The position numbers and the translations under genes were made by a program. The notes beneath the pieces were generated by a model. The model had not been told where the DNA came from, searched no databases, and saw nothing but the letters and a program-made list of their open reading frames with translations. 64,000 bases of DNA from the IMG/VR virus record IMGVR_UViG_3300050020_000061; one strand, given 5' to 3'. Position 1 is the first letter of the stretch. The number at the start of each line of letters is the position of its first letter. This document shows, piece after piece, positions 1 to 64,000 of the stretch. The DNA comes from a virus.

Positions 1-332
1 AAACCCGTGGTGTGGGTGGTCAGGATGAAGTGACCACCGGGTCGAAGAACTCGCCTGACCTCGTCCAGCGAGCGCCAGAAGGTCGGATCGTGTTCCAACT
101 GGGAGGTCGAGACTACGACGTCGAACATGGCATCGGGGAAGATCAGGTTGGAGGCGTCCATGACCATGTCGACCCCGGGCCCTGCCTCGCGGTCGATGCC
201 GATGTAGTCGCCCTTGAAGAGCTGCCTGACGCTGCCGTTGACGTTGTAGCTGCCGATCTCGAGCACCTTCTTGTGCCTGAGGTCGAACGTCTTGACTGCC
301 AGCGCGACGTATTCCATCACTGACTGGTGCAT
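1..332 (-). CDS. class I SAM-dependent methyltransferase, N-terminal part (runs off the left window edge)
   Basis: Open-ended, so absent from the ORF track. My reverse-strand translation from ATG 332: MHQSVMEYVALAVKTFDLRHKKVLEIGSYNVNGSVRQLFKGDYIGIDREAGPGVDMVMDASNLIFPDAMFDVVVSTSQLEHDPTFWRSLDEVRRVLRPGGHFILTTHTTG. VLEIGSxxxNG (motif I), IDRE and PGGHFIL fit the Rossmann methyltransferase pattern. Confidence 0.7.
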   Translation of the reverse strand, partial: MHQSVMEYVALAVKTFDLRHKKVLEIGSYNVNGSVRQLFKGDYIGIDREAGPGVDMVMDASNLIFPDAMFDVVVSTSQLEHDPTFWRSLDEVRRVLRPGGHFILTTHTTG

Positions 333-347
333 TGGTCCCTCGAGGGT

Positions 348-382
348 GGGGTGCCGCAAGGGGGTGGGCGCTGCGGCACCCC
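348..382 (-). terminator. 10-bp GC-rich stem-loop between the 113-aa gene and the methyltransferase gene
   Basis: GGGGTGCCGC (348-357) pairs with GCGGCACCCC (373-382) around a 15-nt loop. No U-tract follows, so it may be a stabiliser or attenuator rather than a full terminator. Confidence 0.3.
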
Positions 383-388
383 GGAGGA

Positions 389-730
389 TTACGCCTTGAC
401 GACGTCGTCGCGCTCGATCTCGAGCGTGGCGCTGGCAAGATCCTTCTTCCCGTCGGTGAAGGTGACCTTGTAGGTCCCGTAGCCCTGCACCATGAACTGG
501 GCGCGGAGAGGACGTTCCACTCCGCAACGCAGGGTGTCGTTGATCCCCGGTCCTTCGACCCGGAACCAACCCTCGTCGACCTTGTCGTGACCGTTGAGGG
601 TCATATCGACGAAGTCGCCGGGGCGGTAGACCGTCGCGACGGGGCCGATGGTGACGTCCTTGTTGCCAGTCTTCGCCACCTTCGTCTCGCCCCGATCCTT
701 GAGGGGCTTGACCTCGATGTCATCTGCCAT
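389..730 (-). CDS. hypothetical protein (113 aa, beta-rich; head-module position)
   Basis: ATG 730 preceded by GAGGAG. Clean ORF with no family recognised. Confidence 0.6.
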   Translation of the reverse strand: MADDIEVKPLKDRGETKVAKTGNKDVTIGPVATVYRPGDFVDMTLNGHDKVDEGWFRVEGPGINDTLRCGVERPLRAQFMVQGYGTYKVTFTDGKKDLASATLEIERDDVVKA

Positions 731-733
731 GAG

Positions 734-1321
734 CTACTCCTCGTGCTGTGGCGGGAACTCACCGCCCATCTCGACGATGATGTTCTGGAGGATCTTGATG
801 TACTCAGCCTCACGCCGACGGTGGAGGTGAATATGCTCCGCCACCGTCAGTCTCGTGAGGTTCTCGCGCCGGTCGTCACTCTCGTCACCATTCCGGTGAT
901 GAATGACATGCCCCTTGCCAATGAGTTCGCCCGGATGAGCCTCCCGCCAGACGAACCACGCTCTCGGGAAGTACCTCTTCCGATCCGGATCCCACAGGTA
1001 GACCCGCTTGCCGATGGTCTTCGTGCCACCCTTCCAGTTGGGGGCATCAGGGCCACGCTTGCCCTTGTTGGGGCTCGCTCGCCCGATCTGGGACTGTCCG
1101 ATCTTCGGGCCCCATGAATGATGACCGCCCCTCGCGACGGGCGTCGGGTTGGCGGTGTAGGGGCGGCCCGCGATCCCCGCCGCGATCATCCAGCGTCGAA
1201 CCGTTTTCTGGCTGACTCCGAACGATGCGGCGAGATCGCGAGTCGATTGGCCTTGCTCGTACAGCAGCCTGAGATCCGAGGCATCTGGCTGGGGGATCAG
1301 GCCCCCTTTTCGACGACCCAT
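734..1321 (-). CDS. HNH homing endonuclease with N-terminal helix-turn-helix
   Basis: ATG 1321 after AAGGAGGTGCTGC. N-terminal HTH (STRDLAASFGVSQKTVRRWM). HNH core HVIHHRNGDESDDRRENLTRLTVAEHIHLH. Confidence 0.8.
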   Translation of the reverse strand: MGRRKGGLIPQPDASDLRLLYEQGQSTRDLAASFGVSQKTVRRWMIAAGIAGRPYTANPTPVARGGHHSWGPKIGQSQIGRASPNKGKRGPDAPNWKGGTKTIGKRVYLWDPDRKRYFPRAWFVWREAHPGELIGKGHVIHHRNGDESDDRRENLTRLTVAEHIHLHRRREAEYIKILQNIIVEMGGEFPPQHEE

Positions 1322-1368
1322 GCAGCACCTCCTTGGTGCTGCCAGTCTACCAGATATGCCGCCTCGTA

Positions 1369-1860
1369 TCAGGCTTCATCATAGCTGTAGTTCGCGGTCT
1401 GCTGGGTCCAGTTGCCCGGTCCAGCCGTTGCCCCGACCTGAAGCTGCATCACGAGGTACTTGGAGTACGAGTTGAGCTGACCGGCCGTGTACTGGGCGTT
1501 GTCCCAGATGGCCTTGTTGCCCGACGTGTAGGTCGTGGCATTGGCGGAGGCAATGGTGGAGGTCGCCGTGGTGCCCTGCTGGTACGTCACGAAGGCCCCG
1601 GTGAAGTTCAGCGTCGTCGACGTGTCGACGGTGGAGTTGAACCAGACCTTGAAGCTCTGGACGTAGTTCGCGGGGGTGGCGGTGATCTTGAGGCGGGCCC
1701 ACTTCTCGAACGAGTTGGTGCCCACCGTGATCGGGTTCGCCTGCCGGTTGGCAAGCGTGTTGAGCGCGTTGTCGGCGCTGATCATGTCGATGCCCGTCAC
1801 GGCGTCCGTGACGGTTGGGCCTGCAGCGGTTGAAACGCTCAGGACGATGGTTGCGGCCAC
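1369..1860 (-). CDS. hypothetical structural protein (163 aa, Thr/Ala/Asn-rich) directly downstream of portal
   Basis: GTG 1860 after AAGGAG. Position and composition suggest a capsid accessory or decoration protein. No motif recognised. Confidence 0.5.
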   Translation of the reverse strand: MAATIVLSVSTAAGPTVTDAVTGIDMISADNALNTLANRQANPITVGTNSFEKWARLKITATPANYVQSFKVWFNSTVDTSTTLNFTGAFVTYQQGTTATSTIASANATTYTSGNKAIWDNAQYTAGQLNSYSKYLVMQLQVGATAGPGNWTQQTANYSYDEA

Positions 1861-1880
1861 TGGCTACTCCTTGTTGAGCC

Positions 1881-3248
1881 CTAGCTCGACGACTTGGCTG
1901 GCGTCTTCTTCGGCGGTCCAGCCGCCGGTGCGGGCGGAGGCGTTGCCACCTCCTTGGCGGAGAGAACGTCGTCGACGGTCACTACGCCCAGAGGGGTGTT
2001 CGCCATGAGCTTGTTGTACGGGTTGTTCTCGTCGTTGGGGTCACCCATCGGCGGGCGGCCGTCGTCCATCCGCGCCTCGTTGATCGGCTTCCAAGGCATG
2101 CCTGCGAGCGCCAGCTTGTTGATGCTGGCCTTTGACATGGACTCCTTGATGTTGAGCCGAAGGAAGCGGAAGGCGAGGTTGTTCTCGGGGCCACCGAAGG
2201 ACTCGTCCCAGACGATCTCCCGTGTCATGAAGTCCTGCCCGAGCGCCAGCAGAGGACGGAGACCACGATCCTCGGTCATGTCCGCCTGTGTCTCTGCGTT
2301 CGCCCTGTTGATGTCCATGGTCAGGCCCAGATCCTGAGGAGAAAGGCCGTAGACGGCCGCCACCTTGCGGACCAGATAGACCAGCCACTCTTGGTACTGC
2401 ATGTCTCGGTTCGATCCACGGAATGGCACGAACTTCGCGCCCTTGGATCCGCCGATGAACGCCATGGCACCCTTGCCTGCCACCTCACTGAGCCAGTAGG
2501 ACTTGAAGCCCTCTACCTGCTCTGGGCGGGCTGTCTCACCGAGGTCGAGCATCCCGTCAGGTGCGGCGTTGGTGACCTGTCGCGTGTTGTACTGGGAGCC
2601 GTTTAGCTCCGCGTCGATGGTCAGCTTCAGGGTCTCGAGTGGCGAGAGTCCCATCACCGAGTAGGTGCGGGGGTTCGCCATGATGTAGACCATGTCGCGG
2701 TTCTTGAAGGGCACCTCGTAGGTGGGCGTCGGGCACCACCAGTAGCGGTTCTCGTCGGGATCGCCGTCCCAGATCGTGGAGACCTTGATCCTGCCCCCGT
2801 CGGTGCCGTGCAGGTAGGCGAGGGAGCCGTCGAGGGTGCGCTCCTTCTCGATCACGCCCGCGTCGAGGACGAGGATGTCCTCCATGATCGGCTCGATCCA
2901 CGAACGGAACGACTCGACCATCGGGTTGGGCTGGTTGAAGAGTGCCCGCAGCTCCTTCTGGAGCGGCTTGCTGTACTCCAGAGTGGAGTCGAAGGGGACG
3001 ATGTCCCACTCCGCGCTGGACACCTGCGTCTTGCGGATGTTGATCGCAGCCCGGATCCACTCCGAGTGCTCGGCCCAGTTGCGGAACAGGGCCGAGGACG
3101 ACTTCGATGCCCGACCCCTGTCCTGATAGGCCAGCGAGGCGCTGCCCTTCGGTTGGTTCTTGGGCGAGGTGCGATACCCGTAGAGCGACTTCCTCAGGGC
3201 AATGCGACCCTGAGGCGTCAGCAGACCCGGCGGAGCGGTCAAGGCCAT
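1881..3248 (-). CDS. portal protein
   Basis: 455 aa, immediately downstream of large terminase. Sequence character is typical of the HK97/SPP1-type Phage_portal family (FRNWAEHSEWIRAAINIRKTQVSSAEWDIVP, acidic C-terminal region). Confidence 0.8.
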   Translation of the reverse strand: MALTAPPGLLTPQGRIALRKSLYGYRTSPKNQPKGSASLAYQDRGRASKSSSALFRNWAEHSEWIRAAINIRKTQVSSAEWDIVPFDSTLEYSKPLQKELRALFNQPNPMVESFRSWIEPIMEDILVLDAGVIEKERTLDGSLAYLHGTDGGRIKVSTIWDGDPDENRYWWCPTPTYEVPFKNRDMVYIMANPRTYSVMGLSPLETLKLTIDAELNGSQYNTRQVTNAAPDGMLDLGETARPEQVEGFKSYWLSEVAGKGAMAFIGGSKGAKFVPFRGSNRDMQYQEWLVYLVRKVAAVYGLSPQDLGLTMDINRANAETQADMTEDRGLRPLLALGQDFMTREIVWDESFGGPENNLAFRFLRLNIKESMSKASINKLALAGMPWKPINEARMDDGRPPMGDPNDENNPYNKLMANTPLGVVTVDDVLSAKEVATPPPAPAAGPPKKTPAKSSS

Positions 3249-3457
3249 CAGCGCGGCTCCTTGAAGTGCGCCGCAAGGACTCTGTCCTGCTGGGCGTTGA
3301 TGAAATCGGACTCGAGCTTCTTGTTGGCGGAGGCGATGGCCTCGTCGTAGGTGAGACGGTAGGTCTCGATCCCCTTCAGCAGGCTGGCAATGTAGGGCGG
3401 GACCGTGCGCTTCCCGTCACGGAACTCCAGCTCGACAGGCTCATCCCACGACAGCAT
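3248..3457 (-). CDS. hypothetical small protein (69 aa)
   Basis: I trimmed the start to ATG 3457 (MLSWDEPVELEF...), which overlaps the upstream stop by 1 nt (TGATG coupling). Confidence 0.5.
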   Translation of the reverse strand: MLSWDEPVELEFRDGKRTVPPYIASLLKGIETYRLTYDEAIASANKKLESDFINAQQDRVLAAHFKEPR

Positions 3458-3702
3458 CACGCCCACCCCTTGTAGAGGATCGTCACGTCGTGGACGGGGC
3501 ACATGCCGAGGTAGTTGTCACCCCTGCTCGGGGGGCAGGTGCAGCGCACCGTGGCGTCCCCCGTGAGGGGAGGCTTGACGTACGGTGTCCAGCGCCACGG
3601 GACCTCCATGGGAGCCGTGCTGGTTCCCGTCGTGTTCACGGGGCAGCGATGCTCGTTCCCCTGCCACCACGTCCCGCAGTCGGGACACTTCAACACCGCC
3701 AT
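3457..3702 (-). CDS. Cys-rich small protein (zinc-ribbon-like)
   Basis: MAVLKCPDCGTWWQGNEHRCP...RCTCPP...CPVH. Coupled to the terminase stop. Confidence 0.55.
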   Translation of the reverse strand: MAVLKCPDCGTWWQGNEHRCPVNTTGTSTAPMEVPWRWTPYVKPPLTGDATVRCTCPPSRGDNYLGMCPVHDVTILYKGWA

Positions 3703-5186
3703 CAGGCTGCTCTCACTTTCAGACTGCCGAAGAAGAACTCCTGACCACCGAGATCCATCGAGTACCCGAGGGCGTCCACGAAATCGTCGTGGCCCTTGGG
3801 GAAGGAGAGCAGCTCGACCTCGAACGCCGAGCCCTTGAGGGAGGAGTGCAGGAAGACCTTGTGGGCCTCGAACTTCGCAGCCACCGCTCGTGCTCGGGTC
3901 GTCTTGTCGACGTCCGCCTTCTTGCCCTCGATGGGGATCTTGGGGTAGGTCTCCATGACCTCTTGGATCAGGGTCGACTGGAACTGGTTGCTCTCGACGA
4001 TCACGATGCTGATGTTCGGGTAGGCCATCCAGCCGTCGTGGATGAACTCCGTGTGGTGCGACTCGCGCTTGTCGCGGTAAGCCGAGAGCACGTAGAAGTC
4101 GCCGGTATCGAGGTTCTCGGCAGTGATTACTCGAGCGGTGAAGTCAGCTCTCTCCCGAACAGAGGAGGCGAGGTCAACTCCCATCCGAAGGAGCCATCTC
4201 CCCGGAGGAAGGACGTCGAAGTGGGTGAAGGGCCCGTGGAAGATGTTGCCCTCGAGGAGCCCGCTGATGTCGTTCTGGTAGGCGCAGGAGAAGAGCGGAG
4301 AGCCCATCTCGTCCTTCTCCTTGAGCAGTCGATCAACCGACCAGTACTCAGGCCAGTACGAGACGAGCCTCCCATCAGGACCCTCCGTGAGCGCCGACAC
4401 GACGTGACTCCGCCAGCCCATCCCGCCATCGGCGAGCGGCTTCATGAAGATCTCGTACAGGTCTTCCTCGCCCCACCGCGTTCCGATGGCGACCACCACC
4501 CCGTCAGGGGAGAGGCACGGCTTGAGGGTCTTCTTGAACCACGTCTCGACCTGTTCCCGCTGGTCGACGCTCTGGGTGTTCTCCTCGTCGAGGATGTCGT
4601 CCATCAGGATCAGGTCGAGGCGCTTGCTGATGATCGCGCCGCCAACGCCGACGGCGAACATCGTGACGTCCTTGGAGATATGCCAGCGCGAGCCAGCGAC
4701 GAGCCATTCCTTGTCCGTCCACTTCGACGGTGAGGGCCTGCTGTCAGGGAAAACCTCGCGGTGGAGGGGGTTCGCTTCGACCGTGTACTTGATGGCTCGG
4801 GAGAAGTCCTTGGCCTGCGTGTCGGTGTTGGAGACCATCGCGATACGGAGATCGGGGTACTTCCCCACCAGCCAACTGCACAGGATGGTGTTGTCCCACG
4901 TCGTCTTCGCCCCGCCTCGCGGAAGCAGGTAGACCTCGTTCTCGCGGCGGTACATCGCGTCGAGGGTCTCGGCGACCATCTTGCGGTGGTGGGCCGAGGG
5001 AACGTACCCGAAGACGAACTCGCCGTAGGCGAAAACCGCCTCTGGCCCGTCAGTTCTTGCGAGGGCTACCAATGCGTGGGAGCGGAGACTCCCCAGTGTC
5101 TCCGGGGACCAGCCCGCGAGTTGCTTCAACAATGCCGCGAAGAACGTCGGGTCCGAGGGATCCGACGGCTGTGAGGGTGACTCCAA
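3702..5186 (-). CDS. terminase large subunit
   Basis: Walker A-like LLPRGGAKTTW, Walker B-like LDLILMDDILDEE, and a C-terminal RNaseH-like nuclease region. TTG start at 5186 follows GAGGAG. It overlaps the small-subunit gene by 137 nt. Confidence 0.85.
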   Translation of the reverse strand: MESPSQPSDPSDPTFFAALLKQLAGWSPETLGSLRSHALVALARTDGPEAVFAYGEFVFGYVPSAHHRKMVAETLDAMYRRENEVYLLPRGGAKTTWDNTILCSWLVGKYPDLRIAMVSNTDTQAKDFSRAIKYTVEANPLHREVFPDSRPSPSKWTDKEWLVAGSRWHISKDVTMFAVGVGGAIISKRLDLILMDDILDEENTQSVDQREQVETWFKKTLKPCLSPDGVVVAIGTRWGEEDLYEIFMKPLADGGMGWRSHVVSALTEGPDGRLVSYWPEYWSVDRLLKEKDEMGSPLFSCAYQNDISGLLEGNIFHGPFTHFDVLPPGRWLLRMGVDLASSVRERADFTARVITAENLDTGDFYVLSAYRDKRESHHTEFIHDGWMAYPNISIVIVESNQFQSTLIQEVMETYPKIPIEGKKADVDKTTRARAVAAKFEAHKVFLHSSLKGSAFEVELLSFPKGHDDFVDALGYSMDLGGQEFFFGSLKVRAA

Positions 5187-5622
5187 GGTTCCGCTCCTCG
5201 GTGATGTTGCTCGGCTTCCCGAAGAGAACCTGCAGCCGGTCGATCAGGAGCGCGACGTCGGAGGGCTTGATCACCACGAGGGGCTCTTCGATCCACTCGT
5301 TGGCCCGGAAGACCTTCCGGGTGCCCTTCATGTCCTCGCGCATCTTCATGATCGCTTCGTCGATGGCGTCGATGGCGTGATCGCGGACCTGAGCCTCGCG
5401 AGCCAGCTTCCTGCCCTCGGCGTCGGCCATCAGGGTCTCGGCGTGCTCAGTGGCCCGCGACTTGAACTCCTCGCGCTTGCGAGTCCACTCCCGCTTCTTC
5501 GACTGGATCGAGACCAGTGAGTGGTTGTGGACGTCAAACTGGCGAGCCAGCTCACGCAGGCTCACATCGCTCGAGACGTACATCCGCTCCATGGCGTCGT
5601 AGTCGTAGCGGTTGTTGCTCAC
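5050..5622 (-). CDS. terminase small subunit
   Basis: I trimmed the start to GTG 5622 (GTGA overlap with the QueD-like stop, GGGAGA upstream). HTH-like SLRELARQFDVHNHSLVSIQSKKREW, followed by a helical region. Position is immediately 5' of the large terminase. Confidence 0.7.
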   Translation of the reverse strand: MSNNRYDYDAMERMYVSSDVSLRELARQFDVHNHSLVSIQSKKREWTRKREEFKSRATEHAETLMADAEGRKLAREAQVRDHAIDAIDEAIMKMREDMKGTRKVFRANEWIEEPLVVIKPSDVALLIDRLQVLFGKPSNITEERNLGVTLTAVGSLGPDVLRGIVEATRGLVPGDTGESPLPRIGSPRKN

Positions 5623-5957
5623 CGGATCTCCCTGACGACGCCCACGTGGTAGTCGTCGTCGACCCAAACCTCGACCTCGGTCAGACGTGGCCTACGTGAT
5701 AGCAGGCGCTCCATGATCCACGCGGCGATCCCGTCCAGCGTCTGGACCCCGCCCACGAGCATGTCGCCGAGGGGATGAGCGTCCAGCTCGAGCAGAACGC
5801 TCCGTAGATCAGCGGGTAGGTCAGACCTGACCCCCGCGTCAGTCCCCTGCTCGGTGGCCTTCACGTAGAAGCGATGCCCATGGACGTAGGGCCCATGGGC
5901 AGGGTCGAGGTGCGTGGAGTCGAAGTGCTGCTCCGACGTGCAGTAGAACTTGCTCAC
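5619..5957 (-). CDS. queD: QueD-like 6-carboxytetrahydropterin / 6-pyruvoyl-tetrahydropterin synthase family protein
   Basis: 112 aa. FDSTHLDPAHGPYVHGHRFYVKA matches the His ... HGH zinc-ligand pattern of the PTPS/QueD fold, and length and C-terminal beta strands are consistent. GTG 5957 is in a GTGA overlap. Confidence 0.5.
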   Translation of the reverse strand: MSKFYCTSEQHFDSTHLDPAHGPYVHGHRFYVKATEQGTDAGVRSDLPADLRSVLLELDAHPLGDMLVGGVQTLDGIAAWIMERLLSRRPRLTEVEVWVDDDYHVGVVREIR

Positions 5958-6244
5958 GCCTCGGGCTGGACCTCAGTGGGCTCCGGCGGGATGTCCGCGT
6001 TGACCTGAGCCGCGAACTCCGGGTCGGAGCCGGTGGTGCCGTCGGGCTCCACGTCGGTCTTCCCCGCGAGGATGCGGAGGCAGTTGTTGCAGACGTCGTC
6101 CGTGACGTTGATGCGGTCGACGACCTCGTCCTCCTCCGCGATCTCGAGACCGCACATGGTGGACGTGGAGTCGTCGAGACGCACCGCGTGACGCGTCATG
6201 TGATGGATGCCGGTCCTGATCCTGACCCAGAGCATGTCGGCCAT
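5954..6244 (-). CDS. hypothetical protein (96 aa)
   Basis: I trimmed the start to ATG 6244 (MADMLWVRIRTG...), preceded by GAGGAGGATCTC. The ORF-track start lies inside the terminator hairpin. Confidence 0.55.
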   Translation of the reverse strand: MADMLWVRIRTGIHHMTRHAVRLDDSTSTMCGLEIAEEDEVVDRINVTDDVCNNCLRILAGKTDVEPDGTTGSDPEFAAQVNADIPPEPTEVQPEA

Positions 6245-6256
6245 GAGATCCTCCTC

Positions 6257-6296
6257 AACAAGAAAGACGGGTCGCCCTACAAGAGAGCGACCCGTC
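6257..6296 (-). terminator. intrinsic terminator (10-bp stem plus U-tract) separating the early-leftward genes from the QueD/terminase/head genes
   Basis: On the minus strand: GACGGGTCGC-tctcttgtagg-GCGACCCGTC followed by TTTCTTGTT. Confidence 0.7.
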
Positions 6297-6401
6297 CATT
6301 CGGGGCTACCTGCGGCTCGACCAGCCTCGGAGGTCAACCAAGAGAAGGGGGAGCCAGCGAACCCGTATGCAGTTGTAACACGGAGCCTACACCACGGGCA
6401 A

Positions 6402-6653
6402 CTACGTCTCGCTGTCCACCTGTTCAGGTTTGGGCATGCTGACGTCTACCCACTGGTCAGTTTCGACGCTGTACCTCCAGTCGAGAACGAAGGAAGTGAG
6501 CGGCATGAGGCTCACCGTCCCGTCCTCGGTGAGCACGACGCCGCCCACATATCCCTCGCCAGAAGCCATTCCAAGCAGGAGACCATTGCCGCCGACGCCG
6601 TCCAGCTTGATCGAGACGCGGGGCGGCTCGTCGAACAGGGCGATCCCGCTCAT
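6402..6653 (-). CDS. hypothetical protein (83 aa)
   Basis: I trimmed the start to ATG 6653 (MSGIALFDEPP...), in an ATGA overlap with the upstream stop. Confidence 0.55.
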   Translation of the reverse strand: MSGIALFDEPPRVSIKLDGVGGNGLLLGMASGEGYVGGVVLTEDGTVSLMPLTSFVLDWRYSVETDQWVDVSMPKPEQVDSET

Positions 6654-6931
6654 CCCAGCGCCTCGTAGATCGCTTCGCGGACCTTGGCGCGACCGGGCCC
6701 GATGCGGTAGAAGGTCTCCACCTCCTCGCGGATCGTCCGGTCGAGAGCTTCGCGGACGTGACGTCCGATGATCAGCTTGACGTTCTCGGGCTGGCAGAAC
6801 TCCTTGACCGCCGCCTGAAGGTCTTCGTCCAGCTTCGCCTCGTACTCCGAGAGAGCCGCGAGGATGCTGAACTCCATCCGCTCGAGGGTGAGGCGGACGA
6901 TGGGGATGCTGGGGAGGTTGGGAGGGCTCAC
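6650..6931 (-). CDS. hypothetical protein (93 aa; alternative start ATG 6877)
   Basis: GTG 6931 is in a GTGA overlap with the upstream stop. The helical region MEFSILAALSEYEAKLDEDLQAAVKEF... looks coding. Confidence 0.5.
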   Translation of the reverse strand: MSPPNLPSIPIVRLTLERMEFSILAALSEYEAKLDEDLQAAVKEFCQPENVKLIIGRHVREALDRTIREEVETFYRIGPGRAKVREAIYEALG

Positions 6932-7200
6932 CGGATCCCCGAGCACCGGGCGCACATGGTCGGGCCCCTGAGGGCTGACCCGAGGCCGATGTAGAAGCAG
7001 ACCCTCCGCTGACCGCAGGCATCGCACTTCTGGCGAGGCACCCGGTAGAGGCTGATCGCCATAGTCATGGTCATGGGGTGGTCGGACGTGGCGAACGTCG
7101 TGTCCACGTCAGGAGAGAACATCGTCCCCTGATCTGGGTGGTGTGGCTTGGGGGTCTTCACCACGACCGGCGGTGGTTTCGTCCCGAACTCGGGGAACAA
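6928..7200 (-). CDS. small Cys-rich protein (zinc-ribbon-like)
   Basis: TTG 7200 after GAGGAGGA. C-terminal CDACGQRRVC...CARC. Confidence 0.45.
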   Translation of the reverse strand: MFPEFGTKPPPVVVKTPKPHHPDQGTMFSPDVDTTFATSDHPMTMTMAISLYRVPRQKCDACGQRRVCFYIGLGSALRGPTMCARCSGIR

Positions 7201-7317
7201 GGTCTGGATCCTCCTCTTGGATGACGTTCATGAGGATGAGATGAAACTCAAGGCTGTTGATGGCCTTCCCCGGTGGGATCCGCTCCATGGCGGTGCGGAC
7301 CCACCGGGTGAAGGGGT

Positions 7318-8167
7318 TTACCGCGTGCGGAAGCGGCGGGTCGCCCACAGGCCCATCCCGCTCAGGAAGAGCAGGACCATCACGACCGGCAGGACTGGGT
7401 TGGTGCTCGAGCCAGAGGCTGCGAGGGTCGAGGTAGCCGGGGGCGTACCAACGGGCGGCGTCTCGGGCGGCACGGTGACCAGCGGCGTCGGAGACGGGCT
7501 CGGAGAGACGCTGGGCACTGGCGACGGGCTGACGCTCGGAACGGGCGACGGGCTCGGAACGGGCGACGGGCTCGGGGACGGACTCGCACTGGGGCTGGGC
7601 AGGATGCAGCCGTTCGCCAAGGTGCAGGGGGGGCTCGATGGTGCCACTGGCCTGATCTGCGCCCTTGAAGCGCAGGCCGTACGTATAGGTGCCGGGAGCG
7701 AGAGGGGTGGTTCCATCGGTCAGGAGCATGTCTCCCGGCTCGAGGATGAACTGCCAGCCCTCGGTCACACCGGCAACCGTGATGGAGCCGGATCCGTCGA
7801 TCTTCGCGCAGTCAGTGGTCTGGAATGTCGGCAGAGTGGGCGGAGTCGGGGTCGAGCAGGGGATGGCGACGATCTCGGTGGTGATCTTGCTCCACTCGTC
7901 GTCGTTGCTGTTTCGCTGGCGCTGGTCCAACGTGGCAGACCCATCAACGGTGATCTTGTCGCCGTTCTCGTAATCGGTCCACGCACCGCCTTCGAGGCGG
8001 TACTGGCTGTGCTTGGCATCGGCGTGCAGGGTCACCGTGGCGACCGACGTGCCGTCGACGCACTGCTGCGAAACGTCAGGGTTCCACGCCAGCGCCGAGC
8101 CAGCAGTGAACCCGAGCATGAGGGCGACGAGCCCGAGACTCGCCAGAACGGAAAGGATGCGCTTCAC
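7318..8167 (-). CDS. secreted surface protein with C-terminal sorting-signal-like anchor; reading frame broken at a G7/C7 homopolymer (7627-7633)
   Basis: GTG 8167 after AGGAGGTCCAC. Signal peptide MKRILSVLASLGLVALMLGFTAGSALA. After ...GTIEPP the frame must shift by one base to continue as CTLANGCILPSPSASPSPSPSPVPSP...TSTLAASGSSTNPVLPVVMVLLFLSGMGLWATRRFRTR, with stop at 7318. The unshifted frame runs on as Arg/Pro-rich nonsense to 7109. Confidence 0.65.
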
Positions 8168-8176
8168 GTGGACCTC

Positions 8177-8449
8177 CTATGAATGATCGTGGAAGAGTGG
8201 ATCTGAACAGGGGATGTCCGTCTTGATGTCGCGCAGCTCCTTCTCGATCTGGCGAAACATGTCGGCGATGTCGAGGGACGGCTTTGGAGGCGGAAGGCCC
8301 GCGCTCTCGAGGACCGGCACGATCCCCGTCATTTCCGTGGGCTCCTGCCCGACTGGGTAGTAGTAGCCCCGGATGTCCTTGTATCGCTTGATTGCGACGG
8401 GCTCAGTCAGCTCCTCGAAGTTCGCCCGCTTGAACTCGGCGGAGGTCAT
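8177..8449 (-). CDS. hypothetical protein (90 aa)
   Basis: I trimmed the start to ATG 8449 (MTSAEFKRANFEEL...) after GAAGGAA. Confidence 0.55.
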   Translation of the reverse strand: MTSAEFKRANFEELTEPVAIKRYKDIRGYYYPVGQEPTEMTGIVPVLESAGLPPPKPSLDIADMFRQIEKELRDIKTDIPCSDPLFHDHS

Positions 8450-8454
8450 TTCCT

Positions 8455-8718
8455 TCACGGCAGATCCTTCGTTCTCTCGGAGTTGAGGCGGGCCTGTGCC
8501 TCGGTGTTTGCCTTCTGGAGGTTCGCCACCATCACCTTCGTTCGCTCGAGTGGCTTGACCCACGGGATCGTCTCCCCGACGGGAGTGGATGGCGCAGCGA
8601 TCCGCGCCACCCACTCTTCCTCCGTCGGGGCGGGGTCACCAGCTCCTCTCCAGTGACCCCACGGGGCGGCCTCGATCCCCCCAGAGACCGAGGACTCCCC
8701 AGAAAAAAGCTTGTTCAC
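8455..8718 (-). CDS. hypothetical protein (87 aa)
   Basis: GTG 8718 is in a GTGA overlap with the upstream stop. Confidence 0.5.
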   Translation of the reverse strand: MNKLFSGESSVSGGIEAAPWGHWRGAGDPAPTEEEWVARIAAPSTPVGETIPWVKPLERTKVMVANLQKANTEAQARLNSERTKDLP

Positions 8719-9071
8719 AGCGGGTCCAGAGGCGGAGGCGTGAAGGGAGCCTCGCCCACCTCCGACAGGCGGGCGTAGATCATGTAGTCATGACCCTCCT
8801 CCCCCGGCTTCCCAACTTCCCACTCACCCGTCGTGAGGCGACGTGTGTGGGGATCCTCGTTCGATGCTCGAGCGGAGTACTCGAACGACCCGCCGAGAGC
8901 TGCGAGCATCTCGAAGAACAGCGGCTTCATCAGGATGAAGAGGTTGTAGACCTCGAGACCGTCCTTGAGCCACGCCTCGAGGTCGACGGCGTGGTCAGGC
9001 AGTCGGTACTTGCCCAGCGTCTTCTCGACCACCAGCGTGGCGTCTGCGGGCTCCCACGTCGTCTCAGCCAC
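8715..9071 (-). CDS. hypothetical protein (118 aa)
   Basis: GTG 9071 immediately after the lipoprotein gene stop. Clean ORF. Confidence 0.55.
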   Translation of the reverse strand: MAETTWEPADATLVVEKTLGKYRLPDHAVDLEAWLKDGLEVYNLFILMKPLFFEMLAALGGSFEYSARASNEDPHTRRLTTGEWEVGKPGEEGHDYMIYARLSEVGEAPFTPPPLDPL

Positions 9072-9667
9072 TACTTGCTCGGGCTCGGACTCGGGGCCGC
9101 GACGACGTTCCCCGGCTTCACGGTGATCGTGATGTTCGAGGACCCGCCAGCGTCAGTGATGGCACCGGTCGCGGGGTCGACCTTCACCGGGAAGGGGAAC
9201 ATCTGGACGTTGTTCTCGGTGTAGACGGGAGCGATCTTGCCGTCAGGACGAGCGCACAGGATGTAGGTGCCCTGCGTGTTCCCGGTGTAGATGCCGTTGG
9301 GCTCGGCCTGACCCACCGTGCCCGAGATGTAACCGGACCATGGACCCGGAACGCCAACCACCTGCGACGGATTGGAGAGCTGCGCGGCAGCCGGGATCGG
9401 CCATCCCACGGCCTCGCACTGGAACAGGAACTGGCCCGAGTACGACGTGATGACGTCCCACGTCTGGCTGTTCTGGTTCTGGCTGTTGTAGATGTCGATC
9501 AGGGCCTGCCGCTGCAGGCTGAAGTCGTAAAACGGGATCGGCTGGGCCTTGTTGTATTGCTGCTGCTGGGCGTTGACGACGGTCTGCTCTTGGCTCGTGC
9601 TGTTGCTCGAGCCGGTGCAGGCGGCGACGAGCAGGAGCGCGATGACCAGCGCGATGAGCTTCTTCAC
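9071..9667 (-). CDS. lipoprotein
   Basis: GTG 9667 after AGGAGGA. Signal peptide plus lipobox: MKKLIALVIALLLVAAC-TGSS. Confidence 0.75.
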   Translation of the reverse strand: MKKLIALVIALLLVAACTGSSNSTSQEQTVVNAQQQQYNKAQPIPFYDFSLQRQALIDIYNSQNQNSQTWDVITSYSGQFLFQCEAVGWPIPAAAQLSNPSQVVGVPGPWSGYISGTVGQAEPNGIYTGNTQGTYILCARPDGKIAPVYTENNVQMFPFPVKVDPATGAITDAGGSSNITITVKPGNVVAAPSPSPSK

Positions 9668-9676
9668 GAGATCCTC

Positions 9677-10009
9677 CTAGTTGGTGCAGTTCTGCGAGAC
9701 GAACGCCGAGATCTGGGCGGGCCATGAGCCTTGGTCAAGGAGAGGGGCCTGCTGGCAGATCAAGGTCTTGTAGGTGGCCTGATGCGTGGCGTCACCGGTC
9801 TGGTAGTTGCTCCAGTAGCCCATCAGGATCTGCTGGTGGGCTTGGATGTACTGCAGGCTCTGCTGCGTCACGCGGCGCTCGGCCGCCTGCGTCTGCACGC
9901 CCAAGGTGTTGAGGTAGACGATGTAGAGGGCCCCGGACCCGAAGACGAGCGCGATCACGATGATGATCGCCAGCGCCCCTGCTCCGAGGCTTCCGAAGAA
10001 TGCCTTCAT
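9677..10009 (-). CDS. membrane protein with one N-terminal transmembrane segment
   Basis: ATG 10009 after AAGGA. TM segment GAGALAIIIVIALVFGSGALYIVYL. Confidence 0.65.
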   Translation of the reverse strand: MKAFFGSLGAGALAIIIVIALVFGSGALYIVYLNTLGVQTQAAERRVTQQSLQYIQAHQQILMGYWSNYQTGDATHQATYKTLICQQAPLLDQGSWPAQISAFVSQNCTN

Positions 10010-10019
10010 GCCTGTCCTT

Positions 10020-10310
10020 TCATGACTGCCACGCGATGACGTTGCCCACCGCGCCGAGGAGCCCGATGGAGGCCCCGAACGCGGCGGTGGCGAAGCGGAG
10101 TCTCGAGTCGACCTTCACCATCCCGACTCCATACAGGATCACGGTCGTGAGCGCGATCTTGAGGACCCCCACTGCGATCAGGCCGAACCTGATGTACGCC
10201 TGCGCCATCAGAGGGTTCTGCTCGGCCCCGATCCCGACGTGGGGCACGATCAATGCGAAGGTCAGGAGGTCGAGGCCCATGCAGGTGGCGACGAGCGCGA
10301 AGGGCTTCAT
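10020..10310 (-). CDS. polytopic small membrane protein (96 aa)
   Basis: I trimmed the start to ATG 10310 (MKPFALVATCMGLDLLTFALIVP...), in an ATGA overlap with the upstream stop. Three to four hydrophobic segments. Confidence 0.6.
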   Translation of the reverse strand: MKPFALVATCMGLDLLTFALIVPHVGIGAEQNPLMAQAYIRFGLIAVGVLKIALTTVILYGVGMVKVDSRLRFATAAFGASIGLLGAVGNVIAWQS

Positions 10311-10738
10311 CCTGCGGTCAGGAGGGGCAGGCCCCCGTCTTCGATCAGCTCGCCGAGCGTCTGACCCGACTTCAGGACGGTGTAGGGCATGAACTCCAGC
10401 TCGAGCGTCGTGTCGCCTCCCTCGATGAACTCCAGCTTCGCCTTGATCAGAAGGACGTGGGCCCTCCAGCGCCGTCTCCACTCGTCGGCCGCCTTGAGCT
10501 TCCAGTCGACGTTGCGGGGGTAGGTGTACTCCCCGCCGTCCCTCTCGAGCATCTCCTCGGGTGTCGGCTTCTTGATCACGAAGCGGAACAGGTGGCCGCC
10601 CAGCGTGAACTGCAACGTGTCGGCCGCAGGCTCGGTGCCCCACGCCATGCGGTCGCAGCCGTGCTGGGCGAGGATCCCGCTGATCTCACCTCGAGACTTG
10701 TCCACCGTGACCGTGGTTCCTGCGGCAAACCTACGCAC
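10307..10738 (-). CDS. hypothetical protein (143 aa)
   Basis: GTG 10738. Clean ORF, coupled at both ends. Confidence 0.55.
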   Translation of the reverse strand: MRRFAAGTTVTVDKSRGEISGILAQHGCDRMAWGTEPAADTLQFTLGGHLFRFVIKKPTPEEMLERDGGEYTYPRNVDWKLKAADEWRRRWRAHVLLIKAKLEFIEGGDTTLELEFMPYTVLKSGQTLGELIEDGGLPLLTAG

Positions 10739-10925
10739 TGGCCTTGACCGCCTCTGCCTTGCGGTGAGCAGCGAACGCCGCTGCCAGCGCGTCGTGGCCG
10801 ATCTCCACCGGCAGCTCAGGCTCGATCTTCACCTTGAACTCCTGTCCGCAGTCGCACTTCACCCAGCCTTTCCTGAACGAGATGTCCGCAACACGATGGC
10901 CCGCGAAATGGGGCTTCTCACCCAC
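10731..10925 (-). CDS. hypothetical small protein (64 aa)
   Basis: GTG 10925. Overlaps neighbours by 8 nt at each end. Confidence 0.45.
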   Translation of the reverse strand: MGEKPHFAGHRVADISFRKGWVKCDCGQEFKVKIEPELPVEIGHDALAAAFAAHRKAEAVKASA

Positions 10926-11136
10926 GGCTCAACTCGGGGGAGAGAGCTTCGCGGATGGCCGCCTTCACGCGGTTGCGTTGATGCTTCTCGCCGACGGTCT
11001 CCGGCGTCAGCAGAGAGTCGAGGGTATATTCCGCATCCTCTCGCGTCAGATGAACCGTGACGACCTCGGGAGTGTCGCGGGTAGGGCGCGAAATGGGGAC
11101 GATGATCGGCGTGTACTCGAGATCTATGTCATCCAT
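10918..11136 (-). CDS. hypothetical small protein (72 aa)
   Basis: ATG 11136 directly after the GGAGGTCAACC module. Confidence 0.6.
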   Translation of the reverse strand: MDDIDLEYTPIIVPISRPTRDTPEVVTVHLTREDAEYTLDSLLTPETVGEKHQRNRVKAAIREALSPELSRG

Positions 11137-11185
11137 GGTTGACCTCCTTTGTTGTGCAACATTGTGGGGGTGGCGGAAATCGCCG

Positions 11186-11599
11186 TCAAGGGCGATCCAT
11201 GGGAGCGGGAATGGTCTTGGGGAAGTTCTCCTGCATGATCTTCAAACCCTGCTCGAGGCGCTCCACCTCCCCGAGGAGCCAGACCACCATGTCGGCGTGA
11301 TCAGGCCAGATGTTCTCCTTTCCGGGGTGGGCTGCCTGCCACCGCTTGATGGCCCGCATGTCGGCTTTCCAGCGAAGGTCGAAGGTGGCCTGAAGGTCGC
11401 GCTCCGACTCCACGATCCTCTCGACGCCCCGGTCGAACCACGACCCGTCGGCGGCGAAGACGCCCTTCTCCCCGAGGACGGCGACGGCGGCGAACGGGCC
11501 GAACGGCAGCCAGCCATTCGGTCCTTCGCAGACGTCGTTCCAGCGGTCGTGGGCCTCGGTAAGCGCCTTCTCCAGTGCGGCCAGTCCTCGATCAGCCAT
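11186..11599 (-). CDS. hypothetical protein (137 aa)
   Basis: ATG 11599 directly after the GGAGGTCAACC module. Confidence 0.6.
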   Translation of the reverse strand: MADRGLAALEKALTEAHDRWNDVCEGPNGWLPFGPFAAVAVLGEKGVFAADGSWFDRGVERIVESERDLQATFDLRWKADMRAIKRWQAAHPGKENIWPDHADMVVWLLGEVERLEQGLKIMQENFPKTIPAPMDRP

Positions 11600-11843
11600 G
11601 GTTGACCTCCTTGAGCTGACGCAGCTCCTCTTCGACCTCTCTCGCTCGACCTCGCCAGTAGTTGACGCGGTCGACGAGGAAGCCGCAGCCGGTGCAGAGC
11701 CAGAGCGTGTCGCCCCTGTGGGCCACGCCCTCCTTGTAGGCGGACTCGAACAGCATGCCGTTGCAGGCGGCCCTGCCAGAGCCCGGGGGATCCTCGAGAT
11801 GGACGACGATGTAGGGGCCCGCCCCCATGACCTTCTCAGTCAT
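11592..11843 (-). CDS. hypothetical small Cys-containing protein (83 aa)
   Basis: I trimmed the start to ATG 11843 (MTEKVMGAGPYIVVHLEDPP...CNG...CTGCG). Confidence 0.5.
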   Translation of the reverse strand: MTEKVMGAGPYIVVHLEDPPGSGRAACNGMLFESAYKEGVAHRGDTLWLCTGCGFLVDRVNYWRGRAREVEEELRQLKEVNHG

Positions 11844-12249
11844 CGGAGGGCACCACCGGCACCATGTCGTACAGCTCCTGCTCCTCGATGCGGAACCAGC
11901 CGTAGCAGTCGGGGCACTCCTCCTCCATGACGAGGGGCTTCTCGTAGTTCTTGACCGAGCGAACGAAGCTCGCCCGCCGCGAGTCACGGATCTCCTTCGC
12001 GCACCGCTCTGCGTGCTCCTCGGAATACATCGACACCCAAACGGGATGGTTGGCCGCGATGTTCGCCTCGTCCCACGAAGACCCGTCACGGTCGTACCGC
12101 TCCAGAGCCTTGCGGGCCCTCGAGAGATCCTTCTCGTGCTCCGAGGTCGCGAGAGCCAGCGCGTACTCCTTCGCCAGCTCCCTCGTGGTGAAGAGCGCCA
12201 CCACCTCGTAGCTCGAATACTCCCCCTGCGTGAGCATGAAGACCTTCAC
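11836..12249 (-). CDS. hypothetical protein (137 aa)
   Basis: I trimmed the start to GTG 12249 (VKVFMLTQGEYSSYEVV...), in a GTGA overlap. Confidence 0.5.
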   Translation of the reverse strand: MKVFMLTQGEYSSYEVVALFTTRELAKEYALALATSEHEKDLSRARKALERYDRDGSSWDEANIAANHPVWVSMYSEEHAERCAKEIRDSRRASFVRSVKNYEKPLVMEEECPDCYGWFRIEEQELYDMVPVVPSDD

Positions 12250-12458
12250 GATTTCACCTTCTCGATGGCCTTGAGGATGGCGATGGCCGAGGAGAGGTCG
12301 TAGGCGGGCATCGGACCTCTCCCGAACGCGAGAGGCAGGGCTGTCGCCAGCTCCTCGGGGGTTACGCCGGATCGGACGTCCCGGGCGCGAACCACGGTCC
12401 CCTGCTTCACCTCGATCCAGTCCCCCGTCTCCTCGTTGAGGAACGCCCAGCGCGTCAT
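12246..12458 (-). CDS. hypothetical small protein (70 aa)
   Basis: I trimmed the start to ATG 12458 (MTRWAFLNEETGDW...), in an ATGA overlap. Confidence 0.5.
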   Translation of the reverse strand: MTRWAFLNEETGDWIEVKQGTVVRARDVRSGVTPEELATALPLAFGRGPMPAYDLSSAIAILKAIEKVKS

Positions 12459-12709
12459 TGGTCCTCCGGCCACGGCTTGCCCTGCACAACCTGCCCGACA
12501 CCGTAGGAGTCGAGGTGGGCGAAGATGGGCGAGGAGTAGCGGCTGACGTGCTTGCCCAGCTCCTTGATGATCCGCTTCCGATCCTCCTCGGCAGCCTGCT
12601 CCTCGATGACTTCGATGACGTCCTGCAGCGCCTGTGCCGTGATCTTCAGCTCTTGGGTGGGGCCTCTCTTCGCCACCTCCATCAGGACGTGGCCCGCATG
12701 CGTCTTCAC
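12455..12709 (-). CDS. hypothetical small protein (84 aa)
   Basis: I trimmed the start to GTG 12709, in a GTGA overlap. Confidence 0.5.
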   Translation of the reverse strand: MKTHAGHVLMEVAKRGPTQELKITAQALQDVIEVIEEQAAEEDRKRIIKELGKHVSRYSSPIFAHLDSYGVGQVVQGKPWPEDQ

Positions 12710-12966
12710 CACTTCCGGTTCTCCTCCCAGTGGTACGCGAGCGTTCGGAAGTAGCACGTCTGGTCACACTCAGCGGGGTCCTCGTGTGCCTCCGTGCAGA
12801 GGCCCGTCATCACCTTGCCCTTGTAGACGAGGGTCCCGTCCTCGGGGATCGAGTACGAGAGGCAGCCCACCACGATGTCGCGGGCCTGCGTGTAGGGGAC
12901 GGTGGCTGGCACCCACCAGTCCCCGTCGTCGTTGAGGTAGGGGCCCAGATTGCCGTGGGTCGTCAT
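12706..12966 (-). CDS. hypothetical small protein (86 aa)
   Basis: I trimmed the start to ATG 12966 (MTTHGNLGPYLNDDGDWW...), in an ATGA overlap. Confidence 0.5.
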   Translation of the reverse strand: MTTHGNLGPYLNDDGDWWVPATVPYTQARDIVVGCLSYSIPEDGTLVYKGKVMTGLCTEAHEDPAECDQTCYFRTLAYHWEENRKW

Positions 12967-13211
12967 GCTTCCAGCTTGATCACGACGCCTACCTTCTCGG
13001 CGTCGACTGAGATCGCGACATAGTTGACGCGGCCGAAGGCCCATTCTGCTTCGATGTAGTCGCCGGAAACCGGGAGACGGATGTCCCACGGCCAGTCGAC
13101 CTCGACGATGCGTGAGGCGGCGCTCGCCTCCGCTGCGTCCATTCCTCCCGCTCGCAGCTCCTCGTAGTGCTTCTGGATCGCCGTCCCGTGAGGGTGGACG
13201 TAGACCTTCAC
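12963..13211 (-). CDS. hypothetical small protein (82 aa)
   Basis: I trimmed the start to GTG 13211 (VKVYVHPHGTAIQKHYEEL...), in a GTGA overlap. Confidence 0.5.
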   Translation of the reverse strand: MKVYVHPHGTAIQKHYEELRAGGMDAAEASAASRIVEVDWPWDIRLPVSGDYIEAEWAFGRVNYVAISVDAEKVGVVIKLEA

Positions 13212-13669
13212 TTCGCCTTGACCTCCTGCTCGTGGAACTTCCTGATCAGCTCCTGCAGTGCCTCCTCCGGGGTCTTGCCGATCCCCTCGATCTCGCGGTC
13301 GAAGCCATGGCCGGTGGCGTTGTAGGGATCGGCTATCGCCTGCCACTTGATCCCGTCGCGGAACTGCCACGGGCCCACGATGCGGATCCGGCCGTGGTCG
13401 AACCATCTCGCGAGGGGACCGTCGTACTCCTCCATCACGAACTTGGACGCCTCCGCGAGGAGGGTCGAAAGGCTCGGCGGGAGGGCGGCGAGGAGACGAC
13501 GAGCCACCGGGATCAGGTCACGGCCGAGCTGGATCTCGCTCTGCTGGATCTGAGTGGCGTTGATTGCCGCCGCCACCGTGTACTCGGTCTCAGTGGGGTG
13601 GTCCTTCGTCCAGTGGTCGCCGCCACAGGTCTTGCACATCTCCCACGGCGGGGTGAGGGGATCGGTCAT
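13208..13669 (-). CDS. hypothetical protein (153 aa)
   Basis: I trimmed the start to ATG 13669 (MTDPLTPPWEMCKTCGGDHW...), in an ATGA overlap. Confidence 0.55.
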   Translation of the reverse strand: MTDPLTPPWEMCKTCGGDHWTKDHPTETEYTVAAAINATQIQQSEIQLGRDLIPVARRLLAALPPSLSTLLAEASKFVMEEYDGPLARWFDHGRIRIVGPWQFRDGIKWQAIADPYNATGHGFDREIEGIGKTPEEALQELIRKFHEQEVKAK

Positions 13670-13851
13670 CGGTATTCCGTCGCTCTCCACTCGCGGATCG
13701 AGGTCAAGGGGATGTGACGGCGCTCGTCGTCGTAGCTCACCTTCAGGTGCAGGACCCCATCCCTGACCCATGGCTCCCCGAGGCACTCGATCTTCGTCTG
13801 GCTCCCGTCCAACCAGATGACCCAGACTGTTCTCCAGCCGTCGTAGCTCAT
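13666..13851 (-). CDS. hypothetical small protein (61 aa)
   Basis: I trimmed the start to ATG 13851 (MSYDGWRTVWVIWLDG...), in an ATGA overlap. Confidence 0.45.
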   Translation of the reverse strand: MSYDGWRTVWVIWLDGSQTKIECLGEPWVRDGVLHLKVSYDDERRHIPLTSIREWRATEYR

Positions 13852-14072
13852 CTCGACCTCCGGGTTCTCGGGTGAGAGGCGTTCCAGCGTCGATGAGCTG
13901 CAGCGTCCCTTTGGGGGCGGACCTTGAGCAGGGTCGCGTTGACGAACACGCGCTCGCGGGCCTTGGGGCTGGCCGTCAGGAGCACCTCGAGCGGCGTGCC
14001 CTTGTCGACGATGAACCACTGTCCGGGCTCGAGCCAGTCGGACTCGATGATCGGGATCCCGAAGAGGCTCAT
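13848..14072 (-). CDS. hypothetical small protein (74 aa)
   Basis: I trimmed the start to ATG 14072 (MSLFGIPIIESDWLEPGQWF...), in an ATGA overlap. Confidence 0.45.
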   Translation of the reverse strand: MSLFGIPIIESDWLEPGQWFIVDKGTPLEVLLTASPKARERVFVNATLLKVRPQRDAAAHRRWNASHPRTRRSR

Positions 14073-14290
14073 CGGGTCATGTCCACGACGAAGCGGATGC
14101 CCATCGCTGCGACCTGAATGGCCTCCGCGCACGCCGCGTCCGTCCGGTTCGCCTTCACGTCATCCCACAGCTCGTCCAGCTCCTCGGCGATGACGGCGTA
14201 GCCCTCGTGGGTGGAGTTGAACGCCCCGAACTTCGCGGTCGCCTTGTCGTACTCAGCGAGCACCAGACCCACCACCTCCTCGGGGGTCAC
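14069..14290 (-). CDS. small all-alpha protein, possibly MazG-like nucleotide pyrophosphohydrolase
   Basis: GTG 14290 in a GTGA overlap. NSTHEGYAVIAEELDELWDDVK resembles the acidic EExxE helix of phage MazG-like proteins. This is a weak, motif-only call. Confidence 0.3.
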   Translation of the reverse strand: MTPEEVVGLVLAEYDKATAKFGAFNSTHEGYAVIAEELDELWDDVKANRTDAACAEAIQVAAMGIRFVVDMTR

Positions 14291-14553
14291 CGGGATCTCG
14301 AGGCCGTCTTGGGCAGCTTCGCCATGATGACGTCGCGCTGGTGCTGGGTGAGCTTCGAGATCACGTCATCCCCCGGCAGGTAGTGATACCCGGAAGCGCC
14401 CTTGTACTCCTTCACGGTTGCCCTCCCGTCTTCGATCACGATCAGCGCGGTGGCGTCCTTGCCCTTCGCGAGATCCACCCCCACGACGGGCTTTCGCTTG
14501 GCCCTCAGGTCCCGCTGGTGCTGGGCGTTCTCTTCTGGGGTCCGAGCCTTCAT
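14287..14553 (-). CDS. hypothetical protein (88 aa), first gene of the leftward block
   Basis: ATG 14553 directly after the GGAGGTCAAC module. Confidence 0.6.
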   Translation of the reverse strand: MKARTPEENAQHQRDLRAKRKPVVGVDLAKGKDATALIVIEDGRATVKEYKGASGYHYLPGDDVISKLTQHQRDVIMAKLPKTASRSR

Positions 14554-14563
14554 GTTGACCTCC

Positions 14564-14587
14564 GGGTGGTACGGCTGGGTGGTACGG
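14564..14587. repeat. tandem direct repeat GGGTGGTACGG x2 (13-bp period) in the leader of the leftward block
   Basis: Copies at 14564-14574 and 14577-14587, about 10 nt from the GGAGG of the first leftward gene. Confidence 0.8.
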
Positions 14588-15098
14588 GGTGGATGTCAAG
14601 CAACATTCGTTCATGTTGGGGAAGAGTTAGGTGGTCAGGTGCAATATTTTGACGTCGCTCGACACGGCCCCGAAGTCCCGTGGACTTCCGAGACCGGGGG
14701 CCGTCCCCTCGTGGCCGTCGACCCCGCCGCGTGCTCGCCAGCGTGCTCCCAGACGCTGCAGGAGCCACGCAGAGCCACGATCCATCACGAACGGGTGTGT
14801 GGACATGGTCGAGGGCTGGCTGCGGGGATGTTGTGCAAGAGGAGGGGGTGCGGGGGCGTTGACGCCAGCACGCTCAACCGCTCGCCAGCGTGGGTCGAGG
14901 TAGAGCATGGGATGCCCATGGTGACTGGGCTGGGGGCGGGCCGAAGGGGTCGCGGGCGCAGTCTCTGAGCCGCCGTTGGAGGGTCATTCCGAAAGTGGGG
15001 AATGGGTCGCTCTGGTAGAGGTATTCCATTCGTGGCGGTGGGGATGCGGCGCTCCACGCCATGCTCGATGTTGCCAACACGGTAGGCCCTAGTGGGGG

Positions 15099-15127
15099 TT
15101 GACATCCCAACATGGTCCGTATAGGCT
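15099..15127 (+). promoter_or_regulatory. sigma-70/HrdB-type promoter candidate for the rightward block
   Basis: TTGACA (15099-15104), 17-nt spacer, TAGGCT (15122-15127; TAnnnT). The spacer contains CCCAACATGG, which is also found in the 22203 promoter. Confidence 0.55.
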
Positions 15128-15510
15128 CTGCCTTCGCAGTTGATCCTTACCCCTACGGAGGCCCTGCCTACCGCACGCTCACCACCGTCACAGGTCGCGT
15201 CGTGAAGACGCCGCCGCCAACTCCCGACGATGCGCGAACTGGCTCGCAAGGCCCACCCGCCACCGCCCCGAGCAGACCCCGAGCGATGAGGGAAGGCCTC
15301 GCAGCCCGCACACGGCTGTCACGCCCTCGCCTGAAGGTCATCAGCACGGACGCCGCTCCATTCACCAGAGCCCCCACGAGGGGCTCAGGCGAGTGGATGG
15401 GCCACTCAGATGGACATCCGCTCCGGCTACGGAGCACGTTCCTGACTCTCACCCGAGCCCTTGCGAGGGCTCCGGCGAGCGGAGGAGCCGCTCATCCAAG
15501 GAGGTCAACC

Positions 15511-16452
15511 GTGGGACACGGGATGGACATGACTCAGGAGGAGGTCCACGCCCTGTACGCCAGCATCATCGCTGAGCACAAGTCGTACCCGTGCATCTGG
15601 CCGGGTGGCTGCGATCAGGTGATCGAGTATCAGGATCTCACCTACTGCCCCAAGCACATGGTGGCGGTTCGCGCCATGTACGACGCACCGCTCACGGGCA
15701 TCGTGGGCGAGCGCACCCGCGCAGCCAGCTCCAAGGCCGACATGAGCCCAGAGGCCGTGGCAGCTCGCAAGCTCGCCAAGGCCCGCGAGTTCGAGGCGGT
15801 CGCCTACGTCAGGGAGTACACCGGCTCGTGGGGCCTGCCACTGGACATCCGCGCCAGTGAGAAGTGGGGCACCAAGTACATGAAGCTCACCGAGCGTCAG
15901 GTCGACGCCCTGCTGTCAGGCAAGGCACGCGACGTGGAGCGCGAGGCCGCACGTGTGGCGGCGCTCGCCACGGCTGCCGTCGACCCCCTGCTGGTCTGGC
16001 TCGCCAAGCCTGAGACGTGGAAGGCGTCGAGCTTCCTCGCATCTCTCGCGTCACAGGCTCGCAGGTTTGGCCTGAGCCCACGCCAGCGCGAGGTGGCCCA
16101 GCGGATCATGGACGAGCAGAGCGCCCGTCCTGCGGCCTCTGGTGTGGCCGTGGAGCCCGTCACCGAGGGCATGTATCGCACGCCCGAGGACGTGATCTAC
16201 AAGGTCGTGAAGGCAGTCCACGGCTCAGGTCGCCTGTACGCACAGCGGCTCGAGATCGAGGGCAACAGCGGACGGTTCGAGTACGCGGGCGGAGCGATCC
16301 GCTCTCTGCGGGCCGAGTGGAAGATGACTCTGGAACAGGCCAAGGCGTTCGGGAGCCTGTACGGCTTCTGCGTCCGGTGCGGTGCCACGCTCACCGACGA
16401 CGTCTCAATCAAGGCCGGGATCGGCCCCGTCTGCGCTGGGAGGTTCTCATGA
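15511..16452 (+). CDS. hypothetical protein with N-terminal Cys/His cluster and C-terminal DUF6011-like zinc motif
   Basis: GTG 15511 directly after GGAGGTCAACC. C-terminus is GFCVRCGATLTDDVSIKAGIGPVCAGRF (C-x2-C ... GIGP-x-C pattern). Confidence 0.65.
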   Translation: MGHGMDMTQEEVHALYASIIAEHKSYPCIWPGGCDQVIEYQDLTYCPKHMVAVRAMYDAPLTGIVGERTRAASSKADMSPEAVAARKLAKAREFEAVAYVREYTGSWGLPLDIRASEKWGTKYMKLTERQVDALLSGKARDVEREAARVAALATAAVDPLLVWLAKPETWKASSFLASLASQARRFGLSPRQREVAQRIMDEQSARPAASGVAVEPVTEGMYRTPEDVIYKVVKAVHGSGRLYAQRLEIEGNSGRFEYAGGAIRSLRAEWKMTLEQAKAFGSLYGFCVRCGATLTDDVSIKAGIGPVCAGRFS

Positions 16453-16718
16453 TCGGATCCATTCTCCTGTGCGACCGCTGCGGCGAGACCGGCGGCGCTC
16501 TGGCAGCCCCTGACGGGGCCACATCTCGCAAGGTCGCCTACCGAGGCACCATCCGCCGGGTCAAGGTGGGCCGCACGCACTACCGCGTGAGCGGACCCGG
16601 ACGCCTCCACTCGCTCGACCTGTGCGGGCGATGCAACACCCCCAAGGTTCTCGCCGACGCCCAGCGTGACGCGGCCAACAGGGCGGAACGCTACGGCGAG
16701 AAGTTCACGCGAGCCTGA
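16449..16718 (+). CDS. small Cys-rich protein (89 aa)
   Basis: ATG 16449 in an ATGA overlap. CDRCG...CGRC. Confidence 0.55.
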   Translation: MIGSILLCDRCGETGGALAAPDGATSRKVAYRGTIRRVKVGRTHYRVSGPGRLHSLDLCGRCNTPKVLADAQRDAANRAERYGEKFTRA

Positions 16719-16786
16719 CGTTCGCCTGTGCCACAAGAGCTGGCACAGGCGAGCCCCAGACTGGGACTCAGATGGAGGTCAACCAC

Positions 16787-16948
16787 GTGTGTGAGAAGCA
16801 CGGCACCACGTTCAAGGTCGTGTGCGGCGAAGAGGTCTGCGGCGGCTGCTGGGCAGACGAGTTTCTCGGCCCTGAGCCCGCGAGGCGGCAGCGGCCGAAG
16901 GTCAAGGTCGAGGCGAAGATGCGCCACCACAGGGTGAGCAGGCACTGA
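16787..16948 (+). CDS. small Cys-rich protein (53 aa; below the ORF-track size cutoff)
   Basis: GTG 16787 after GGAGGTCAACCAC. VCEKHGTTFKVVCGEEVCGGCWADEF... Confidence 0.5.
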   Translation: MCEKHGTTFKVVCGEEVCGGCWADEFLGPEPARRQRPKVKVEAKMRHHRVSRH

Positions 16949-16949
16949 C

Positions 16950-17147
16950 ATGAAGTGCCGCTGCGGTCATGGGCTGGGCGTCCATCGCCCGACACCGAAT
17001 GCCCTCGCGAAGCGCCGCGCTCGCGTCCGCATCCACGGCTTCGGCGTGCCGCGCTGTCGGCGGGCATGCCAAGCGATCACGCGCCCCTTCGCCACCGCTC
17101 CCATCCACTGCAAGTGCCGAGACTGGCACCCGGAGGTCAACCGATGA
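16950..17147 (+). CDS. small Cys-rich protein (65 aa)
   Basis: MKCRCGHGLGVH...CKCRDWHPE shares the CxCGH...CxCxxW pattern with 17746-17976. Composition is Arg-rich, so confidence is modest. Confidence 0.4.
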   Translation: MKCRCGHGLGVHRPTPNALAKRRARVRIHGFGVPRCRRACQAITRPFATAPIHCKCRDWHPEVNR

Positions 17148-17407
17148 GCCTGTTCAGCACCACCACCTACGAGCGCACCGACCACGGGCTGGTCGAGACC
17201 CACGTCCCCGTCTTCGACGGCCCCTACGCCTTCAAGGTCGAGGTCAGCGATGACCGTGGGCGGCACTGGGCCACCAACGGCCTGCGCTGGGCCGATCAGG
17301 AAGGCGCTGAGAGCTGGGGCTACGGGCTCTCGATGCGCTGGTTCGGCTGCACCAACATCCGCGTCGTGCGGGAAGCGGACGGCGTCGTCGTCCGCGACAT
17401 CCTCTAG
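17144..17407 (+). CDS. hypothetical protein (87 aa)
   Basis: ATG 17144 after GGAGGTCAACCG. Confidence 0.6.
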   Translation: MSLFSTTTYERTDHGLVETHVPVFDGPYAFKVEVSDDRGRHWATNGLRWADQEGAESWGYGLSMRWFGCTNIRVVREADGVVVRDIL

Positions 17408-17416
17408 GAGGTCGAC

Positions 17417-17746
17417 ATGGGCAAGGCAATCCCGATGGGCCGCACGCGGCCCGCATCCAATCCGTGGCTGACGATCACCAACGGCGACTGGACGTGGAAG
17501 GTGCTGCAGGCACACGTCGCCAACCCCGACCAGAAGTACGCCTCGTGGTTCTGCGTCGTGGTCACGCCCTACACCGGCTCGCTGGGCGACATGGGTGACA
17601 CCTACATCAGCGAGGTGCAGGGCTACGTCACCCAGCGCGACCCCAGCGTCCCAGACGAGGCGCTGCCTCGTCACCTGCGCCACAACGCGGCCAAGAGCGT
17701 GACCCGCGTCAACGCCGGGTTCACCATCGTGGAAGTAGGGGACTGA
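17417..17746 (+). CDS. hypothetical protein (109 aa)
   Basis: ATG 17417 after AGGAGGTCGAC. Confidence 0.6.
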   Translation: MGKAIPMGRTRPASNPWLTITNGDWTWKVLQAHVANPDQKYASWFCVVVTPYTGSLGDMGDTYISEVQGYVTQRDPSVPDEALPRHLRHNAAKSVTRVNAGFTIVEVGD

Positions 17747-17976
17747 TGGCACGTCCATCGGACTGTGTCTGCGGCCACGACTACCGCGACCACACGTTGC
17801 TGGAGATCGACCAGCGACGAGGCTGCGAGATGTGCGCGTGCGAGGAGTGGCGCACCCCACCCTGCTCCGAGTGCGAGCACATCAAGGCCAATGGCGGCTT
17901 CGGGCCGCCCCACAACGCCAGCCCACGCTGCCAGTCTGGCGGCCACAACCACTGCACGTGCGATACTTGTTTCTAG
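17746..17976 (+). CDS. Cys-rich small protein (76 aa)
   Basis: ATG overlaps the upstream TGA. CVCGHDYRDH...CEMCACEEW...CSECEH...CTCDTC. Confidence 0.55.
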   Translation: MARPSDCVCGHDYRDHTLLEIDQRRGCEMCACEEWRTPPCSECEHIKANGGFGPPHNASPRCQSGGHNHCTCDTCF

Positions 17977-17995
17977 AAGCACATCCCGCTGTACA

Positions 17996-18430
17996 ATGGG
18001 TGTCATGAAGCGCACCTGCCGGTTCTGCGGCACCAATGACCAAGCCGCGTTCTACGACCCCACCACCACATCTGGCATTGCCGCCGGTCATTGCTGCCGA
18101 TCCTGCTGGGTCGAGAAGAGCGTGGAGTGGCGGCGAACGCATCGAGACCAATGGAACCGGAAGCGCCATCGCACGATGACCATCAGGAAGTTGGGCATCG
18201 ACGGCGAGACGTACGACGCGCTCATGGTCGAGGCTAGGTGCGCCGCCTGCGGAGCCACGGAGGGTCAGGTCAGGAACGGCAAGCCGTCCCGGCTGGTCAT
18301 AGACCACGACCACGCTACAGGCCGCATCCGGGGCATCCTCTGCCACTCCTGCAACTTGGCTCTAGCCAACGCCAACGACGACCCGGCCATCCTTCGGGGG
18401 CTGATCGTCTATCTCGATACGTGCTTCTGA
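17996..18430 (+). CDS. Endonuclease VII-family (HNH-type) homing endonuclease (alternative start ATG 18005)
   Basis: CAACGATEGQVRNGKPSRLVIDHDHATGRIRGILCHSCNLALANANDD is the Endo VII signature (C-x2-C ... DHDH-x-tG-x-iRG-x-LC-x2-CN). TACAAT at 17992-17997 lies only 7 nt before ATG 18005, so the transcript may be leaderless. Confidence 0.8.
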   Translation: MGVMKRTCRFCGTNDQAAFYDPTTTSGIAAGHCCRSCWVEKSVEWRRTHRDQWNRKRHRTMTIRKLGIDGETYDALMVEARCAACGATEGQVRNGKPSRLVIDHDHATGRIRGILCHSCNLALANANDDPAILRGLIVYLDTCF

Positions 18431-18440
18431 GGAGGTCAAC

Positions 18441-18677
18441 ATGAAGCGTTTCGTGCTCAATCCGACGGAGGAGCGGCTCCTCCTCCACGTCCTGTCTGAG
18501 TACAGGGCGGCCCGCTTCGGTCGCGACCGAGCCAAGGCCAACCTCGCCAACGTCAACGATCACATCGGCTGGCGGCGCGAATTCGAGCGCGGCCTCGCCA
18601 CGGAGAGCCTCAACATCAACCGCGAGTCGATCCGCATCCTCACCGACGTCACCAGCATCCTGAGGACCCAACGATGA
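18441..18677 (+). CDS. hypothetical protein (78 aa)
   Basis: ATG 18441 directly after GGAGGTCAAC. Confidence 0.6.
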   Translation: MKRFVLNPTEERLLLHVLSEYRAARFGRDRAKANLANVNDHIGWRREFERGLATESLNINRESIRILTDVTSILRTQR

Positions 18678-18850
18678 CGACTCAGGAAGAGAACCTCGCC
18701 GTGATGGCGAGCGAGATGCGGGCAGCCCGGAACCTCAACACGAGGCTCCACGACATCTGCCCCAAGTGCCGCCAGTGCCTCCGCAACCACGGGCAGCCCC
18801 GGCCGCCCGCCCACCTCGACACGTGCCCAGACAAGGAGCCCCAGCCATGA
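18674..18850 (+). CDS. small Cys-containing protein (58 aa; below the ORF-track cutoff)
   Basis: ATGA coupling at both ends. MTTQEENLAVMASEMRAARNLNTRLHDICPKCRQC... Confidence 0.45.
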   Translation: MTTQEENLAVMASEMRAARNLNTRLHDICPKCRQCLRNHGQPRPPAHLDTCPDKEPQP

Positions 18851-19479
18851 TGTCAGCCCAGTTGATCAAGGACGTCTCCGACGTCGCAGCCTACCGGGCG
18901 GCCGAAGAGGACCGGAAGCCACTCAGCATCTGGTCCGAGCGCGACTCGACCCACATCCCGTTCCTCGGGGACTACGTGCCCGAGGGCTGGCGCATCGCCA
19001 AGTGCAGCGAGCTGGTCGAGCAGCCGGGCACGATGTGGCACTACAACCCCGACGAGGAGGTCACCTTCATGGTCGACTCCTCCGGCTTCGGCTCCCCCGG
19101 CGAGCCAGCCCTGACCATCCCCGAGTTCGGCCGGTTCGCCGTCGCCTCGGGCATGGCGTGGGCCATCCGCGAGGCGGGCCAGTTCCAGATCGTGGTCTCG
19201 CCCTACATCGAGGACCCCGAGTCCCCCGGCGTCCCCGCCCCCAGCGAGGACGACGTGATCTGCAAGGAGTGCCACACGATCCACGACGGTCTCGAAGAGT
19301 GCGACTTCGATCCCTACACCTGTGAGCACGAGAGCGTGGACACCCGTGACGAAGCAGACGGGGTCGCCTTCGGTGGCGCATCGCGCCACGAGGTCAACAC
19401 CTGCCTCAACTGCGGAGCCGATCTGTACATGTCCGAGCCCGACGAGGACGGCCAGACCCACTGGGAGGTCGAGGACTGA
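18847..19479 (+). CDS. hypothetical protein (210 aa) with acidic, Cys-rich C-terminal part
   Basis: I trimmed the start to ATG 18847 (MMSAQLIKDV...). Confidence 0.55.
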   Translation: MMSAQLIKDVSDVAAYRAAEEDRKPLSIWSERDSTHIPFLGDYVPEGWRIAKCSELVEQPGTMWHYNPDEEVTFMVDSSGFGSPGEPALTIPEFGRFAVASGMAWAIREAGQFQIVVSPYIEDPESPGVPAPSEDDVICKECHTIHDGLEECDFDPYTCEHESVDTRDEADGVAFGGASRHEVNTCLNCGADLYMSEPDEDGQTHWEVED

Positions 19480-19613
19480 TGAGGAACCCCAAGACGATCC
19501 CCACCCCGGGGCAGAAGTGCTCCTCGTGCGGGGCCAAGGCCAACTTCCAGTGCTCCTGCGGCTGCGGAGCCGCAGGCTGCTTCAAGTGCAAGCGTGAAGG
19601 GAAGATCGGATGA
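19479..19613 (+). CDS. small zinc-ribbon protein (44 aa)
   Basis: MRNPKTIPTPGQKCSSCGAKANFQCSCGCGAAGCFKCKREGKIG. Coupled at both ends. Confidence 0.45.
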   Translation: MRNPKTIPTPGQKCSSCGAKANFQCSCGCGAAGCFKCKREGKIG

Positions 19614-19894
19614 CTGAGCGCGTAGGCCCTGACATGAGCGCCCTCTACCGCGAGGACGCCACCTTCGAGGAGACCATCGAGGTCTACCAGTACATGATCG
19701 ACACCGGTCAGGCGTGGCACATGGAAGGCCACGTCGGACGCACCGCCATGCGCCTGATCGAGGACGGCTTCTGCACGCTGGGTCCGAAGCGCGTCAAGGA
19801 CTACTGGGGCAACACCATCCCGGCCATCACCGACGTGGTGCCGGGGACGAAGGGGAGCGCGGAGTACGCGCAGCAGAGGCAGGCGGCGCGGTGA
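19610..19894 (+). CDS. hypothetical protein (94 aa)
   Basis: ATGA coupling. Clean ORF. Confidence 0.55.
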   Translation: MTERVGPDMSALYREDATFEETIEVYQYMIDTGQAWHMEGHVGRTAMRLIEDGFCTLGPKRVKDYWGNTIPAITDVVPGTKGSAEYAQQRQAAR

Positions 19895-20172
19895 TCACCC
19901 ACGAGGCCATCCACGCGGCCACCGTCTACCGCATCCACGTCATCGACGAGCCCGTGATGGAGACGTGGGACATCACGGTCAACTGGACGCGCTACATCCT
20001 CGCCGAGACCGGCTGGGAGCGCGGCCATGGCGAGTGGATCACGCTCAGCGAAGACTCCGTCGCGTGGAGCTACATCGCCGAGAAGATGCCCAAGCTCGCC
20101 CAGCGCATCGGCGACAGGCCCGGATGGGTCAAGGCGTTCGCCTTGGCCGGGATCGAGGTCTTCGGTTGGTGA
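19891..20172 (+). CDS. hypothetical protein (93 aa)
   Basis: GTG 19891 in a GTGA overlap. Confidence 0.5.
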   Translation: MITHEAIHAATVYRIHVIDEPVMETWDITVNWTRYILAETGWERGHGEWITLSEDSVAWSYIAEKMPKLAQRIGDRPGWVKAFALAGIEVFGW

Positions 20173-20339
20173 ACGTCTACCGCGTCACCTACTGGAAGGG
20201 CCACGGCCTGACCACCACCGTCACAGTGTCCGCCAACAGCGCGCAGGAGGCCCGCGAGGAGGCCCAGCGACGCGACCCGAAGTACATCGTCAACGCCAAG
20301 CCGCCCCGCATCGTCTACAAGGAGGTCAACCGATCATGA
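20169..20339 (+). CDS. hypothetical small protein (56 aa)
   Basis: GTG 20169 in a GTGA overlap. Confidence 0.45.
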   Translation: MNVYRVTYWKGHGLTTTVTVSANSAQEAREEAQRRDPKYIVNAKPPRIVYKEVNRS

Positions 20340-20593
20340 GCGAGCTTCACTTCCTCGTTGTCTTCGACACCGAGACCAGCACCTTCCGGGTGGGCTCTCT
20401 GGACGAGGGACCGACCGACTCCCGCCAGCCCGTCTGGGACATCGAGGCCGACAAGTGGCGCAGGCCCACGGACGAAGAGTCCAGCCTCGCGGTCGATGCC
20501 GAGGGCGTCCTGATCCATGCGGTCAAGGACATCGGCATCCCGGTCAGCGCCGAGCCCGGATCGCTCGCCGACCGACTGGTCGGTGGACTGTGA
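20336..20593 (+). CDS. hypothetical acidic protein (85 aa)
   Basis: ATG 20336 after GGAGGTCAACCGATC. Confidence 0.55.
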   Translation: MSELHFLVVFDTETSTFRVGSLDEGPTDSRQPVWDIEADKWRRPTDEESSLAVDAEGVLIHAVKDIGIPVSAEPGSLADRLVGGL

Positions 20594-21540
20594 GCCCCCA
20601 GATCCGGTATCGCGAGATCAACCTGCGGCCTGCGGCCCTCGCCATCGTGGAGCAGGCCAACCAGATCGCCCGGGACTATCGGGCAGGAGGCGACAGCCTC
20701 ACCCTCCGCCAGCTCTACTACAGGTTCGTGGCGGGCGGGCTCATCGCCAACAGGGACACCGAGTACAAGCGCCTCGGCTCGATCCTCAACGACGCCCGAT
20801 ACGCGGGCCTGTTCGACTGGTCCTACATCACCGACCGCACCCGCAACGTCCGTGGCGGCGACGGAGCGGACGAGGAGCCCAGCGACGTGATCAGCACCGT
20901 CCACTTCTACGCTGCCCTGTGGCAGGGCCAGAAGGAGCGGGTCGAGGTCTGGGTCGAGAAGGACGCGCTCGTGGACGTCGTGGGACGCGCCACGAACCCC
21001 CTCCGCACGCCCTACTTCTCCTGCCGTGGCTACACCTCGGCGTCCGAGGTCTGGGCGGCTGCGCGTCGGATCGAGGGCTACTTCGACACCGACGGCGTCG
21101 AGCACGTCACGATCCTGCACCTCGGCGACCACGACCCCTCGGGCATCGACATGACCCGCGACATCACCGAGCGCCTTGAACTGTTCCTCGATGGGGACGG
21201 CTACGACGCCGGGAACCTGACCGTGGACCGGATCGCCCTGAACCGGCCCCAGATCGACCAGTACAACCCGCCTCCCAACCCGGCCAAGATCACGGACAGC
21301 CGCGCCACCGGCTACATCCGCATCCATGGCCGCTCGTCGTGGGAGCTTGACGCGCTCGAGCCCCGCGTCCTGCGCGACCTGATCACCTCGCGCCTCTCGC
21401 CCCTAATCGACCAGACCCTTTGGAGTGAGCGGATCGACTTCGAGCGCGAGGGCAACGTCACCCTGCGGGCGTTCAAGACCCACTACGACCGGATCCACTC
21501 GTTCCTCGTCGACGAGGGCCTGCTGGAAGACTCCGAATGA
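20590..21540 (+). CDS. Topoisomerase VI subunit A / Spo11-like protein (winged-helix 5Y-CAP plus Toprim)
   Basis: GTG 20590 in a GTGA overlap. Three ordered motifs are present: TLRQLYYRFV (tandem Tyr), VEVWVEKDALVDVV (Toprim Glu) and HLGDHDPSGIDM (Toprim DxD). Confidence 0.55.
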   Translation: MSPQIRYREINLRPAALAIVEQANQIARDYRAGGDSLTLRQLYYRFVAGGLIANRDTEYKRLGSILNDARYAGLFDWSYITDRTRNVRGGDGADEEPSDVISTVHFYAALWQGQKERVEVWVEKDALVDVVGRATNPLRTPYFSCRGYTSASEVWAAARRIEGYFDTDGVEHVTILHLGDHDPSGIDMTRDITERLELFLDGDGYDAGNLTVDRIALNRPQIDQYNPPPNPAKITDSRATGYIRIHGRSSWELDALEPRVLRDLITSRLSPLIDQTLWSERIDFEREGNVTLRAFKTHYDRIHSFLVDEGLLEDSE

Positions 21541-21644
21541 GCGCCGGGAAGCTCAGCGAGTACATCCTCGCTGGCGTCCTGCTCTTCCTGATCGGCTATC
21601 TCTGGCTGGTCACCATCCTCGTACAAGCACCGAAGGGAGCCTGA
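21537..21644 (+). CDS. 35-aa single-pass membrane peptide
   Basis: ATGA overlap. MSAGKLSEYILAGVLLFLIGYLWLVTILVQAPKGA. Confidence 0.4.
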   Translation: MSAGKLSEYILAGVLLFLIGYLWLVTILVQAPKGA

Positions 21645-21647
21645 CCC

Positions 21648-22205
21648 ATGGGCCAGTACCACGTCATCGTGAACCTCGACAAGGGCGAATACATCCACCC
21701 CCACAAGCTGGGCGATGGCCTCAAGTGGGGCGAGCAGGCAAGCTCCGAGCTTGGCATCATGACCGCGCTCTGGGCCGCGATCACCTGCCCCGAGCCGCGT
21801 GGTGGCGGCGATCCCAACGAGCACCCGTGGGTCGGCCGCTGGCACGGCGACCGCGTCGTGATGGTCGGCGACTACGCCGAGGACAAGGACCGCCCCGACG
21901 TCCCCCAGTGGGGAGCCCTGTACAGCCGATGCCAAGGCCCCGAGCACTTCGCTGATCACATCGCCAGCGAGCGGGAGCGCCTCGACGAGGCCAGCCGCGA
22001 TCACGTCTACGCCAAGCCGGTCGAGTGGGTCGATGCCGTGGAGGCGGCCGGTCCCCTCCTCGACGTCTCGCTGGTCGCGCAGACCTTCCTGACCGCCCAG
22101 TACGGCCTCGTGTTCAAGGGCACGGGCTGGGTGGAGCGCACCCGCCCCGGCAGGAAGAAGCCACGAACCGTGCTCGCCCCCGACATGGTCATCAATCTGG
22201 GATAG
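21648..22205 (+). CDS. hypothetical protein (185 aa)
   Basis: Clean ORF; ATG 3 nt after the upstream stop. Confidence 0.55.
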   Translation: MGQYHVIVNLDKGEYIHPHKLGDGLKWGEQASSELGIMTALWAAITCPEPRGGGDPNEHPWVGRWHGDRVVMVGDYAEDKDRPDVPQWGALYSRCQGPEHFADHIASERERLDEASRDHVYAKPVEWVDAVEAAGPLLDVSLVAQTFLTAQYGLVFKGTGWVERTRPGRKKPRTVLAPDMVINLG

Positions 22206-22231
22206 ACATTCCCAACACGGACGTCTAAGAT
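22203..22231 (+). promoter_or_regulatory. internal promoter candidate
   Basis: TAGACA, 17-nt spacer, TAAGAT. The spacer contains CCCAACACGG, as in the 15099 promoter. An AT-rich -10 is conspicuous in this GC-rich DNA. Confidence 0.55.
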
Positions 22232-22252
22232 ACGCAACAGGAGGTCAACCTG

Positions 22253-22567
22253 ATGAGCATCGTTCCTAGCCCCACCCCTCGCGAGGTCTACGAGCCCCGC
22301 TTCTGGAAGGGTCGCATCTGGGTCGTGGGCGGCCCGTTCCAAGGCGTCGGGTTCATCACCCGCTGCCCCTACGGGGTCGCCATGAACCTGTCCGAGATCC
22401 TGACGCGGGCCTGCGCCCGACGCCAGATCACCCGCTACACCTTCGGCCCCATGCCAGCGGCCGAGCTGAAGCGGCTCCCCAAGGCCACCAAGAACGCCCC
22501 CGAGCTGCGCTACGAGCCCGTGCTGTCGAAGCTGGCGGGCGAGTGGCAGATCGACTGGTCAGCCTGA
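22253..22567 (+). CDS. hypothetical protein (104 aa)
   Basis: ATG 22253 after GGAGGTCAACCTG. Confidence 0.6.
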   Translation: MSIVPSPTPREVYEPRFWKGRIWVVGGPFQGVGFITRCPYGVAMNLSEILTRACARRQITRYTFGPMPAAELKRLPKATKNAPELRYEPVLSKLAGEWQIDWSA

Positions 22568-22737
22568 TGGCGGGGGCTGGATGCCTCACCGCCATCCTCC
22601 TCATCTTCGTGGGCGGCGTCATGAACGCCGTCACGCGAGGACGTGAGGCACGCGAGGAGGAGAAACGCTGGCCGAAGAAGGAGTGGGGGAAGGACTCGCA
22701 CGGCAGCCACTACCCACTGGACGGGAGATGGAAGTGA
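22567..22737 (+). CDS. small membrane protein (56 aa)
   Basis: I trimmed the start to ATG 22567. MAGAGCLTAILLIFVGGVMNAV, then a charged tail. Confidence 0.45.
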   Translation: MAGAGCLTAILLIFVGGVMNAVTRGREAREEEKRWPKKEWGKDSHGSHYPLDGRWK

Positions 22738-23138
22738 GCCGCACCTACGGCAGCCTGATCCGTGATCTGGGCCTCACCCCATGTCACGGCATCGGGCCCT
22801 CCGGGCACCACTGCGACCTCGACCACCGCGCTGGGGCGAGCGACCCCGGCGTGGTCCACACACTCGACGGACCCGTGGGCCGGTGGCCCGACATCAAGCG
22901 GTTCCTGCTGCTCTGCGCCAGAGCCAAGGACCCCACCCTCTGGGCGTCCTACGACGAGCCCGTCTGGCTCAAGGTCTACCGGGGCAACGTGGCAGCCCGG
23001 TATATCGGGTGGCAGATCCACATCCGCGTCCCAGCCCGCTACCACCGCTTCGACAAGATGATCGTGCTCTCTGGCGTGACCCTTCTCAGCAACGACGTTC
23101 CGCTCCGCAAGCAGGCGTTCGACTGGGCGAGGCGCTGA
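22734..23138 (+). CDS. hypothetical protein (134 aa; alternative start ATG 22728)
   Basis: GTG 22734 in a GTGA overlap, with GGGAG 6 nt upstream. Confidence 0.5.
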   Translation: MSRTYGSLIRDLGLTPCHGIGPSGHHCDLDHRAGASDPGVVHTLDGPVGRWPDIKRFLLLCARAKDPTLWASYDEPVWLKVYRGNVAARYIGWQIHIRVPARYHRFDKMIVLSGVTLLSNDVPLRKQAFDWARR

Positions 23139-24145
23139 TGTGGCGGAATGACCTCGTCGACGACGTGCTGGCAGGCAAGTTCGATCACCTCAAGGAGGAA
23201 CGCATGGCATCAACGCTTCCCACCATCGACTGGCAGAAGGACGATCACACCCCACCTCGCAGCAACGAAGACGTGACCCAGATCATGCTGGTCGAGGGTG
23301 TCAGCAGGCGGCGGGCTTACAGGATCCTCCAGCAGAGACGAGCGGCCGAGGTGGACATCAGCAACGTCTCCGAAGGCCAGCGCGTGGCCGTGCTGGGCGT
23401 CCTGATCAACGTCCACGAGTCCCGCAAGGATGTCCACTCCCTGATCGAGGAGTGCCACGCCGTCGGCGTGAAGATCGACGGCCACGACGTCACCAAGACC
23501 CTGTTCGCCCTCCAGCATCAGGGCTTCGTCAGGTTCCGCGAGCGCAACCGCCCGCGCACCCTCTACGCCATCGTCGTGACCCACGCAGGGAACGACGCGT
23601 GGCTCAGGCGCAACCCGTCCAAGAACCTGCTGCTTCTGGAAGAGGCCGAGGCATCGGTGGCGCTCGACCACGGTGAGGCTGAGACACAGGTCGCGGAGGG
23701 CGCTCACACGGCCAAGGGGCCGGTCATGGAAGTGACAACCGTACGCGACCCAGAGGTCGTGGCGGCCATCGAGGGAGCCCGCATGCTCCAGCAGGCAGTC
23801 AACGCTCTGGGCGCTGGGCCCAAGGACATCGTCAACCCCGACGGCAACGCACCGGGAACCCCACGCTGGAAGTACAACGGCGCTGACCTCGTCGAGGGAC
23901 CCCAGAGCAACCCAGACGACTTCATCTACCGCCCGTGGATCAAGTACAGCCTGACCGGCTGGCCGATGTTCCGCGCCATCCGCGACCGCTACACGCGGGC
24001 ACAGAAGCTCAACGCCGCCGCCAAGCTGCTGGAAGAGGCTGGCGGGCAGGACGAGATGGTGCTCACCCTGATGGGCGAGACCGAGTTCACGCAGCTCGAG
24101 GAAGAGGTTCTCGAGCTGCTCAAGAAGTGTGGGGAGATCGAGTGA
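23138..24145 (+). CDS. hypothetical protein with a winged-helix-like central region (335 aa)
   Basis: I trimmed the start to ATG 23138 (MWRNDLVDDV...). LIEECHAVGVKIDGHDVTKTLFALQHQGFVRFRERNRP resembles a wHTH. Weak call. Confidence 0.5.
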   Translation: MWRNDLVDDVLAGKFDHLKEERMASTLPTIDWQKDDHTPPRSNEDVTQIMLVEGVSRRRAYRILQQRRAAEVDISNVSEGQRVAVLGVLINVHESRKDVHSLIEECHAVGVKIDGHDVTKTLFALQHQGFVRFRERNRPRTLYAIVVTHAGNDAWLRRNPSKNLLLLEEAEASVALDHGEAETQVAEGAHTAKGPVMEVTTVRDPEVVAAIEGARMLQQAVNALGAGPKDIVNPDGNAPGTPRWKYNGADLVEGPQSNPDDFIYRPWIKYSLTGWPMFRAIRDRYTRAQKLNAAAKLLEEAGGQDEMVLTLMGETEFTQLEEEVLELLKKCGEIE

Positions 24146-24261
24146 CCCCCGAACAGGCGATCTCGACGAGTCTCGGCCTGTTCTCGATCACCTGCTGCCT
24201 CATCGCCATCTACCTCAGGCTGGGCGAGATCCACTCGACCCTCAAGGAAGGAGCCAAGTGA
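24142..24261 (+). CDS. 39-aa membrane peptide
   Basis: GTG 24142 in a GTGA overlap. ISTSLGLFSITCCLIAIYL. Confidence 0.35.
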   Translation: MTPEQAISTSLGLFSITCCLIAIYLRLGEIHSTLKEGAK

Positions 24262-24662
24262 GAGAGCTTCTGGTCTTCGGTGAGAAGACCTTCAAGATCA
24301 GCATCCCCGACGACGCGAAGATCACCTTCGGACCGTGGAGCCCGCCCAGCGCAGGCGTCAAGGCGTACGACAGCCCCAAGGCGCTGTCGGGCACCCTGCG
24401 CGTCTACGAGAACGCCAAGTCAGGAGCCAGCGTGCTCGCCGTGTTCAGCGGCGTGAACGGCTACCGCGACACGTCTCTCGGCTACGCCGAGGAGGTTGCC
24501 CGCGAGGAGTGGGCGACGATCTGGAAGAGCGACGAGCACGGCTACCAGCGCGAGGAGCGCGTCTCCGCGCAGACCAAGTGGGTCGACTCCGCTGGTCTCC
24601 TCGGCGACGGCAAGAAGAAGCGCCCCGGCAGGGGCAAGAAAGAGAAGGAGGTCGAGTTCTAG
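24258..24662 (+). CDS. hypothetical protein (134 aa) with Lys-rich tail
   Basis: GTG 24258 in a GTGA overlap. Confidence 0.5.
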   Translation: MRELLVFGEKTFKISIPDDAKITFGPWSPPSAGVKAYDSPKALSGTLRVYENAKSGASVLAVFSGVNGYRDTSLGYAEEVAREEWATIWKSDEHGYQREERVSAQTKWVDSAGLLGDGKKKRPGRGKKEKEVEF

Positions 24663-25036
24663 TGGGCATCAAGCTCAACATCGAGATCACGTCCCCGATG
24701 GACGCACGCGACCACGAGCTGCTCTCGGGCATCGCGGTCATGACCCTCGCCATCGCCAACCACGAGCTGGCCGAGCAGCGGTTCCCCGAGGCCTTCGAGG
24801 ATCCGGGCGAGAAGGCAACGCAGGAGGCTCTCGACAGCCTCGTCAAGGACGGCCTGCTGGAGGAGGTCAAGGAGCCCGACGCCACCCCGCCGAAGCTCTG
24901 CGGCGTCCTCGCAGATCCCCCCGACGGGGACATGATCTGCGTCAGCGAGGTGGGCTCGAACGGCCTCCACAAGGGCCGCCACAAGTTCCGCCCGATCCAG
25001 AGCGTCGAAGCCCAGCTCGCGCCTCTGGCGAACTGA
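24662..25036 (+). CDS. hypothetical acidic protein (124 aa)
   Basis: GTG 24662 after GAAGGAGGTCGAG. Confidence 0.5.
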   Translation: MGIKLNIEITSPMDARDHELLSGIAVMTLAIANHELAEQRFPEAFEDPGEKATQEALDSLVKDGLLEEVKEPDATPPKLCGVLADPPDGDMICVSEVGSNGLHKGRHKFRPIQSVEAQLAPLAN

Positions 25037-25039
25037 TCC

Positions 25040-25306
25040 ATGCCCCCTCTCCCGGCAGAGGGGCAGGCGCAGCACGAGCTGCTCCTGCTCCTCCGCCACC
25101 ACATCGACACCGCCATGCGGTATCCCTCCTACGAAGCCGTCACCCTCGCGGTCGACTTCGCCAAGGCCCACCCCCGTGCCCTGCGGGGTGGTCACTTCGC
25201 CCACCTTCTCGGCGTGCGCCGATGGAAGTGGTTGGCAGAGCAGGGCGTCTACCCGTTCCAGTCGCTCAATGAGGCCCTCGGTCCAGCAGGGGAGGTCAAC
25301 CTATGA
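25040..25306 (+). CDS. hypothetical protein (88 aa)
   Basis: Clean ORF. Confidence 0.5.
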   Translation: MPPLPAEGQAQHELLLLLRHHIDTAMRYPSYEAVTLAVDFAKAHPRALRGGHFAHLLGVRRWKWLAEQGVYPFQSLNEALGPAGEVNL

Positions 25307-25458
25307 CCCTCCGCGTCCAGCGGTTCGTCGACGACGACCTCACCATCCACATCGGCTGGCTCCAGATCTACCGCTGGTCGAGGGTTCTCGCGGCAGCGCG
25401 TGATCGCTACGTCCACGGACTGGTCACCATTGGCCCGTGGACGGTGGCCGAGTGGTGA
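25303..25458 (+). CDS. hypothetical small protein (51 aa; below the ORF-track cutoff)
   Basis: ATG 25303 after GGAGGTCAACCT. Confidence 0.45.
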   Translation: MTLRVQRFVDDDLTIHIGWLQIYRWSRVLAAARDRYVHGLVTIGPWTVAEW

Positions 25459-25459
25459 T

Positions 25460-25699
25460 ATGCCGAAGTGGAACGAGTACCGCGTCAGGTGCAAGGTCTG
25501 CGGCTGGCGCGGCGTCCGTCACGCTCGCGACTGCGAGTGCTACGAGGACTGGGTGATGTACTGCCGACCTGACGGGCCGGGGCCGGGTTGCCCATCGTGG
25601 GTCACCTACCCCTGCCCGCAGGGGCACCTCAATCAGGGGAAGACGTACCTCTGGCGCGAGTCGGACAGCGCCGTCGTCGTCACCCAGAGACCAGCATGA
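25460..25699 (+). CDS. Cys-rich small protein (79 aa)
   Basis: I trimmed the start to ATG 25460. CKVCGWRGVRHARDCECYEDW...CPSW...CPQGH. Confidence 0.5.
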   Translation: MPKWNEYRVRCKVCGWRGVRHARDCECYEDWVMYCRPDGPGPGCPSWVTYPCPQGHLNQGKTYLWRESDSAVVVTQRPA

Positions 25700-26466
25700 G
25701 ACCCGTCGTCTTCTCAGCCTCGTCCGTCAACACGTACCAGACGTGCCACCTCCAGTGGTACTTCGAGTACGTGCTGGTGGATCCGGGCATCGTCTCCGAG
25801 CCCCAGATCGTGGGGCAGGAGGTCCACGACTACGCCGAGAACCGCCTCCACTGGAAGCGGGATCGCGGCTGGCCCAACCTTCAGGGGCGAGCTACCAAGC
25901 CTGAGGTCGGCCTGCTCTACGACGTCTTCGACCGCGACATCCTGCCCACCTACCGGGATGCGGTGCTGATCGAGGCACCCTTCCAGATCGAGGTCGACGG
26001 GATCCCGTTCAGCGGCGTGATCGACAGCGTCGACCGTCAGGACATCCCCCCGGTGCCCGAGGTCGACTGGGACGGCGAGGGGCGGGCCCTGATCGGGCCA
26101 CCGATGCCCGCCTTCGCCAACATCCTGCGCGACCTGAAGACCACCGGGAAGCGTCCCCGCCGGGGGAAGTACTGGTTCGCCATGATCGGGTACTTCCTCG
26201 GGGCTCGAGACCTCGGCTTCGAGATCGACGCGATCCAGCTCGACTACATCGTCCGCACCCAGCACCCGTACTACTGGCCCGAGGTGATCCCGGTGCCAGA
26301 CATGGGCGAGATCGCAACGTGGGCTGGACAGCTTCACGCCGTCGCAGGAGGCGTGGAGAGGGCCGATTACGAGCCCACTGGACTGGGAACCTACGTCTGC
26401 AAGTTCTGCCCCTACAGGAACATCTGCGGGCCTCTCTTGCGATATAATGCTGCCCTAGACAAATAG
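25696..26466 (+). CDS. Cas4/RecB-family PD-(D/E)XK exonuclease with a 4-Cys cluster
   Basis: N-terminal Cys (YQTCHLQWYFEY), IDSVD ... LRDLKT (D ... D/E-x-K), C-terminal CKFCPYRNIC. The last about 10 codons switch to AT-rich codons (ttg cga tat aat gct gcc cta gac aaa tag). Confidence 0.75.
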   Translation: MRPVVFSASSVNTYQTCHLQWYFEYVLVDPGIVSEPQIVGQEVHDYAENRLHWKRDRGWPNLQGRATKPEVGLLYDVFDRDILPTYRDAVLIEAPFQIEVDGIPFSGVIDSVDRQDIPPVPEVDWDGEGRALIGPPMPAFANILRDLKTTGKRPRRGKYWFAMIGYFLGARDLGFEIDAIQLDYIVRTQHPYYWPEVIPVPDMGEIATWAGQLHAVAGGVERADYEPTGLGTYVCKFCPYRNICGPLLRYNAALDK

Positions 26467-26478
26467 CATGAGGACAGC

Positions 26479-27030
26479 ATGTCGAAACAGCCTTCAGCCA
26501 AGGAACGCCTCTGGCGGAAGCAACACCCAGAAGAGTGGGCCGAGGAGAAGCACCGCCGCCATCTCGAATACCAACATCGTTGGCGAGCGGCCCATCCCGA
26601 GAAAGTCGCTCTCTGGAATGAGCAGAACACTCTCTGGAGGAAGAACAACAGAGACCACGTCAACCGTCGGGCTCGTGAGTACGTTGCGAGCCACCCAGAG
26701 CAGGCCAAGGCCACTCAACGGCGGTTCAAGGCCAAGCACCCTGATGCGTTCCGCCTCTACAACCTCAAACGGAAAGTCGAGATGGTCGACTCCTATGGAG
26801 GCAAGTGTGCCTGCTGCGGGGAGACCGAGATCGCCTTCCTCTCGCTCGACCACGCCAACGGAGGCGGTACGCAACATCGACTCCGAATGGGCCAGAACAA
26901 GATGATGGCCGAGCTGCGGGCGGCGGGATGGCCGAAAGACGGCTACAGGATCCTGTGCATGAACTGTCAGTTCGGAACCCGATACGGACACGAATGTCCA
27001 CACACGCGCTTCAAGGAGGCCACCGAATGA
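26479..27030 (+). CDS. HNH-type homing endonuclease
   Basis: GGKCACCGETEIAFLSLDHANGGG...ILCMNCQFGTRYGHECPH. Preceded by TATAAT (26443-26448) and GAGGA. Inserted between the exonuclease and ERF genes. Confidence 0.7.
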   Translation: MSKQPSAKERLWRKQHPEEWAEEKHRRHLEYQHRWRAAHPEKVALWNEQNTLWRKNNRDHVNRRAREYVASHPEQAKATQRRFKAKHPDAFRLYNLKRKVEMVDSYGGKCACCGETEIAFLSLDHANGGGTQHRLRMGQNKMMAELRAAGWPKDGYRILCMNCQFGTRYGHECPHTRFKEATE

Positions 27031-27425
27031 GCCGCGAGAGGGAGATGGATCAGGCGCTCCGCTCCGACGAACCGGGGAGCCGACGGTTCCGCGACCTGAT
27101 CGCCCGCGAGCGGAGCGACATGGCGTGGCTCGTCCATGTCGTGGCGTCCATGTACGACGAGATCAGCGGGGGTCGAGTCTCGATCCCGATGACCTACCCG
27201 CACGAGGTCATCACGGCCTTTGACGAACGCATGGAGGAGGGAGCCGACGAAGCTGTGGGCGAAGAGCGGCTGCGGGCCACGGAAGCCGTGCAGAGTCTGG
27301 CCGAGAAGCTGGGCCGTCGATACCAGTCAGCGGGGCAGGACTGGCCGACGGCACCAAAGTACGTCCCCGTCGACGCCGTCATCGCCATCATCAACGACAA
27401 GGAGGTCACCAGTGCCGACAGCTAA
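27027..27425 (+). CDS. hypothetical protein (132 aa)
   Basis: ATG 27027 in an ATGA overlap. Confidence 0.55.
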   Translation: MSREREMDQALRSDEPGSRRFRDLIARERSDMAWLVHVVASMYDEISGGRVSIPMTYPHEVITAFDERMEEGADEAVGEERLRATEAVQSLAEKLGRRYQSAGQDWPTAPKYVPVDAVIAIINDKEVTSADS

Positions 27426-28329
27426 GACCGCAACGCCAGCCGAGGAGCCGAAGGAAGAGGCGGCGGAAGCTCCCGAGGAGCCGAAGTACGTCCCCACCAA
27501 CCTCCCGGCCAAGCTCGCCTACATCACGGGCAAGATGGCCGGAGTCCCGAAGGCGGGCTTCAACACCAACCAGAAGTACAAGTTCGTCCGCGAGAGCGAC
27601 GTAGCCGAGAAGCTCTCTGCCCTGCTCGCAGAGCAGCACGTCTTCCTCAAGCAGACGGTCCTCAACCACTCGATGACCGAGCTGTACAAGACCTCCAGCG
27701 GCAGCCTGATGTGGTTGACCGAGGTCGAAGTCGAGTTCACGTGGATGGATGGCGACACGGGCGAGGTACTGGGCCCCGTCGTCTTCCCGGGCCACGGTGC
27801 CGACACCGGGGACAAGGGCATCTACAAGGCCATGACCGGGGCGGAGAAGTACTTCATCATGAAGACCTTCCTCGTCTCCACCGGGGATGACCCGGAGGCC
27901 GACGAGAGGGTCGACAAGGCGTCTGCGGCAGCCGGTGCGGCCACTGGCACCCGCGTGGTGCGCGGCAACGTCGCGGGAGCCCAGCGTGGCGGCAAGAGCG
28001 AGACCGTCACCGACGCTCAGGTCAAGGAGATGTCCCGCCTGACCAAGGAAGCTGGCCTCGACGCCACGACGATCATCCCGGTGATCAAGAAGGTGCTGGG
28101 CAAGGCCCCTGCGGGTCCGACCGAGGTCCGCGCCTTCCTGCTGGGTCTTTCGTCCGAGGATGGCGGCAAGCTGATCGCGGTCCTCGCGAGCGGCTTCGCG
28201 GCCGACATCGAGACCGAAGGGGCACCCGTGGCGGCCGATGACACGGCCGAACTGGACGAGGAGACGCAGGCCAGCACCGTCGAGGAGCTGGACGAGCGGG
28301 GCGAGCCAGACGGGTTCTCGCTGGTCTAG
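27412..28329 (+). CDS. erf: ERF-family single-strand annealing protein
   Basis: GTG 27412 after AAGGAGGTCACCA. KLAYITGKMAGVPKAGFNTNQKYKFVRESDVAEKLSALLAEQHVFL is typical of the ERF core. Acidic C-terminal tail. Confidence 0.7.
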   Translation: MPTAKTATPAEEPKEEAAEAPEEPKYVPTNLPAKLAYITGKMAGVPKAGFNTNQKYKFVRESDVAEKLSALLAEQHVFLKQTVLNHSMTELYKTSSGSLMWLTEVEVEFTWMDGDTGEVLGPVVFPGHGADTGDKGIYKAMTGAEKYFIMKTFLVSTGDDPEADERVDKASAAAGAATGTRVVRGNVAGAQRGGKSETVTDAQVKEMSRLTKEAGLDATTIIPVIKKVLGKAPAGPTEVRAFLLGLSSEDGGKLIAVLASGFAADIETEGAPVAADDTAELDEETQASTVEELDERGEPDGFSLV

Positions 28330-28466
28330 ACTGTCCCCGGAGGTCAACCCCGTGGGGTCGGGACAAGATCCGTAGCGGACGTTGATCTCCACCATGGCGG
28401 GACGGTGCTGGGCGACCGACACCGTTCCACCCGTCCCGCCGCCCTCCTTTCAGTGTCGGAGGAGCC

Positions 28467-29417
28467 ATGCCATACGACCAGCGTCAGGTCGTCTCCGTCT
28501 ACCTCAACACCTTCGCCAACCGCACCGACGTCTACAGTCGCTGGACCCCTGAGGTAAGCGGCTGGAGACCCGTCAGGGAGCCCCTGACGCCCGACGTCGT
28601 GATCGCTGGCCTGATGGGCACCGGACCCAGCATCAGCGCCTACATGATTGCTCCGGGCTCTCTGGCTCACTGCCTCGCCATCGACTTCGACACGGACAAC
28701 GGCCTCGAGCAGGCGTTCGTGTTGGGCAAGACGATGTGGAGGCTGGATTTACCGGCCTACGTGGAGACATCTCGTCGAGGTTCCCACCTGTGGTGCGTCA
28801 TCAGCTCGACGTTGAAAGCCTCCACCGTCCGCAAGGCAGCCCGTGCCCTTCTGGGTGCGGCCCTGCTGCCCACCGACGACCCGCACATCGAGATCCGCCC
28901 CGGCTCTGACCACGTCGATGCCGAGGATCACCTCCACGTGGCTGGAGCAGTGGTCGGTGAGGGTCTGGGCCATGCCCTTCGGATGCCGATGATGCCCCAC
29001 CCCAAGACAGGCAAGCGCGGCGTCATGCAAGACCCACGTACACAGACGCCCATGGGCCCCAGCCTCGGCCAGATCATGCTCGACATCGAGCACGCCCCGT
29101 CTCACCTGATCCTGAAGTGGGCTGATCGCTGGAACCCCGCAGTCGAGCGCATCGACTCATCCCACCGCACCCCCAAGCCGCCGCGAGAGGAGGACCATGC
29201 TTCAGCCTGCGAGCTGCTCAGTACCCTCTGGGGCGTGGTCGAACCCATCCCCGGTCGCAACAGCCACTGCCCTGTGCATGGACGCGACCGAAACCCGTCC
29301 CTCACCGTCATGAAGGACGACAAGCGCGTCATCTGCCGCGTCCCCGGCTGCATCCTGAACAACGACGACAAGGGTCGAGGGACGTGGGAGCTGAGAACCA
29401 TGGCCCCTCATGGCTGA
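28467..29417 (+). CDS. AEP-type primase/polymerase with C-terminal CHC2-like zinc finger
   Basis: ATG after GGAGGAGCC. LAIDFDTD (DxD), SRRGSHLWC (sGxGxH-type motif), HCPVHGRDRNPSLTV...CRVPGC. Confidence 0.7.
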   Translation: MPYDQRQVVSVYLNTFANRTDVYSRWTPEVSGWRPVREPLTPDVVIAGLMGTGPSISAYMIAPGSLAHCLAIDFDTDNGLEQAFVLGKTMWRLDLPAYVETSRRGSHLWCVISSTLKASTVRKAARALLGAALLPTDDPHIEIRPGSDHVDAEDHLHVAGAVVGEGLGHALRMPMMPHPKTGKRGVMQDPRTQTPMGPSLGQIMLDIEHAPSHLILKWADRWNPAVERIDSSHRTPKPPREEDHASACELLSTLWGVVEPIPGRNSHCPVHGRDRNPSLTVMKDDKRVICRVPGCILNNDDKGRGTWELRTMAPHG

Positions 29418-30744
29418 AGAGGAGCCCCGCTGGCGCTTTGAACGGCTGGGCATGACCTACCACTGCTGGTCAGACAGCATCCAGACCCACTTTCGACTGT
29501 CCCACGTAAAGCGGTCCCGCGACTCACTGTCGGGGATCCTCAAGGTGAGCACCAACCTCGTCGGCGTGAAGACGGTCAACGGCGTCCTGCACGCCGCCAA
29601 CTTCAACGTCCTCTCCACCAGCACCCGCACGGCGCTCTCCAACGCACTGGAGAAGCGCACCCCCGGCCACGACATGGACTGGTTCGACGGTCTCGAGTGG
29701 TTGTGCCAGCACGTGATCATCTCGGAGGAGCAGGGCGAGATCGTGGACGAGGTGGGACTGGATGCACCGACCCCGCAACACGACCGCTGGTGCATCGAGC
29801 CGCTGATCATGAAGGGCCGTCCAGCCCTGCTATTCGGACCCGGTGGCGTAGGCAAGAGCCTGATCGCCCTGACGTGCGGCCTGTCGGTCGCCTACGGACT
29901 GGAGATCATCCCCGGCATGCCGCCCGCCATGAAGGGCCCGATCCTGTACCTCGACTGGGAGACCACGAAGGACGTCATCAACGACCGGATCCAGAACATC
30001 GCCGCCGGTCACAAGTTCACCCCGGTCCCCAAGTCGGTCTACTACCGGCGCTGCGTCAGGCCTCTGGCGAACGATGCCGAGGAGCTGAGTGCTCTGGTCG
30101 CAGACAAGGGGATCGTGTTGGTTATCGTCGACAGCTCGGCGTATGCCATGGGGGCTCAGGGCGAATACGGTGACGCCAACGAGTCGATCCTCCGCATGCA
30201 CGAGGGCCTCCGCATCATCGGTGTGACCTCCCTGCTGGTCGACCACGTCAACAAGACCGACGCCAAGAGCAAGGGCGGCGCGGCCACCCCATACGGCTCC
30301 GCCTACAAGACCAACGCGGCTCGCGTGAGCTGGGAGGTCCGCAAGGAGGCGTCGGCCGAGGGTCTCCGCATCAGCCTGTACCACGCCAAGAGCAATGACA
30401 CCGCCCTCCTGCCGCCCATCGGCATCGCTCTCGACTGGACGTACGACTCCATCATGTTCCGCAAGGTCGCGGTCGAGACGGAGAACGCGGAGCCGGTCGA
30501 GGATCGCAGCCTCCTCACCCTGATGATCGAGCTGACAGACGAGGTCATCGAGGTCGAGACAGCCCGCCTGTTCCCCCAGCTCGAGAGTCAGGGATACAAG
30601 CGCGACACGGTGAGGACCACGTTCTACCGCGCCGTCGACAACGGGGTCTTCCTGAAGACCGAGCGCCGAGGCGTCTACCGCAGGGCCACCCGGCCCGTGA
30701 AGATGCCTGCTCTGCCGAAGGTTTCACCCGGTCTCTTCGACTGA
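29410..30744 (+). CDS. RecA-fold (DnaB/RepA-like, AAA_25-type) replicative helicase
   Basis: Walker A LLFGPGGVGKS, Walker B GIVLVIVDSS, SLLVDHVNK. Directly downstream of the primase, overlapping it by 8 nt. Confidence 0.7.
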   Translation: MAEEEPRWRFERLGMTYHCWSDSIQTHFRLSHVKRSRDSLSGILKVSTNLVGVKTVNGVLHAANFNVLSTSTRTALSNALEKRTPGHDMDWFDGLEWLCQHVIISEEQGEIVDEVGLDAPTPQHDRWCIEPLIMKGRPALLFGPGGVGKSLIALTCGLSVAYGLEIIPGMPPAMKGPILYLDWETTKDVINDRIQNIAAGHKFTPVPKSVYYRRCVRPLANDAEELSALVADKGIVLVIVDSSAYAMGAQGEYGDANESILRMHEGLRIIGVTSLLVDHVNKTDAKSKGGAATPYGSAYKTNAARVSWEVRKEASAEGLRISLYHAKSNDTALLPPIGIALDWTYDSIMFRKVAVETENAEPVEDRSLLTLMIELTDEVIEVETARLFPQLESQGYKRDTVRTTFYRAVDNGVFLKTERRGVYRRATRPVKMPALPKVSPGLFD

Positions 30745-30807
30745 TGTGTACATGTCCACAAGTGAGATGTTTCAGTACACAACTGGCCCACTTGGGAGAT
30801 GTATACA

Positions 30808-30836
30808 AACACCCCGTTTCTTTAGAAACGGGTGTT
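30808..30836 (+). terminator. stem-loop after the helicase gene (one bulged C; no U-tract)
   Basis: AACACCCCGTTTC-ttta-GAAACGGGTGTT. Confidence 0.4.
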
Positions 30837-30873
30837 GTACACATCCACAAGGCCCGAGTGGAGGGAGTTTGAA

Positions 30874-31347
30874 ATGAAGGAGAGGATCGCTCCTTCGACC
30901 AGAGACGAAGTCCTGAGGCGGGACGGGTTCCGGTGTCAGGCTCCGATCCTCGACCCCGGTGCTGGTCCGTGCCGCGATGCCTTCGGCAGCGTCCTCGTCG
31001 GAGCCCGCTTCTGGCGGGACCCCGGCCCGCTGTACCTGCAGATGTCCCACACCAAGCCACGCGGCGAGCTGTCGATGCAGAAGAAGGCAACGTCCATCCC
31101 CGCCCACCTCATCACGCTCTGCCCCGGTCATCACACCGGGACGGAGGCAGGATCCAACTGGGAGGCAGTCCACAGGGAGGTGATCCGCGACCATCTGGAG
31201 AGTCTTACAATGTTGGCAACATTGAGCCACGAGCACCGTGTCCGCGAGGATCTCGAACGGGGCGGCGCGATGGATGCGTCGTGCCTCGACTGCGGCAAGG
31301 AGGTCTGGCGCTCGGGGTTCGGGCTGCTCGGACCATGGCGAACGTAG
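30874..31347 (+). CDS. HNH endonuclease
   Basis: I trimmed the start to ATG 30874 after GGAGGGAG. STRDEVLRRDGFRCQ ... HLITLCPGHHTG. Confidence 0.65.
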   Translation: MKERIAPSTRDEVLRRDGFRCQAPILDPGAGPCRDAFGSVLVGARFWRDPGPLYLQMSHTKPRGELSMQKKATSIPAHLITLCPGHHTGTEAGSNWEAVHREVIRDHLESLTMLATLSHEHRVREDLERGGAMDASCLDCGKEVWRSGFGLLGPWRT

Positions 31348-31357
31348 AGGAGACCAG

Positions 31358-31927
31358 ATGACAAACGTGTTCCTGTTGGGTCGCAAGCTACCGGCTGGCG
31401 ATTTCGAGGGCGACGACTTCACCCCCGGCGCTACGGGCTGGGTCACCTGCACTGACACCGCCCTCGGCAGGATGATCGCCTACGCAACTAACGGGAGAGT
31501 GGACAGGGACGGCAGGGTCTACAGAGCAGCGGTCCACCCTCACGACGTCGACGGCATCACCCTCGCGCAGGCGGCGGTCGCGTCCATGGCCGTCGCCGGT
31601 CTCCAGCTCACCCGTCCCATGTGGCACTGGGACGACGTCCTGAAGTGGTTGACGGCCCGCAACGGCCTCATCGTGCAGGGCTGGTACGGGGACATCCCCC
31701 GCGACTATCGCTACCAGAAGGACCCCTCGAACTTCGGCCACGCGATGTGGATCTCGCACTTCTCCTCGACCAGTGGCATGCGGGTCTGGGATCCGTTGGA
31801 TGCCAACACCACCCACCACGGCCAGTGGATCCCCGCGAAGTACATCCGCGCCTACATGGAGCATCTCCAGCAGCAGCAGGGCTCAGGCGTCCTGTTCTGT
31901 GGCTACGTGCCACTCCAGAAGCTGTGA
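31358..31927 (+). CDS. hypothetical protein, possible papain-fold Cys peptidase/amidase
   Basis: I trimmed the start to ATG 31358. Candidate Cys (WVTCTDTALG), His (FGHAMWISH) and Asp (VWDPLD) are in the order expected for NlpC/P60- or C39-like folds. Weak call. Confidence 0.3.
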   Translation: MTNVFLLGRKLPAGDFEGDDFTPGATGWVTCTDTALGRMIAYATNGRVDRDGRVYRAAVHPHDVDGITLAQAAVASMAVAGLQLTRPMWHWDDVLKWLTARNGLIVQGWYGDIPRDYRYQKDPSNFGHAMWISHFSSTSGMRVWDPLDANTTHHGQWIPAKYIRAYMEHLQQQQGSGVLFCGYVPLQKL

Positions 31928-32253
31928 GCGGAAACGCTCGCTTCCTCGAGCTGCTCGAGGAGGTCAAGGCTGTTCATGTTGGGAAGGCGGCGGGCTACGC
32001 CGGATCTGAGAACCCCGACACGTGGACCAACTTCCGTGAGGCCCTCGCGTGGGGCTCGACCCCGCTGCAGGGCTGCCTCATCCGCATGGGCGACAAGTAC
32101 CGTCGGGTCCAGAACCTGCGCCGCAACCCGGCCAACGATCAGGTCGGCGAGTCGATCAAGGACACCCTGATGGGCCTCGCCAACTATGCGATAATAAGCG
32201 TATGCTTGCTAGAGGAAGAGGAGCTTGAGCGCCAAGGGGGAGCCAAGGGCTAA
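31924..32253 (+). CDS. DUF1599-like (nucleotide-modification-associated) protein; its 3' end was replaced by the Endo VII cassette
   Basis: GTG 31924 in a GTGA overlap. KAAGYAGSENPDTWTNF...IRMGDKYRRVQNL...ESIKDTLMGLANYA resembles DUF1599. The last codons are AT-rich (ata ata agc gta tgc ttg cta). Confidence 0.45.
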   Translation: MSGNARFLELLEEVKAVHVGKAAGYAGSENPDTWTNFREALAWGSTPLQGCLIRMGDKYRRVQNLRRNPANDQVGESIKDTLMGLANYAIISVCLLEEEELERQGGAKG

Positions 32254-32713
32254 GCCCCTGTGCGAGCACGGCCTGCTTCGTACCTACTGCCGAGATTGCC
32301 AGAATGCCTACGCGAGAGCGTACGGCGCTAGATACCCGGAGCGGCGCAGGCAAATCTCGCGTGACGCGAAGGCGCGTCTCCGTGCGACCCCGGAGGGTCG
32401 AGAGGTACTGCGGGCTACTCATCGTCGTTGGTGGCACAAGAGAGGCAGTTACGCACGGTACGGATTGACAGACGCTGGCTTCAAGCAGTTGCTGGAGGCC
32501 CAAGACGGTCGGTGCGCTATCTGCCGCGTGCCGTTCGAGGAAGAGCGTGTTCGGATCCACATCGACCACGACCCGAAGGAGGTCAGGGTGGGCTGGCGTC
32601 TCGCTACCAAGCCCAGAGGGCTGTTGTGCTTCAGTTGCAATGTCGGGCTGGGCAAGTTCGGGGACGACCCCGAGCGACTGGCCCGCGCTATCGAGTACCT
32701 GCGCGAGCCGCCC
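32185..32713 (+). mobile_element. Endo VII homing-endonuclease cassette inserted in the 3' end of the DUF1599-like gene (529-nt offset between duplicated target copies)
   Basis: YAIISVCLLEEE (32185-32220, AT-rich codons) is repeated as YALIAVCLLEEE (32714-32749, GC-rich codons). The downstream RusA start is coupled to the second copy's stop. Confidence 0.6.
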
Positions 32714-32761
32714 TACGCCCTCATCGCGGTCTGCCTGCTGGAGGAAGAGCAGGCACAGTGA
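32225..32761 (+). CDS. Endonuclease VII-family homing endonuclease, fused in frame to the relic 3' end of the DUF1599-like gene
   Basis: TTG 32225 after GAGGAG. DGRCAICRVPFEEERVRIHIDHDPKEVRVGWRLATKPRGLLCFSCNVGLGKFGDD. Confidence 0.75.
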   Translation: MSAKGEPRAKPLCEHGLLRTYCRDCQNAYARAYGARYPERRRQISRDAKARLRATPEGREVLRATHRRWWHKRGSYARYGLTDAGFKQLLEAQDGRCAICRVPFEEERVRIHIDHDPKEVRVGWRLATKPRGLLCFSCNVGLGKFGDDPERLARAIEYLREPPYALIAVCLLEEEQAQ

Positions 32762-33129
32762 GCTGGACCGTCGTCATCCCCGGCCAGCCCGTCAGTGGGA
32801 ACCACGCCAACAAGATCGGGCGCGGCTACCGGGCGGGAGGGATCAGCTTCCCGAAGATGGTGAAGACGCCCGAGGCCGAGGCGTACATGCAGGGCGCGGC
32901 GATGCTGACGAGGCTCGCCCGCCCATCCGGCTGGAAGTGGAACGGGGGGCAGGTGGTCTGCGAGTACCGCTTCTACCTGACCCACGACATCGACTGCACC
33001 AACATGTTCAAGGTCATCGAGGACAGCATCTTTCCGGCACTGGGCATCGACGACAAGTGGGCCCTGCCGCGAGCCATGAGCAAGGAGTTGGTGAAGACCA
33101 ACCCTCGCGTGGAGGTGACAATCGCGTGA
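32758..33129 (+). CDS. rusA: RusA-family Holliday junction resolvase
   Basis: GTG 32758 in a GTGA overlap. VVIPGQPVSGNHANK ... DIDCTNMFKVIEDSIFPALGIDDKW (the D-x-DN-x-K-x-i-x-D pattern). Confidence 0.7.
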   Translation: MSWTVVIPGQPVSGNHANKIGRGYRAGGISFPKMVKTPEAEAYMQGAAMLTRLARPSGWKWNGGQVVCEYRFYLTHDIDCTNMFKVIEDSIFPALGIDDKWALPRAMSKELVKTNPRVEVTIA

Positions 33130-33425
33130 GCAAGGACTACCGCGACATCCAAACGAAGTACGAAGAATGGAGAGCCACGCACGACGGTCATGTGGTCTAC
33201 GACGCCGTCCGCGATGCCGCTCTCCGCATCCGTGATCGTGGCTTCAGCCACTACGGGATCGCAGCTCTCTGGGAGGCGGCGAGGTACACCTACTGGCTCA
33301 AGGTGGGTCCAGATGCCGAGGGCTGGAAGGTCAACAACAACTGGCGCAGCAGGATGGCCCGCGAGCTGATGCTGAAGGAGCCCGAGCTGAAGGATTTCTT
33401 CGAGCTTCGCGAGCTTCGGGCATGA
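33126..33425 (+). CDS. hypothetical protein (99 aa)
   Basis: GTG 33126 in a GTGA overlap. Confidence 0.5.
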   Translation: MSKDYRDIQTKYEEWRATHDGHVVYDAVRDAALRIRDRGFSHYGIAALWEAARYTYWLKVGPDAEGWKVNNNWRSRMARELMLKEPELKDFFELRELRA

Positions 33426-33982
33426 CCCGCCGCATCGTCGTCCCCTGCAACCCAGAGGGGACACCCTACCGTCGCCACCGCTGGCAGTGGCGGGACGTCT
33501 ACGGGGATCCCGAGCATCCCGTCAAGGACCGCTGGTGCGAACGCTGCGGGAACTGGTGGCTCGACGTTCTCGAGGACGTCATCCTGCCAACCAACACCAC
33601 CGCCGAGTTCACGCTGGCCGAGGGCACGGCCGAGTCCTTCGAGCCCCTCGACAACGGCCTCCCGGGGTTCCGGCTGGCTGGCATGCGAGACGTGCAGGGG
33701 ACCTTCGAGGGGAAGCTCAACGACGGAGCGTTCGCCGCGATGAACCCCGGCCCCATCGAGGTCTTCCTCTACGGCCCCGCCATCCTCCCGTGGTGGAAGC
33801 ACTGGTTCTACCGCCTGCGGGAGAACCTCAGGGGCACTCCCTATCCATCAGTCCTGATCGCCAAGGGCCCCGCCACCTTCAACATCGAGTCAGAGGTCGA
33901 CGACGGAGGCGACGTCGTGATCTCAGGTACGTTCACCAAGACAGGCAAGTGGTCCATCGACAAGGAGGTCAACACCAAGTGA
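33422..33982 (+). CDS. hypothetical protein with a C-terminal region resembling the two tail-tube proteins
   Basis: GMRDVQGTFEGKLNDG vs GLRDVSGTFAGILDV and GLKDISGTFAGLLDV. ISGTFTKTGKW vs TTGNFKAAGAW. The N-terminus has a Cys/Trp-rich extension (CNPEG...CERCGNWW). Confidence 0.5.
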   Translation: MTRRIVVPCNPEGTPYRRHRWQWRDVYGDPEHPVKDRWCERCGNWWLDVLEDVILPTNTTAEFTLAEGTAESFEPLDNGLPGFRLAGMRDVQGTFEGKLNDGAFAAMNPGPIEVFLYGPAILPWWKHWFYRLRENLRGTPYPSVLIAKGPATFNIESEVDDGGDVVISGTFTKTGKWSIDKEVNTK

Positions 33983-34320
33983 AGGTCATCACGATCCAGA
34001 TCAGCGTCCCTGACGGAGTCGAGGTGCGCGTCAACGGGACAGGTCAGGCAGCAGCCCAGCCGCAGCGCCCCTTCGTCCCTCAGGCTGACCCGGCCTACCC
34101 GGGCGGCGTCTGCCCCGAGCACGGCGAGGAGTGGAAGCTCGTCCCCTCCGGTATCAGCAAGACGAAGGTCGACGCCAACGGCAACCCGAAGCGGTACAAC
34201 GCCTTCTGGACGTGCCCAGCGCAGGGCTGCACCCAGAAGCCCCAGAAGGCCAGCGTGGTCGAGGACGTCACCGGGTTCAACGACACCGGGTTCTCCGACG
34301 CGGATGGAATGCCCTTCTGA
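33979..34320 (+). CDS. small Cys-containing protein ending in an SSB-like acidic tip (DADGMPF)
   Basis: GTG 33979 after AAGGAGGTCAACACCAA. CPEHG...CPAQGC. C-terminus ...GFNDTGFSDADGMPF-stop. Confidence 0.55.
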   Translation: MKVITIQISVPDGVEVRVNGTGQAAAQPQRPFVPQADPAYPGGVCPEHGEEWKLVPSGISKTKVDANGNPKRYNAFWTCPAQGCTQKPQKASVVEDVTGFNDTGFSDADGMPF

Positions 34321-34322
34321 CC

Positions 34323-34517
34323 ATGCTCCGCTACTTCGTCACCTTCCCGGCTGGGGTCCGCATCCCGCGTGAACAGTTCGAGATGTTCGCCATGTACCTC
34401 AAGGACGCGGCGAACGCTCGGGAGTGGAAGGACATCGTGACGAGCGAGGGAGCGATCCTCCACGACGTCCGCCACCCCCGGGTGAAGCCCAAGTTCAACC
34501 AGATGCCCGTACGATGA
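34323..34517 (+). CDS. hypothetical small protein (64 aa)
   Basis: I trimmed the start to ATG 34323. Confidence 0.45.
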   Translation: MLRYFVTFPAGVRIPREQFEMFAMYLKDAANAREWKDIVTSEGAILHDVRHPRVKPKFNQMPVR

Positions 34518-34981
34518 AGATCGTGATCGCTGGCTCCCGCAAGCTGCCTGAGGGCAAGGCCCCGTTCATGTTGATCAGGTTCCTCGGGGCCCTGCCGGAT
34601 GATGCGGTCGTCATGCTCCGCTGCCCCTACACGGAGGGCAGGTTGCCGGGGGCCTTCGAGAAGGACGTCGACGCCCTGTGCGATGCCCTCAACATCCCGG
34701 TCGAGTGGCACGCCCCCGAGCCCACGATCCTCAACCCCGGCAGGGCATCCGTCTACATCCGCGACATCGACATGGTCGCCAAGGCTGACCTCGTCCTCCT
34801 GTTCTTCACGACAGAGGACGCCCTCTACGGCTACAGCGGCACCACCCACCTGCAGGACAAGGCCCTCGACCAGAACATCCCGATGTATGCCTACCGGGTC
34901 GAGAACGACGGCCGCGTCGAGCGGGTGGGAGAGCACGACCCCGAGAACGCCTTCGGGGATCTGGTGCCAGCAGCCTCTTGA
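34514..34981 (+). CDS. SLOG-fold / DUF2493-like protein
   Basis: MKIVIAGSRKL start and ...YIRDIDMVAKADLVLLFF resemble the DUF2493 (YspA-type SLOG) pattern. Motif-level call only. Confidence 0.45.
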   Translation: MKIVIAGSRKLPEGKAPFMLIRFLGALPDDAVVMLRCPYTEGRLPGAFEKDVDALCDALNIPVEWHAPEPTILNPGRASVYIRDIDMVAKADLVLLFFTTEDALYGYSGTTHLQDKALDQNIPMYAYRVENDGRVERVGEHDPENAFGDLVPAAS

Positions 34982-35007
34982 CAGGTGGCGAGAAACGCCA
35001 CTAGCAT
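34978..35007 (+). promoter_or_regulatory. promoter candidate for the tRNA cluster
   Basis: TTGACA (34978-34983), 18-nt spacer, TAGCAT (35002-35007). The spacer is itself a hairpin: GTGGCG-agaaa-CGCCAC. Confidence 0.5.
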
Positions 35008-35045
35008 TCGAGACTCGCGTGGACGTCTTCTAACGGGACAGGATG

Positions 35046-35095
35046 GCGGTCTCCAAAACCGCCCGACGAGGGTTCGAGTCCCTCCGGCCGCGCCA
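35046..35095 (+). tRNA. tRNA-Trp(CCA)-like 3' portion (anticodon arm to CCA); I could not find a 5' acceptor strand or D-arm
   Basis: GCGGT-CTCCAAA-ACCGC anticodon arm, 5-nt variable loop, GAGGG-TTCGAGT-CCCTC T-arm, CGGCCGC-G-CCA. Upstream sequence has no GCGGCCG-type partner and no D-stem. Confidence 0.5.
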
Positions 35096-35361
35096 ACAGT
35101 GACGTCGAGGCCGTTCGAGGCCAATGATCCGGGGTAGGTGCCTAGCGCACAGGAACCATTGACCCGCTGGTGCATCAGCGGGCGGTGCGCCCGTGTGTAT
35201 AGCCGGAGCAAGGGGCACCAAGCGCGGCCGACGGGAGAGAGTCGCGCACAAAGCAGGGCTTCATTGAACGACTCAGCGGTGAGACGCCGTGAACATGCCG
35301 GGTGCGCTTGCGATGAGCAACCTCCCCGGCTCTGTGGCTGGTCCGCAGCCCTGCTCTTCAG

Positions 35362-35438
35362 GCCGAGGTGATGCAACTGGCAGACATCGGGTCCTCAAAC
35401 CTCCCGTCATGCGAGTTCGAGTCTCGCTCTCGGCACCA
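35362..35438 (+). tRNA. tRNA-like gene with a canonical acceptor, D- and T-arm but a weak anticodon stem; the loop reads CU-CAA-AC
   Basis: GCCGAGG/TCTCGGC acceptor (one G-U), T-arm GCGAG-TTCGAGT-CTCGC, A73, encoded CCA. The anticodon stem has only 3 Watson-Crick pairs plus U-U and C-C. There is no long variable arm, although CAA would be a Leu anticodon. Confidence 0.5.
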
Positions 35439-35440
35439 CC

Positions 35441-35515
35441 GCCAAGGAAGCTCAATGGACGAGCAACCGGCTTCTAACCGGCAGGCTGCGGGTTCGACCC
35501 CCGCCCTTGGCACCA
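35441..35515 (+). tRNA. tRNA-Arg(UCU)
   Basis: Full cloverleaf folded by hand: GCCAAGG/CCTTGGC acceptor, GCTC/GAGC D-stem, ACCGG-CTTCTAA-CCGGC anticodon arm, GCGGG-TTCGACC-CCCGC T-arm, A73, CCA. Confidence 0.8.
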
Positions 35516-35607
35516 TTCAGGGGCGCTACCGGCCAGAGAGGACGCTCACTGCTCAGCCCCGGTACTGGCTGTAGTTTGTCAGCCCGCCCCACACAGAAGA
35601 AGGAACC

Positions 35608-36219
35608 ATGAAGACCTACATCAACGTGATCCTCGACAAGAGCGGCTCCATGCAGAGCGTGCTCACCGACACCATCGGCGGGTACAACGCGTGGCTCGAA
35701 AAGCAGAAGGAGGCGAAGGGAAAGCAGTCCCTCGTCCTGACGCTGTTCGACACCATTACCGAGACGCGTGAGTACGCGGACCTCGACAGCGCCCCCAGCC
35801 TGACCAAGTCGACCTACGTGCCGGGGGGCATGACCGCCCTGCTCGACGCCATCGGGAACACGATCAAGAAGGTCTCGGCCAAGGCCAAGAAGGTTCTCGT
35901 CGTGATCATCACGGATGGCTTCGAGAACAGCTCCCATGAGTACACGCGGGAGGCGATCAAGGAGCTGATCAAGGAGCGCGAGCTGGAAGGCTGGACGTTC
36001 GCCTACATCGGCGCTTCGCAGGGTGGCTTCGCTGAAGCGGGCCAGCTCGGCATCAGCCTCCGCAGCCACTACGTCCCGAGCGGGCTCGGCACGCGCTCCG
36101 CGTTCATGAACCTGAGCGGATCGACCATGGCCTACTCTGCAGCCCCTGACGCGCTCACGGGCAACGCGGCCGTCGCCTCGAACACGGTCGAGAACATCCC
36201 CGAGAACGCCACTTCCTGA
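35608..36219 (+). CDS. von Willebrand factor type A (vWA) domain protein
   Basis: MIDAS motif ILDKSGSM, then ...GGMTALLDAIG... and VVIITDGFENSS. Confidence 0.7.
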   Translation: MKTYINVILDKSGSMQSVLTDTIGGYNAWLEKQKEAKGKQSLVLTLFDTITETREYADLDSAPSLTKSTYVPGGMTALLDAIGNTIKKVSAKAKKVLVVIITDGFENSSHEYTREAIKELIKERELEGWTFAYIGASQGGFAEAGQLGISLRSHYVPSGLGTRSAFMNLSGSTMAYSAAPDALTGNAAVASNTVENIPENATS

Positions 36220-36416
36220 TGGTCAGGATCAAGGCCCGCAAGATGCCAGTCGAGACGGCAGGGCACCCTTGGCTACCAGCCGGGGGTGCTCCTTCTTTGC
36301 CAGCCGCTGACCCTGACTGGTTCTGCTACCCCTGCGGGAGCCGCACCCCTGTCGTACGAGAGGACGGCTCCCTGTATTGCGGGACCTGTCATCCTCTCGC
36401 GGTGAGGCAGCCATGA
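36219..36416 (+). CDS. small zinc-ribbon protein (65 aa)
   Basis: CYPCG...CGTCH. ATG overlaps the upstream TGA. Confidence 0.5.
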   Translation: MVRIKARKMPVETAGHPWLPAGGAPSLPAADPDWFCYPCGSRTPVVREDGSLYCGTCHPLAVRQP

Positions 36417-36850
36417 AGCAGTACTACTCAGAGACCGTGCTCGCCCAGACCGCTCACTGGGCCCAGTGGTTCTCGGCAGACTGGCGGCAAGAAGTCCCGA
36501 CGCGGATCCACTCGTCGGATGTAGCTGCAGACGGGACGCCGGAGTGGCACCCCGACTTCGCCAAGTGGATCACCCGCGACGAACCTCGAAGGCGCAATGA
36601 TGACCAGCGCCTCCGCACCACCAAGGTCATGCGTCGACTCCGGCGCTTGGCCGTCCGTGAGTACGAAGTCGCGTTCCGCGTCCTCGTCCACGGCGAACGC
36701 TTGGAGGAGACGACGCGATGGCTCAACGAGAGAGCCCAGCGGAACGGGATCCCCTTCCCACCGTACAGACCCGCTGGTCCCCACTATGTCGAGAAAGACG
36801 CACTGGCGCTGTTCATCTGCGCCATCGACTACGCGAGGCAGTGCTGGTAG
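36413..36850 (+). CDS. possible DNA-binding regulator (sigma region-4-like HTH)
   Basis: I trimmed the start to ATG 36413. RRLAVREYEVAFRVLVHGERLEETTRWLNERA resembles an ECF sigma region 4 / LuxR-type HTH. Weak call. Confidence 0.3.
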   Translation: MKQYYSETVLAQTAHWAQWFSADWRQEVPTRIHSSDVAADGTPEWHPDFAKWITRDEPRRRNDDQRLRTTKVMRRLRRLAVREYEVAFRVLVHGERLEETTRWLNERAQRNGIPFPPYRPAGPHYVEKDALALFICAIDYARQCW

Positions 36851-37446
36851 TCGCAGGCACCATCGGGCTGGCCCTGCTCCTCACCCCTCAGGCCGCGAGC
36901 GAGCCTCCGGCCACCTCAAGCCCGATCCCCGCCTCCCTGTTCACACGGGTGGAGGCACCAGCCCTTCCTCTTCCAACGCCCGGGACATCGACCACCACGG
37001 CCAGTCCGGTGCGAGACCAGCCTGAGACTCCTCGGGCGGCTGCGACAGCTCCACCGCCAACCGCACGGCCCACACTGCGACCACGCCCAGCAGCGACAGC
37101 ACGACCAGCCACCTTCTCACCACCAACCTCCGTGACCAAGGGTGACTTCTCTGCGGCCATCCTCGCGGCTCGACAATACGCCCTCACTGCCATCGGCAGC
37201 ACCCAGTTCGCGTGCCTCGACGCCATCGTCCAGAGGGAGTCACGCTGGAACCCCGTCGACCTCAACCGGTCGAGTGGAGCGTATGGCCTGCCGCAGGCTG
37301 TACCGGGCAGCAAGATGGCCTCGGCCGGAGCTGACTGGGAGACCAACCCCACCACCCAGTTGAAGTGGATGCTGGGCTACGTCCACGGCCGCTACGGCTC
37401 GGCCTGTGGTGCCCTCCAGCACTCCAACGCCACGGGGTGGTACTAG
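36841..37446 (+). CDS. secreted lysozyme-like (SLT/transglycosylase-type) protein with a Pro-rich linker
   Basis: GTG 36841. Signal/TM segment VLVVAGTIGLALLLTPQAASE, Pro/Thr/Ala linker, then CLDAIVQRESRWNPVDLNRSSGAYGLPQAVPGSKM...NPTTQLKWMLGYVHGRYGS. Confidence 0.6.
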   Translation: MLVVAGTIGLALLLTPQAASEPPATSSPIPASLFTRVEAPALPLPTPGTSTTTASPVRDQPETPRAAATAPPPTARPTLRPRPAATARPATFSPPTSVTKGDFSAAILAARQYALTAIGSTQFACLDAIVQRESRWNPVDLNRSSGAYGLPQAVPGSKMASAGADWETNPTTQLKWMLGYVHGRYGSACGALQHSNATGWY

Positions 37447-37645
37447 GCGCGGCTCACGAGGGGAACGCCCGTCTGGGGCCGTCCTGTGGGCTCTGGAGGG
37501 CAAAGAAGAACCCGGCCCCTCTGCTGAGTGGGACCCTTGCGGGTCTGCCTCTGCGGAGTGACCGGGTTTCATCTGTCCCGAGTTATCAGCGGGGCAACCT
37601 TGCGGCTACCGTGCCTTTCCCCTCGGGAGCCTGCGTAATCTAGCC

Positions 37646-37663
37646 GACGGCCACGAGGCCGTC
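37646..37663. terminator. hairpin between the convergent ends of the rightward and late-leftward blocks
   Basis: GACGGCC-acga-GGCCGTC, 12 nt from the stop of the last minus-strand gene. No clear U-tract on either strand. Confidence 0.4.
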
Positions 37664-37674
37664 AACTAGTACTT

Positions 37675-38070
37675 TCAGGCGGTGGGCGTGACCGGCTGGA
37701 CCGTCGGCGCGACCGCAGCGGCGGTCTGGTCGAAGGCCGCGTCGGCTGCCGTGACGGTCGTCGTCAGGGCGTCGATGGTGGCCTGATCGACCTGACCCGC
37801 CACGAGCGCGTCGACCTGCGTCTTGAGGTCGGCGAGCTGCGTGCCGAGGGCGGTGAAGGCGGCCATGACGGCTGCCTGATCGGTCGTCGAGTCCGTGCCG
37901 AGGTTGTCGACGGCTGCCTGAAGTGCGCTGAGATCCGCCATGATCTTCTCCTGCTGTTCCATGTTGAGGTCCGCGTGGACCCCGAGGGCGATGAGGAGAT
38001 GGAGTTCTACGTGCTCCATCCCGATGAGCTGGTCGATGGGCCGGGTCCACGGCCGTGATCGTTCGTTCAT
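37675..38070 (-). CDS. hypothetical coiled-coil protein (131 aa), last gene of the late block
   Basis: I trimmed the start to ATG 38070 (GGGAGG 4 nt upstream). Ala/Thr/Asp/Gln-rich helical repeats. Confidence 0.5.
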   Translation of the reverse strand: MNERSRPWTRPIDQLIGMEHVELHLLIALGVHADLNMEQQEKIMADLSALQAAVDNLGTDSTTDQAAVMAAFTALGTQLADLKTQVDALVAGQVDQATIDALTTTVTAADAAFDQTAAAVAPTVQPVTPTA

Positions 38071-38097
38071 AGCGCCTCCCATGCTACACCCGCCCTG

Positions 38098-38724
38098 CTA
38101 CGACCCGACTGCTCGAGCTACGGGTTCAGAGAGATGGATGATCAGGGTGATCAGGCCCAGCACGCTGGCGATGATACTGAACACCATCCCTACGGCGAGG
38201 CCGATCTTCCACCTCCGGCTGGCCCTCGAGTTCTCGGAGGCAATGTTCGCCGCCGTCGTCAACTTCTCGGTCGCCGACTCGTGGCCCTTCCGCTCCGCGT
38301 CTGTCTCTCGGAACCCCTCGGTCCCCGAGACATTGATGTCCTTCAGCTCGCGGTCCAGCCGGTCGGACAGCGCGTTGTGGGACGCCTGAAACTTGTCGGT
38401 GAGCGCCTTGTTCAGGCTGTCCTCTCGGATCCGAGCTTCCTTGACGAAGGTGTCGTACTCGTTCCTGCTCACGCTCTCGGCGTTGCGCTGACGCTCGAGT
38501 TCGTGAGCGTGGTTCAGATCGCTGAGTCGCCGCTCGTACTCGTTGAACTGGATGTCGCGGGCTTTCTCGACTGCGCTTTCCTCCTGCGTACGCAGCTCGC
38601 GTTCGTGCTGGTCGAAGACGCTCCGCAGCTCGCGCTCATGATCGAAGGCGACCTTCTCGGCTTCGCGGAGTTCACGCTCATGGGCGATCCTCTCCGCGAG
38701 GACGAGATGCTTGGCCCTGCTCAC
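38098..38724 (-). CDS. tail-anchored coiled-coil membrane protein (lysis-cassette position)
   Basis: Long charged helical region (ERELR repeats) and a C-terminal TM segment WKIGLAVGMVFSIIASVLGLITLIIHL. Confidence 0.55.
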   Translation of the reverse strand: MSRAKHLVLAERIAHERELREAEKVAFDHERELRSVFDQHERELRTQEESAVEKARDIQFNEYERRLSDLNHAHELERQRNAESVSRNEYDTFVKEARIREDSLNKALTDKFQASHNALSDRLDRELKDINVSGTEGFRETDAERKGHESATEKLTTAANIASENSRASRRWKIGLAVGMVFSIIASVLGLITLIIHLSEPVARAVGS

Positions 38725-38924
38725 ATGCGGCGCTTCTTCGGCCGAGCAGAGAGCAACTCACTACCACAGTTGGGGCAGGCGATCATCTTGACCCCCGGCA
38801 GCTTGAGCCACCCGAAGCCACACTCTGGCTTCGGGCAGCGCATCGGCAGGCCGTAGTCCTGTGAGGAGATGTGCGGCCTGTCGAGGTAGTTGGAGACGTG
38901 GCGGCCTCCGCCGCCCGCGCTCAC
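38721..38924 (-). CDS. small zinc-ribbon protein (start uncertain)
   Basis: CPKPECG...CPNCG. No convincing RBS for either candidate start. Confidence 0.35.
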   Translation of the reverse strand: MSAGGGGRHVSNYLDRPHISSQDYGLPMRCPKPECGFGWLKLPGVKMIACPNCGSELLSARPKKRRM

Positions 38925-38955
38925 GTCAGGAGAGGGAGGCGCACCCCGTAGGTGC

Positions 38956-39291
38956 TCACTTGGCCGTGGCGACGAAGGAACCAGTCACCTTCTGGATCAG
39001 TGTTGCGACCTCGCCAGCGAGTGCAGCCACCGCGCCTGCGATGTACGCAGCTTCAAGTGCGGTCTTGGCTGCGCCGTCGGTCACGAAGTAGGAAGCGATC
39101 CCGAGACCCGCCAGAGGGATGACCTTCTGGAGAACGGTCGAGTCGAGGATCTGGGGAAGCTTGCCCCAGTCGAAGACGCCCTGCTGGATGGAGCGGTACA
39201 CGCCCAACAGCAAGTCCACGATGGTGATGACGAGCAGGGCGTAGAGCGGAGCGACCAGAGGGTTGTTCAGGAAGTCCGTGATCTGTGTCAC
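38956..39291 (-). CDS. holin (three predicted transmembrane segments)
   Basis: GTG 39291 after AGAGGTG. LVAPLYALLVITIVDLLLGVY, VIPLAGLGIASYFV, AAYIAGAVAALAGEVATLI. DLLLGVYRSIQQGVFDW resembles phage_holin_4-type holins. Confidence 0.6.
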   Translation of the reverse strand: MTQITDFLNNPLVAPLYALLVITIVDLLLGVYRSIQQGVFDWGKLPQILDSTVLQKVIPLAGLGIASYFVTDGAAKTALEAAYIAGAVAALAGEVATLIQKVTGSFVATAK

Positions 39292-39343
39292 GAGTGGGCA
39301 CCTCTTATGGAGCTGCCCCTCCCGAGTGCCGCCTGACGACAGG

Positions 39344-39829
39344 CTACACCATCCGCCACGTCAAACGAAGGTCAACGCCACGGATTGTCGCTCGAGCCAC
39401 TCCGAACCGACGAGCCAGATCGCCTCGCTTGGCCCCCTGTGCCAGCTCGCTCCTGATCTGGAGAACTCCCTCTCGCGTCAACTTCGTCGTCTCGTGACCT
39501 GACCCGCTGGCGATGTAGCCGCGCCGCCGTCCCTTCTCCATCATGTCGCGAGCGTTGTCCTTGGCGGTCCCGAGCCAGAGGTGAGCCGGGTTGCAGCACG
39601 GCGGGTTGTCGCAGTGATGGAGCACGAGCATGCCGATGGGGATGGGGCCGAAGACGATCTCCCACACGTACCGATGGGCACGAACGCAACGCGGGTGGCC
39701 GGGGTTGAACAGGCCGTAGCCCTTGGCGCTTCTGGCCGCCATCCACGGCCAGCACTCGTCAGGCCCCCTGAGTCCGTCTGCCCCGAAGCAGTCAACCTTG
39801 CTCCAGAAGCGTTGCGTTGTTGCCGTCAA
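39344..39829 (-). CDS. HNH homing endonuclease (HNH_3-type) with C-terminal HTH
   Basis: TTG 39829 after GGGAGGAC. ECWPWMAARSAKGYGLF...RAHRYVWEIVFGPIP...VLHHCDNPPCCNPAHLWLGTAKDN. C-terminal HTH RGDLARRFGVARATI. Confidence 0.8.
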   Translation of the reverse strand: MTATTQRFWSKVDCFGADGLRGPDECWPWMAARSAKGYGLFNPGHPRCVRAHRYVWEIVFGPIPIGMLVLHHCDNPPCCNPAHLWLGTAKDNARDMMEKGRRRGYIASGSGHETTKLTREGVLQIRSELAQGAKRGDLARRFGVARATIRGVDLRLTWRMV

Positions 39830-40223
39830 GTGATTGTCCTCCCGGTGCCACCGGGGACACGATAGCACGCGATCCGGGCGTCAAGCTCCCATTCAACACC
39901 CTCTCCGCGAACTTCTCCTTGGGGTAGCCCCTCGCGAAGAGGAAGTGGTACTCCTCGTCCGTCAGCCCTGAGATGGTCATCCACGCCCGCGCTGCCCAGA
40001 ACGGCTCGTCACCCAGTCGGGCGATGCCGATCCAACGCATGGTCGGGCCCAGTACGGGCAGGAGGTCGCGCAGGGCCACGTAGGCCCACTCGCACGGGAT
40101 CTGGTGGGGGTCCTCCCCGAACTCGTGGGCGTAGGCGAAGTCGATAGCCGGGTCGCACGAGATGTACTGCTTGAAGTGGTCAGCGAACTCGGCGAACGTA
40201 CCGAACTCTGGTCCGAACATCAC
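39792..40223 (-). CDS. hypothetical protein (143 aa); its 3' end overlaps the HNH gene start
   Basis: ATGA coupling to the upstream gene. The C-terminal about 25 residues look low-complexity and may be altered by the HNH insertion. Confidence 0.5.
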   Translation of the reverse strand: MMFGPEFGTFAEFADHFKQYISCDPAIDFAYAHEFGEDPHQIPCEWAYVALRDLLPVLGPTMRWIGIARLGDEPFWAARAWMTISGLTDEEYHFLFARGYPKEKFAERVLNGSLTPGSRAIVSPVAPGGQSLDGNNATLLEQG

Positions 40224-41251
40224 AGCCCCCTGATGTCGAGCGAGTTGAGGCGGTTGCTGCCCGCGTTGGTGTCGACGGTGCGGGCCGTCCTCTGGCCCTG
40301 ACGCAGGGTCGCGGCCACCACGAGGTAGGTGACGATCACCCTCGACAGGGACTCACAGGGCCCGCTGATGTCCCTCAGGAGACGGTACGCCAGCCCTGTG
40401 GTGTCGCATGGGTCGTTGTCCCAGTCGAGTCCCCTCATGAGCATCAGACCCTTCGGGGTGTAGACGTTCAGCGTGCCTCTGGCGGGCGAGGTCGTGAGGG
40501 TGAAGATCCTGTGCCCAGCCGGGTCCGTCGAGACCCTCGCAGTGTCGGTGCCCCAGCCTTCGCTCTGGTTCTCGAGAGACAGGGAAGCGGAGGTAGCCGT
40601 GGCCTCGGAGCGGTCGCACAGGTCAAAGGTCCACGTCGACTTGGTCATGCCGCCGCCGGGTGCGATCCCGTGGCTGAGACCGAAGTGGCCCCAGAAGCCA
40701 GTGTTCTGCTTGGACATGTCACCGACGGCAGCGTACTTGGGCCCGATCCCGATGTTCTCCTTGCTGCCACCGTATTCGTTGTTGCCGAAATAGCGGTTGT
40801 TCAGGTAGCCGTACAGGAGGCCGCCAGCTCCGAAGCCCGTCCCGACCCCCGGCCAGTACCCTCCGGGGACCGGCACCAAGAACTCGGTGACCGCCTCGTA
40901 GTGGAGGGTCGTCGGCATCGCGATGGAGTCGTGCATGAGGTTGTCGACGTCCGTCGAGGGCACGGTGGTGTAGGGCTGGAGGTGCCACTGGCCGCAGTCG
41001 AAGTCGGTGGCACCCATGTCGGGGATGATGTGGGTGCGCCTCATTTCCCAGATGCGGGCCGTCTTGAACTGGGCCGGGAACGGCAGGATCCCCGCATTCA
41101 ACTGCTCCCCTGTGTAGACAAGCTCCCCGTCGGCGTACAGGTCAGCGTCGGTGAGGCCTGTCCAGCTATCAATGAGGATGATGCCGGGATGGTCACCCAG
41201 CGCGTTCCAGAAGCGGCGCTGCCCGACCTCGAAGGCTCCGGGGTTCGGCAT
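40220..41251 (-). CDS. minor tail / receptor-binding candidate (343 aa)
   Basis: Follows the giant tail protein with a 1-nt gap. Gly/aromatic-rich beta-type composition. No motif recognised. Confidence 0.5.
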   Translation of the reverse strand: MPNPGAFEVGQRRFWNALGDHPGIILIDSWTGLTDADLYADGELVYTGEQLNAGILPFPAQFKTARIWEMRRTHIIPDMGATDFDCGQWHLQPYTTVPSTDVDNLMHDSIAMPTTLHYEAVTEFLVPVPGGYWPGVGTGFGAGGLLYGYLNNRYFGNNEYGGSKENIGIGPKYAAVGDMSKQNTGFWGHFGLSHGIAPGGGMTKSTWTFDLCDRSEATATSASLSLENQSEGWGTDTARVSTDPAGHRIFTLTTSPARGTLNVYTPKGLMLMRGLDWDNDPCDTTGLAYRLLRDISGPCESLSRVIVTYLVVAATLRQGQRTARTVDTNAGSNRLNSLDIRGL

Positions 41252-41252
41252 G

Positions 41253-44200
41253 TCAGGCTCCCGTGACGTCCATCCCGAGCCCCGGCGTCGACATGCCGGG
41301 GTAGGGGAGGAAGTCGTAGATGTTCCACGGAGCCTCGGGATCGAGGCCCATGGTCAGATCGTACTGGGGCAGGGCGTAGAACTTCTCGCCCACGGGCTCC
41401 TTCGCCACGGTGAAGGTGATGTGGAGCTGGCGGATCACGAGGTTGATGTCGATCCCGTAGACCGAGGACTTCACGTTGATCACCTGACCAGCCTGATAGC
41501 CGGGGTCCCAGACGGTGGCGGTCGCCATCATGATCGGGTCGTCGTAGCGCAGCAGGATCGACCGAGCGCGGATGTCCAACCACTTCTGGTGGAAGATGTC
41601 CTGCCTGAACTCGGCGTACTGCCAGCGGCCGTACAGGTCGAAGGACGCCACCTCAGGGTGGGCTCGAGCGTTCGCGAGGTTCGCCTTGTAGATGATGATC
41701 CTCGCCTGATGCGCGGCCAGCGTGGTCTTCTGGTACACGCTCCTCTTGGCTGCGGGGACGGCGAGGATGTTGTTGATGTAGGTCTGCTGGGCCACGACGG
41801 CCGCCAACCAGTACCGCTCCCTCCAGTGCCCGTCACCCAGCTCATGGGTCACGAGGATCTCACCCTCGACCGTCTTGCCGAGGGTGCCCCACACGAGGAC
41901 GTCGTTCATCATCTGGCTGATGTCGGTGGTCACGGAGAGGGCGCGGGAGCTGATGCCCCCCAGCCCATCGGTGAGCGGGTACGGGGCCGTCACGGTCGCA
42001 CGGTCGTGGTACTGCAGCACCATGTAGGGGTCGATGCACCACACACCTGCCGTGATCTGGCTCACCGACTGCATGAACACCCGCAGAGGGGAGCCGGGGT
42101 CCGGCATGACCCACGGTGACTCGGGGGCCGGAGTGGCGACCGGGAACACGCCCGACTCGTAGTCGAAGCCCATGGGGAGATCAGGCAGCAGGTACGTCTT
42201 GAAGACGTACTCGATCATGTCGTCGTCCATGGTGCCCTTCTTGAAGGCAGGCCAGTTTCGGTAGGGGCCAGCGTCCCCGCCCGTCTTGTGGTGGTTGGCG
42301 AACTCCCACGGCCAGTTGCGGACGACGAGGCGGTCGAACAGGATGTTGTAGTCGACCCCGTGGAGCACGGTCTTCGGTGCCACGGCAGCCTCGAAGAAGT
42401 AGCCCCTCTCCACGTCCGTGACGAAGCCACCGAACACCCTCAGGCCGTCGATCTCGAAGTGGATCTCCTCGCCCCCGACGAACTCGTTGTGAGCGCCCTT
42501 CATGGTGATCGTGAAGGTGCCGGGGCCGGTGCGGGCCATCTGGGTGAACTCGGTGCCGCTCCAGATGCAGTCCCCCGTGATCTCGACCCACGTCTTCTGG
42601 GGCTCACGCGCCATGCGGAGCCGCATGAGGTCGTAGTTGTAGGTCTTCAGGTCGATCTCGTACGCAGCCTGCTGGGCGTCCGTCGGATCCTTCACGGCGA
42701 GGTAGGTGTCGAGGTAGGCCCGCATCTTGCTGGTCGCATCCATCCAGAACTCGCTCGGATCCTGATAGCGGGCGACGAGCAGCTCCTTCTGGAGCCATGC
42801 GATCTGCTCGCGGAGGTCTTTGATCGCCGCGTTCTCGGCTGGGATGCGCTCGTCCACGGGGATGCAGAGGAGGGCGTCGAGGCGTGCCTGCAGAGCCGCG
42901 ATCTGGCGCAGGATCGAGGCCACGAGGTCCATGTCGGCCTGTGGCAGGGGCTGGGCGAAGCCAGCCTCGATCTTGACCGCGAACTTGCGGGTGAGCATGG
43001 GCGGGTTGCCGAAGGGATCGGTGGGAGCGCCGCCGTCACCGGGGAAGATGATGTAGCTGCTGCCCCTGACGTAGGCACCGATGGTGAAGCCGCCCAGCCC
43101 GCCGCCCTTGGGCGCGATCCACGCGTCGACCGTGAACCATGGGGCCACCATGGCGTCGAGGGAGAACCCGGCGGGAGGCAGGCAGATGTAGGCGGCGAGG
43201 TAGAACCTCGAGACCCGCTCGATGGACACGACAGCGTCGATGGAGACCCCGCCGCGCATGTCGCCTATGGACACGATCTCTGCGTCTATGTGCATCTGGC
43301 TCATAGGCGTCAGATAGGCCTTCCACGCCTTGATCGTGAAGCTGCCCGTGCCCGCGAACTGGACGGGCACGAGGAACGCATCGATGGTCAGGAAGGGCTG
43401 GATGTAGGCGTCGATGGTCACGCACGGCTGCCAGACCACCGCATCCATGGTGAAGTGCTGGGGCACGATGGTCGCGAAGATCTTGAAGAACGAGAACTCC
43501 CTGCCCCGAATGCTGGCATCCAGCGTCCACGAGCCCCGCTTCTCGCCCTGAGCTGACACATCGGCAGCGAGAGTGAAGGCACCCTGCTTCTCGCGGCCCA
43601 CGATCTCCGCGTCGATGGTGATCGGCTCGCCCATGGTGCCCACGATCCACGCATCGATGGTCGGAGCTGGGTGCGAGATCACGACGTCGTCGTAGCGGTA
43701 GCGAGACCAGATGGCCGAGCCGATCATTGAGGGCTCGAAGGTCCCGGTGTTGTTCAGGTAGACGTACTTGGGCTCGCTGTAGACCGGGATGGCGGTGAAG
43801 ACCCAGCCGCCGTTGTCCATGGGTACGAGCGAGGTGCCCCACTCCCCGCCCGTCATGCTCTGGTACGGGGCGCACCACTGGTTCTCGTTCGTCGACGCGA
43901 GACCGAAGTCGTTCTCGGGGCGGCCGGGGCCCACTGGCATCTCGTAGATGTAGAAGACGACCGGCAGGTTTGGCACCGCGTCGAACGGGCCGAAGAGAAT
44001 GTTCGGGTAGATCGTGCCGAGAGCGATACCGTCGCGACCGGGGAAGTCGAGGCGCTCCGTGATCTGGTGGAGGACGCGGACCACCTCGCCCTCGCCCTCG
44101 TAGACCACCGTGTGCTCGCTCGAAATGAAGGCCTCGATGTCGAAGCTGGTCCGCACCACCGAGGTGATCTGGGCGTCGATGAACCAACTGGTGATCGGCT

Positions 44201-46685
44201 GCCCCGGCAGGATGATCGCGGCCTTGATCGTGAACGAGCCGGTGGGGTGGGTAGCCTTGACCGCGTCGATGTAGAAGTGCGGGTGCAGCCACATCTCCCA
44301 GTACTGGTCCCAGTACGCGGAGGCGTCGTACTTCTCGGCGCTGATCGTGAAGGACCCGGTCCCCTGACGGCGGCCCTTGATCGCGAAGATCGTGAAGCGG
44401 GACTGCTGGTCAGGGGCGTAGATCACCGCGTTGATGAGGAAGCCGGTGATCCCCGCGCTGATCGTGAAGCTGCCTGTCGGGCGGCGGACGATGGCCGCCC
44501 TCAGGGTGGTCGACCCATACCCGTGGCTCAGGACGAGGGCATCGATCCCGAAGGAGGGCTGGACGAACGCATCGATGGAGAAGCTGCCGGGGATGATGTT
44601 CGAGACGTAGGCATCGATGAAGATCTCGAAGGACCCCGGAATGGAGCCCTTGAAGATGACCGCGTTGATGCGGAAGTAAGGCTTGATGACGGCGTTGATG
44701 GAGAAGCTCGAGGCGATCCCCGAGTTCTTCCACGCATCGATCTTGATGCCACGGTCATCGTGCCGGTAGTAGGTGATGACCTTGGCCGCACGGATCTCGA
44801 AGAACGGCTGGATGTAGGCGTCGACCGTGAAGGTGGCGTAGACCGGGTTCGTGATCCACGAGGCAATGTGGAGGGTTCCAGCCTGAGAACCCGTGACAAT
44901 GGCCCTGATCGAGAAGTAGCCACTGATGAAGGCCCCGACCGTGAAGGAGCCTGTGACCTTGCGGATGATCCATGCGTCGATGGGGATCTCGCACTTGATC
45001 CACGCGTCGACCGTGAAGTGGCGCGGGACGATCCGGGCGTCGATCCTGAAGAACGGCTGGATCCATGCTGCGACCGGGAACGCCGAGACGACGCGGATCT
45101 GCTTGAACGCATCGAGCGTGAAGTCGAAAGCGAAGGTCCAGACGAAGTTGGCGTCGATGGTGAACGTCGGGCTGATGAACGCGTCGATGCTGAAGTGCAG
45201 CGTCGAGGTGTTCCAGTCCTTGTAGGACCCGAGGCCCGTCAGGGACGGCCGGTAGACGTTCCCCTTCGAGGAGTAGACCCGGTAGGAGCCGGGGATGGGG
45301 AAGACGAAGTGCTCACCCGGCGTGGTCGGGATGGAGTACCTGATCGCACCCGTCGAGCTGATGATCCCCAAGTCCCCGCCGTCACTGGGCGGGTTGACCA
45401 CCACCACCACAGCAGGCTTGCCCGCCTCGACAGAGACGGAGGGGGACAGGATGTTGGCCGTCTGCCCGAGGTAGGTGGCGCTCACCCCCGGATAGGCGAG
45501 GGCCTTCTGGGTGGGACCCACCGTCGCGAGGATGACCGCATCGAGCTTGAACTCGAGGCAGATCTCCGCGTTGATGTAGAAGTACGGGTGGATGTAGGCG
45601 TCGATGTAGAAGAACGGGACGTGGAACGCATCGATGCTGAACGACGCCGTCTCCGTCGCCTTCTGGACAGCGTCGACCCTGAAGTAGGGGTGGATGAAGG
45701 CGTCGATGGAGAAGCGCGGCCGAATGACCGCGTCAATGGAGACCGAGCCCGTCTCCGCCCTGAGCTTGATCGCGTCGACCCTGAAGAAGGGCTGGATGAA
45801 GGCGTCGACGAAGAAGACCTGACCGAAGACGGAGTTGATCGTGAACGACCCAGCAGGGGTCGCCTTGATCGTGGCGTCGACGAGGAACTTCTTCGGGACG
45901 AGGAGAGCGGCGATGGAGAACGAGCTGGTGCGCTCCGCCTTCAGGGCAGCCCTGATGCGGATGGCCTGACGTGAGGACTGCACCTGCACGCTGCAGCCGG
46001 GGATGAGTGTCTCGCCCGAGTAAACGACGTAGGTGACCGTGCTCGACGTGAACGAGTCGGTGTCGATGCCCGTGGCTGAGAACGTCCGCGCCCCGACATA
46101 GAAGTCGGACGCGCCGCTGATCTTCAGGACCGAGAGGACGTACTTGCCCGTGGTCGGGGCTTCGTCGACGAAGGACCCGACGGCGTGCCACTGGTAGCCG
46201 CTGGAGTTGTCCCCGTAGTCCCAGCTACTGCCCTGTGGGTCGCTGGTGGCGAGCAGCTCGCCGCTCAGGTTGTCCCGGCGCAGCAGGATGATCTCGTGCT
46301 TGAAGACGGCCACCTGCGAGTGGCTGAACCAGACGTCCCACGAGATGGAGACGGGGACGCCAGTGGCCTCCATCGTCCGCAGGGCGATGGCGTCCAGCGT
46401 GAAGCGCGGCATGATGACCGCGTCGGCGGTGAAGGAGCCAGTCCGCGTGAGGCGGATGACGGCCGCGACCGTGAAGGATCCGCCTCGAGTCGCCTTCAGA
46501 ACCGCGTCGATCTTCGCCCAGCGAGCGATGAATGCGTCGAGGGTCAGGCTCCCCGTCTGGGTGCTTGGACCTCCGCCTGAGACGTCCTGAAACGCATTGG
46601 CCTGATACGCGCTGTCCTGAAAGGCGTGGAGACCGTTGTCGAAGACGGTCGCAGCGAAGACGCCGGGGTCGAAGATGCCGCTCAC
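41253..46685 (-). CDS. giant minor tail protein (1810 aa): N-terminal about 1200 aa is a degenerate F-x-I-D-A repeat array with three globular insertions; the C-terminal about 600 aa is a paralogue of the 46784-48385 tail protein
   Basis: GTG 46685. Example repeats: SFSIDAFISPTFTIDANF, QPFFRIDARIVPRHFTVDAWIKCEIPIDAWI, HPYFRVDAVQKATETASFSIDAFHVPFFYIDAYIHPYFYINAEI. C-terminal matches to the neighbour: VLHGVDxNILFDxL, TTDISxxxNDV, GRxQxAE, IRARS. Confidence 0.8.
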   Translation of the reverse strand: MSGIFDPGVFAATVFDNGLHAFQDSAYQANAFQDVSGGGPSTQTGSLTLDAFIARWAKIDAVLKATRGGSFTVAAVIRLTRTGSFTADAVIMPRFTLDAIALRTMEATGVPVSISWDVWFSHSQVAVFKHEIILLRRDNLSGELLATSDPQGSSWDYGDNSSGYQWHAVGSFVDEAPTTGKYVLSVLKISGASDFYVGARTFSATGIDTDSFTSSTVTYVVYSGETLIPGCSVQVQSSRQAIRIRAALKAERTSSFSIAALLVPKKFLVDATIKATPAGSFTINSVFGQVFFVDAFIQPFFRVDAIKLRAETGSVSIDAVIRPRFSIDAFIHPYFRVDAVQKATETASFSIDAFHVPFFYIDAYIHPYFYINAEICLEFKLDAVILATVGPTQKALAYPGVSATYLGQTANILSPSVSVEAGKPAVVVVVNPPSDGGDLGIISSTGAIRYSIPTTPGEHFVFPIPGSYRVYSSKGNVYRPSLTGLGSYKDWNTSTLHFSIDAFISPTFTIDANFVWTFAFDFTLDAFKQIRVVSAFPVAAWIQPFFRIDARIVPRHFTVDAWIKCEIPIDAWIIRKVTGSFTVGAFISGYFSIRAIVTGSQAGTLHIASWITNPVYATFTVDAYIQPFFEIRAAKVITYYRHDDRGIKIDAWKNSGIASSFSINAVIKPYFRINAVIFKGSIPGSFEIFIDAYVSNIIPGSFSIDAFVQPSFGIDALVLSHGYGSTTLRAAIVRRPTGSFTISAGITGFLINAVIYAPDQQSRFTIFAIKGRRQGTGSFTISAEKYDASAYWDQYWEMWLHPHFYIDAVKATHPTGSFTIKAAIILPGQPITSWFIDAQITSVVRTSFDIEAFISSEHTVVYEGEGEVVRVLHQITERLDFPGRDGIALGTIYPNILFGPFDAVPNLPVVFYIYEMPVGPGRPENDFGLASTNENQWCAPYQSMTGGEWGTSLVPMDNGGWVFTAIPVYSEPKYVYLNNTGTFEPSMIGSAIWSRYRYDDVVISHPAPTIDAWIVGTMGEPITIDAEIVGREKQGAFTLAADVSAQGEKRGSWTLDASIRGREFSFFKIFATIVPQHFTMDAVVWQPCVTIDAYIQPFLTIDAFLVPVQFAGTGSFTIKAWKAYLTPMSQMHIDAEIVSIGDMRGGVSIDAVVSIERVSRFYLAAYICLPPAGFSLDAMVAPWFTVDAWIAPKGGGLGGFTIGAYVRGSSYIIFPGDGGAPTDPFGNPPMLTRKFAVKIEAGFAQPLPQADMDLVASILRQIAALQARLDALLCIPVDERIPAENAAIKDLREQIAWLQKELLVARYQDPSEFWMDATSKMRAYLDTYLAVKDPTDAQQAAYEIDLKTYNYDLMRLRMAREPQKTWVEITGDCIWSGTEFTQMARTGPGTFTITMKGAHNEFVGGEEIHFEIDGLRVFGGFVTDVERGYFFEAAVAPKTVLHGVDYNILFDRLVVRNWPWEFANHHKTGGDAGPYRNWPAFKKGTMDDDMIEYVFKTYLLPDLPMGFDYESGVFPVATPAPESPWVMPDPGSPLRVFMQSVSQITAGVWCIDPYMVLQYHDRATVTAPYPLTDGLGGISSRALSVTTDISQMMNDVLVWGTLGKTVEGEILVTHELGDGHWRERYWLAAVVAQQTYINNILAVPAAKRSVYQKTTLAAHQARIIIYKANLANARAHPEVASFDLYGRWQYAEFRQDIFHQKWLDIRARSILLRYDDPIMMATATVWDPGYQAGQVINVKSSVYGIDINLVIRQLHITFTVAKEPVGEKFYALPQYDLTMGLDPEAPWNIYDFLPYPGMSTPGLGMDVTGA
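43065..46560 (-). repeat. coding tandem-repeat array (about 11-residue / 33-nt period, highly degenerate)
   Basis: GCGTCGATGG / GCATCGATGG / GCGTCGACC strings recur on the plus strand every few tens of nt. On the protein they give h-x-(I/V/L)-(D/N)-A-x-(I/V). Confidence 0.75.
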
Positions 46686-46700
46686 ATGTCACCGGACACA

Positions 46701-46727
46701 ACAAAAGAGCCCCGCCGTTCGGGGCTC
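46701..46727 (-). terminator. intrinsic terminator between the two minor tail genes
   Basis: Minus strand: GAGCCCC-gaacggc-GGGGCTC followed by TTTTGTTGTG. Confidence 0.7.
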
Positions 46728-46740
46728 CTCGTCGTTCTCG

Positions 46741-46778
46741 CCATGGGATTGGCCTTCATTTCGACCATGGGATTGGCC
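46741..46778. repeat. 14-nt direct repeat CCATGGGATTGGCC x2 (24-nt period)
   Basis: Copies at 46741-46754 and 46765-46778, between the stop at 46784 and the terminator. Confidence 0.85.
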
Positions 46779-46783
46779 GCCGA

Positions 46784-48385
46784 TCAGACTGCGTTGGCGT
46801 CCAGATTGTGCCAGACGTGGTACTCGACGTAGACGCTCTTGGCTGCCTTCAAGAGCTGGAAGGTCCCGAGGTCTGGACTGGTCTCGAGGAACCCCGCTCC
46901 ACCCGCGCTCTGCGGGTCGGGCACGCTCGTCAGGCGAAGCCCCTGTGCCACCACCGTCAGGCTGTCGCGGACGTAGGCGTAGGTGAGCTGCCACTTGTTC
47001 CCCGACATCGGGGTGGCCCACTCCTTCACCAGCACCATCGGTGAGGCCACGATGTAGGGGTAGTCAGTTCCGTACTTCGAGCGGTCGATCACGTTGAAGT
47101 TGGGCTGGACGAGGCCCCTCGCCGGGGGACGCTTCAGGGCGAGGAGCAGGCCCCACGGATCCTGCGTGTCGAAGCTGCAGGTGACCCGGTACTCCACCGT
47201 CGTGGGAGTGGGGAAGCTCATGTCGATGGCGCGGACTGGCAGGTTCACCCCGCTCTTCGTCTGCGGACCGAACACCGGGTCGTAGGTGGTGAAGGTGTGG
47301 ACCCCCGAGAAGATGCTCACGATCTGGCCCGGATAGAGACCGTGCTTGTAGATCGTGAACTCGGCCCGCATCGCAGGCACGCCCTCCTGATTGAGGATCT
47401 TGTTCGACCTCGCCCTGATCATCCCCGCCAGCCAGTCGGAGCCCATGGTCTCGGCCCACTGGAAGCGGCCGTACTGGTTGACCGAGGCCGCCAGTGAGTT
47501 GTGGACGTAGAGCAGGAACTCCTGCGTCGACGTTGGAGTCGGGTCGAGAGAGCCGGTGAAGATGATGACGTCGTTCTTGAGGCGGCTGATGTCGGTGGTG
47601 ATCGTGAGGGACTTGCAGGCCACGCTGCCCTCGTTGTCTCCAACGGAGAACGGGGCCCAGTCGGTGTCCTGCTCCTTGTAGACGATGTAGCCCTCGGGGT
47701 CGATGTACCAGATCGAGGACCCCGGCATGCTCCTCAGGATGTTGGCCGAGACGTCGGTGAAGAATGCCCTCAGGGAGGTCCCCGCAGACGGTGGGGTCCA
47801 CGTGGCACCCGTGTCGCCCGTGTTGATGACGGCGACCTCGTCGATCCGGCTGTCAGCGGGGTTGAGCTGGCCCCACTTGATCAGCGGGCTGACCTTGTCG
47901 AGGTCGAAGCTGGTCAGCATCTTGGTGATGTACGCCTTGTCGGTGGTGCCCTTGGGCACCGCCACCACGTAGCCCGAGATCTGGCCGTTGGTGGTCACCT
48001 TCTGGCGCTTGTACCCACCCAGCCCGGTCTTCGGGTTGCTGCCATCGGGATACCACGTGGGCTTGAAGCGGTTGTACAGGTACAGCTTGTCGAACAGGAT
48101 GTTCAGATCGACACCGTGCAGGACCATGCGCGGCTCAGGTGCGTCGGGGAAGACGTAGCCCTGCTCGAGCACGAACAGGTAGCCCCACCACATCCTCACG
48201 CCGTTGATGTAGAGGGCGATCAGATCCCTCCCCGGAGAGAAGGTGTAGAGAGCCCTCAGGGTGACGGTGCAGGACCCCGGCTGGGCTGCAGCCACGGCCT
48301 GAAAGTTGGTTTGGCTGAAGATGACGTCCGCCGTGACATCGGTCGTCCCGACCGTGATCGTGACGACCGCCTCCTCGACGTCCAT
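46784..48385 (-). CDS. minor tail protein (533 aa; distal-tail/hub position directly after the tape measure)
   Basis: I trimmed the start to ATG 48385 (MDVEEAVVTITVGTTD...), overlapping the tape-measure stop by 1 nt. Paralogous to the C-terminus of the 1810-aa protein. Confidence 0.75.
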   Translation of the reverse strand: MDVEEAVVTITVGTTDVTADVIFSQTNFQAVAAAQPGSCTVTLRALYTFSPGRDLIALYINGVRMWWGYLFVLEQGYVFPDAPEPRMVLHGVDLNILFDKLYLYNRFKPTWYPDGSNPKTGLGGYKRQKVTTNGQISGYVVAVPKGTTDKAYITKMLTSFDLDKVSPLIKWGQLNPADSRIDEVAVINTGDTGATWTPPSAGTSLRAFFTDVSANILRSMPGSSIWYIDPEGYIVYKEQDTDWAPFSVGDNEGSVACKSLTITTDISRLKNDVIIFTGSLDPTPTSTQEFLLYVHNSLAASVNQYGRFQWAETMGSDWLAGMIRARSNKILNQEGVPAMRAEFTIYKHGLYPGQIVSIFSGVHTFTTYDPVFGPQTKSGVNLPVRAIDMSFPTPTTVEYRVTCSFDTQDPWGLLLALKRPPARGLVQPNFNVIDRSKYGTDYPYIVASPMVLVKEWATPMSGNKWQLTYAYVRDSLTVVAQGLRLTSVPDPQSAGGAGFLETSPDLGTFQLLKAAKSVYVEYHVWHNLDANAV

Positions 48386-51300
48386 CAGACGGCTGGACCA
48401 CGCAGGCCGAACATCTGGCCCTTGCGAGCGAGGGTCTTCTCTACCTCGGCCGCCACCTGACGCGCCAGATCCGTGATGTCCTGATCGTTGCGAACGGAGG
48501 TCCCTGTGATGTTCACCGTCAGGTTCATCGGGCCCACGCCACCGCCACTGGGAGCGAGAGTGGCGGCTCGCGGGTTGCGGAGGATCGCGACCGCCTCGCT
48601 GCCAGCCTCGCCGATCATGGCGTGGGTCGGCATCGAGGTGATCCCCACTGCACCGGAGGCGATCCCGAAGATGCGCTTGTAGTAGGGGTCCACCCCACCG
48701 GCCTTGGCGAGGCCACCGGGGCCGAGGTGCCACGGGGAGCGAGCGATGGCGTTGAGCTGGGCGTTCGCGCTCTGGCCCACCGTGCCCATGATCCCCGAGT
48801 AGTACGAGCTGGACTTGATCAGGTTCGCGGCTGCGGCAGCGCCTGCCTCAGGGGTCGCGAAGCCAGCAGGCTGGCCCGGACCCTTCATGATCCCGAGGTT
48901 ATTCAGGGGCCCGACCTCGGCCTGCGCCCACTTCCGTGAGGCTTCGACCGTCAGGCCGGTGTTCTTGGCGAGGGCCGCAGCGAACCGATCCAGCCGCTCG
49001 TTCTTGGGGAGGTTGGCCGTGGTCGAGGGAGAGAACGAGGGGGCGGCGACCTTGGGGTTGGCGGCCTTGGGGTTGTCCCCCGGAACCGTCGGGGTGGCGG
49101 CGGCCTGAAGATCCGAGATGGCCTTGGCGAGGGAAGCCACGGACGCGTCAGCGAGGACGACCTTGGGGAAGCTGGTCTGGATGGCCCGCATCCAAGCGTT
49201 GATGTTCGTGTCCGTCAGGGCCACGTCGGTGGGGCCGTTGTTCCCCGTCAGCGGACGAGCGTTGCGGATGATCGCGACGGTCTCGGGGCCAGCCTCGCCC
49301 ACGATCATCTCGGTGGCGTGACCGATGCTGCCGAGGAACCCGGCCGCGTTCTTCTTGCCGCCGCCGCCGCCGCCCGAGGAGACAGGGGCGTAGCCGGGGA
49401 CCACCACGACCGGAGTCCCAGTGGATCCGAACCCGGAGGTCGGTGCCGTCAGGACGGTATTGCCGCTCTTGTCGGTCGTCTTGGTGTAGCCGAGGGCCTC
49501 GTAGACGGCCTTGACCCCGTCCTTCACGGAGCCAGCGAACTGCCCAACACCCTGCGCGGCAGCGGACAGGGCGTCTGACCAGTTGCCCGTGGCCGTCCCG
49601 AGGATGGCGTTCATGCCCGCCACCTTGGTCGCCAAGATCGCCTGCTGCTTGGCGATGTTCTCCTGCGCCGTGATCGCGTAGCCCTCGGCGTTGCGGGCCA
49701 ACTGCATGTTCGTGATGGCCTTGGAGGCGTCGAGAGCGGCACGGTTGGCGTTCTCGTTCCAGATCTTCTGGCCGAGATCGAACTGCTGGGTCGCGATGTT
49801 GAGCTGCTGCTGCTGGATCGAGGCCTTCTGGATCGCCTCGACCTGAGCGAAGTACCGCTCCTCTCCCGTCTGTCCGGGGGCGGAGAACTGGGCCTGAGCC
49901 AGAGCCGTGGTGATGCTGCGCTGCTGGAGCTGCAGGCTCAGGCTCTGGTTCATGATGTCCAACTTGTGGGACATTCCCTGCCAGATGCCGAGCTGGGTGG
50001 CGGTCCCGCTCACGCCGGAGGTGTTCTTGATCCCGGCCCCAGAGATGGCACCGAGGGCGTCCCCCACGGCGCGGCTGGCGAGGCGGATCTGGTTGTCCCA
50101 GTTGAACTGGCTCGCCTCCTGATTGAGCTTGCCCATCTTCGTGGTGAGATCGGCGATCTTCGCCGACGACACGTTCGCCTGAATGGCGAGCACCGCGAAG
50201 TCAGGCAGGGAGGCCGGGTTGAACTGCCCGACCTTCGTGAGCGCCTCGAACAGGCCCTTGCCGGAGATGGCAGCCAACTGGGAGTTGGCGGCGGCCGTGG
50301 ACGCCAGCGACTGCTGGGCCATGCCCGCAGCGGGGCCGGTCAAGCCGGTCGCGGTCGCGCTCGGCCGACCTGTCTCAGCTCCCTTGAAGAACCCGAGGCC
50401 GGGGGCCACCAGAGGCTGCTGGAGCAGGTTCTGGGTCATCTGGAAGGGGATCTCGAGGGCCATGGTGAGCTGCTGCTGGGCCTGACGAGACTGCTGCTGG
50501 GCCTGAAGCTGGCGGATGTTCAACTGGGCCCAGACGCCGGGGTCGACGAGGTTCTTCCCGGCTGCGGTCTGCTCGATGGCGTCCTGATGCTGCTTGATCT
50601 GATCGGCTGCCGTCTTCGAGCTGTCGACGATCTGGCCGTTCACCTTCATGACGATGTTCGACTGCATCGCCAGATTGGCGCTGTACGTGTCGCCAGCCTT
50701 GGTGGCGATGGCGACCGCCTTATCGACCTCGTCCCACGACTTGGCGACTTCCCACGTCACCTTCACGGACTTCTTGCCGGAGACCTCCATGTTCTTCCCG
50801 GCCCGATCAGCGGCAGACCCGAGATCGTTCAGCGCGTTGGTCCGGGCATTCACGTCGATCTGACCCATGCCGATGTTGGCGTCGAACTTCGGGAGCTGGG
50901 CAGCCTTCTGCTCGGGGGTCATCTGGTAGTTGGAGCTGTAGTTGCCTGCCCCGATGGATCCGATCAGCGCCCCGGCGATAGCGCCGATGGCAGTCCCCGG
51001 ACCCGGCAGGATCGAGCCGATGGCCGCCCCTGCCAGAGCGCCACCCACGCCACCAATCGCGGTGCTCGCGCCTACGTCGCCGGGTGTCGCCATCCCGGCC
51101 GCCTTGGCCTTGTAGTCGATGTACGCCTGCTCGTTGGGGCTGGTGACGTAGTTGGCCCCGGTAGCGATCTGGTTGAGGGTCCCGGTGACGCCATTCCCGC
51201 CGGTCTCAGCCTTGCTGTAGCCGCTGAACTGACCGGCAACGGTCTCCATGAAGCCCTTGCCGCCGCCCATCTGCTCGGCGAACAGAGCGGACCCGAGAAC

Positions 51301-54300
51301 GCCTCCGTAGCCCCCGTAGAGGCCCTGAGGCGGCCCTGTCTGGGACCCCATCGAGGCGCGGAAGATGTCGGCCGTCGCCTGCTGGGCCTTCTGCCCCGCC
51401 TTGGCGGTGACGGACGCGTCCAGAGACGTGGAGACGAAGGCGAGCATGTCCTTCGACAGCCCAGCCGTCACGGCAGCCTGAGCCATCGTCGCCTGCATGT
51501 TCCCGTGGGACTCGTAGGTGGCCTGAGCGAGGGCCGAGGTGGCAGCCGTGGACGTCGACCTGAAGCCGGTCATCTGGTCGACGAACTTGCCAGCCGCCTC
51601 CGACCCGGCGTCGATGCCCTTGCTGGCGAGGGACATCGCCATGCCGTAGACCGTGGTGGCACCGATGACCACGCCGAGGTTCCGAATGATGTTGCCCGTG
51701 CTGGGCTGCATCTTGACCGTGGTGGCTCGGAGATCGTCGAACTTCGAGATCACCTTCCCCAGCTCACCGGGGGCCTTCTTGTACTCCTCGATGGACCTCT
51801 TGATCGAGTCCCGCTCCTTGCCACGGGCACCCATCAGGTCGGCCTGAAGGTTGACGTACTTGTTCAGCTCTGGGGCGGTCTCAGGAGTGACGAGGCCAGA
51901 CAACTGGCGCTGCTGGTGCCGCGCCTCGGTCTGAAGCTGGAGCATCTTGCCCCGGCCACCGAGCCCCATGGAGGCGAGCTGGGCGATGCCGCCTCGCGGG
52001 GTGCGCCCCGACATCACCTGCTGCCACGCGCTCGACTCACCCATGATGTCGGCGAGGGTGCCCTTGAACTCCTTGTAGGCATCAGCCTGCTCGGGGGACA
52101 CCGCTGCGCGACGAGCAGCGCCCATGCGTGCCGAGGCTCCCTGCATCCCACGAGGTGCGCGAGGAGCGCGACCACCACCCATGGCGGCCTGCACGTCAGC
52201 GCCCTGCTGCTCGATCCACTCCTGATACGCGCCGGGGTTGTTGAAGCCACCGGCCGGAACGGTCGGTCCAGCGGTCGGCGTGGCCTGAGGGCGATGACGA
52301 GGCGAGACCCTCTCGGTGGGCGGACGCGAAGCCTCGCGGCTCCGCATCAGGGCGTCGTGCTCGCGCTGCCAGACGGGATCACCGAACAGGGCAGGACCGC
52401 TCGTGAGCTGCTCGTCCGTGAACTTCCGGCCGCCTCTGCCGGGGCCAGCCGTGGCGACACTGGGCTGCTTGGCCGCCCTCTGCACGGGGAGGATCAAGCC
52501 AGTGAAAGCCGCCTGCAGCTTCTCGGCGGCGAGCGCCATCTCGTTGATGGGGGCCGCCATCTTGCCTGCGGCCTCGGCGGCCGGAGTCAGGATCGGGCCC
52601 GTGGACACTCCGGCTCCGGGCTTGGTGAGGCCCAGCGATGCCAGAGTGGCGGTCGACGGGGCGAAGGAGGGGCCCGGAGGAGGCGTGCGCGGGATGGCGA
52701 ACATGTTCTGGGGGGTGCGGAGACCACCGTGCAGGGTCTCGAACTCCCTCGCAGCACGCTCCCTGATCTTCTTGTAGGGGTCGACCTTGCTCTGCTGGAA
52801 GGCGGCCTCGAGCGTCTCCCCTCCGTCCTGACGATGGGGCACGAGGTGCATCAGGCGGTTGGGGACGATGATCCCGTCCTCGGGGGGCGCGAACAGGCTG
52901 TTCGGCTTCTGGCCGATCACCTGCATGCCGCCCTGCGCCTTCGGGATCTGGTCCATGACCTTCTTGGGGATCAGGGGCGTCAGGGGCTTGGGGACGAACA
53001 GCTCCCTGCCAATCTCGCCGACGATGTACAGGCCCTTGCCGCCGGGAGACAGTTCCTTCGCGGGAAGGTTGTTCTCGAGCGCACGTCGCACCCATGGCGA
53101 CATGACGGGACCACCGCCCTCGCGACCAGTGAACTTCGCGAAGATCTCGGCTGCCCGCATGCGCTGCGGATCCACCCGCTCGAGCGAGCGGTTGGCCGAG
53201 GCAATCCGGGTGAGCCCGGGGCTCTCGATCAGTCCGCCGATGGCGCGAACTGCCGCCTCCGCGTCGGTGCCGGTGGCACGGAGCCGGAGCTGGTCACCCT
53301 GCCGCGCACCCAGCGCCAGCAGGTGGTGCATGTACTTCGCGTCGACCACGCCGCGCTGCGGCATGCCACGGGTCAGGTTCTCGACGCTGATGAAGGCGTC
53401 GAAATCGGCCGCCATCCTCGCGAGGTGGGCCGAGGGACGCATGTGGAGGCCGAGCTGGTCCGCGACCGTGAAGAGATGGCTGACCGGCCCTCCGCCCTCG
53501 CGGTAGATCTTCGGGGGGAGCTTCGACGTGCGGGCGCGCTTCAACCACTCGGGCTCGAAGGGCTCGACCGGCTTCGGCATCTCGACCTTCGGAGGCTCGG
53601 GCAGGCCGAGGATGCGGCGCTGCAGTGGGCCCAGAACGGGGCCCCCCTCGGCGTGCCCTCCCTTGGTCCAGTTGGTGCCGTAGACGCCGCGCATGTAGTT
53701 CCCGGCCAAGGCCCGAGTCCAACGTCGGGGGTCATTGAGACTCCCCATGGTCTCGTTCCAGCGCCGGTCGCCGACCAGCGTGCCACCCGTGAAGGGAAGA
53801 GGCGCTCCGACGAAGTCCTCGTTCAGGCGGGGAGGTCCGACACGCTCGATACGCTTGGGATTGAAGACACCAGCGCGGTACTGGCGCAGGCGCTCGCGAC
53901 GACGCTCCCAGTCGCGGTTCGGCACGTACCCGCCGCGAGCCTTGTGCTGGTCCGCCTGCTGCTGCCACGCCATGATCGCCATGAAGGGATCGTTGGCCCA
54001 GTCGGCAGCGGTCTGGAACATGGACGAGACGAACCCGGGCTTGGCGATCTGGTTGAGGGGCGGAGTCATGCCCCCCAGAGCAGGGCCACCAGCGGCCCGA
54101 TGGAAGGGGATCTCGAGCCCCGGATGACGCGGGATCGAGATGCCGCGCTGGGTCCTGAGCCAGTCCGTGCCGAGGCCAGCGCCCTTGTGGGCGGCGTTGA
54201 CGTTCGTGTCGAGGCCAGACCAGAGGATGGCCTGAAACTCGCTCAGGTTGTGGAGGTCCCACCGCTTCGCGTACTCGGGGTAGAGATCCTCCATCGCCCC

Positions 54301-57300
54301 GATGCCGAGCTTGCGGATCATGTCGCTCCCGGCGGGAGCCTTCCAGAAGGTCTTGCTGTTCGGGCCGGTGTGGCGACGAGCAGCGGTGATGATCTGGGAC
54401 ATGCGGGAGTCGTAGGTGATGGCGTTCGGATCGAGGCCAGTGATGTTCTGGAACATCGCGCCGCGCTTGGGCCCAGTCGGAGAGCCCTCGCGGCCCATCA
54501 AGAACGCCCATGCGTCCTCGATGGGGCCAAGGCCCCGACCGGCGGAGAAGGACGTCTCGCCGAACCCGGGCACGTTGGAGCTGCCGGAGGTCTGGGGGAC
54601 TCCGGTCTCGAGCAGGTGACGGACGATGGCGCGGTTGGAGCGCCACTCCTGCCCCGACGATGCGGCAGCGAACGCGCCGAGCCCCGACAGGGCATCCATC
54701 CCGAGGGACTGCCAGCTCGTCTTCCCGCCGATGATCGGGTCCATGAGGTCGCCCACGGCCTGCGCGTGAGCGATGGTCCACCAGTCCCGGGCCTCGTTGA
54801 CCACCTCGGGCTTGATCGTCTCGGCGTGGGCACGGATGTTCGCATGGAGATCGCGGGCGTTCTCAGGCAGCCGCATCAGGCCACGGAGGGGGTTCTTGGG
54901 AGTGGAGGATGGCACCACCCAGCCGCCGTCAGCTCGGAGGCCGATGCTGCTGGGGGCGAGGAGAGCGCCGCGAGGGGCGTCGACCGGCGAGCCCGAGAGG
55001 CCCACCAGCTTGTAGTGGCGCTTGCTCTGGGGACCGCTGCTGATCGCGTAGGCGGGCACGGTCTCGAGACCCAGTCGACGAGCCACGGCGAGGCGATGAT
55101 TGCCATCGTCGACCATGGCCGCGTGGTGCGACGGGTCGTAACGCAGGGCGATGGGCTTCTGGATGCCACGCGCCGCGATGTCGCCGGTCAGCTCACCGAG
55201 ATCGGTGGCACCCTGTCCGGTGCGTGGGTACGTCTCCCGGTCCTCGCGGAGCAGGGGCAGCAGAGTCGACAGGCGGACGTTCTCGACCATTCCCCCCGAC
55301 TCGCGCTTGCGGCCAGCCATGATGAGCTGTTGGATCCGCTCGGCGTTGGCGCGCAGCTTGTGGCCGCTGGTCGGGATCTCGTCGAACCGCTTCAGGTCGA
55401 AGAACGCGAGCTGCGCCTTGGCGCGAGCGACCATGTCTGCTTCGCGCTTGCGGCCAAGGACAGCGGCGGGGTCGATGTGGATCTGGCCCTCGTGGAGCCA
55501 CGTGCCGACGTACGGCGGGAAGCTGCCAGCCGCGAGCTGGGACTGCTTCTGGGCGTTGAACTGCTTCAGGAAGTCGCGGAAGTTGTTGGGGTCCTCGACG
55601 AGGTGCGACGTCCCGGTCGCGATGCCGACGGCGTAGCCCTTGGGCGGCTGCGGCCCACCGGAGAGCGGGAAGGTGCCGCCCTCGTTCTCCATCGTGGCCC
55701 GGTAGGCCATGGCCCCGAACCCGGCCTTCTTGATGTTCCGCAGGATCCGCCACGACTCGATCTCGCCAGCAGCGTTGTGGAGCTGCACGGCATAGCCGCG
55801 TCCGACAGGAGCCACGCCCACATACCCGCCCGGGGCGGAGTGGTCCTGATAGTGGTTGATCGTGTCCTGAATGGCGTGGTAGAGCCCCTCGGGACGCGGG
55901 GCGTAGTGGCCCCCGCCACCGGGCAGTCGGCTGATCTCGACCGCGCCACCGCGAGCGCGGAAGCGCACGCCGGGGCGGTCGGGAATGAACTGGTTCTCAC
56001 CGAATGCTGGGGCAGGCTGGGGAACGTGAGCGCGAGGCTGAGTCGAAGGGTTCCATTCCGAGGTGGCAGTCCATGGACCGTTCTCCCCATAGGAGACACG
56101 TCGCATCTGCTCCTGCGGGTCGTTGCGGCGCTGCGCTCGGGTCCGGGCCCTCGTCGGGAGAGGCTGGCCGAACGCAGGAGGCTCACGCCGTGGGGCTCGG
56201 GCGGCTGCAGCCATTTCGATGGGTGACAGCGACGGGCCGGGGAGCGGGGGGACATTGCCCAGCCCACCCCACGGCCTGCCGCCCGCCAGAGTCTCTGGCC
56301 GATGCGCGAACGAGATGTGAGCATCGAGACCGGACTGGGCGAGGAATGGACCGGCCGCCGTGCCGCACGTGGGGCACAGGAGGTTCTGGCTCTGACGGAT
56401 GGCCTGCGCTCGGGCTCGCTGGACAGGATCGTATGTCGTGGGGCCTTGGCCGGATGCTGCCTGCCTGCGCTGGTACTCCAGCGTGTAACGGTCGTACTCT
56501 TCCTCCCGCCGTGCCGTGGACAGGATGCGGGCATCGACGGGCCGGTCCCCGAAGATCTTCCCGAACGGACGATCCTTCTGCGCCCAGAACGCCTTGCCGC
56601 GTGTGAGCTGGACGCTCGAGGGGGCGATGGGCCTGCCGGTGAACCGCTCCGTCTTGACGTAGGCGGCTGTCGCCAGACCCTTCCTGCGGTGCTCGACACC
56701 CGTGATCGAGTAATCAGGGTGGAAGCTCCCTGCGGGAGTGGGGACGCCCCACTGCTCAGGATCTGACCTGTAGCTGAAGGGGAAGGTCGCCGCGACCTTG
56801 TCGCCCTTCATGACGATAGCGACGAGCCCCGCTGCATAGTCCTTGGACAGGATCACGGGCTTCTTGACGGGCTTGAACCCGGGCCCGGGCTTGTCCAGCC
56901 GCCCACCGAAGTTGCGGATGTCGAAGTCGTTGCTCTGGGGGCTGTAGAACTCGATGTGGTAGCCCTTGGGGAGACCACCCTTGTGGGCTGGCCCGCCATG
57001 GGCACGAGCGGAGATGTTCTCTCCACCCTGCAGCTTGGCCGCAAGAAGCTCCAACTGGCGGATCTCGGACTCGCTGTAGCCGCCACGGTTGGCGGCCACA
57101 CGGCGCTTGCCACGCTGCTGGATCTGGTACTCGAGGGCAGCCAGCTCCGCTTCCGCCTTCCGCAGGCGAGCCTGTTCCCTGTGATAGGCGTTGATGTCAG
57201 GCAGAACCATGCCCGATGAACGCGGGCGAATGATCTCAGGCCCGCGCTCCCCCACCAGAACGTCACGTCCCTGCTGAACAGCGCCACCATGGGCCCGGGT

Positions 57301-57738
57301 GGGCAGGTTGTTGCGAACGGCCGTCTCAACGGCTCTGGCAGCCCCTGAGCGCGTTCCAATGGCCGGGGTAGAGACCGCCGAGACCACGCTCTTCGCTTCG
57401 GCCGCGATGGCCTTCGACATCTGCGGAGTGATGGTGATCGGGATGGAGCCGAGGCCCTTGATGATCTGGGCGCGGAGAGAGGCGAGGCTCTCCGCGTTGA
57501 CCGTCAGGGGGACGTTGACAGCCTGCATCTGGGCAGGGGTGCCCCCGGCGACGGCTCGCCCGCCACCGGCTACCTGTGCCCCACCCAGCGCCTTCATCCC
57601 GCCCGCGCCGGAGACGGCCCTCTCGGCAGCGGCCGTGAAGGCATTCATCGACGCGGTCGCCTTATCGGCTCCGCCCGCAAACCCAGAGGCGTCCAGCGTG
57701 AGCCTGACGCCGATGGTCTCGACTTCCGTGTTGCCCAT
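48385..57738 (-). CDS. tape measure protein, 3117 aa, with an N-terminal about 1500-aa array of globular modules
   Basis: It sits between the G/G-T chaperones and the minor tail genes. The C-terminal half is Ala/Gly/Gln-rich and helical, with a glycine-zipper segment and MIVGEAGPETVAIIRN / AMIGEAGSEAVAILRN motifs. The N-terminal half carries the GNAT-like, Zn-finger, ParB-like and HPr-like modules listed separately. No stop or frame break across 9354 nt. Confidence 0.85.
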   Translation of the reverse strand: MGNTEVETIGVRLTLDASGFAGGADKATASMNAFTAAAERAVSGAGGMKALGGAQVAGGGRAVAGGTPAQMQAVNVPLTVNAESLASLRAQIIKGLGSIPITITPQMSKAIAAEAKSVVSAVSTPAIGTRSGAARAVETAVRNNLPTRAHGGAVQQGRDVLVGERGPEIIRPRSSGMVLPDINAYHREQARLRKAEAELAALEYQIQQRGKRRVAANRGGYSESEIRQLELLAAKLQGGENISARAHGGPAHKGGLPKGYHIEFYSPQSNDFDIRNFGGRLDKPGPGFKPVKKPVILSKDYAAGLVAIVMKGDKVAATFPFSYRSDPEQWGVPTPAGSFHPDYSITGVEHRRKGLATAAYVKTERFTGRPIAPSSVQLTRGKAFWAQKDRPFGKIFGDRPVDARILSTARREEEYDRYTLEYQRRQAASGQGPTTYDPVQRARAQAIRQSQNLLCPTCGTAAGPFLAQSGLDAHISFAHRPETLAGGRPWGGLGNVPPLPGPSLSPIEMAAAARAPRREPPAFGQPLPTRARTRAQRRNDPQEQMRRVSYGENGPWTATSEWNPSTQPRAHVPQPAPAFGENQFIPDRPGVRFRARGGAVEISRLPGGGGHYAPRPEGLYHAIQDTINHYQDHSAPGGYVGVAPVGRGYAVQLHNAAGEIESWRILRNIKKAGFGAMAYRATMENEGGTFPLSGGPQPPKGYAVGIATGTSHLVEDPNNFRDFLKQFNAQKQSQLAAGSFPPYVGTWLHEGQIHIDPAAVLGRKREADMVARAKAQLAFFDLKRFDEIPTSGHKLRANAERIQQLIMAGRKRESGGMVENVRLSTLLPLLREDRETYPRTGQGATDLGELTGDIAARGIQKPIALRYDPSHHAAMVDDGNHRLAVARRLGLETVPAYAISSGPQSKRHYKLVGLSGSPVDAPRGALLAPSSIGLRADGGWVVPSSTPKNPLRGLMRLPENARDLHANIRAHAETIKPEVVNEARDWWTIAHAQAVGDLMDPIIGGKTSWQSLGMDALSGLGAFAAASSGQEWRSNRAIVRHLLETGVPQTSGSSNVPGFGETSFSAGRGLGPIEDAWAFLMGREGSPTGPKRGAMFQNITGLDPNAITYDSRMSQIITAARRHTGPNSKTFWKAPAGSDMIRKLGIGAMEDLYPEYAKRWDLHNLSEFQAILWSGLDTNVNAAHKGAGLGTDWLRTQRGISIPRHPGLEIPFHRAAGGPALGGMTPPLNQIAKPGFVSSMFQTAADWANDPFMAIMAWQQQADQHKARGGYVPNRDWERRRERLRQYRAGVFNPKRIERVGPPRLNEDFVGAPLPFTGGTLVGDRRWNETMGSLNDPRRWTRALAGNYMRGVYGTNWTKGGHAEGGPVLGPLQRRILGLPEPPKVEMPKPVEPFEPEWLKRARTSKLPPKIYREGGGPVSHLFTVADQLGLHMRPSAHLARMAADFDAFISVENLTRGMPQRGVVDAKYMHHLLALGARQGDQLRLRATGTDAEAAVRAIGGLIESPGLTRIASANRSLERVDPQRMRAAEIFAKFTGREGGGPVMSPWVRRALENNLPAKELSPGGKGLYIVGEIGRELFVPKPLTPLIPKKVMDQIPKAQGGMQVIGQKPNSLFAPPEDGIIVPNRLMHLVPHRQDGGETLEAAFQQSKVDPYKKIRERAAREFETLHGGLRTPQNMFAIPRTPPPGPSFAPSTATLASLGLTKPGAGVSTGPILTPAAEAAGKMAAPINEMALAAEKLQAAFTGLILPVQRAAKQPSVATAGPGRGGRKFTDEQLTSGPALFGDPVWQREHDALMRSREASRPPTERVSPRHRPQATPTAGPTVPAGGFNNPGAYQEWIEQQGADVQAAMGGGRAPRAPRGMQGASARMGAARRAAVSPEQADAYKEFKGTLADIMGESSAWQQVMSGRTPRGGIAQLASMGLGGRGKMLQLQTEARHQQRQLSGLVTPETAPELNKYVNLQADLMGARGKERDSIKRSIEEYKKAPGELGKVISKFDDLRATTVKMQPSTGNIIRNLGVVIGATTVYGMAMSLASKGIDAGSEAAGKFVDQMTGFRSTSTAATSALAQATYESHGNMQATMAQAAVTAGLSKDMLAFVSTSLDASVTAKAGQKAQQATADIFRASMGSQTGPPQGLYGGYGGVLGSALFAEQMGGGKGFMETVAGQFSGYSKAETGGNGVTGTLNQIATGANYVTSPNEQAYIDYKAKAAGMATPGDVGASTAIGGVGGALAGAAIGSILPGPGTAIGAIAGALIGSIGAGNYSSNYQMTPEQKAAQLPKFDANIGMGQIDVNARTNALNDLGSAADRAGKNMEVSGKKSVKVTWEVAKSWDEVDKAVAIATKAGDTYSANLAMQSNIVMKVNGQIVDSSKTAADQIKQHQDAIEQTAAGKNLVDPGVWAQLNIRQLQAQQQSRQAQQQLTMALEIPFQMTQNLLQQPLVAPGLGFFKGAETGRPSATATGLTGPAAGMAQQSLASTAAANSQLAAISGKGLFEALTKVGQFNPASLPDFAVLAIQANVSSAKIADLTTKMGKLNQEASQFNWDNQIRLASRAVGDALGAISGAGIKNTSGVSGTATQLGIWQGMSHKLDIMNQSLSLQLQQRSITTALAQAQFSAPGQTGEERYFAQVEAIQKASIQQQQLNIATQQFDLGQKIWNENANRAALDASKAITNMQLARNAEGYAITAQENIAKQQAILATKVAGMNAILGTATGNWSDALSAAAQGVGQFAGSVKDGVKAVYEALGYTKTTDKSGNTVLTAPTSGFGSTGTPVVVVPGYAPVSSGGGGGGKKNAAGFLGSIGHATEMIVGEAGPETVAIIRNARPLTGNNGPTDVALTDTNINAWMRAIQTSFPKVVLADASVASLAKAISDLQAAATPTVPGDNPKAANPKVAAPSFSPSTTANLPKNERLDRFAAALAKNTGLTVEASRKWAQAEVGPLNNLGIMKGPGQPAGFATPEAGAAAAANLIKSSSYYSGIMGTVGQSANAQLNAIARSPWHLGPGGLAKAGGVDPYYKRIFGIASGAVGITSMPTHAMIGEAGSEAVAILRNPRAATLAPSGGGVGPMNLTVNITGTSVRNDQDITDLARQVAAEVEKTLARKGQMFGLRGPAV
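53218..53483 (-). other. HPr (PTS phosphocarrier)-like domain inside the tape-measure ORF
   Basis: HLFTVADQLGLHMRPSAHLARMAADFDAFISVENLTRGMPQRGVVDAKYMHHLLALGARQGDQLRLRATGTDAEAAVRAIGGLIE. This aligns by eye along its whole length with E. coli and B. subtilis HPr (GLHxRPA with His15, vdAKS, LG-x3-G, G-x-DE). The Ser46 position is Tyr. Confidence 0.75.
55048..55288 (-). other. ParB/Srx-like nuclease-fold domain inside the tape-measure ORF
   Basis: VENVRLSTLLPLL...GIQKPIALRYDPSHHAAMVDDGNHRLAVARRLGLETVPAYAI. The DGxHRxxAxxxxGxxxVP core is present. Confidence 0.55.
56302..56380 (-). other. C2H2-like zinc finger inside the tape-measure ORF
   Basis: LLCPTCGTAAGPFLAQSGLDAHISFAH. Confidence 0.45.
56551..56964 (-). 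other. GNAT acetyltransferase-like domain inside the tape-measure ORF
   Basis: GYHIEFYSPQSNDF...GLVAIVMKGDKVAATF...ITGVEHRRKGLATAAYVKTERF. The last segment fits GNAT motif A (V-x2-h-RRKG-h-A). Confidence 0.45.
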
Positions 57739-57755
57739 GATCGCCTCGCCGCGAT

Positions 57756-58333
57756 CTACACCGCCTCACCCGTGTGAGACTCAGCGTTGAAATCTATGAC
57801 GTCGCCGTCCGTGGGTAGTCTGTCGCCTTCGGTGGCGATGGTGTTTCCCTTCACCCAATCCTCGCGCAAGGCGAGGTAATAGTGAAAAGGGAGGCCAGCT
57901 ACCTCGTGAGGCCATTTCCCGTACTGGCGGGCAATACGGAAGATGAGATCACGAGTGGTCAGGCGTTTCCCTTGGGGGTCTCCTCGGCCTCGTCCGACTC
58001 CGGCTTCTCGACCTTCTTGCCCTCCGGCTCGTCACCGTAGTGCATCTTGTTGACGGTCTGGTTGAGCTTCAGGACCACGCGCATCGGGAGGCTCGAGAGC
58101 GCCTCCGCAGTGAGCTTCGGGTCGAAGGCGCACTTGAGGACCATCATCTTGAGGAGGACGGCGTTGTCGATGCTCTCGACGTCCTCGCCCGTCAGGGGGT
58201 TGGTGGTCTTCTTGGAGGCCTTGGTCACCAGATCGTCGTACTCCCCGATGGAGAGTTCGCGCAGGTGGTAGATGGTGCCACGGATGTTGACCTCCTCCTC
58301 GAGGAAGTCGGGTGTCAGCGTTCGACCGGCCAT
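57756..58333 (-). CDS. tail assembly chaperone frameshift product (gpG-T-like), made by a -1 shift at 57965-57971
   Basis: The -1 frame continues as ...KGN|RLTTRDLIFRIARQYGKWPHEVAGLPFHYYLALREDWVKGNTIATEGDRLPTDGDVIDFNAESHTGEAV to TAG at 57756-57758. This extension is absent from the ORF track because it has no start codon. Confidence 0.7.
57959..58333 (-). CDS. tail assembly chaperone (gpG-like)
   Basis: 124 aa, acidic C-terminus, directly upstream of the tape measure, with a slippery heptamer just before its stop. Confidence 0.75.
   Translation of the reverse strand: MAGRTLTPDFLEEEVNIRGTIYHLRELSIGEYDDLVTKASKKTTNPLTGEDVESIDNAVLLKMMVLKCAFDPKLTAEALSSLPMRVVLKLNQTVNKMHYGDEPEGKKVEKPESDEAEETPKGNA
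57965..57971 (-). promoter_or_regulatory. -1 programmed ribosomal frameshift slippery heptamer G GGA AAC
   Basis: X XXY YYZ in the zero frame (aaG GGA AAC gcc tga). Lambda G-T uses G GGA AAG. Confidence 0.7.
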
Positions 58334-58650
58334 ATCGTCACCTTCTCTATCAGTAGGCTCCGGCCTTCGCGCACCGTTCGCGAGTCGTCGGCCAACTCGA
58401 GCCTGTACTGCTTGTGGGGATTGAGGTTGAGGACAAAGACCTTGTCGTATTCAGGGTCGTTCCACAACGCATCGCTCAGAAATGAGAAGACGGCGTGGAG
58501 ATCGTAGAAGCCCGCTTCCGGGCCTTGATCCCCACGCCGCTGAAGAGTCCACGACTGCAGTTCCCCAACCTTCGCTCCAAGGAAGGGAACTTCTACGGTT
58601 CCGGCGGGCTTGAAGATCCCTGACCGGATGGTCTTGAACAGATAACCCAT
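58315..58650 (-). CDS. hypothetical tail-module protein (111 aa)
   Basis: ATG 58650 after AAAGGGA. Lies between the tube genes and the chaperone. Confidence 0.55.
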   Translation of the reverse strand: MGYLFKTIRSGIFKPAGTVEVPFLGAKVGELQSWTLQRRGDQGPEAGFYDLHAVFSFLSDALWNDPEYDKVFVLNLNPHKQYRLELADDSRTVREGRSLLIEKVTIWPVER

Positions 58651-58666
58651 CGCAATCCCTTTGTCG

Positions 58667-58713
58667 TGCTGGAGGCGGCAGCAGCCGGGAGGGGCCTAGT
58701 TAGCCGCCTCCAG
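58667..58713 (-). terminator. 12-bp stem-loop immediately after the major tail gene (attenuator/terminator candidate)
   Basis: GCTGGAGGCGGC (58667-58678) pairs with GCCGCCTCCAGC (58702-58713) around a 23-nt loop. Confidence 0.45.
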
Positions 58714-58739
58714 CGCGGATGTTACGGGCTAACCGAGGC

Positions 58740-59165
58740 TCAGAGAGACCCGGCGTTGAACACGGTCCACGCCCCGGCAGCCTTGAAGTTGCCGGTCGTC
58801 TTGATCGCGTCCGAGATGGACGCGGTGATCGCGGCGTCGATGAGGCTCGGGCCGTAGCCGACGAGCATCTCGAAGCCTGCGCGGTCGTCCGCGTAGAGAT
58901 AGACGTCGATGCTGTCGCTCGCCGCCGCGTTGACCTCGTAGTCACCGCTCACGTCGAGGATCCCGGCGAACGTGCCGGAGACGTCGCGAAGACCCACGAG
59001 GTAGGTTTTGTTCGTGTCGCCGAAGACGGTCGCGTCGACGAAGTCGCGGTTGAGGTTGAGCGTCCACTCGGTCTTCGTCGAGACCTTCTTGCCGACGCCC
59101 TTGGGGCCCCAGAAGTAGATCGCGCCGTTTTTGCCGTGGAGCTTCTTGCCGTCGCCTGTTGCCAT
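58740..59165 (-). CDS. major tail (tube) protein, copy 2
   Basis: 141 aa. MATGDGKKLHGKNGAIYF...DVSGTFAGILDV...TTGNFKAAGAW. Position is typical for a siphovirus tube protein. Confidence 0.7.
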   Translation of the reverse strand: MATGDGKKLHGKNGAIYFWGPKGVGKKVSTKTEWTLNLNRDFVDATVFGDTNKTYLVGLRDVSGTFAGILDVSGDYEVNAAASDSIDVYLYADDRAGFEMLVGYGPSLIDAAITASISDAIKTTGNFKAAGAWTVFNAGSL

Positions 59166-59196
59166 GAGAAGACCCTTTCAGGGATCTAGCCGATGG

Positions 59197-59562
59197 TTAC
59201 CATGCCCCGGCAGCCTTGAAGTTGCCGGAACATCTCACCGCGTCGGAGACGCTGACAGTCACGGACACATCCACGTACGCAGGGCCTTCGGCCACGAGAT
59301 GCCCATCGTCGGCGTACAGGGAAACGAGTACCGACTCGCCCGTGTTGCTCTGAAAGGCAAGGTCGTAGTCGACGTCCAGCAGTCCCGCGAAGGTCCCACT
59401 GATGTCCTTGAGCCCCGCCGCGTACACCTTGTTCCTGTCACGAAACGTGGAGACGTCGGCGTAGTCACGAGCCATGTTGAGGGACCACTCGGTCTTGTCG
59501 GAGACCTTGACGTGGTTGATGCGGATGGATCCGTTCTTGCCATGCAGCTTCCCGTCAACCAT
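59197..59562 (-). CDS. major tail (tube) protein paralogue, copy 1
   Basis: I trimmed the start to ATG 59562 (MVDGKLHGKNGSIRINHV...). Collinear with copy 2. They share an identical 24-nt string (59205-59228 = 58772-58795). Confidence 0.65.
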   Translation of the reverse strand: MVDGKLHGKNGSIRINHVKVSDKTEWSLNMARDYADVSTFRDRNKVYAAGLKDISGTFAGLLDVDYDLAFQSNTGESVLVSLYADDGHLVAEGPAYVDVSVTVSVSDAVRCSGNFKAAGAW

Positions 59563-59990
59563 CAGGGAGTCCCCAGTGGCTGATCGGTCCAGATCGAGTA
59601 CGTGCCCCCGACCTGATAGATGCGCTTCCCCTCGGAGTCGACGTCTGGCCCCGTTGGCAGATCGGCGACCCGGCGGCAAAGCAGGCTGGTCTGCCCATCC
59701 ACATTCAGCTCAGCCTCGTTGAGAGCTGTACAGATGAGCGCGTCGATGTTATTGGCATCGACGGGGTTCACCGCATAGGTGGAGATGTCCATCAGCGCCT
59801 TGATCATCATCCCGGTCCAGTCGTACTCGTAGGACCCAGCGACGATCTGGTAGACGATGAAGGGGTACTTCACCTTGCGGGGAGCAATCGCCTCGTGTAT
59901 TCCGCCTGCGATGGCGGACACGAGTGGCGAGGAAGCACGGAGCTTCTGCACGACCGCTCTCTTGACAGGGGCGACGGTGGTCGTAGCCAT
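59562..59990 (-). CDS. tail terminator / tail completion protein candidate
   Basis: 142 aa, directly upstream of the tube genes. ATG after AAGGGAG. Confidence 0.5.
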   Translation of the reverse strand: MATTTVAPVKRAVVQKLRASSPLVSAIAGGIHEAIAPRKVKYPFIVYQIVAGSYEYDWTGMMIKALMDISTYAVNPVDANNIDALICTALNEAELNVDGQTSLLCRRVADLPTGPDVDSEGKRIYQVGGTYSIWTDQPLGTP

Positions 59991-60003
59991 CAGTCACTCC
60001 CTT

Positions 60004-60669
60004 TCACAGCCGCACCACGATCTCGATTGAGACGTTCGTGACCCCGTGCGGCAGGGCTCCTCGAACGCCTTCCGCCACCAAGGCGGCTACCTGACTGCGG
60101 CTCTCCTCGGCGGCTGGGCGAAGGAAGGGGTGGGCAGCGTTGTGGCGCGTGCCGTACTCCTGAAACCTGCCGTAGCTCGTCGGGGAGATGACCCATATCT
60201 CGGCGTGATCGCCGGAGATGCTTGGATCCGTGGCGTAGATCTCGCCACGGAGTCTTCCACCAACCTTGAGGTGCTCCCACGTGGCGAAGTTGGCTCGACC
60301 ACTGCGAACCTCGTACGCCCCGCGTCTCGAGAGCATCGTCTTCTGGGGAACGAAGCCCGCCTTGCGGCGCTTCATCTCTGTGTCGTACTGACTCAGGAGC
60401 TTGCTGGCCGCAGCCAGACGCCGCTCCCTCCAGTGGACCGGGACCTTGCCTACCGTGGGCGGCTTGCCCGCCCGGGCCATCGCTCCTCGGGCGTCCCTGA
60501 GGGCCTCGACCGTACCGGCCGTCTTGGTGCGGACCCCCTGCCCGCCGGAGAACACGCTGCGAACCGGGGCTCTTGCCTTGGCCCTCTCGACCACCACCTG
60601 AGAACCCAGCCCGAGGCCCTGAATGGCTCCCTCGTAGGCTCCCTGCAGGATCGCCCCGAAGTCGATCAC
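60004..60669 (-). CDS. HK97 gp10-family head-tail connector protein
   Basis: C-terminal FQEYGTRHNAAHPFLRPAAEE matches the gp10-family E-x-G-T ... PF-h-x-PA signature. Confidence 0.6.
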   Translation of the reverse strand: MIDFGAILQGAYEGAIQGLGLGSQVVVERAKARAPVRSVFSGGQGVRTKTAGTVEALRDARGAMARAGKPPTVGKVPVHWRERRLAAASKLLSQYDTEMKRRKAGFVPQKTMLSRRGAYEVRSGRANFATWEHLKVGGRLRGEIYATDPSISGDHAEIWVISPTSYGRFQEYGTRHNAAHPFLRPAAEESRSQVAALVAEGVRGALPHGVTNVSIEIVVRL

Positions 60670-60971
60670 GAGCCGACCGTCTGCCCGTCCTCATCCCAGA
60701 CGAACTCCCCGACAGGGCGGTGCATCTGGCAGTGGGCGCAGTAGGTGGCTCCATAGAACTTCGGGTTCCGGGCATAGGTCTCGCACAGGGCGAGCCCCAT
60801 CGTGGTGAGCGCCCCACAGGTGCTGTGGATGTAGGCCCGTCGAAGCGGTCGAACGAACCCCTTGGCTCGCTCCTCCTCCGAGAGCACGAGGTAGACCTCG
60901 GCCTGTGGGCGCGGCGTCTCGTCGATGCCGTGCGTCAAGCGAGGATCATTACGGTCGTCGGTGAGGCTCAA
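60666..60971 (-). CDS. Cys-rich hypothetical protein inserted in the connector module (101 aa)
   Basis: I trimmed the start to TTG 60971 (TTGA overlap, GAGGAAG upstream). HSTCGALTTMGLALCETYARNPKFYGATYCAHCQMHRPVGEFVW. Confidence 0.45.
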   Translation of the reverse strand: MSLTDDRNDPRLTHGIDETPRPQAEVYLVLSEEERAKGFVRPLRRAYIHSTCGALTTMGLALCETYARNPKFYGATYCAHCQMHRPVGEFVWDEDGQTVGS

Positions 60972-61369
60972 TCTCGCTTCCTCAAGCTGCACGTCAGGAA
61001 CGGCAGCCACGTGCTCTCGGCGGTGGTGTCGCTGACGGTGTACTCGTCCGTCCCCACGTGGACGTGATCGCCCGGGAGGACGTCCGTCCCCACCGGCACG
61101 TACAGACGGTAGGTGTTGACCGTGACGATGGCTCCCGAGTCGACCTCCTGCAGGGGGGTCGGGGTCGAGAAGAACCAGCCCTTGACCGTGAGCCTGCGGC
61201 TCTCGCTGGTGACCGGGTAGGCGAGGAAGTCGTCCCCGTAGTCGCCGCCCACCGGGGGTGTCGCCTCAGTCCGTCGCTCGATGGTGATCGTCGTGGTCAT
61301 CCCCAGCAGGGGGATGTCGCGGATCCGCTCCATCTGCTTATCGGTGAAGAAGCGGTCCTGCCGAGGCAT
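60968..61369 (-). CDS. head closure / head-tail adaptor candidate (133 aa)
   Basis: I trimmed the start to ATG 61369 (MPRQDRFFTDKQMERIRD...). Size and position fit. Confidence 0.5.
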   Translation of the reverse strand: MPRQDRFFTDKQMERIRDIPLLGMTTTITIERRTEATPPVGGDYGDDFLAYPVTSESRRLTVKGWFFSTPTPLQEVDSGAIVTVNTYRLYVPVGTDVLPGDHVHVGTDEYTVSDTTAESTWLPFLTCSLRKRD

Positions 61370-62280
61370 CAGCGCACCGTGATGTTGTCGTCGCGGAACG
61401 AGGAGAGAAGGATCGCCGCCTCGGGGACGAGGGAGTCGAGCTGCTGGATCAGGGACGAGATGGGGCGCGGGTCGCGCCGCGTCATGGAGATCTCGGCCAC
61501 CTTCACGCTCGTGAGGTGGGCCATGCCCCGGGAGTGCAGCTCCGCCTGCCCGTGGAGGTAGGCGACGATGTGGGCCGCTCCGTACTGGATGTCTGGCGGC
61601 AGCTTGTAGTGGTACGAGGCCGTCACGTTGTCGCTGGCGGCGAGCTGCGTGTCGAAGACCACCGTGCCCTCGTTCGAGTCGACGGTGTACCCGGTCGTGA
61701 TGACCGTGCCGTTCTTCTTGACCACGGGGGCGCGATCCGTGTCGCTGTACCAGAACTGGTTCTGGGCCCTCCACGTCTGGCCGTCCGTGGCGACGAGGGT
61801 CTCGTCGACCTCTTGGAGGTCCCAGCCGTAGGTGTAGTTGGTGGCGGCCACCGGGGTGGCGAGTCCCACGTTGGGGATGATGAGAGCGTTGAAGAGACCG
61901 GTCGAGGTGAGCGCAAGAGAGACGACCTCGAAGTAGCGGTCGGTGTTGTTGATCATCAGCTCCGTCGGACGGATCTCGACGAACTGGGTGTTCGTGACGT
62001 AGATGCGGAACGACTCGACCGAGATGATCGGCCAGTGGAACGGATAGAACCGCCGCTGCCCGATCTCGAAGGGGGTCACCGGGTAGCGCCAGACGTGACG
62101 CTCGTTGGTGATGACGCCGCCTCGGAAGTCGTGGGGCTGCGGAATGCGGGGGACGTTGCAGTACCCGTTGACCACCGTCGTGGCCTGAGCGATCAGGGCC
62201 ATCAGTTCGGCGGGGTCGAGTTCGGAGACGTCGATCCCCAGACCCATCTCCATGAACCGCTGCGGGGTCAGGTACTGCAT
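61369..62280 (-). CDS. head-tail connector / adaptor candidate (303 aa)
   Basis: First gene after the major capsid. Clean ORF with no motif recognised. Confidence 0.5.
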   Translation of the reverse strand: MQYLTPQRFMEMGLGIDVSELDPAELMALIAQATTVVNGYCNVPRIPQPHDFRGGVITNERHVWRYPVTPFEIGQRRFYPFHWPIISVESFRIYVTNTQFVEIRPTELMINNTDRYFEVVSLALTSTGLFNALIIPNVGLATPVAATNYTYGWDLQEVDETLVATDGQTWRAQNQFWYSDTDRAPVVKKNGTVITTGYTVDSNEGTVVFDTQLAASDNVTASYHYKLPPDIQYGAAHIVAYLHGQAELHSRGMAHLTSVKVAEISMTRRDPRPISSLIQQLDSLVPEAAILLSSFRDDNITVR

Positions 62281-62344
62281 CGTTCCTCCGAGGAGTGGAG
62301 AGGGCCGGGGTGGTAGACCTCGGCCCCCTCAATCACCAACGAGA

Positions 62345-63688
62345 TCAGGAGGCGACCTTCACCCGGATCTTGTTGTTCCACGGCAGAACCTTCACCGCGA
62401 GGCCGTTCATCATGAAGATGATGAACAGGTGGGTGAGCTGGCCCGAGATGCCGATGGGGATCTCGAGGACCGTGGGGCCCGGGCTGCCGAGGTACGGCAT
62501 CGTGATGCTGCCCTCGTCCAGCATGTACAGGTCGCGACGGAGCGTCCCACCGCCGTCGGTGTACGAGGCGATGGAGTCGCCCGGAACGACCGCGAAGGGG
62601 ATCTGACCGGCGTAGGTGTTGAACGCCTGCGCGGTCGCACCGACACCGATGTTGACGTAGTTCGGAGCGACCAGACGGACGTTGGGGTCCTGCTGCTCGT
62701 CGAACGTGATCTTCTCCTGCGGGTGGCCCCAGAGGATCGAGGTCATGCCCTGAGACTGGGTGACCGGCAGGAGACCGGCATCCACGGCCCGCCGGAAGTT
62801 TCCGGTGGTCGTGGGGGCCGTGGCGGGATCGAGGTCCACGGCGTTGGCCGTGTTCAGGATCGAGCGAAGGCCGGTGAAGCCGTTCGCGTCGTAGAGGCCG
62901 CTCTCGTCGGTGGCGGTCCCGGTCGTGACCGTGGACTGCCCCTCGAAGATCGCCTTCTGCATCGTGTGGGCCATGGCACGAAGGCCACCCTGAAGCTCGA
63001 TGGCCTCGGGGTTGTAGTTCATGCCACCAGCCATGACGGCGAACTGGCTCTTCAGCGAGATGCCGCGCCGGGTCGCGAGGATCGCCACGTTGGTCGACTC
63101 GCGATGGAAGACGCTGTTGTCGTCGCTGACGGTGCCCAGCTCCGCCATGAACTTCGCACCACCGTACGAAGTGATCTGGTTCCATGCGTGCAGGAGGCCG
63201 TTGGCCGGTTCCTTCGCGATCCGGTCGTAGGCCGGGAAGGAGCGGATGAAGACCTCGTACAGCATCGGCTCGAGATCCTGCCGGATCAGCGCGCCGACGG
63301 CTCCCGTGTCGAGGGCCTTGGCGATGTCCGGGTCGAGCTTGCTGCCGAGCTGGTTGAAGACGTTCTGGGCCGCGAAGCCCGCCGTGTTCAGCCAGAGACC
63401 GAGCGGGATGCCCGTGTTCTCCTTCGACGCCTGCTTGGTGATCAGGGTCGTGATCTCGGCGATGGACTTGGTGCGAAGGGTCGAGAAGAGGGTGTCCCTC
63501 TCATCGGGGGTGATGTAGCGACGGTTGGTCTCGGGAGCTGCGGCACTCTGCTGCTCCATCCCGACGGCCGGAGCCGGGGGAGTCGCAACATTGGGGGCCT
63601 CGTTCAGCTTGAGCAGAGTCGCGCCGATCTGCTCCTGCGTCTCGAGAACTCCCTTGAGAAGGGCCGCCAGCTCAGGTGAAAGCACCAT
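62345..63688 (-). CDS. major capsid protein
   Basis: 447 aa, directly after the scaffold-like ORF and before the connector genes. Composition is typical of major capsid proteins. The call rests mostly on position. Confidence 0.7.
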   Translation of the reverse strand: MVLSPELAALLKGVLETQEQIGATLLKLNEAPNVATPPAPAVGMEQQSAAAPETNRRYITPDERDTLFSTLRTKSIAEITTLITKQASKENTGIPLGLWLNTAGFAAQNVFNQLGSKLDPDIAKALDTGAVGALIRQDLEPMLYEVFIRSFPAYDRIAKEPANGLLHAWNQITSYGGAKFMAELGTVSDDNSVFHRESTNVAILATRRGISLKSQFAVMAGGMNYNPEAIELQGGLRAMAHTMQKAIFEGQSTVTTGTATDESGLYDANGFTGLRSILNTANAVDLDPATAPTTTGNFRRAVDAGLLPVTQSQGMTSILWGHPQEKITFDEQQDPNVRLVAPNYVNIGVGATAQAFNTYAGQIPFAVVPGDSIASYTDGGGTLRRDLYMLDEGSITMPYLGSPGPTVLEIPIGISGQLTHLFIIFMMNGLAVKVLPWNNKIRVKVAS

Positions 63689-63703
63689 GCTGGTTACGTA
63701 CCT

Positions 63704-64000
63704 TTCTTCAGGAGGGTGAGGAACTCCTCGCTGTAGACCGACTTGAGGCTCGCGAACGTGTCGCTCGACTCGCGGAAGACAGCGCGGCGACCCACAGGGG
63801 TCTTGGACAGGCCCTTCAGGATCACGTCCATGTTCTTGAGGACCATCTCGGTCGCCTCCATGGCCTGATCCCTCTCGGCGGTGACGTCGACGAGCGCCGC
63901 CTTGGTGGTGATCAGCTCGCTGGTGATCGCCTTCAGGAGGTCACTCGAGGTACGAAGCGAGGCGATGACGGTGGGCTCCAGTGCATGGAGCGCCGCGTCG
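63704..64000 (-). CDS. scaffolding protein candidate, C-terminal part (runs off the right window edge)
   Basis: Open-ended, so absent from the ORF track. My translation: ...DAALHALEPTVIASLRTSSDLLKAITSELITTKAALVDVTAERDQAMEATEMVLKNMDVILKGLSKTPVGRRAVFRESSDTFASLKSVYSEEFLTLLKKGT-stop (TAA 63704-63706). It is all-helical and ends 15 nt before the capsid start. Confidence 0.55.

Follow-up and report, generated by a model that had tools for sequence, protein, structure and literature searches.

A shared homopolymer frame break in a putative surface-protein gene, probably in decay, of an uncultured high-GC phage

The DNA analysed here is a stretch of 64,000 nucleotides from the IMG/VR virus record IMGVR_UViG_3300050020_000061, referred to below as the window. 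It contains genes for a terminase (3702-5186), a portal protein (1881-3248), an ERF recombinase and an AEP primase, and further encodes a DnaB-like AAA_25 protein, a PD-(D/E)XK nuclease, three tRNAs and giant ORFs. The terminase and portal genes support the earlier assignment of the locus to a phage. The portal protein was only ~23% identical to that of any cultured phage, no nucleotide-level relatedness of the window to deposited phages was detected, and a scan of the large ORFs revealed no integrase. The tRNA cluster at 35019-35515 comprises Trp-CCA, Leu-CAA and Arg-TCT, the second of which reads UUG, a rare codon in this phage (18/453 Leu codons), and the third AGA. A 3117-aa ORF (48385-57738, minus strand) embeds a PTS HPr-like domain at ~53224-53475 (PF00381, E = 3e-18), the only Pfam domain found in that ORF; the domain retains GLHMRP, the active-site motif with His-15, and solved HPr structures match it (3le1, E = 1.5e-7). 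An HPr module within a giant phage protein is unusual.

The subject of this study is a disrupted gene at 7318-8167 on the minus strand, flanked by phage genes. No sigma-70-type promoter was found at this gene, and its features are listed below in the direction of transcription.

8173-8177, minus strand: Shine-Dalgarno sequence GGAGG, 5 nt 5' of the GTG, overlapping the TAG stop of the upstream gene; the same in contigs L001-L004 (see below)
8167, minus strand: start codon GTG, opening the signal-peptide ORF
7634-8167, minus strand: frame-1 segment, aa 1-178 (ORF list, AlphaFold model, homologues P0155, P0004 and P0002)
8087-8167, minus strand: predicted signal peptide MKRILSVLASLGLVALMLGFTAGSALA, followed by W (WNPD...), part of the frame-1 segment
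~7856-8083, minus strand: predicted beta-sandwich domain 1, part of the frame-1 segment, with a PT linker after it
~7634-7828, minus strand: most of predicted beta-sandwich domain 2, part of the frame-1 segment
7652-7654, minus strand: codon 172, CAG (Gln) in the window and TAG in four other contigs
7627-7633, minus strand: C7 homopolymer (G7 on the plus strand) and frame break, read from the sequence and present in five assemblies
7318-7626, minus strand: frame-2 segment, aa 181-282 of the repaired protein (ORF list, alignment, AlphaFold model)
7606-7626, minus strand: invariant domain-2 Cys and CTLANGC loop, within the frame-2 segment
~7444-7599, minus strand: Ser/Pro linker, (S/V)P, within the frame-2 segment
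7426-7443, minus strand: putative family sorting motif PPATST, aa 242-247, assigned by homology
7411-7425, minus strand: LAASG, five residues after PPATST, within the frame-2 segment
7342-7395, minus strand: predicted transmembrane helix VLPVVMVLLFLSGMGLWA, within the frame-2 segment
7321-7341, minus strand: basic tail TRRFRTR, within the frame-2 segment
7318-7320, minus strand: TAA stop of frame 2, read from the sequence
7264-7314, minus strand: strong terminator-like hairpin lacking a U tract, 4 nt 3' of the frame-2 stop
7109-7626, minus strand: out-of-frame continuation of frame 1, 174 codons, Arg/Pro-rich, crossing the hairpin and overlapping the next gene (6928-7200)

The first-pass annotation had described two frames that meet exactly at the G7 run, and reading of the minus strand together with the ORF table found all of its coordinates to be correct, this junction included. 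Frame 1 reads up to the tract as ...GTIEPP, and frame 2 encodes, in order, CTLANGCILPSP, the (S/V)P linker, PPATSTLAASGSSTNP, the hydrophobic helix and the basic tail before the TAA. Removal of one C from the tract yields a single ORF of 282 aa with the junction sequence GTIEPPCTLANGC, just as had been predicted. The unshifted frame, with the junction sequence GTIEPPLHLGER, runs without an early stop to position 7109 and totals 352 aa; its description as Arg/Pro-rich nonsense holds, and the 7109-7626 continuation is not coding in its own right. At 7370-7460 the third-position GC was 0.80-0.90 in frame 2 versus 0.53-0.63 in frame 1, the preference moving to frame 2 past the tract, and the hairpin behind the frame-2 stop is exceptionally stable (-40.2 kcal/mol, z = -4.85; 0 of 200 shuffles folded equally well). 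The third-position GC, this post-stop hairpin and the transmembrane helix together identify frame 2 as the true downstream frame.

Relatives were sought in 5.8 billion proteins, and intact ones were found. HMMER, run exhaustively against 1.84 billion representatives, gave 101 relatives, of which 33 reached E <= 1e-10. The closest full-length relative, P0155 (242 aa), is 63% identical over the two N-terminal domains and carries in a single frame a signal peptide, domain 1, a PT linker, domain 2 (ending ...FTIVAC), a second PT linker, VPATDT, a G/S/T spacer, a hydrophobic helix and KRR. The same architecture, all in one frame, was seen in P0002, P0003 and P0008, and the counterpart of the interrupted EPP-CTLANGC of the window is read in one frame as PPCTVANNC or PPCTVANGC in P0003 and P0008. 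An alignment of seven domain-2 copies contains two invariant Cys residues, the second of which matches the Cys directly 3' of the tract in frame 2. Since this last invariant Cys lies just beyond the tract, the alignment shows that the ancestral reading frame was continuous across it. The proposal that one gene has been split by a homopolymer is borne out by these single-frame homologues, as is its signal peptide, ~150-aa N-terminal region (corresponding to the mature domains) and Ser/Pro linker. At the junction the homologues have no homopolymer, their codons being CCG CCG TGT in P0003 and GTC GCC TGT in P0155.

The family is small and uncharacterised, with a strikingly conserved signal peptide, MKR[IL]L..A.LGLVALMLG. 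Neither the 282-aa nor the 352-aa product occurs exactly in ~15 billion proteins, and apart from a 171-aa form described below, the 5.8-billion-protein search gave no relative above 55% identity. There was no nucleotide or protein match to the gene in the phage collection; a scan of IMG/VR matched only the low-complexity linker, further scans were empty, scanned JGI metagenome contigs gave nothing, and a search of GTDB genomes with a narrower domain-2 alignment likewise gave nothing.

With a 9-sequence alignment as input, AlphaFold modelled the repaired protein (mean pLDDT 63.5) with a signal-peptide helix (residues 2-19), an all-beta domain 1 with strands at 31-99 predicted confidently (block-mean pLDDT 78-92, residues 31-100), an all-beta domain 2 with strands at 114-177 predicted with moderate confidence, a disordered stalk and a C-terminal helix (258-275). 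Foldseek related the model to tandem Ig/FN3-like arrays, including Ig domains of phage tail tips and the SiiE adhesin, with low TM-scores. Neither of the two domains matched a Pfam, NCBIfam or PHROG model. Among the relatives, P0006 has a SpaA-type domain (PF17802) above the Pfam cut-off, and PF24514, PF20674 and PF19403 fell just under their cut-offs in P0005 and P0008.

As for the C-terminus, the first-pass annotation had proposed a tripartite sorting signal in which LAASG served as the motif. The tripartite layout of motif, hydrophobic helix and basic tail stands, and the choice of motif does not. LAASG aligns with a non-conserved G/S/T spacer (IGASTG and SGG, for example), and it has Ser at position 4, which departs from the LAxTG motif of class E sortases. 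It is instead PPATST (aa 242-247) that aligns with the position of LPQTG, LPPTDT or VPATDT in the homologues. Most of 36 relatives with a hydrophobic and basic C-terminus share the motif [LVP]P[PQAL]T[DSNG]T, exemplified by LPPTDT, PPPTST and VPATDT, with LPQTG(T) in three (P0005, P0006 and P0010). At roughly 9-18 residues in the tails listed, the G/S/T-rich spacer that separates motif and helix is of unusual length. Although VLPVVMVLLFLSGMGLWA and TRRFRTR at the extreme C-terminus, together with the N-terminal signal peptide, reproduce the layout described by the LPXTG model TIGR01167, the window protein has PPATST and LAASG in place of an LPXTG pentapeptide and scored 12.4 bits, below the cut-off of 15.9; relatives, at 12.8-14.3 bits, were also below it. 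The other curated C-terminal sorting models tried on the protein did not fit, and no C-terminal sorting model in NCBIfam or Pfam covers the family signal. The repaired protein would thus resemble an LPXTG-type surface protein in its working, and it is a candidate sortase substrate only.

These features can be set against Gram-positive LPXTG proteins with Ig-like or SpaA domains (TIGR01167; PF17802, PF24514). The predicted signal peptide, beta-sandwiches, Pro-rich stalk, motif, transmembrane helix and basic tail are held in common, and three relatives have a true LPQTG and some have SpaA-type domains. Unlike those proteins, the family uses the motif [LVP]PxT[DSNG]T with a longer spacer before the helix, and the two domains of the window protein match no model. 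A comparable case on a phage is SasX, a wall-anchored surface protein encoded on a PhiSPbeta-like prophage of S. aureus ST239 (PMC10232760). As with SasX, the cargo of the phage would be a secreted surface protein of host type that has an N-terminal signal peptide and a C-terminal anchor signal; it differs from SasX in that its motif is not LPXTG, the two share no sequence similarity, the gene is broken, and no integrase accompanies it among the large ORFs scanned.

The break itself lies in a tract that is exceptional for this genome. Frame 0 reads GAG CCC CCC CTG across it, and the ancestral reading would be GAG CCC CCC TGC. G/C runs of at least 7 are ~28-fold depleted in the window: dinucleotide-preserving shuffles gave an expectation of 27.9 +/- 7.2, and the sole example observed in 64 kb is the one at the frame break. 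Only 15 other G6/C6 runs occur. Long G/C runs are strongly avoided in this phage genome. In the intact homologue P0003 the Pro-rich stalk contains C7 and C8 runs that stay in frame (contig L006, ~1421-1427 and 1443-1450; gene positions 780 and 802), so that poly-C arises from CCC Pro codons within the family and forms latent frameshift hotspots.

An exact-protein look-up led to four public contigs from four other samples (L001-L004), drawn from Logan SRR11568929 (75.9 kb), two WOOD18-1 samples and ERZ27254254. L001, L003 and L004 were 99.91-100% identical to the window across the aligned blocks, and L002 was 99.76% identical over its main block, the remainder forming a second block at 99.93%. 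All five assemblies, the window included, have C7. The contigs bear private SNPs, and L003 a 95-bp deletion, so they represent distinct genotypes. The deletion in L003 (window 8453-8547) fuses the two small genes that directly precede the surface-protein gene into one 112-aa ORF, and this region seems to be changing.

The lesion is thus real and shared among genomes. The suggestion that a mistake in homopolymer sequencing or in assembly added the seventh C and hides an intact gene draws on the error-proneness of homopolymers on some platforms and on the perfect fit of the repaired ORF to the family architecture. It has become scarcely credible, however, given that the same C7 recurs in five independent assemblies from different samples and pipelines (Logan, ENA MetaG and the source of the window), linked to distinct SNPs and indels, and that an independent nonsense lesion adjoins it.

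This second lesion lies nine codons upstream of the tract. At codon 172, TAG replaces CAG in all four contigs, whose genes are called as 171 aa, and the JGI record P0032, a protein record only, matches that 171-aa product. The window and L001 differ by just one change besides the CAG/TAG exchange over 18,167 nt. Recoding of TAG to Gln was considered and rejected: TAG is an ordinary stop that terminates 10 of the 45 called genes, the portal gene included, and the tRNAs (Trp, Leu and Arg) include no suppressor. The tree of the five sequences is star-like and by itself does not polarise the exchange; CAG was taken as ancestral on the strength of the Gln that occupies the corresponding position in each of the two domain-2 repeats of P0002. 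The TAG product would lack the last strand of domain 2 (strand 170-177 of the model) together with the invariant Cys, and thus at most domain 1 could be functional. Moreover, since the TAG lies upstream of the tract, no frameshift can restore the anchor in the TAG genomes.

These data bear directly on whether C7 acts as a functional switch, through which the CAG allele would yield the anchored full-length protein either by slipped-strand phase variation or by +1 slippage of tRNA-Pro. The tract is indeed a homopolymer within an ORF, and the downstream frame is still intact. A precedent for phase variation exists in high-GC Actinobacteria, where the 7C tract of glpK in Mycobacterium tuberculosis varies in length (bioRxiv 10.1101/717272; PMC10334774). 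Like the glpK tract, the tract studied here is a 7-C run in an ORF, in which +1/-1 changes shift the frame; unlike it, the tract shows no length polymorphism in five genomes, and a second, irreversible lesion lies upstream in most of them (L001-L004), so that the ORF is not otherwise intact. In four contigs and one protein record, the TAG would block any rescued product.

The alternative route, ribosomal slippage, has its precedent in tRNA-Pro on CCC-C, a classic slippery sequence that gives +1 frameshifting (PMC7577736, PMC8324841). The shift needed here is likewise +1, and a P-site CCC followed by C permits perfect re-pairing, so that CCC CCC C qualifies as a slippery P site. What distinguishes the site from programmed frameshifting is that its A-site codon is neither slow nor a stop, that it lacks a stimulatory element and that it is not conserved. 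CUG, which follows in frame 0, is a common codon (39% of Leu codons, 177 of 453), a 121-nt fold across the site gave z = +1.07 with no RNA structure 3' of it, CCC-C occurs in frame 27 times in 44 phage genes and is not avoided, and the tract is absent at this site in the homologues. Slippage at this CCC-C would be background-level at best. Phase variation and programmed frameshifting, both offered in the first-pass annotation, accordingly lost ground, and a functional switch is decidedly unlikely. A narrower version, confined to the CAG genotype, treats C7 as a low-frequency switch by which a minority of infected cells display an anchored protein with an undescribed [LVP]PxT[DS]T signal. We give this a very slim chance; if it were true, the TAG genotypes would be natural knock-outs.

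A different possibility is that the gene is alive in truncated form, its secreted N-terminal product remaining in use as 171 aa with TAG, or as 178 aa plus a nonsense tail with CAG. Under this scheme, TAG may have been selected because it rids the product of a harmful 174-codon tail, translated across the terminator and on into the gene that follows. In all five sequences the lesions spare the ribosome-binding site, start codon, signal peptide and domain 1, the model predicts the fold of domain 1 with confidence, and the TAG is one of just two changes that separate the window from L001. Against this, loss of the last strand and of the Cys partner would leave domain 2 crippled, and the sequence variation is too low for a test of purifying selection. 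We consider a living truncated gene unlikely on balance.

The reading that best accommodates the observations, which we put at a probability of about 0.74, is a fixed C6 to C7 slippage in an accessory gene, with decay of that gene now under way. The pseudogene that the first-pass annotation had held in reserve has in this way become the best-supported interpretation, in that the frame is reproducibly broken relative to intact homologues and an additional lesion is present. The ancestral gene would have been accessory cargo of an uncultured high-GC phage. Its product would have been exported by the Sec pathway and built from two beta-sandwich domains of Ig/FN3-like type, a Ser/Pro stalk and a C-terminal anchor resembling LPXTG signals (motif, transmembrane helix and basic tail). 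Replication slippage would then have inserted one C into the Pro-Pro codons CCC CCC to give C7, and this insertion would have become fixed in the phage species, separating the N-terminal part from the stalk and anchor and from the last, invariant Cys of domain 2. Selection on the gene as a whole would have been lost, and most circulating genotypes would later have gained the nonsense mutation nine codons upstream. We infer the direction from C6 to C7; the original role in surface anchoring and the subsequent loss of function are both probable from the sequence comparisons.

Several observations were counted against decay. The frame-2 segment remains stop-free and recognisably homologous over 102 codons, implying that the lesion is recent or that the segment is perhaps still used at a low level. 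The ribosome-binding site and start codon are intact, and CCC_CCC_C by its nature favours +1 slippage. Production of the N-terminal fragment may also continue, and the fragment may be of use.

The relatives of the gene lie in unrelated neighbourhoods, mostly of short unannotated genes, several of them in phage-like gene regions, and no homologue is syntenic with the window phage; these unrelated neighbourhoods suggest a mobile cargo gene. Two relatives, P0159 and P0164 (contigs L094, 596-793, and L095, 1419-1613), have a divergent DUF7218 gene immediately upstream, and the L095 neighbourhood, with an HTH_17/MerR-like gene and many small ORFs, is prophage-like in look. The ClpA-like ATPase adjoining P0002 was uninformative as to a host, its matches being only 30-42% identical and spread across many phyla. 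The sole cellular lead was a domain-2 fragment located on a 350-kb contig (L092; 71% GC over the 16-kb locus read) whose TopA is 86-89% identical to proteins of Candidatus Limnocylindrales (Chloroflexota). This contig hints at the home lineage of the family and is a lead of that kind, not an identification of the host of the window phage. The fragment on it (L092, 7980-8267) runs into an Arg-rich out-of-frame tail, and is either another broken copy or the result of a long-read indel error.

For annotation, the consequence is that 7318-8167 should be described as one disrupted gene, neither as a 352-aa ORF nor as two genes. The locus itself carries little weight beyond showing a CCC CCC Pro-Pro pair as a slippage hotspot in a GC-rich phage, and it would serve as an example of a cargo gene early in decay, with two lesions and a 3' half that is otherwise intact. 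The more useful by-product is a protein family with an LPXTG-like, non-canonical C-terminal signal that lies outside the curated models.

Follow-up and report, generated by a model that had tools for sequence, protein, structure and literature searches.

In the 64,000-nt stretch of viral DNA analyzed here (the window), a 529-nt unit on the plus strand, from 32185 to 32713, is best explained as a free-standing cassette that encodes a homing endonuclease and replaces the end of its target gene. Sequence comparison places the probability of this reading at about 0.8. The cassette shows presence/absence polymorphism at one fixed site within a DUF1599 gene, and its history is independent of that of its host gene. 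A homing cassette had been proposed in a sequence-only reading of the same DNA, and relatives now support that proposal through their empty sites, the native character of the downstream copy of the gene end and the separate history of the cassette.

Organization of the locus

The interrupted gene is a hybrid DUF1599 gene of 109 aa (31924 to 32253, plus strand), recognized from the ORF list, from PF07659 (E 2.4e-6 in Pfam, covering residues 55–93) and from relatives. It consists of a native 5' part (31924 to 32184, plus strand), defined by identity to relatives and dS and the proposed left homology arm, joined to a cassette-borne end. The insertion point is residue 88 and the PF07659 match extends to residue 93, so the insertion lies inside the conserved DUF1599 domain and its last helix has been replaced.

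The inserted unit, which is missing in L172, L175, L176, L082 and L083, begins with 13 replacement C-terminal codons (32185 to 32223, plus strand) that are rare and AT-rich. Their GC content is 0.44 against 0.65 for the whole window, and their GC3 is 0.54 where the genome mean is 0.84. The purine-rich Glu codons at 32212 to 32223 (plus strand), as read from the sequence, resemble a Shine-Dalgarno site 5' of the nuclease start. Past the replacement codons, the hybrid frame crosses the beginning of the nuclease gene and terminates with a stop codon at 32251–32253, which gives the hybrid protein nine or ten terminal residues as a by-product. This stop of the host gene, a length of 529 nt that is not a multiple of three and an Rfam search of the region, which returned no intron or other family at E ≤ 1, led to rejection of a group I intron or intein.

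The Endo VII-motif nuclease ORF (32225 to 32761, plus strand; 178 aa) was identified by PF02945 (E 7.5e-20) and by alignment to T4 Endo VII. It begins inside the replacement end, has no stop of its own and runs into the displaced native end. Its catalytic and zinc motif (32513 to 32641, plus strand) was placed by alignment to PDB 1e7d/2qnf and by columns that are invariant in alignment A1. The original 3' end of DUF1599 (32714 to 32761, plus strand) forms the in-frame tail of the nuclease and is the proposed right homology arm. A RusA Holliday-junction resolvase gene follows (32758 to 33129, plus strand; PF05866), and its GTG start overlaps the TGA stop of the nuclease ORF, the coupling that the sequence-only reading had described.

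Two versions of one gene end

The upstream copy of the gene end, YAIISVCLLEEE at 32185–32220, lies in the DUF1599 gene, and the downstream copy, YALIAVCLLEEE at 32714–32749, lies in the nuclease ORF. A repeat search of the window gives a spacing of exactly 529 nt. The copies have 10 of 12 residues and 25 of 36 bases in common, and all 11 base differences fall in the first 27 bases. Since both copies start with TA, the cassette borders may move by about 2 nt. The upstream copy is written in codons that the genes of the window rarely use: ATA makes up 1.2% of Ile codons, GTA 3.7% of Val, CTA and TTG 2.0% and 5.1% of Leu, and TAT 9% of Tyr, percentages that are approximate because the gene set was picked with a GC3 filter. 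The duplicate peptide claimed at the outset is therefore real, with its upstream copy in rare AT-rich codons. Furthermore, the replacement codons stay in the DUF1599 frame, and the three cassette lineages, although they differ here by synonymous changes, encode the same peptide, in agreement with the claim that the cassette copy restores the C-terminus of the host gene.

Empty sites identify the native copy

A megablast search with 31200–33500 against 50,697 phage records gave no match, and protein-level matches were only distant. Metagenome collections, from which all informative relatives come, contain a family of contigs of about 77 kb with the gene order of the window. Four independent relatives (L172, L175/L176, L082 and L083) have no nuclease ORF and a single uninterrupted DUF1599 gene. 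The DUF1599 proteins of L172 and L175/L176 belong to the same 90%-identity cluster as the window protein, and those of L082 and L083 are 82% identical to it. At the empty site, the base left of the insertion point runs straight into the equivalent of window position 32714, and the DNA matches the downstream copy at 35–36 of 36 bases, versus 25 of 36 for the upstream copy. This match indicates that the downstream GC-rich copy is the resident original end and that the AT-rich copy arrived with the cassette. Removing 32185–32713 (529 nt) from the window yields an in-frame gene again, ending at the RusA overlap. The alignment to insert-free relatives suggested by the sequence-only reading thus recovers the uninterrupted allele, which equals the downstream copy, and bears out the view that the original 3' end survives as an in-frame endonuclease tail.

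The two-copy arrangement is found in independent assemblies from JGI, ENA, NCBI and IMG/VR: L001, L177, L178/L179 (the same phage, identical up to position 2346 and counted once), L180, L181 and L182, which is identical to the window and adds no comparison. Every two-copy relative has an Endo VII ORF; two copies without an endonuclease, an arrangement singled out beforehand as evidence against homing, were seen in none of them.

Two of the empty-site genomes carry a small duplication of their own. A short internal repeat of Leu-Leu-Glu-Glu-Glu codons, with two AT-rich codons between the units, is present at L082:2200–2260 and L083:2920–2990, and its second unit matches the native end found in L001. 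Slippage could have produced this repeat by duplication, or it may be what remains of a lost cassette. The DUF1599 frame of L082 continues without a stop into the next gene.

The cassette and its flanks have separate histories

Cassettes 99.8–100% identical to that of the window occur in L001, L180, L181 and L182, and identity this high is found between genomes whose flanks differ (dS 0.12–0.38). The two other cassette lineages, L177 and L178, are 84.5–86% identical to it, and their divergence exceeds that of the flanks. In its native 5' part, DUF1599 shows 91–96% identity to relatives with and without the cassette, with a dS of 0.18 against L001 and 0.12 against L180.

Only one genome pair, the window and L001, delimits both edges of the shared tract. 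Positions 32175–32737 contain 1 mismatch in 563 nt, while the 261 nt just upstream contain 13 and RusA is 84% identical; at the upstream rate, about 28 mismatches would be expected in the 563 nt (Poisson P ~2e-11). Likewise, dS is 0 over 119 synonymous sites in the nuclease versus 0.18 and 0.38 in the flanks. At mismatch 32174, all other relatives have the alternative base, so that the change seems to be peculiar to the window lineage; taken as such, it would place the left edge of the tract within 32146–32184. On the right, the base at the polymorphic position 32738 goes with the backbone rather than with the cassette, which confines the edge to 32714–32737. Against L180, the left edge of the identity tract lies at the same place in a third DUF1599 background. 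The pattern is that of one recent exchange that reached no more than a few tens of bases beyond the cassette on either side.

Trees of the backbone agree. In the RusA tree, cassette-bearing L001 groups with empty-site genomes (support 99/100), and in the tree of the AAA_25 (helicase-like) gene, cassette-bearing L181 does so as well (99/99). The opposite discordance appears between the window and L177, where the cassette has a dS of 0.66 and the DUF1599 5' parts a dS of 0.19. A cassette younger than its flanks in L001 and older than its flank in L177, together with the backbone trees, shows a history separate from that of the host gene.

Other patches of high identity between the window and L001 lie within DNA that is 84–89% identical, at 34511–34981 (98.3%) and at 35362–35517 (99.4%), the latter in a tRNA region. 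These patches show that ordinary mosaic recombination is at work here as well.

The Endo VII-motif nuclease

The nuclease start at 32225 is TTG in the window and GTG at the same position in L177/L178. Alignment to T4 Endo VII, which is confined to T4 residues 14–68 and nuclease residues 88–145, shows C97, C100, D114, H115, R131, C135, C138 and N139 to be present, so that the zinc cysteines, Asp40, His41, Arg54 and Asn62 of the T4 enzyme are all conserved. The equivalent of His43 is Pro117 in all three cassette lineages and is followed by an 8-residue insertion. His43 is catalytically important in T4 Endo VII, and most members of the family have it, though some do not (Fang et al. 2018, PMC6083498). 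This substitution, as seen in the alignment, is the chief caveat on predicted nuclease activity.

Three observations nonetheless favor a putatively active enzyme: purifying selection, the position of the motif and the adjoining resolvase. The ORF is intact in three lineages differing by dS 0.5–0.66, with dN/dS of 0.11–0.16, which indicates that it is kept by selection. The motif occupies residues 97–139 of 178, in the C-terminal half, a location that goes with the endonuclease clade and not with resolvases (Fang et al. 2018, PMC6083498), and a separate resolvase, RusA, is encoded next door. A resolvase of the T4 Endo VII type was considered for the cassette protein and rejected, given the lack of full-length similarity, the missing dimerization domain and the neighboring RusA. 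The N-terminal 80 residues of the nuclease have no Pfam match.

The C-terminus is unusual. Homologues in alignment A1 end a few residues past a conserved A..YL motif. In the window, the frame goes on from the A..YL region into the displaced native end. The junction is identical in all three cassette lineages, with never a stop before it, so every copy of the nuclease ends in the DUF1599 C-terminal helix. A speculative and rather improbable extension is that this tail lets the nuclease dock where DUF1599 docks, on a partner protein or on DUF1599 itself; if that were true, cutting would be coupled to the nucleotide-modification/replication machinery, or the nuclease would be regulated. The perfect nucleotide conservation of the native remnant across cassette lineages was at one point considered as selection on a homology arm, a reading that was dropped because strong codon bias explains much of it.

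A proposed model for homing and self-protection

In the proposed mechanism, the nuclease would be translated from its TTG or GTG start behind the Shine-Dalgarno-like Glu-codon site. During mixed infection, it would cut cassette-free DUF1599 alleles at or near the equivalent of 32184|32185 (L172:3261|3262). The break would then be repaired from a cassette-bearing genome, homology being provided on the left by the 5' part of DUF1599 and on the right, over a short arm, by the displaced native end. The recipient would thereby gain the replacement end and the nuclease gene, and its own old end would move downstream. The carrier would be immune at both junctions: at the left junction, the 27 bases on its right-hand side carry 11 changes, and at the right junction, the left half of the site is replaced by the 3' end of the nuclease's own gene.

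The model bears on where the recognition site lies. The sequence-only reading had proposed a target of the 32714–32761 type as cleavage substrate. The native downstream copy is intact in every cassette-bearing genome, and the site can therefore not lie wholly inside this segment but must include bases left of the junction. On this sequence argument, a substrate limited to 32714–32761 would probably not be cut. The same logic explains why the replacement end has to differ: were it identical to the native end, the complete site would be restored at the left junction. Within the 18 nt to the right of this junction, the three cassette lineages share seven fixed base differences, and A or T is retained as the third base of four or five of their first six replacement codons. 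The target is closely predictable as a sequence spanning L172:3261|3262, with the seven fixed differences as candidate immunity determinants.

Alternative explanations and the origin of the replacement end

The cassette might be a passive passenger that entered by one illegitimate recombination event and then spread by general homologous recombination, its Endo VII-like protein serving the phage in repair, packaging or resolution without cutting at the DUF1599 site. The other near-identical mosaic patches between the window and L001 and the missing second catalytic His fit this account. It is nevertheless unlikely, because the identity tract matches the cassette edges to about 40 nt on the left and 24–35 nt on the right, the nuclease gene is missing from close relatives, and a resolvase is already supplied by RusA. 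In addition, a right-hand exchange arm of only 24–35 nt is easier to understand under break-induced repair. Another objection, that the junctions are an assembly chimera or sequencing artefact, arises from the origin of the window in an uncultured-phage assembly. It retains almost no credibility: recurrence in independent assemblies refutes it, as the same junctions are shared by at least seven contigs, which come from different samples and were built by different pipelines, and there are three diverged cassette lineages.

With the homing cassette as the preferred reading, the source of its replacement end can be considered. Among 95 clusters of DUF1599 homologues, C-termini of the downstream-copy type are the most frequent, and one natural subgroup resembles the cassette copy in its third-position Ile and its run of four Glu; Ser at the fifth position is also natural among the homologues. 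These natural Ile/four-Glu alleles and the lower GC3 of the nuclease gene (0.75 versus a mean of 0.84 around it) make it more likely that the replacement end was captured as a foreign DUF1599 allele from a differently composed phage than that it was rewritten in place. The sequence-only description of a recoded duplicate accordingly holds in that the copy is diverged and AT-rich, and gives way in its notion of rewriting. A duplication in place at nuclease insertion, with the upstream copy later drifting or being selected away and no foreign allele involved, would account for the identical terminal Glu codons of the two copies. It would also suit the search for a donor lineage with the exact end, in which no fetched locus had the nuclease directly downstream of a native DUF1599 end. 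Drift to codons of 1–5% frequency is improbable in a genome with a GC3 of 0.84, however, and the occurrence of the same Ile substitution and four-Glu run in other lineages and the lower GC3 of the nuclease gene itself also speak against it, leaving duplication in place very improbable.

Other nuclease genes and further observations

A second gene with the Endo VII motif is present in the window at 18002–18430 (plus strand; PF02945, E 8.6e-17). Its product shares 32% identity with the cassette nuclease, possesses the full Asp-His-Asp-His motif and may be either another homing endonuclease or a housekeeping nuclease of the phage. In relatives of the window phage, the region from the AAA_25 helicase-like gene to RusA is a nuclease hot spot, with extra Endo VII-domain and HNH_3 genes, one with a helix-turn-helix tail, at positions that vary between relatives (L177:1691–2131 and 3534–3905; L178:1583–2020; L181:74–487 and 2498–2938). 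A 171-aa ORF without a Pfam match lies 3' of the helicase-like gene in the window (30832–31347, plus strand); L001 has a shorter ORF instead, and the stretch 31233–31347 gives no alignment between the two genomes. Finally, a Chloroflexia MAG contig encodes an Endo VII-like ORF directly upstream of a DUF1599 gene (L162:2769–2984). This DUF1599 gene is 52% identical to that of the window, and the contig thus has a related nuclease placed differently beside the same gene family.

Comparison with known homing systems

The proposed mode of spread resembles the intronless homing of the T4 seg and mob genes, in which a free-standing nuclease cuts a nuclease-free allele and its gene is copied in during repair. 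In the T4 mobA/gene 60 cassette, extra sequence keeps the interrupted host gene working and immune, its function being preserved by ribosomal bypass. The cassette described here likewise carries extra sequence that keeps its host gene working. It differs in that the T4 genes mostly lie between genes and that mobA relies on bypass and brings no substitute gene end. T4 endonuclease VII itself (gp49; PDB 1e7d, 2qnf) has the same His-Me finger and zinc site, but its motif is N-terminal where that of the cassette protein is C-terminal, and its dimerization domain has no counterpart here.

Endo VII-motif (DHHRN) nucleases are an established family of phage homing endonucleases that includes F-CphI (Fang et al. 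2018, PMC6083498). The cassette nuclease is likened to these enzymes by motif and arrangement: it retains the Asp, Arg, Asn and first His residues together with the zinc cysteines, an N-terminal extension precedes the motif, which sits in the C-terminal half, and the phage encodes another resolvase. The second His of the motif, however, is Pro117 in the cassette nuclease. F-CphI, furthermore, adjoins the intron-containing psbA and brings no replacement gene end.

The closest parallels in design come from fungi. In the WHO elements at FBA1 of Torulaspora and Lachancea, the 3' end of FBA1 is replaced by a resistant version (Coughlan et al. 2020, PMC7282813), and experiments showed allele-specific cleavage a short way upstream of where the displaced fragment begins (PMC7282813). 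Both systems combine a nuclease gene with an upstream replacement 3' end of the target, which in WHO confers resistance, and both displace the old 3' end downstream, where it serves as a homology arm in WHO and is proposed to do so here. In each, the host gene's 5' part has a history at odds with that of its 3' part. Despite these likenesses, the WHO nuclease is LAGLIDADG/intein-derived and not of the Endo VII type, and WHO resides in the nuclear genome of a eukaryote, where homing takes place in meiosis, whereas the present cassette is found in a phage. WHO swaps hundreds of bases where the cassette swaps only 13 codons, and only here is the displaced end translated as a nuclease tail.

Mobile endonuclease ORFs (mORFs) of fungal mitochondria similarly create gene hybrids, in atp6 of Allomyces macrogynus and in atp6, atp9, cox2 and nad3 of Glomus sp. 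(Beaudet et al. 2013, PMC3630166). As in the cassette, a foreign C-terminus is inserted in phase with the host gene and followed by an endonuclease ORF, and the native C-terminus is left downstream, nearer to relatives than the inserted copy. In contrast to the cassette, mORF nucleases are LAGLIDADG or GIY-YIG, the genomes are those of organelles and the duplicated segments are much longer. Keyword searches of the open-access literature, which were not exhaustive, found no published phage case with a substitute gene end. The design of gene-end replacement is already known from yeast WHO elements and fungal mitochondrial mORFs. The present case stands out by its nuclease family, by how short the replacement is, by translation of the native tail and by an unusually complete set of filled and empty relatives.

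Implications

For annotators, the tails of the DUF1599 and nuclease ORFs are to be taken as products of the insertion and not as native protein features. The locus is a compact, cleanly delimited natural example, with filled and empty sites and three diverged cassette lineages, which makes the specificity of an Endo VII-motif nuclease directly testable. The case adds to the evidence that gene-end replacement, described in yeast and in fungal mitochondria, also occurs in phages, here in an uncultured high-GC phage.

Follow-up and report, generated by a model that had tools for sequence, protein, structure and literature searches.

What kind of tail protein results when several dozen copies of a short repeat are joined to a hub module, and what could it do for the phage that encodes it? 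This question is raised by an ORF of 1810 amino acids in the window studied here, i.e. the whole 64,000-nucleotide stretch of IMG/VR virus record IMGVR_UViG_3300050020_000061. Tail-tip and fibre proteins determine the host range of a phage, and what is known of them comes mostly from cultured phages. The ORF encodes a predicted structural protein of the tail tip; its phage is an uncultured siphovirus of high GC content, the host of which is probably an actinobacterium. We read the protein as a hub-anchored adhesion shaft that originated from the fusion of a repeat gene with a second hub paralogue, an explanation to which, taken as a whole, we assign a probability of about 0.6.

The ORF proposed in the first-pass annotation was confirmed by the ORF call and by the JGI gene calls, and is located on the minus strand, with a GTG start at 46685 and its stop codon at 41253-41255 (Table 1). 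In five relatives the gene order is tape measure, hub 1, repeat protein, hub 2 and a ~390-aa protein; both there and in the window, hub 2 is the gene or module next after hub 1. Since the relatives hold the repeat protein and hub 2 as separate adjacent genes, the window protein is, judging from sequence comparison, a true fusion, joining two adjacent tail genes in frame, as had been suggested at first pass. The separate hub 2 of one relative (L003, 537 aa) shares 66% identity with aa 1283-1810, and the fusion junction falls at approximately aa 1283-1289. The occurrence of two genes at the same place in close relatives would also be expected if the long ORF were an assembly or gene-calling artefact joining them. 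Such an artefact is very improbable, as the identical product was called on at least two independent contigs from different samples, the fused form is present in at least eight independent clusters from three data sources (JGI, ENA and Logan), and at the junction a ~183-aa module and ~8 codons have been cleanly replaced with the frame uninterrupted. The series of fusions and fissions across relatives, involving the repeat protein, hub 2 and the tip protein, provides interaction information for an uncultured virion. C-terminal extensions follow the hub in relatives P0012, P0022 and P0024, whereas the window ORF ends with the hub. A homologue of the 343-aa protein encoded downstream always follows hub 2 in the relatives, and in P0012 it is joined to the hub C-terminus; this protein is a probable distal tip component. 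The alternative C-terminal module of the unfused relatives was considered as a calpain- or papain-like peptidase (motif GDIDDCW), a candidate that was dropped for want of Pfam or PDB support.

Table 1. Position of the parts of the fused protein and of the neighbouring features in the window.
Feature	Residues (aa)	Coordinates	Strand	Source
Whole ORF, 1810 aa	1-1810	41253..46685	-	ORF call; identical JGI call on two contigs
N-terminal cap, short (A/V)-F-(Q/D) motifs (AFQDSAYQANAFQD)	1-42	46560..46685	-	
Repeat block 1, 5 units	43-103	46377..46559	-	repeat scan
Insert 1, non-repeat	104-251	45933..46376	-	
Repeat block 2, 12 units as 14-10-10 x3	252-387	45525..45932	-	repeat scan
Insert 2, confident beta-rich domain, pLDDT ~83	388-493	45207..45524	-	AF2
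Repeat block 3, ~28 units including degenerate ones	494-856	44118..45206	-	repeat scan
Insert 3, beta-rich domain, pLDDT ~75	857-1003	43677..44117	-	AF2
Repeat block 4, ~15 units	1004-1213	43047..43676	-	repeat scan
Conserved adapter (SSYIIFPGDGGAPTDPFGNPP...KFAVKIEAG), one confident beta-strand	1214-1250	42936..43046	-	
Helical region, four helices of 20-25 residues, pLDDT >90	1251-1366	42588..42935	-	AF2
Hub 2, module with predicted baseplate-hub fold	1367-1810	41256..42587	-	BLASTP, AF2, Foldseek
Downstream 343-aa protein		40220..41251	-	
Conserved intergenic island		46686..46783	-	
Hub 1, upstream paralogue, 533 aa		46784..48385	-	BLASTP

The start of the upstream paralogue, hub 1, coincides with the stop codon of the tape-measure ORF. 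BLASTP aligned hub 1 with aa 1367-1796 of the fused protein at 26% identity (E 4e-30), which confirms the C-terminal paralogy noted earlier but limits its extent to ~430-445 aa instead of 600; aa 1214-1366 (adapter and helical region) have no counterpart in the 533-aa protein. The adapter was found in fused and unfused relatives alike, and hub 2 contains a two-helix insert (aa 1621-1675) that is lacking in hub 1. An AF2 model of aa 1211-1810 (pLDDT 85.6, pTM 0.80) gave 53 Foldseek matches in the PDB at E<=1e-3, all of them hub, Tal or VgrG proteins, among which were 3cdd (E 2.6e-15, TM 0.68), Mu gp44 (1wru, E 4.9e-13), 80alpha Tal, T4 gp27, VgrG and the Bxb1 tail tip, and 306 matches in BFVD, including Mu gpP, P2 gpD and a tail endopeptidase. 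According to this model, the fold of aa 1367-1810 is the baseplate-hub fold of T4 gp27, Mu gp44 and Tal, to which the “minor-tail domain” of the first-pass annotation can be narrowed; together with the position after the tape measure, this hub fold supports the original assignment as a tail protein. Pfam represents the hub/Tal fold, which also includes the N-terminal part of VgrG, by the YQBQ-like family (PF24032) and by PF05954. The YQBQ-like family matched hub 2 below its cut-off (E 0.18, 11.6 bits versus 27), a Pfam profile search with hub 1 gave no match, and some homologues of hub 1 pass the YQBQ-like cut-off (31.1, 30.9 and 28.9 bits). A distal tail protein (Dit) was looked for in the last 1,200 aa of the giant tape-measure ORF, without success.

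The repeats have the core F-x-[IVL]-[DN]-A-x-[IV], of which 53-58 copies are present within aa 43-1213, forming four blocks split by three non-repeat inserts. A position-specific scan identified 53 copies in aa 47-1200 and a relaxed core matrix 58 units, against a chance level of 0.51 copies on average and 3 at most in 200 shuffles of the same protein, so that the several dozen degenerate repeats reported earlier were well founded and the periodicity, whose lack had been named beforehand as the outcome that would speak against them, is statistically supported. When a profile made from the repeats of other proteins was run against the six-frame ORFs of the window, only this ORF matched (E 1.2e-45, 23 domains), the second-best reaching E 0.53. 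The proposed period of about 11 residues did not hold: it blurs together two distinct unit lengths, the spacing being bimodal at 10 residues (17 spacings) and 14 residues (13), with 11 residues found in 4, and alanine autocorrelation peaking at lags 10, 14 and 24. The shorter unit consists of the core and a 3-residue x-P-x turn, the longer one of the core and a 7-residue K-x-T-x-T-G-S loop. Positions F0, I2, A4 and I6 of the unit are conserved (Ala in 52/54 units, Phe in 44/54), and these short tandem units show the alternating buried/exposed strand pattern that characterizes a beta-helical or beta-solenoid fibre shaft. Inside repeat block 2, TRF detected a tandem period of 102 nt (34 aa) at 45579-45817, and repeat block 3 contains a three-unit super-repeat of 38-42 aa spanning aa 581-779; in the window protein the three-unit super-repeat is supported by lag-3 identity (p=0.0026) and lag-3 length class (p=0.008). 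An excess at lag 3 was missing from 38 repeat proteins outside the subfamily (mean -0.003, p=0.63), and a family-wide three-unit periodicity was rejected as a structural signature on this ground. A two-unit (beta-hairpin) super-repeat was likewise unsupported, as agreement at lag 2 ranked near the bottom of all lags compared.

How such an array folds can be approached from several sides. In the AF2 monomer model of aa 1-1197, based on a 20-sequence alignment, every repeat block came out at a pLDDT of ~22 and devoid of secondary structure; the model thus lends no support to the beta-solenoid or fibre-like shaft suggested at first pass. pLDDT values of this kind are typical of disorder and would suit an extended flexible spacer, possibly O-glycosylated on its Ser/Thr-rich loops by neighbouring glycosyltransferases; the T-x-T-G-S loops of the 14-residue units would fit this picture, as would the location of a second repeat protein (498 aa) encoded by this phage, and of the giant repeat proteins of relatives, inside glycosyltransferase/epimerase clusters. 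The array is strongly hydrophobic in composition (A 12%, I 12%, F 9%, V 7%), its Ala and Phe repeat positions are invariant across orthologues and the number of units in the core is conserved among relatives, which together argue for a packed fold and make the flexible spacer improbable. Glycosylation of the loops would be compatible with a folded shaft too.

For the packed fold, we consider it close to an even bet, if slightly short of one, that the shaft is a multi-sided beta-helical assembly formed jointly by three chains, some probability being left for folds other than this and the solenoid described next. A monomeric beta-solenoid in each chain, which would give three separate lateral arms instead of one joint trimeric fibre, is a tentative but serious candidate. 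The extension lies on the N-terminal side of the hub, where, from gp27 and Tal structures, the three chain ends of the trimer are expected to lie apart; the helices of aa 1251-1366 are confident in the monomer, which suggests an intramolecular bundle over a trimeric coiled coil; and the 34-aa triple unit behaves like a segment duplicated as a whole, a behaviour often seen with complete solenoid turns. Monomeric solenoids, however, are usually modelled readily by AlphaFold, which here built no secondary structure, the turn periodicity is not family-wide, and in the 10-residue units both faces of the strand are ~60% hydrophobic or aromatic, suggesting more burial than a lone solenoid gives.

The joint assembly of three chains can be compared with known shafts, such as the C-terminal triple beta-helix of T4 gp5, with its 8-residue repeat, and the triple beta-spiral of adenovirus and reovirus, with a repeat of ~15 residues. 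The window array is similar to these in its short periodic units of one or two strands, alternating buried small/hydrophobic positions, Gly/Pro-marked turns, globular interruptions and a trimeric anchor (predicted here), but it differs in motif and in its periods of 10 and 14, and shares no profile or PDB-sequence similarity with them. Peptidase_S74, the C-terminal intramolecular chaperone of many trimeric beta-helix fibres, went undetected by Pfam even at E<=10, both for the window protein and for the alternative C-terminal module found in the unfused relatives.

The three inserts announced in the first-pass annotation are present, with boundaries that the repeat scan shifted to those in Table 1. 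Insert 1 is found, among the relatives, only in P0005 and P0012, insert 2 is conserved in P0002-P0020, and within the core conservation is lowest in insert 3. Both insert 2 and insert 3 were modelled with confidence as beta-domains. A Foldseek search with the AF2 model of aa 1-1197 gave no significant match for the inserts (best E 0.02), the top non-significant matches of inserts 2 and 3 (E>=0.02) being TNF/C1q-like proteins, lectins and jelly rolls. Relatives carry Laminin_G_3, F5/8 type C (discoidin), FG-GAP and GH16 domains inside the same repeat arrays, and the N-terminal third (before aa 350) is hypervariable, both its length and its content differing among relatives, in contrast to aa 351-1197, which are collinear among them; the reading as an adhesin is drawn from these lectin-type domains and from this hypervariable N-terminal part. 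As the inserts of the window protein itself lack a significant structural match, its putative glycan binding is derived from the relatives only. The swapping of lectin-like domains between relatives may be of use in engineering receptor-binding modules.

From these elements an architecture can be proposed in which the product of the first ancestral gene would have been a modular shaft or adhesin, with one beta-strand per repeat unit, and that of the second gene the second of two tandem paralogues with a baseplate-hub fold. The hub 2 module would set three copies of the protein at the tail tip, below hub 1, and the 343-aa protein would bind to the C-terminal side of the hub. The repeat blocks may then form stiff shaft segments of beta-structure, from which the three beta-sandwich inserts would point outward together with the hypervariable N-terminal end, and these could bind glycans of the host envelope. 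Compared to usual fibres the polarity would be opposite, with the C-terminus on the virion and the N-terminus distal.

Baseplate hub proteins (BHPs) and tail-associated lysins (Tal), such as Mu gp44, T4 gp27, 80alpha Tal and the mycobacteriophage BHPs Claus gp18 and Corndog gp59, have a fold like aa 1367-1810 (TM 0.62-0.68 on the target) and are encoded right after the tape measure, as are the hub genes of the window. These systems combine Dit with one hub, whereas the window phage has two tandem hub paralogues, and the hub copies of the latter fall outside the YQBQ-like sequence profile, unlike the hub/Tal members. The window protein is also without the lysin domain of Tal. Extensions of known Tal/BHP proteins are C-terminal, not N-terminal, whereas the 1,200-aa extension of the window protein is N-terminal. 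In the “evolved” Dit and Tal of lactococcal and Lactobacillus phages, carbohydrate-binding modules have been inserted; adhesion modules are similarly carried by a core baseplate protein in the relatives of the window protein, but are set in a long repeat array instead of in the hub or Dit fold. In canonical siphophage cores fibres attach to the trimeric hub, and the fibre or adhesion device of hub/Tal systems is carried on the hub (PMC13252515). A similar attachment is predicted for the window protein. If confirmed, a double-hub tip with an N-terminal extension would represent a departure from the conserved tube:Dit:hub 6:6:3 core.

The repeat profile was found in at least 924 protein clusters in metagenomes. 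A search of 50,697 cultured-phage records gave no match for the gene (megablast and tblastn) or for hub 1 (tblastn), and with a regular array (P0029) tblastn against cultured phages matched only its Laminin_G_3 insert. No match was found in Pfam, PHROGs or NCBIfam for the window protein, hub 1 or the 343-aa neighbour. The Phage_fiber, Phage_fiber_2, collagen, pentapeptide, haemolysin-type Ca-binding and bactofilin families were compared with the window protein and with the most regular arrays, and none of them matched. Traces of Bactofilin and DUF2430 were seen on the repeat arrays of 5/54 and 6/54 relatives respectively; in the trace match seen in detail no single stretch passed by itself. 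Neither the hub and its profile nor a regular array and the repeat profile retrieved anything meaningful from the PDB sequences, and a full-text literature search for the repeat motif strings found no relevant paper. The earlier statement that the repeat belongs to no named family is therefore upheld by the Pfam, NCBIfam, PHROG and PDB-sequence searches, and the family is, as far as sequence searches reach, widespread in uncultured phages and absent from cultured phages, curated libraries and solved structures. An undescribed repeat family on which AlphaFold fails is a concrete structural target for the study of fibrous folds.

The second repeat protein of the phage (498 aa, L042; A5 profile E 3.2e-91) has as kindred head-module proteins P0029, P0038 and the 2075-aa protein of L004. 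The genes of all of these lie inside a glycosyltransferase cluster, with the portal gene on one side and the protease/major head genes on the other. These head-module proteins share with the window protein the repeat and the AFQxNAFQ N-terminal motif, the (A/V)-F-(Q/D) cap motif being common to relatives and to the 498-aa protein, and the large ones carry lectin-type inserts as in the tail-tip repeat relatives. Unlike the window protein, they are without a hub module and have the regular 14-residue period only. A bolder proposal, which we regard as rather unlikely in its entirety, is that the F-T-x-D-A repeat is a new fibrous fold, beyond the reach of current structure prediction, serving a clade of ~70-78 kb uncultured phages as its universal lectin-swapping scaffold at both head and tail tip, with two stacked hub trimers, the distal one bearing the N-terminal shaft, and with glycosyltransferases that might modify the shafts.

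Finally, the intergenic island upstream of the gene holds two exact GGCCAATCCCATGG boxes (46741-46754 and 46765-46778) and a terminator-like hairpin followed by UUUUGUUGU. The intrinsic terminator reported at 46701-46727, which might lower the expression of the gene relative to its paralogue, as proposed at first pass, corresponds to this hairpin. The hairpin is real and unusually conserved, and lies on the minus strand at 46730-46704, ending 18 nt ahead of the GTG start.

The 1810-residue tail protein encoded in the window is read here, with a probability of roughly 0.6, as a hub-anchored adhesion shaft. Its C-terminal baseplate-hub-fold module (hub 2, aa 1367-1810) would place three copies of the protein at the tail tip, the product of the gene downstream (343 aa; 40220-41251, minus strand) would attach distally, and the repeat blocks would act as stiff spacers on which the beta-sandwich inserts, like the variable N-terminal end, face the host envelope. 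The observation made in the first-pass annotation, a repeat-bearing tail ORF, was confirmed; its interpretation, which suggested a solenoid or fibre-like shaft, was supported in part and sharpened.

A position-specific matrix, seeded with strict [FWYHL]-x-[IVLF]-[DN]-A matches and grown to convergence, identified 53 non-overlapping motif copies at aa 47-1200, compared to a mean of 0.51 and a maximum of 3 in 200 shuffles of the protein; a relaxed core matrix gave 58 units. An independent control profile drew on three-unit stretches taken exclusively from other proteins, leaving out all window sequence; among all six-frame ORFs of the window it matched this ORF alone (E 1.2e-45, 23 domains; next-best ORF, E 0.53). 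The consensus is [IV]-x-[GP]-S-F-[TS]-[IVL]-D-A-x-[IV], in which 52 of the 54 copies have the Ala and 44 have the Phe. The period of about 11 residues originally proposed did not hold, as unit spacing is bimodal: 10 residues (17 times; F-x-I-D-A-[FVY]-I-x-P-[FYW]) or 14 residues (13 times; F-T-[IVL]-D-A-V-I-K-x-T-x-T-G-S). The three non-repeat inserts noticed earlier were recovered between four repeat blocks.

Coordinates of the tail-protein ORF, its parts and associated elements
Feature	Position	Strand	Details
Tail-protein ORF	41253-46685	minus	GTG start, 1810 residues
Repeat blocks (four)	aa 43-103, 252-387, 494-856, 1004-1213	minus	motif scan/spacing
Non-repeat inserts (three), between blocks	aa 104-251, 388-493, 857-1003	minus	motif scan/spacing
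Gap between hub 1 and tail-protein gene	46686-46783	minus	98 nt
Second repeat protein, 498 aa	L042:18515-20011, about 7 kb beyond window position 1		repeat profile E 3.2e-91

The repeat had not been recognised as a named family, and indeed no match was found in Pfam, NCBIfam or PHROGs, to any PDB chain or in 50,697 cultured-phage records, nor did the full-text literature searched with motif strings return anything. Among 1.84 billion proteins, a 42-column repeat profile identified 924 clusters at 50% identity (E<=1e-3), 253 of them with E<=1e-30. The matched proteins are 283 to 2953 aa long, with 6-71 units per member; distant members are nearly pure 14-residue arrays (TGSFTANAVIKATR), and Laminin_G_3, F5/8 type C, FG-GAP, GH16 and PPC domains were found inserted in family arrays. 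Thirty-two repeat loci were located on 23 viral contigs of IMG/VR, seven of which carry two or three, and the one match among 185,579 species genomes fell on a phage-like contig of 71 kb in the bin of a Lysinibacter MAG (Actinomycetota). Within one phage clade, sharing its types of portal, major head, AEP primase and AAA_25 helicase, the repeat occurs in two contexts: (i) the tail tip; and (ii) the head module, where a giant repeat protein has the portal on one side and the protease/major head genes on the other, and is embedded in an epimerase, methyltransferase and glycosyltransferase cluster. The window phage carries both types, since L042, a 75-kb contig whose sequence is the same as the window's as far as the edge, codes for a second repeat protein in a methyltransferase/glycosyltransferase cluster between portal and head genes. 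This protein and the tail protein have the N-terminal motif AFQxNAFQ in common. Instead of an AFQ-type cap, the N-termini of relatives P0008, P0013-P0015, P0018, P0019 and P0027 present a different repeat, (R-V-T-Q-x-A-V-E-A-V-I-A-P-T-x-x-x)n.

The C-terminal part had been described as a "minor-tail domain" paralogous to the upstream 533-aa protein (hub 1; 46784-48385, minus strand). The paralogy stood in BLASTP (aa 1367-1796 against residues 15-420; 26% identity, E 4e-30), while the domain name can be made more precise. An AlphaFold2 model of aa 1211-1810 (pLDDT 85.6, pTM 0.80), based on 100 aligned sequences from both paralogue families, leads from a docked short strand in the conserved adapter through four helices (aa ~1252-1360) to a beta-rich body, within which hub 2 has a two-helix insert (aa ~1621-1675) absent from the paralogue. 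All Foldseek matches of this model in the PDB were baseplate hubs, including the MuSo2 43-kDa tail protein (3cdd; E 2.6e-15, TM 0.68 on target), Mu gp44 (1wru), Listeria gp18 (3gs9), 80alpha Tal, contractile injection system hubs, VgrG, T4 gp27, the Bxb1 tail tip, T5 pb3 and lambda gpJ, and BFVD matches comprised Mu gpP, P2 gpD, "43 kDa tail protein", tail endopeptidase and Microbacterium phage minor tail proteins. Together with the paralogy, these matches identify the modelled domain as the hub fold of gp27, gp44 and Tal, which this phage encodes twice in tandem (hub 1 and hub 2). Some hub 1 homologues pass the Pfam YQBQ-like model (PF24032); the window's own hub 1 and hub 2 do not. The canonical siphophage core is arranged as tube6:Dit6:hub3, with fibres on the hub (PMC13252515). 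In contrast, two hub-fold genes are present here and no Dit was recognised in a search of the last 1,200 aa of the tape-measure ORF, so that a double-hub tail tip is possible.

Forty relatives of the tail protein, all metagenomic, were retrieved from a 5.8-billion-cluster collection; their names were uninformative, the sole label being "hypothetical protein". In a relative deposited at NCBI, a 1446-aa repeat protein with a different C-terminal module (~190 aa) is followed by a separate 537-aa gene, whose product shares 66% identity with window aa 1283-1810, and an orthologue of the 343-aa gene comes next; related contigs L008 and L009 likewise have the repeat protein and hub 2 as separate genes. 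The window protein is a gene fusion of these two, with its junction at ~aa 1283-1289 and a direct join in place of the ~183-aa module and ~8 hub 2 codons. That genes standing apart in these relatives were joined here by artefact is extremely improbable; window-type fusions were found in at least eight clusters drawn from JGI, ENA and Logan data, and JGI called the gene on two independent metagenome contigs with exactly the same 1810-residue product. In relative P0012 the 343-aa module is additionally fused to the hub C-terminus. Gene order is conserved, running from the giant tape measure through hub 1, the repeat protein and hub 2 to the ~390-aa protein. The last three are fused in varying ways, which speaks for their lying next to each other in the virion.

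The unfused relatives P0005 (aa ~1264-1446), P0009-P0011 and P0013-P0020 end in a conserved ~190-aa module with the motif GDIDDCW(L/V)VATVWAA; a Cys-peptidase reading, prompted by by-eye likeness to an active site, was dropped, with no support from Pfam or PDB sequences. The tape-measure ORF (3117 aa; 48385-57738, minus strand) contains a PTS-HPr domain (aa 1422-1505, Pfam E 3.2e-18), one that L008 carries as well. It further comprises in-frame equivalents of three separate genes of related contig L007 (518, 167 and 425 aa) at aa 1907-2171, 2521-2670 and 2702-3117, respectively, so fusion of consecutive tail genes has apparently happened repeatedly in this phage.

With 20 homologues as input, AlphaFold2 modelled inserts 2 and 3 of aa 1-1197 as confident, beta-rich domains (pLDDT ~83 and ~75), and every repeat block and insert 1 at pLDDT ~22 without secondary structure; Foldseek matches of this model were jelly-roll, TNF/C1q-like and lectin folds only, none of them significant (E>=0.02). 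A flexible glycosylated spacer, with which structureless blocks could be reconciled, is improbable: the composition of the repeat (A 12%, I 12%, F 9%) and its invariant Ala and Phe positions argue for packed beta-structure rather than disorder. Units are grouped in threes, as 14-10-10 three times (aa 267-368) and as five groups of 38-42 aa (aa 581-779). Lag-3 identity at variable positions was 0.204 versus 0.152 +/- 0.018 after shuffling (p=0.0026), unit-length class agreement was 0.72 and 0.73 at lags 3 and 6 versus 0.39-0.47 at other lags (p=0.008), and Tandem Repeats Finder independently reported a 102-nt period at 45579-45817. A two-unit hairpin period found no support, lag-2 agreement being among the lowest of the tested lags. 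The lag-3 excess was absent in 38 family members outside the window's subfamily (mean -0.003, p=0.63), so the grouping is at least partly duplication history and speaks only weakly for a three-sided helix. Monomeric solenoid arms, as a variant of the shaft model, are a tentative rival reading.

Across orthologues, aa 351-1197 are collinear (occupancy mostly >0.9, lowest 0.86), with identity mostly of 35-66% and insert 3 as the least conserved part, whereas the region N-terminal to ~aa 350 shows occupancy of 0.34-0.73, identity of 21-39% and lengths from ~100 to ~1,580 aa. The part close to the hub is thus conserved and the hub-distal, N-terminal part hypervariable, as would be expected if the protein recognised the host from a C-terminal anchor. 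Hub folds, modular adhesins and gene fusions are all familiar themes; not described elsewhere are the repeat family, its use in both head and tail, the placing of the extension on the N-terminal side, and the tandem hubs.

The gap before the tail-protein gene, which coincides with the border of the hypervariable region, contains a hairpin of 11 base pairs (7 G-C) followed by UUUUGUUGU, 18 nt before the GTG. Upstream of it are two exact GGCCAATCCCATGG boxes, 24 nt apart and found nowhere else in the window. The gap is ~84-96% identical to that of L008 in 50-nt windows (92-96% over the stretch that ends with the boxes), compared to ~75% for the hub 1 gene and ~40% for the start of the repeat gene; the hairpin stem is kept and the loop differs. 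Such conservation, far above that of the flanking genes, indicates an element under selection; the gap is absent in L007 and L009. No sigma-70-like promoter was found after the hairpin, so the gene is probably expressed by read-through. The hairpin may plausibly attenuate this expression, and on an equal footing the island could serve as a recombination boundary.

The 1810-aa protein is the same on contigs L001 and L002, but L001 has an additional gene (L001:17945-18358) for a 137-aa HNH_3 endonuclease, a difference that looks like a homing endonuclease presence/absence polymorphism; window ~38800-39300 resembles the contig without it, and another HNH gene lies at 39344-39868. At 28467-30744 and 15112-16452 (both plus strand) lie a replication module with an AEP-TOTE-type primase and an AAA_25 helicase, which L007 shares, and a 446-aa protein ending in DUF6011. 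Terminase and portal are located at the low end of the window (1-5186, minus strand) and the major head gene at the high end (62345-63688, minus strand). Related contigs measure 75.0-75.9 kb, so ~11 kb lies beyond the window, between portal and head gene, with the glycosyltransferase cluster, the second repeat protein and a protease. A plain linear contig would have these ~11 kb before position 1 and the head gene after 64000; the observed order therefore needs a circularly permuted or rotated assembly.
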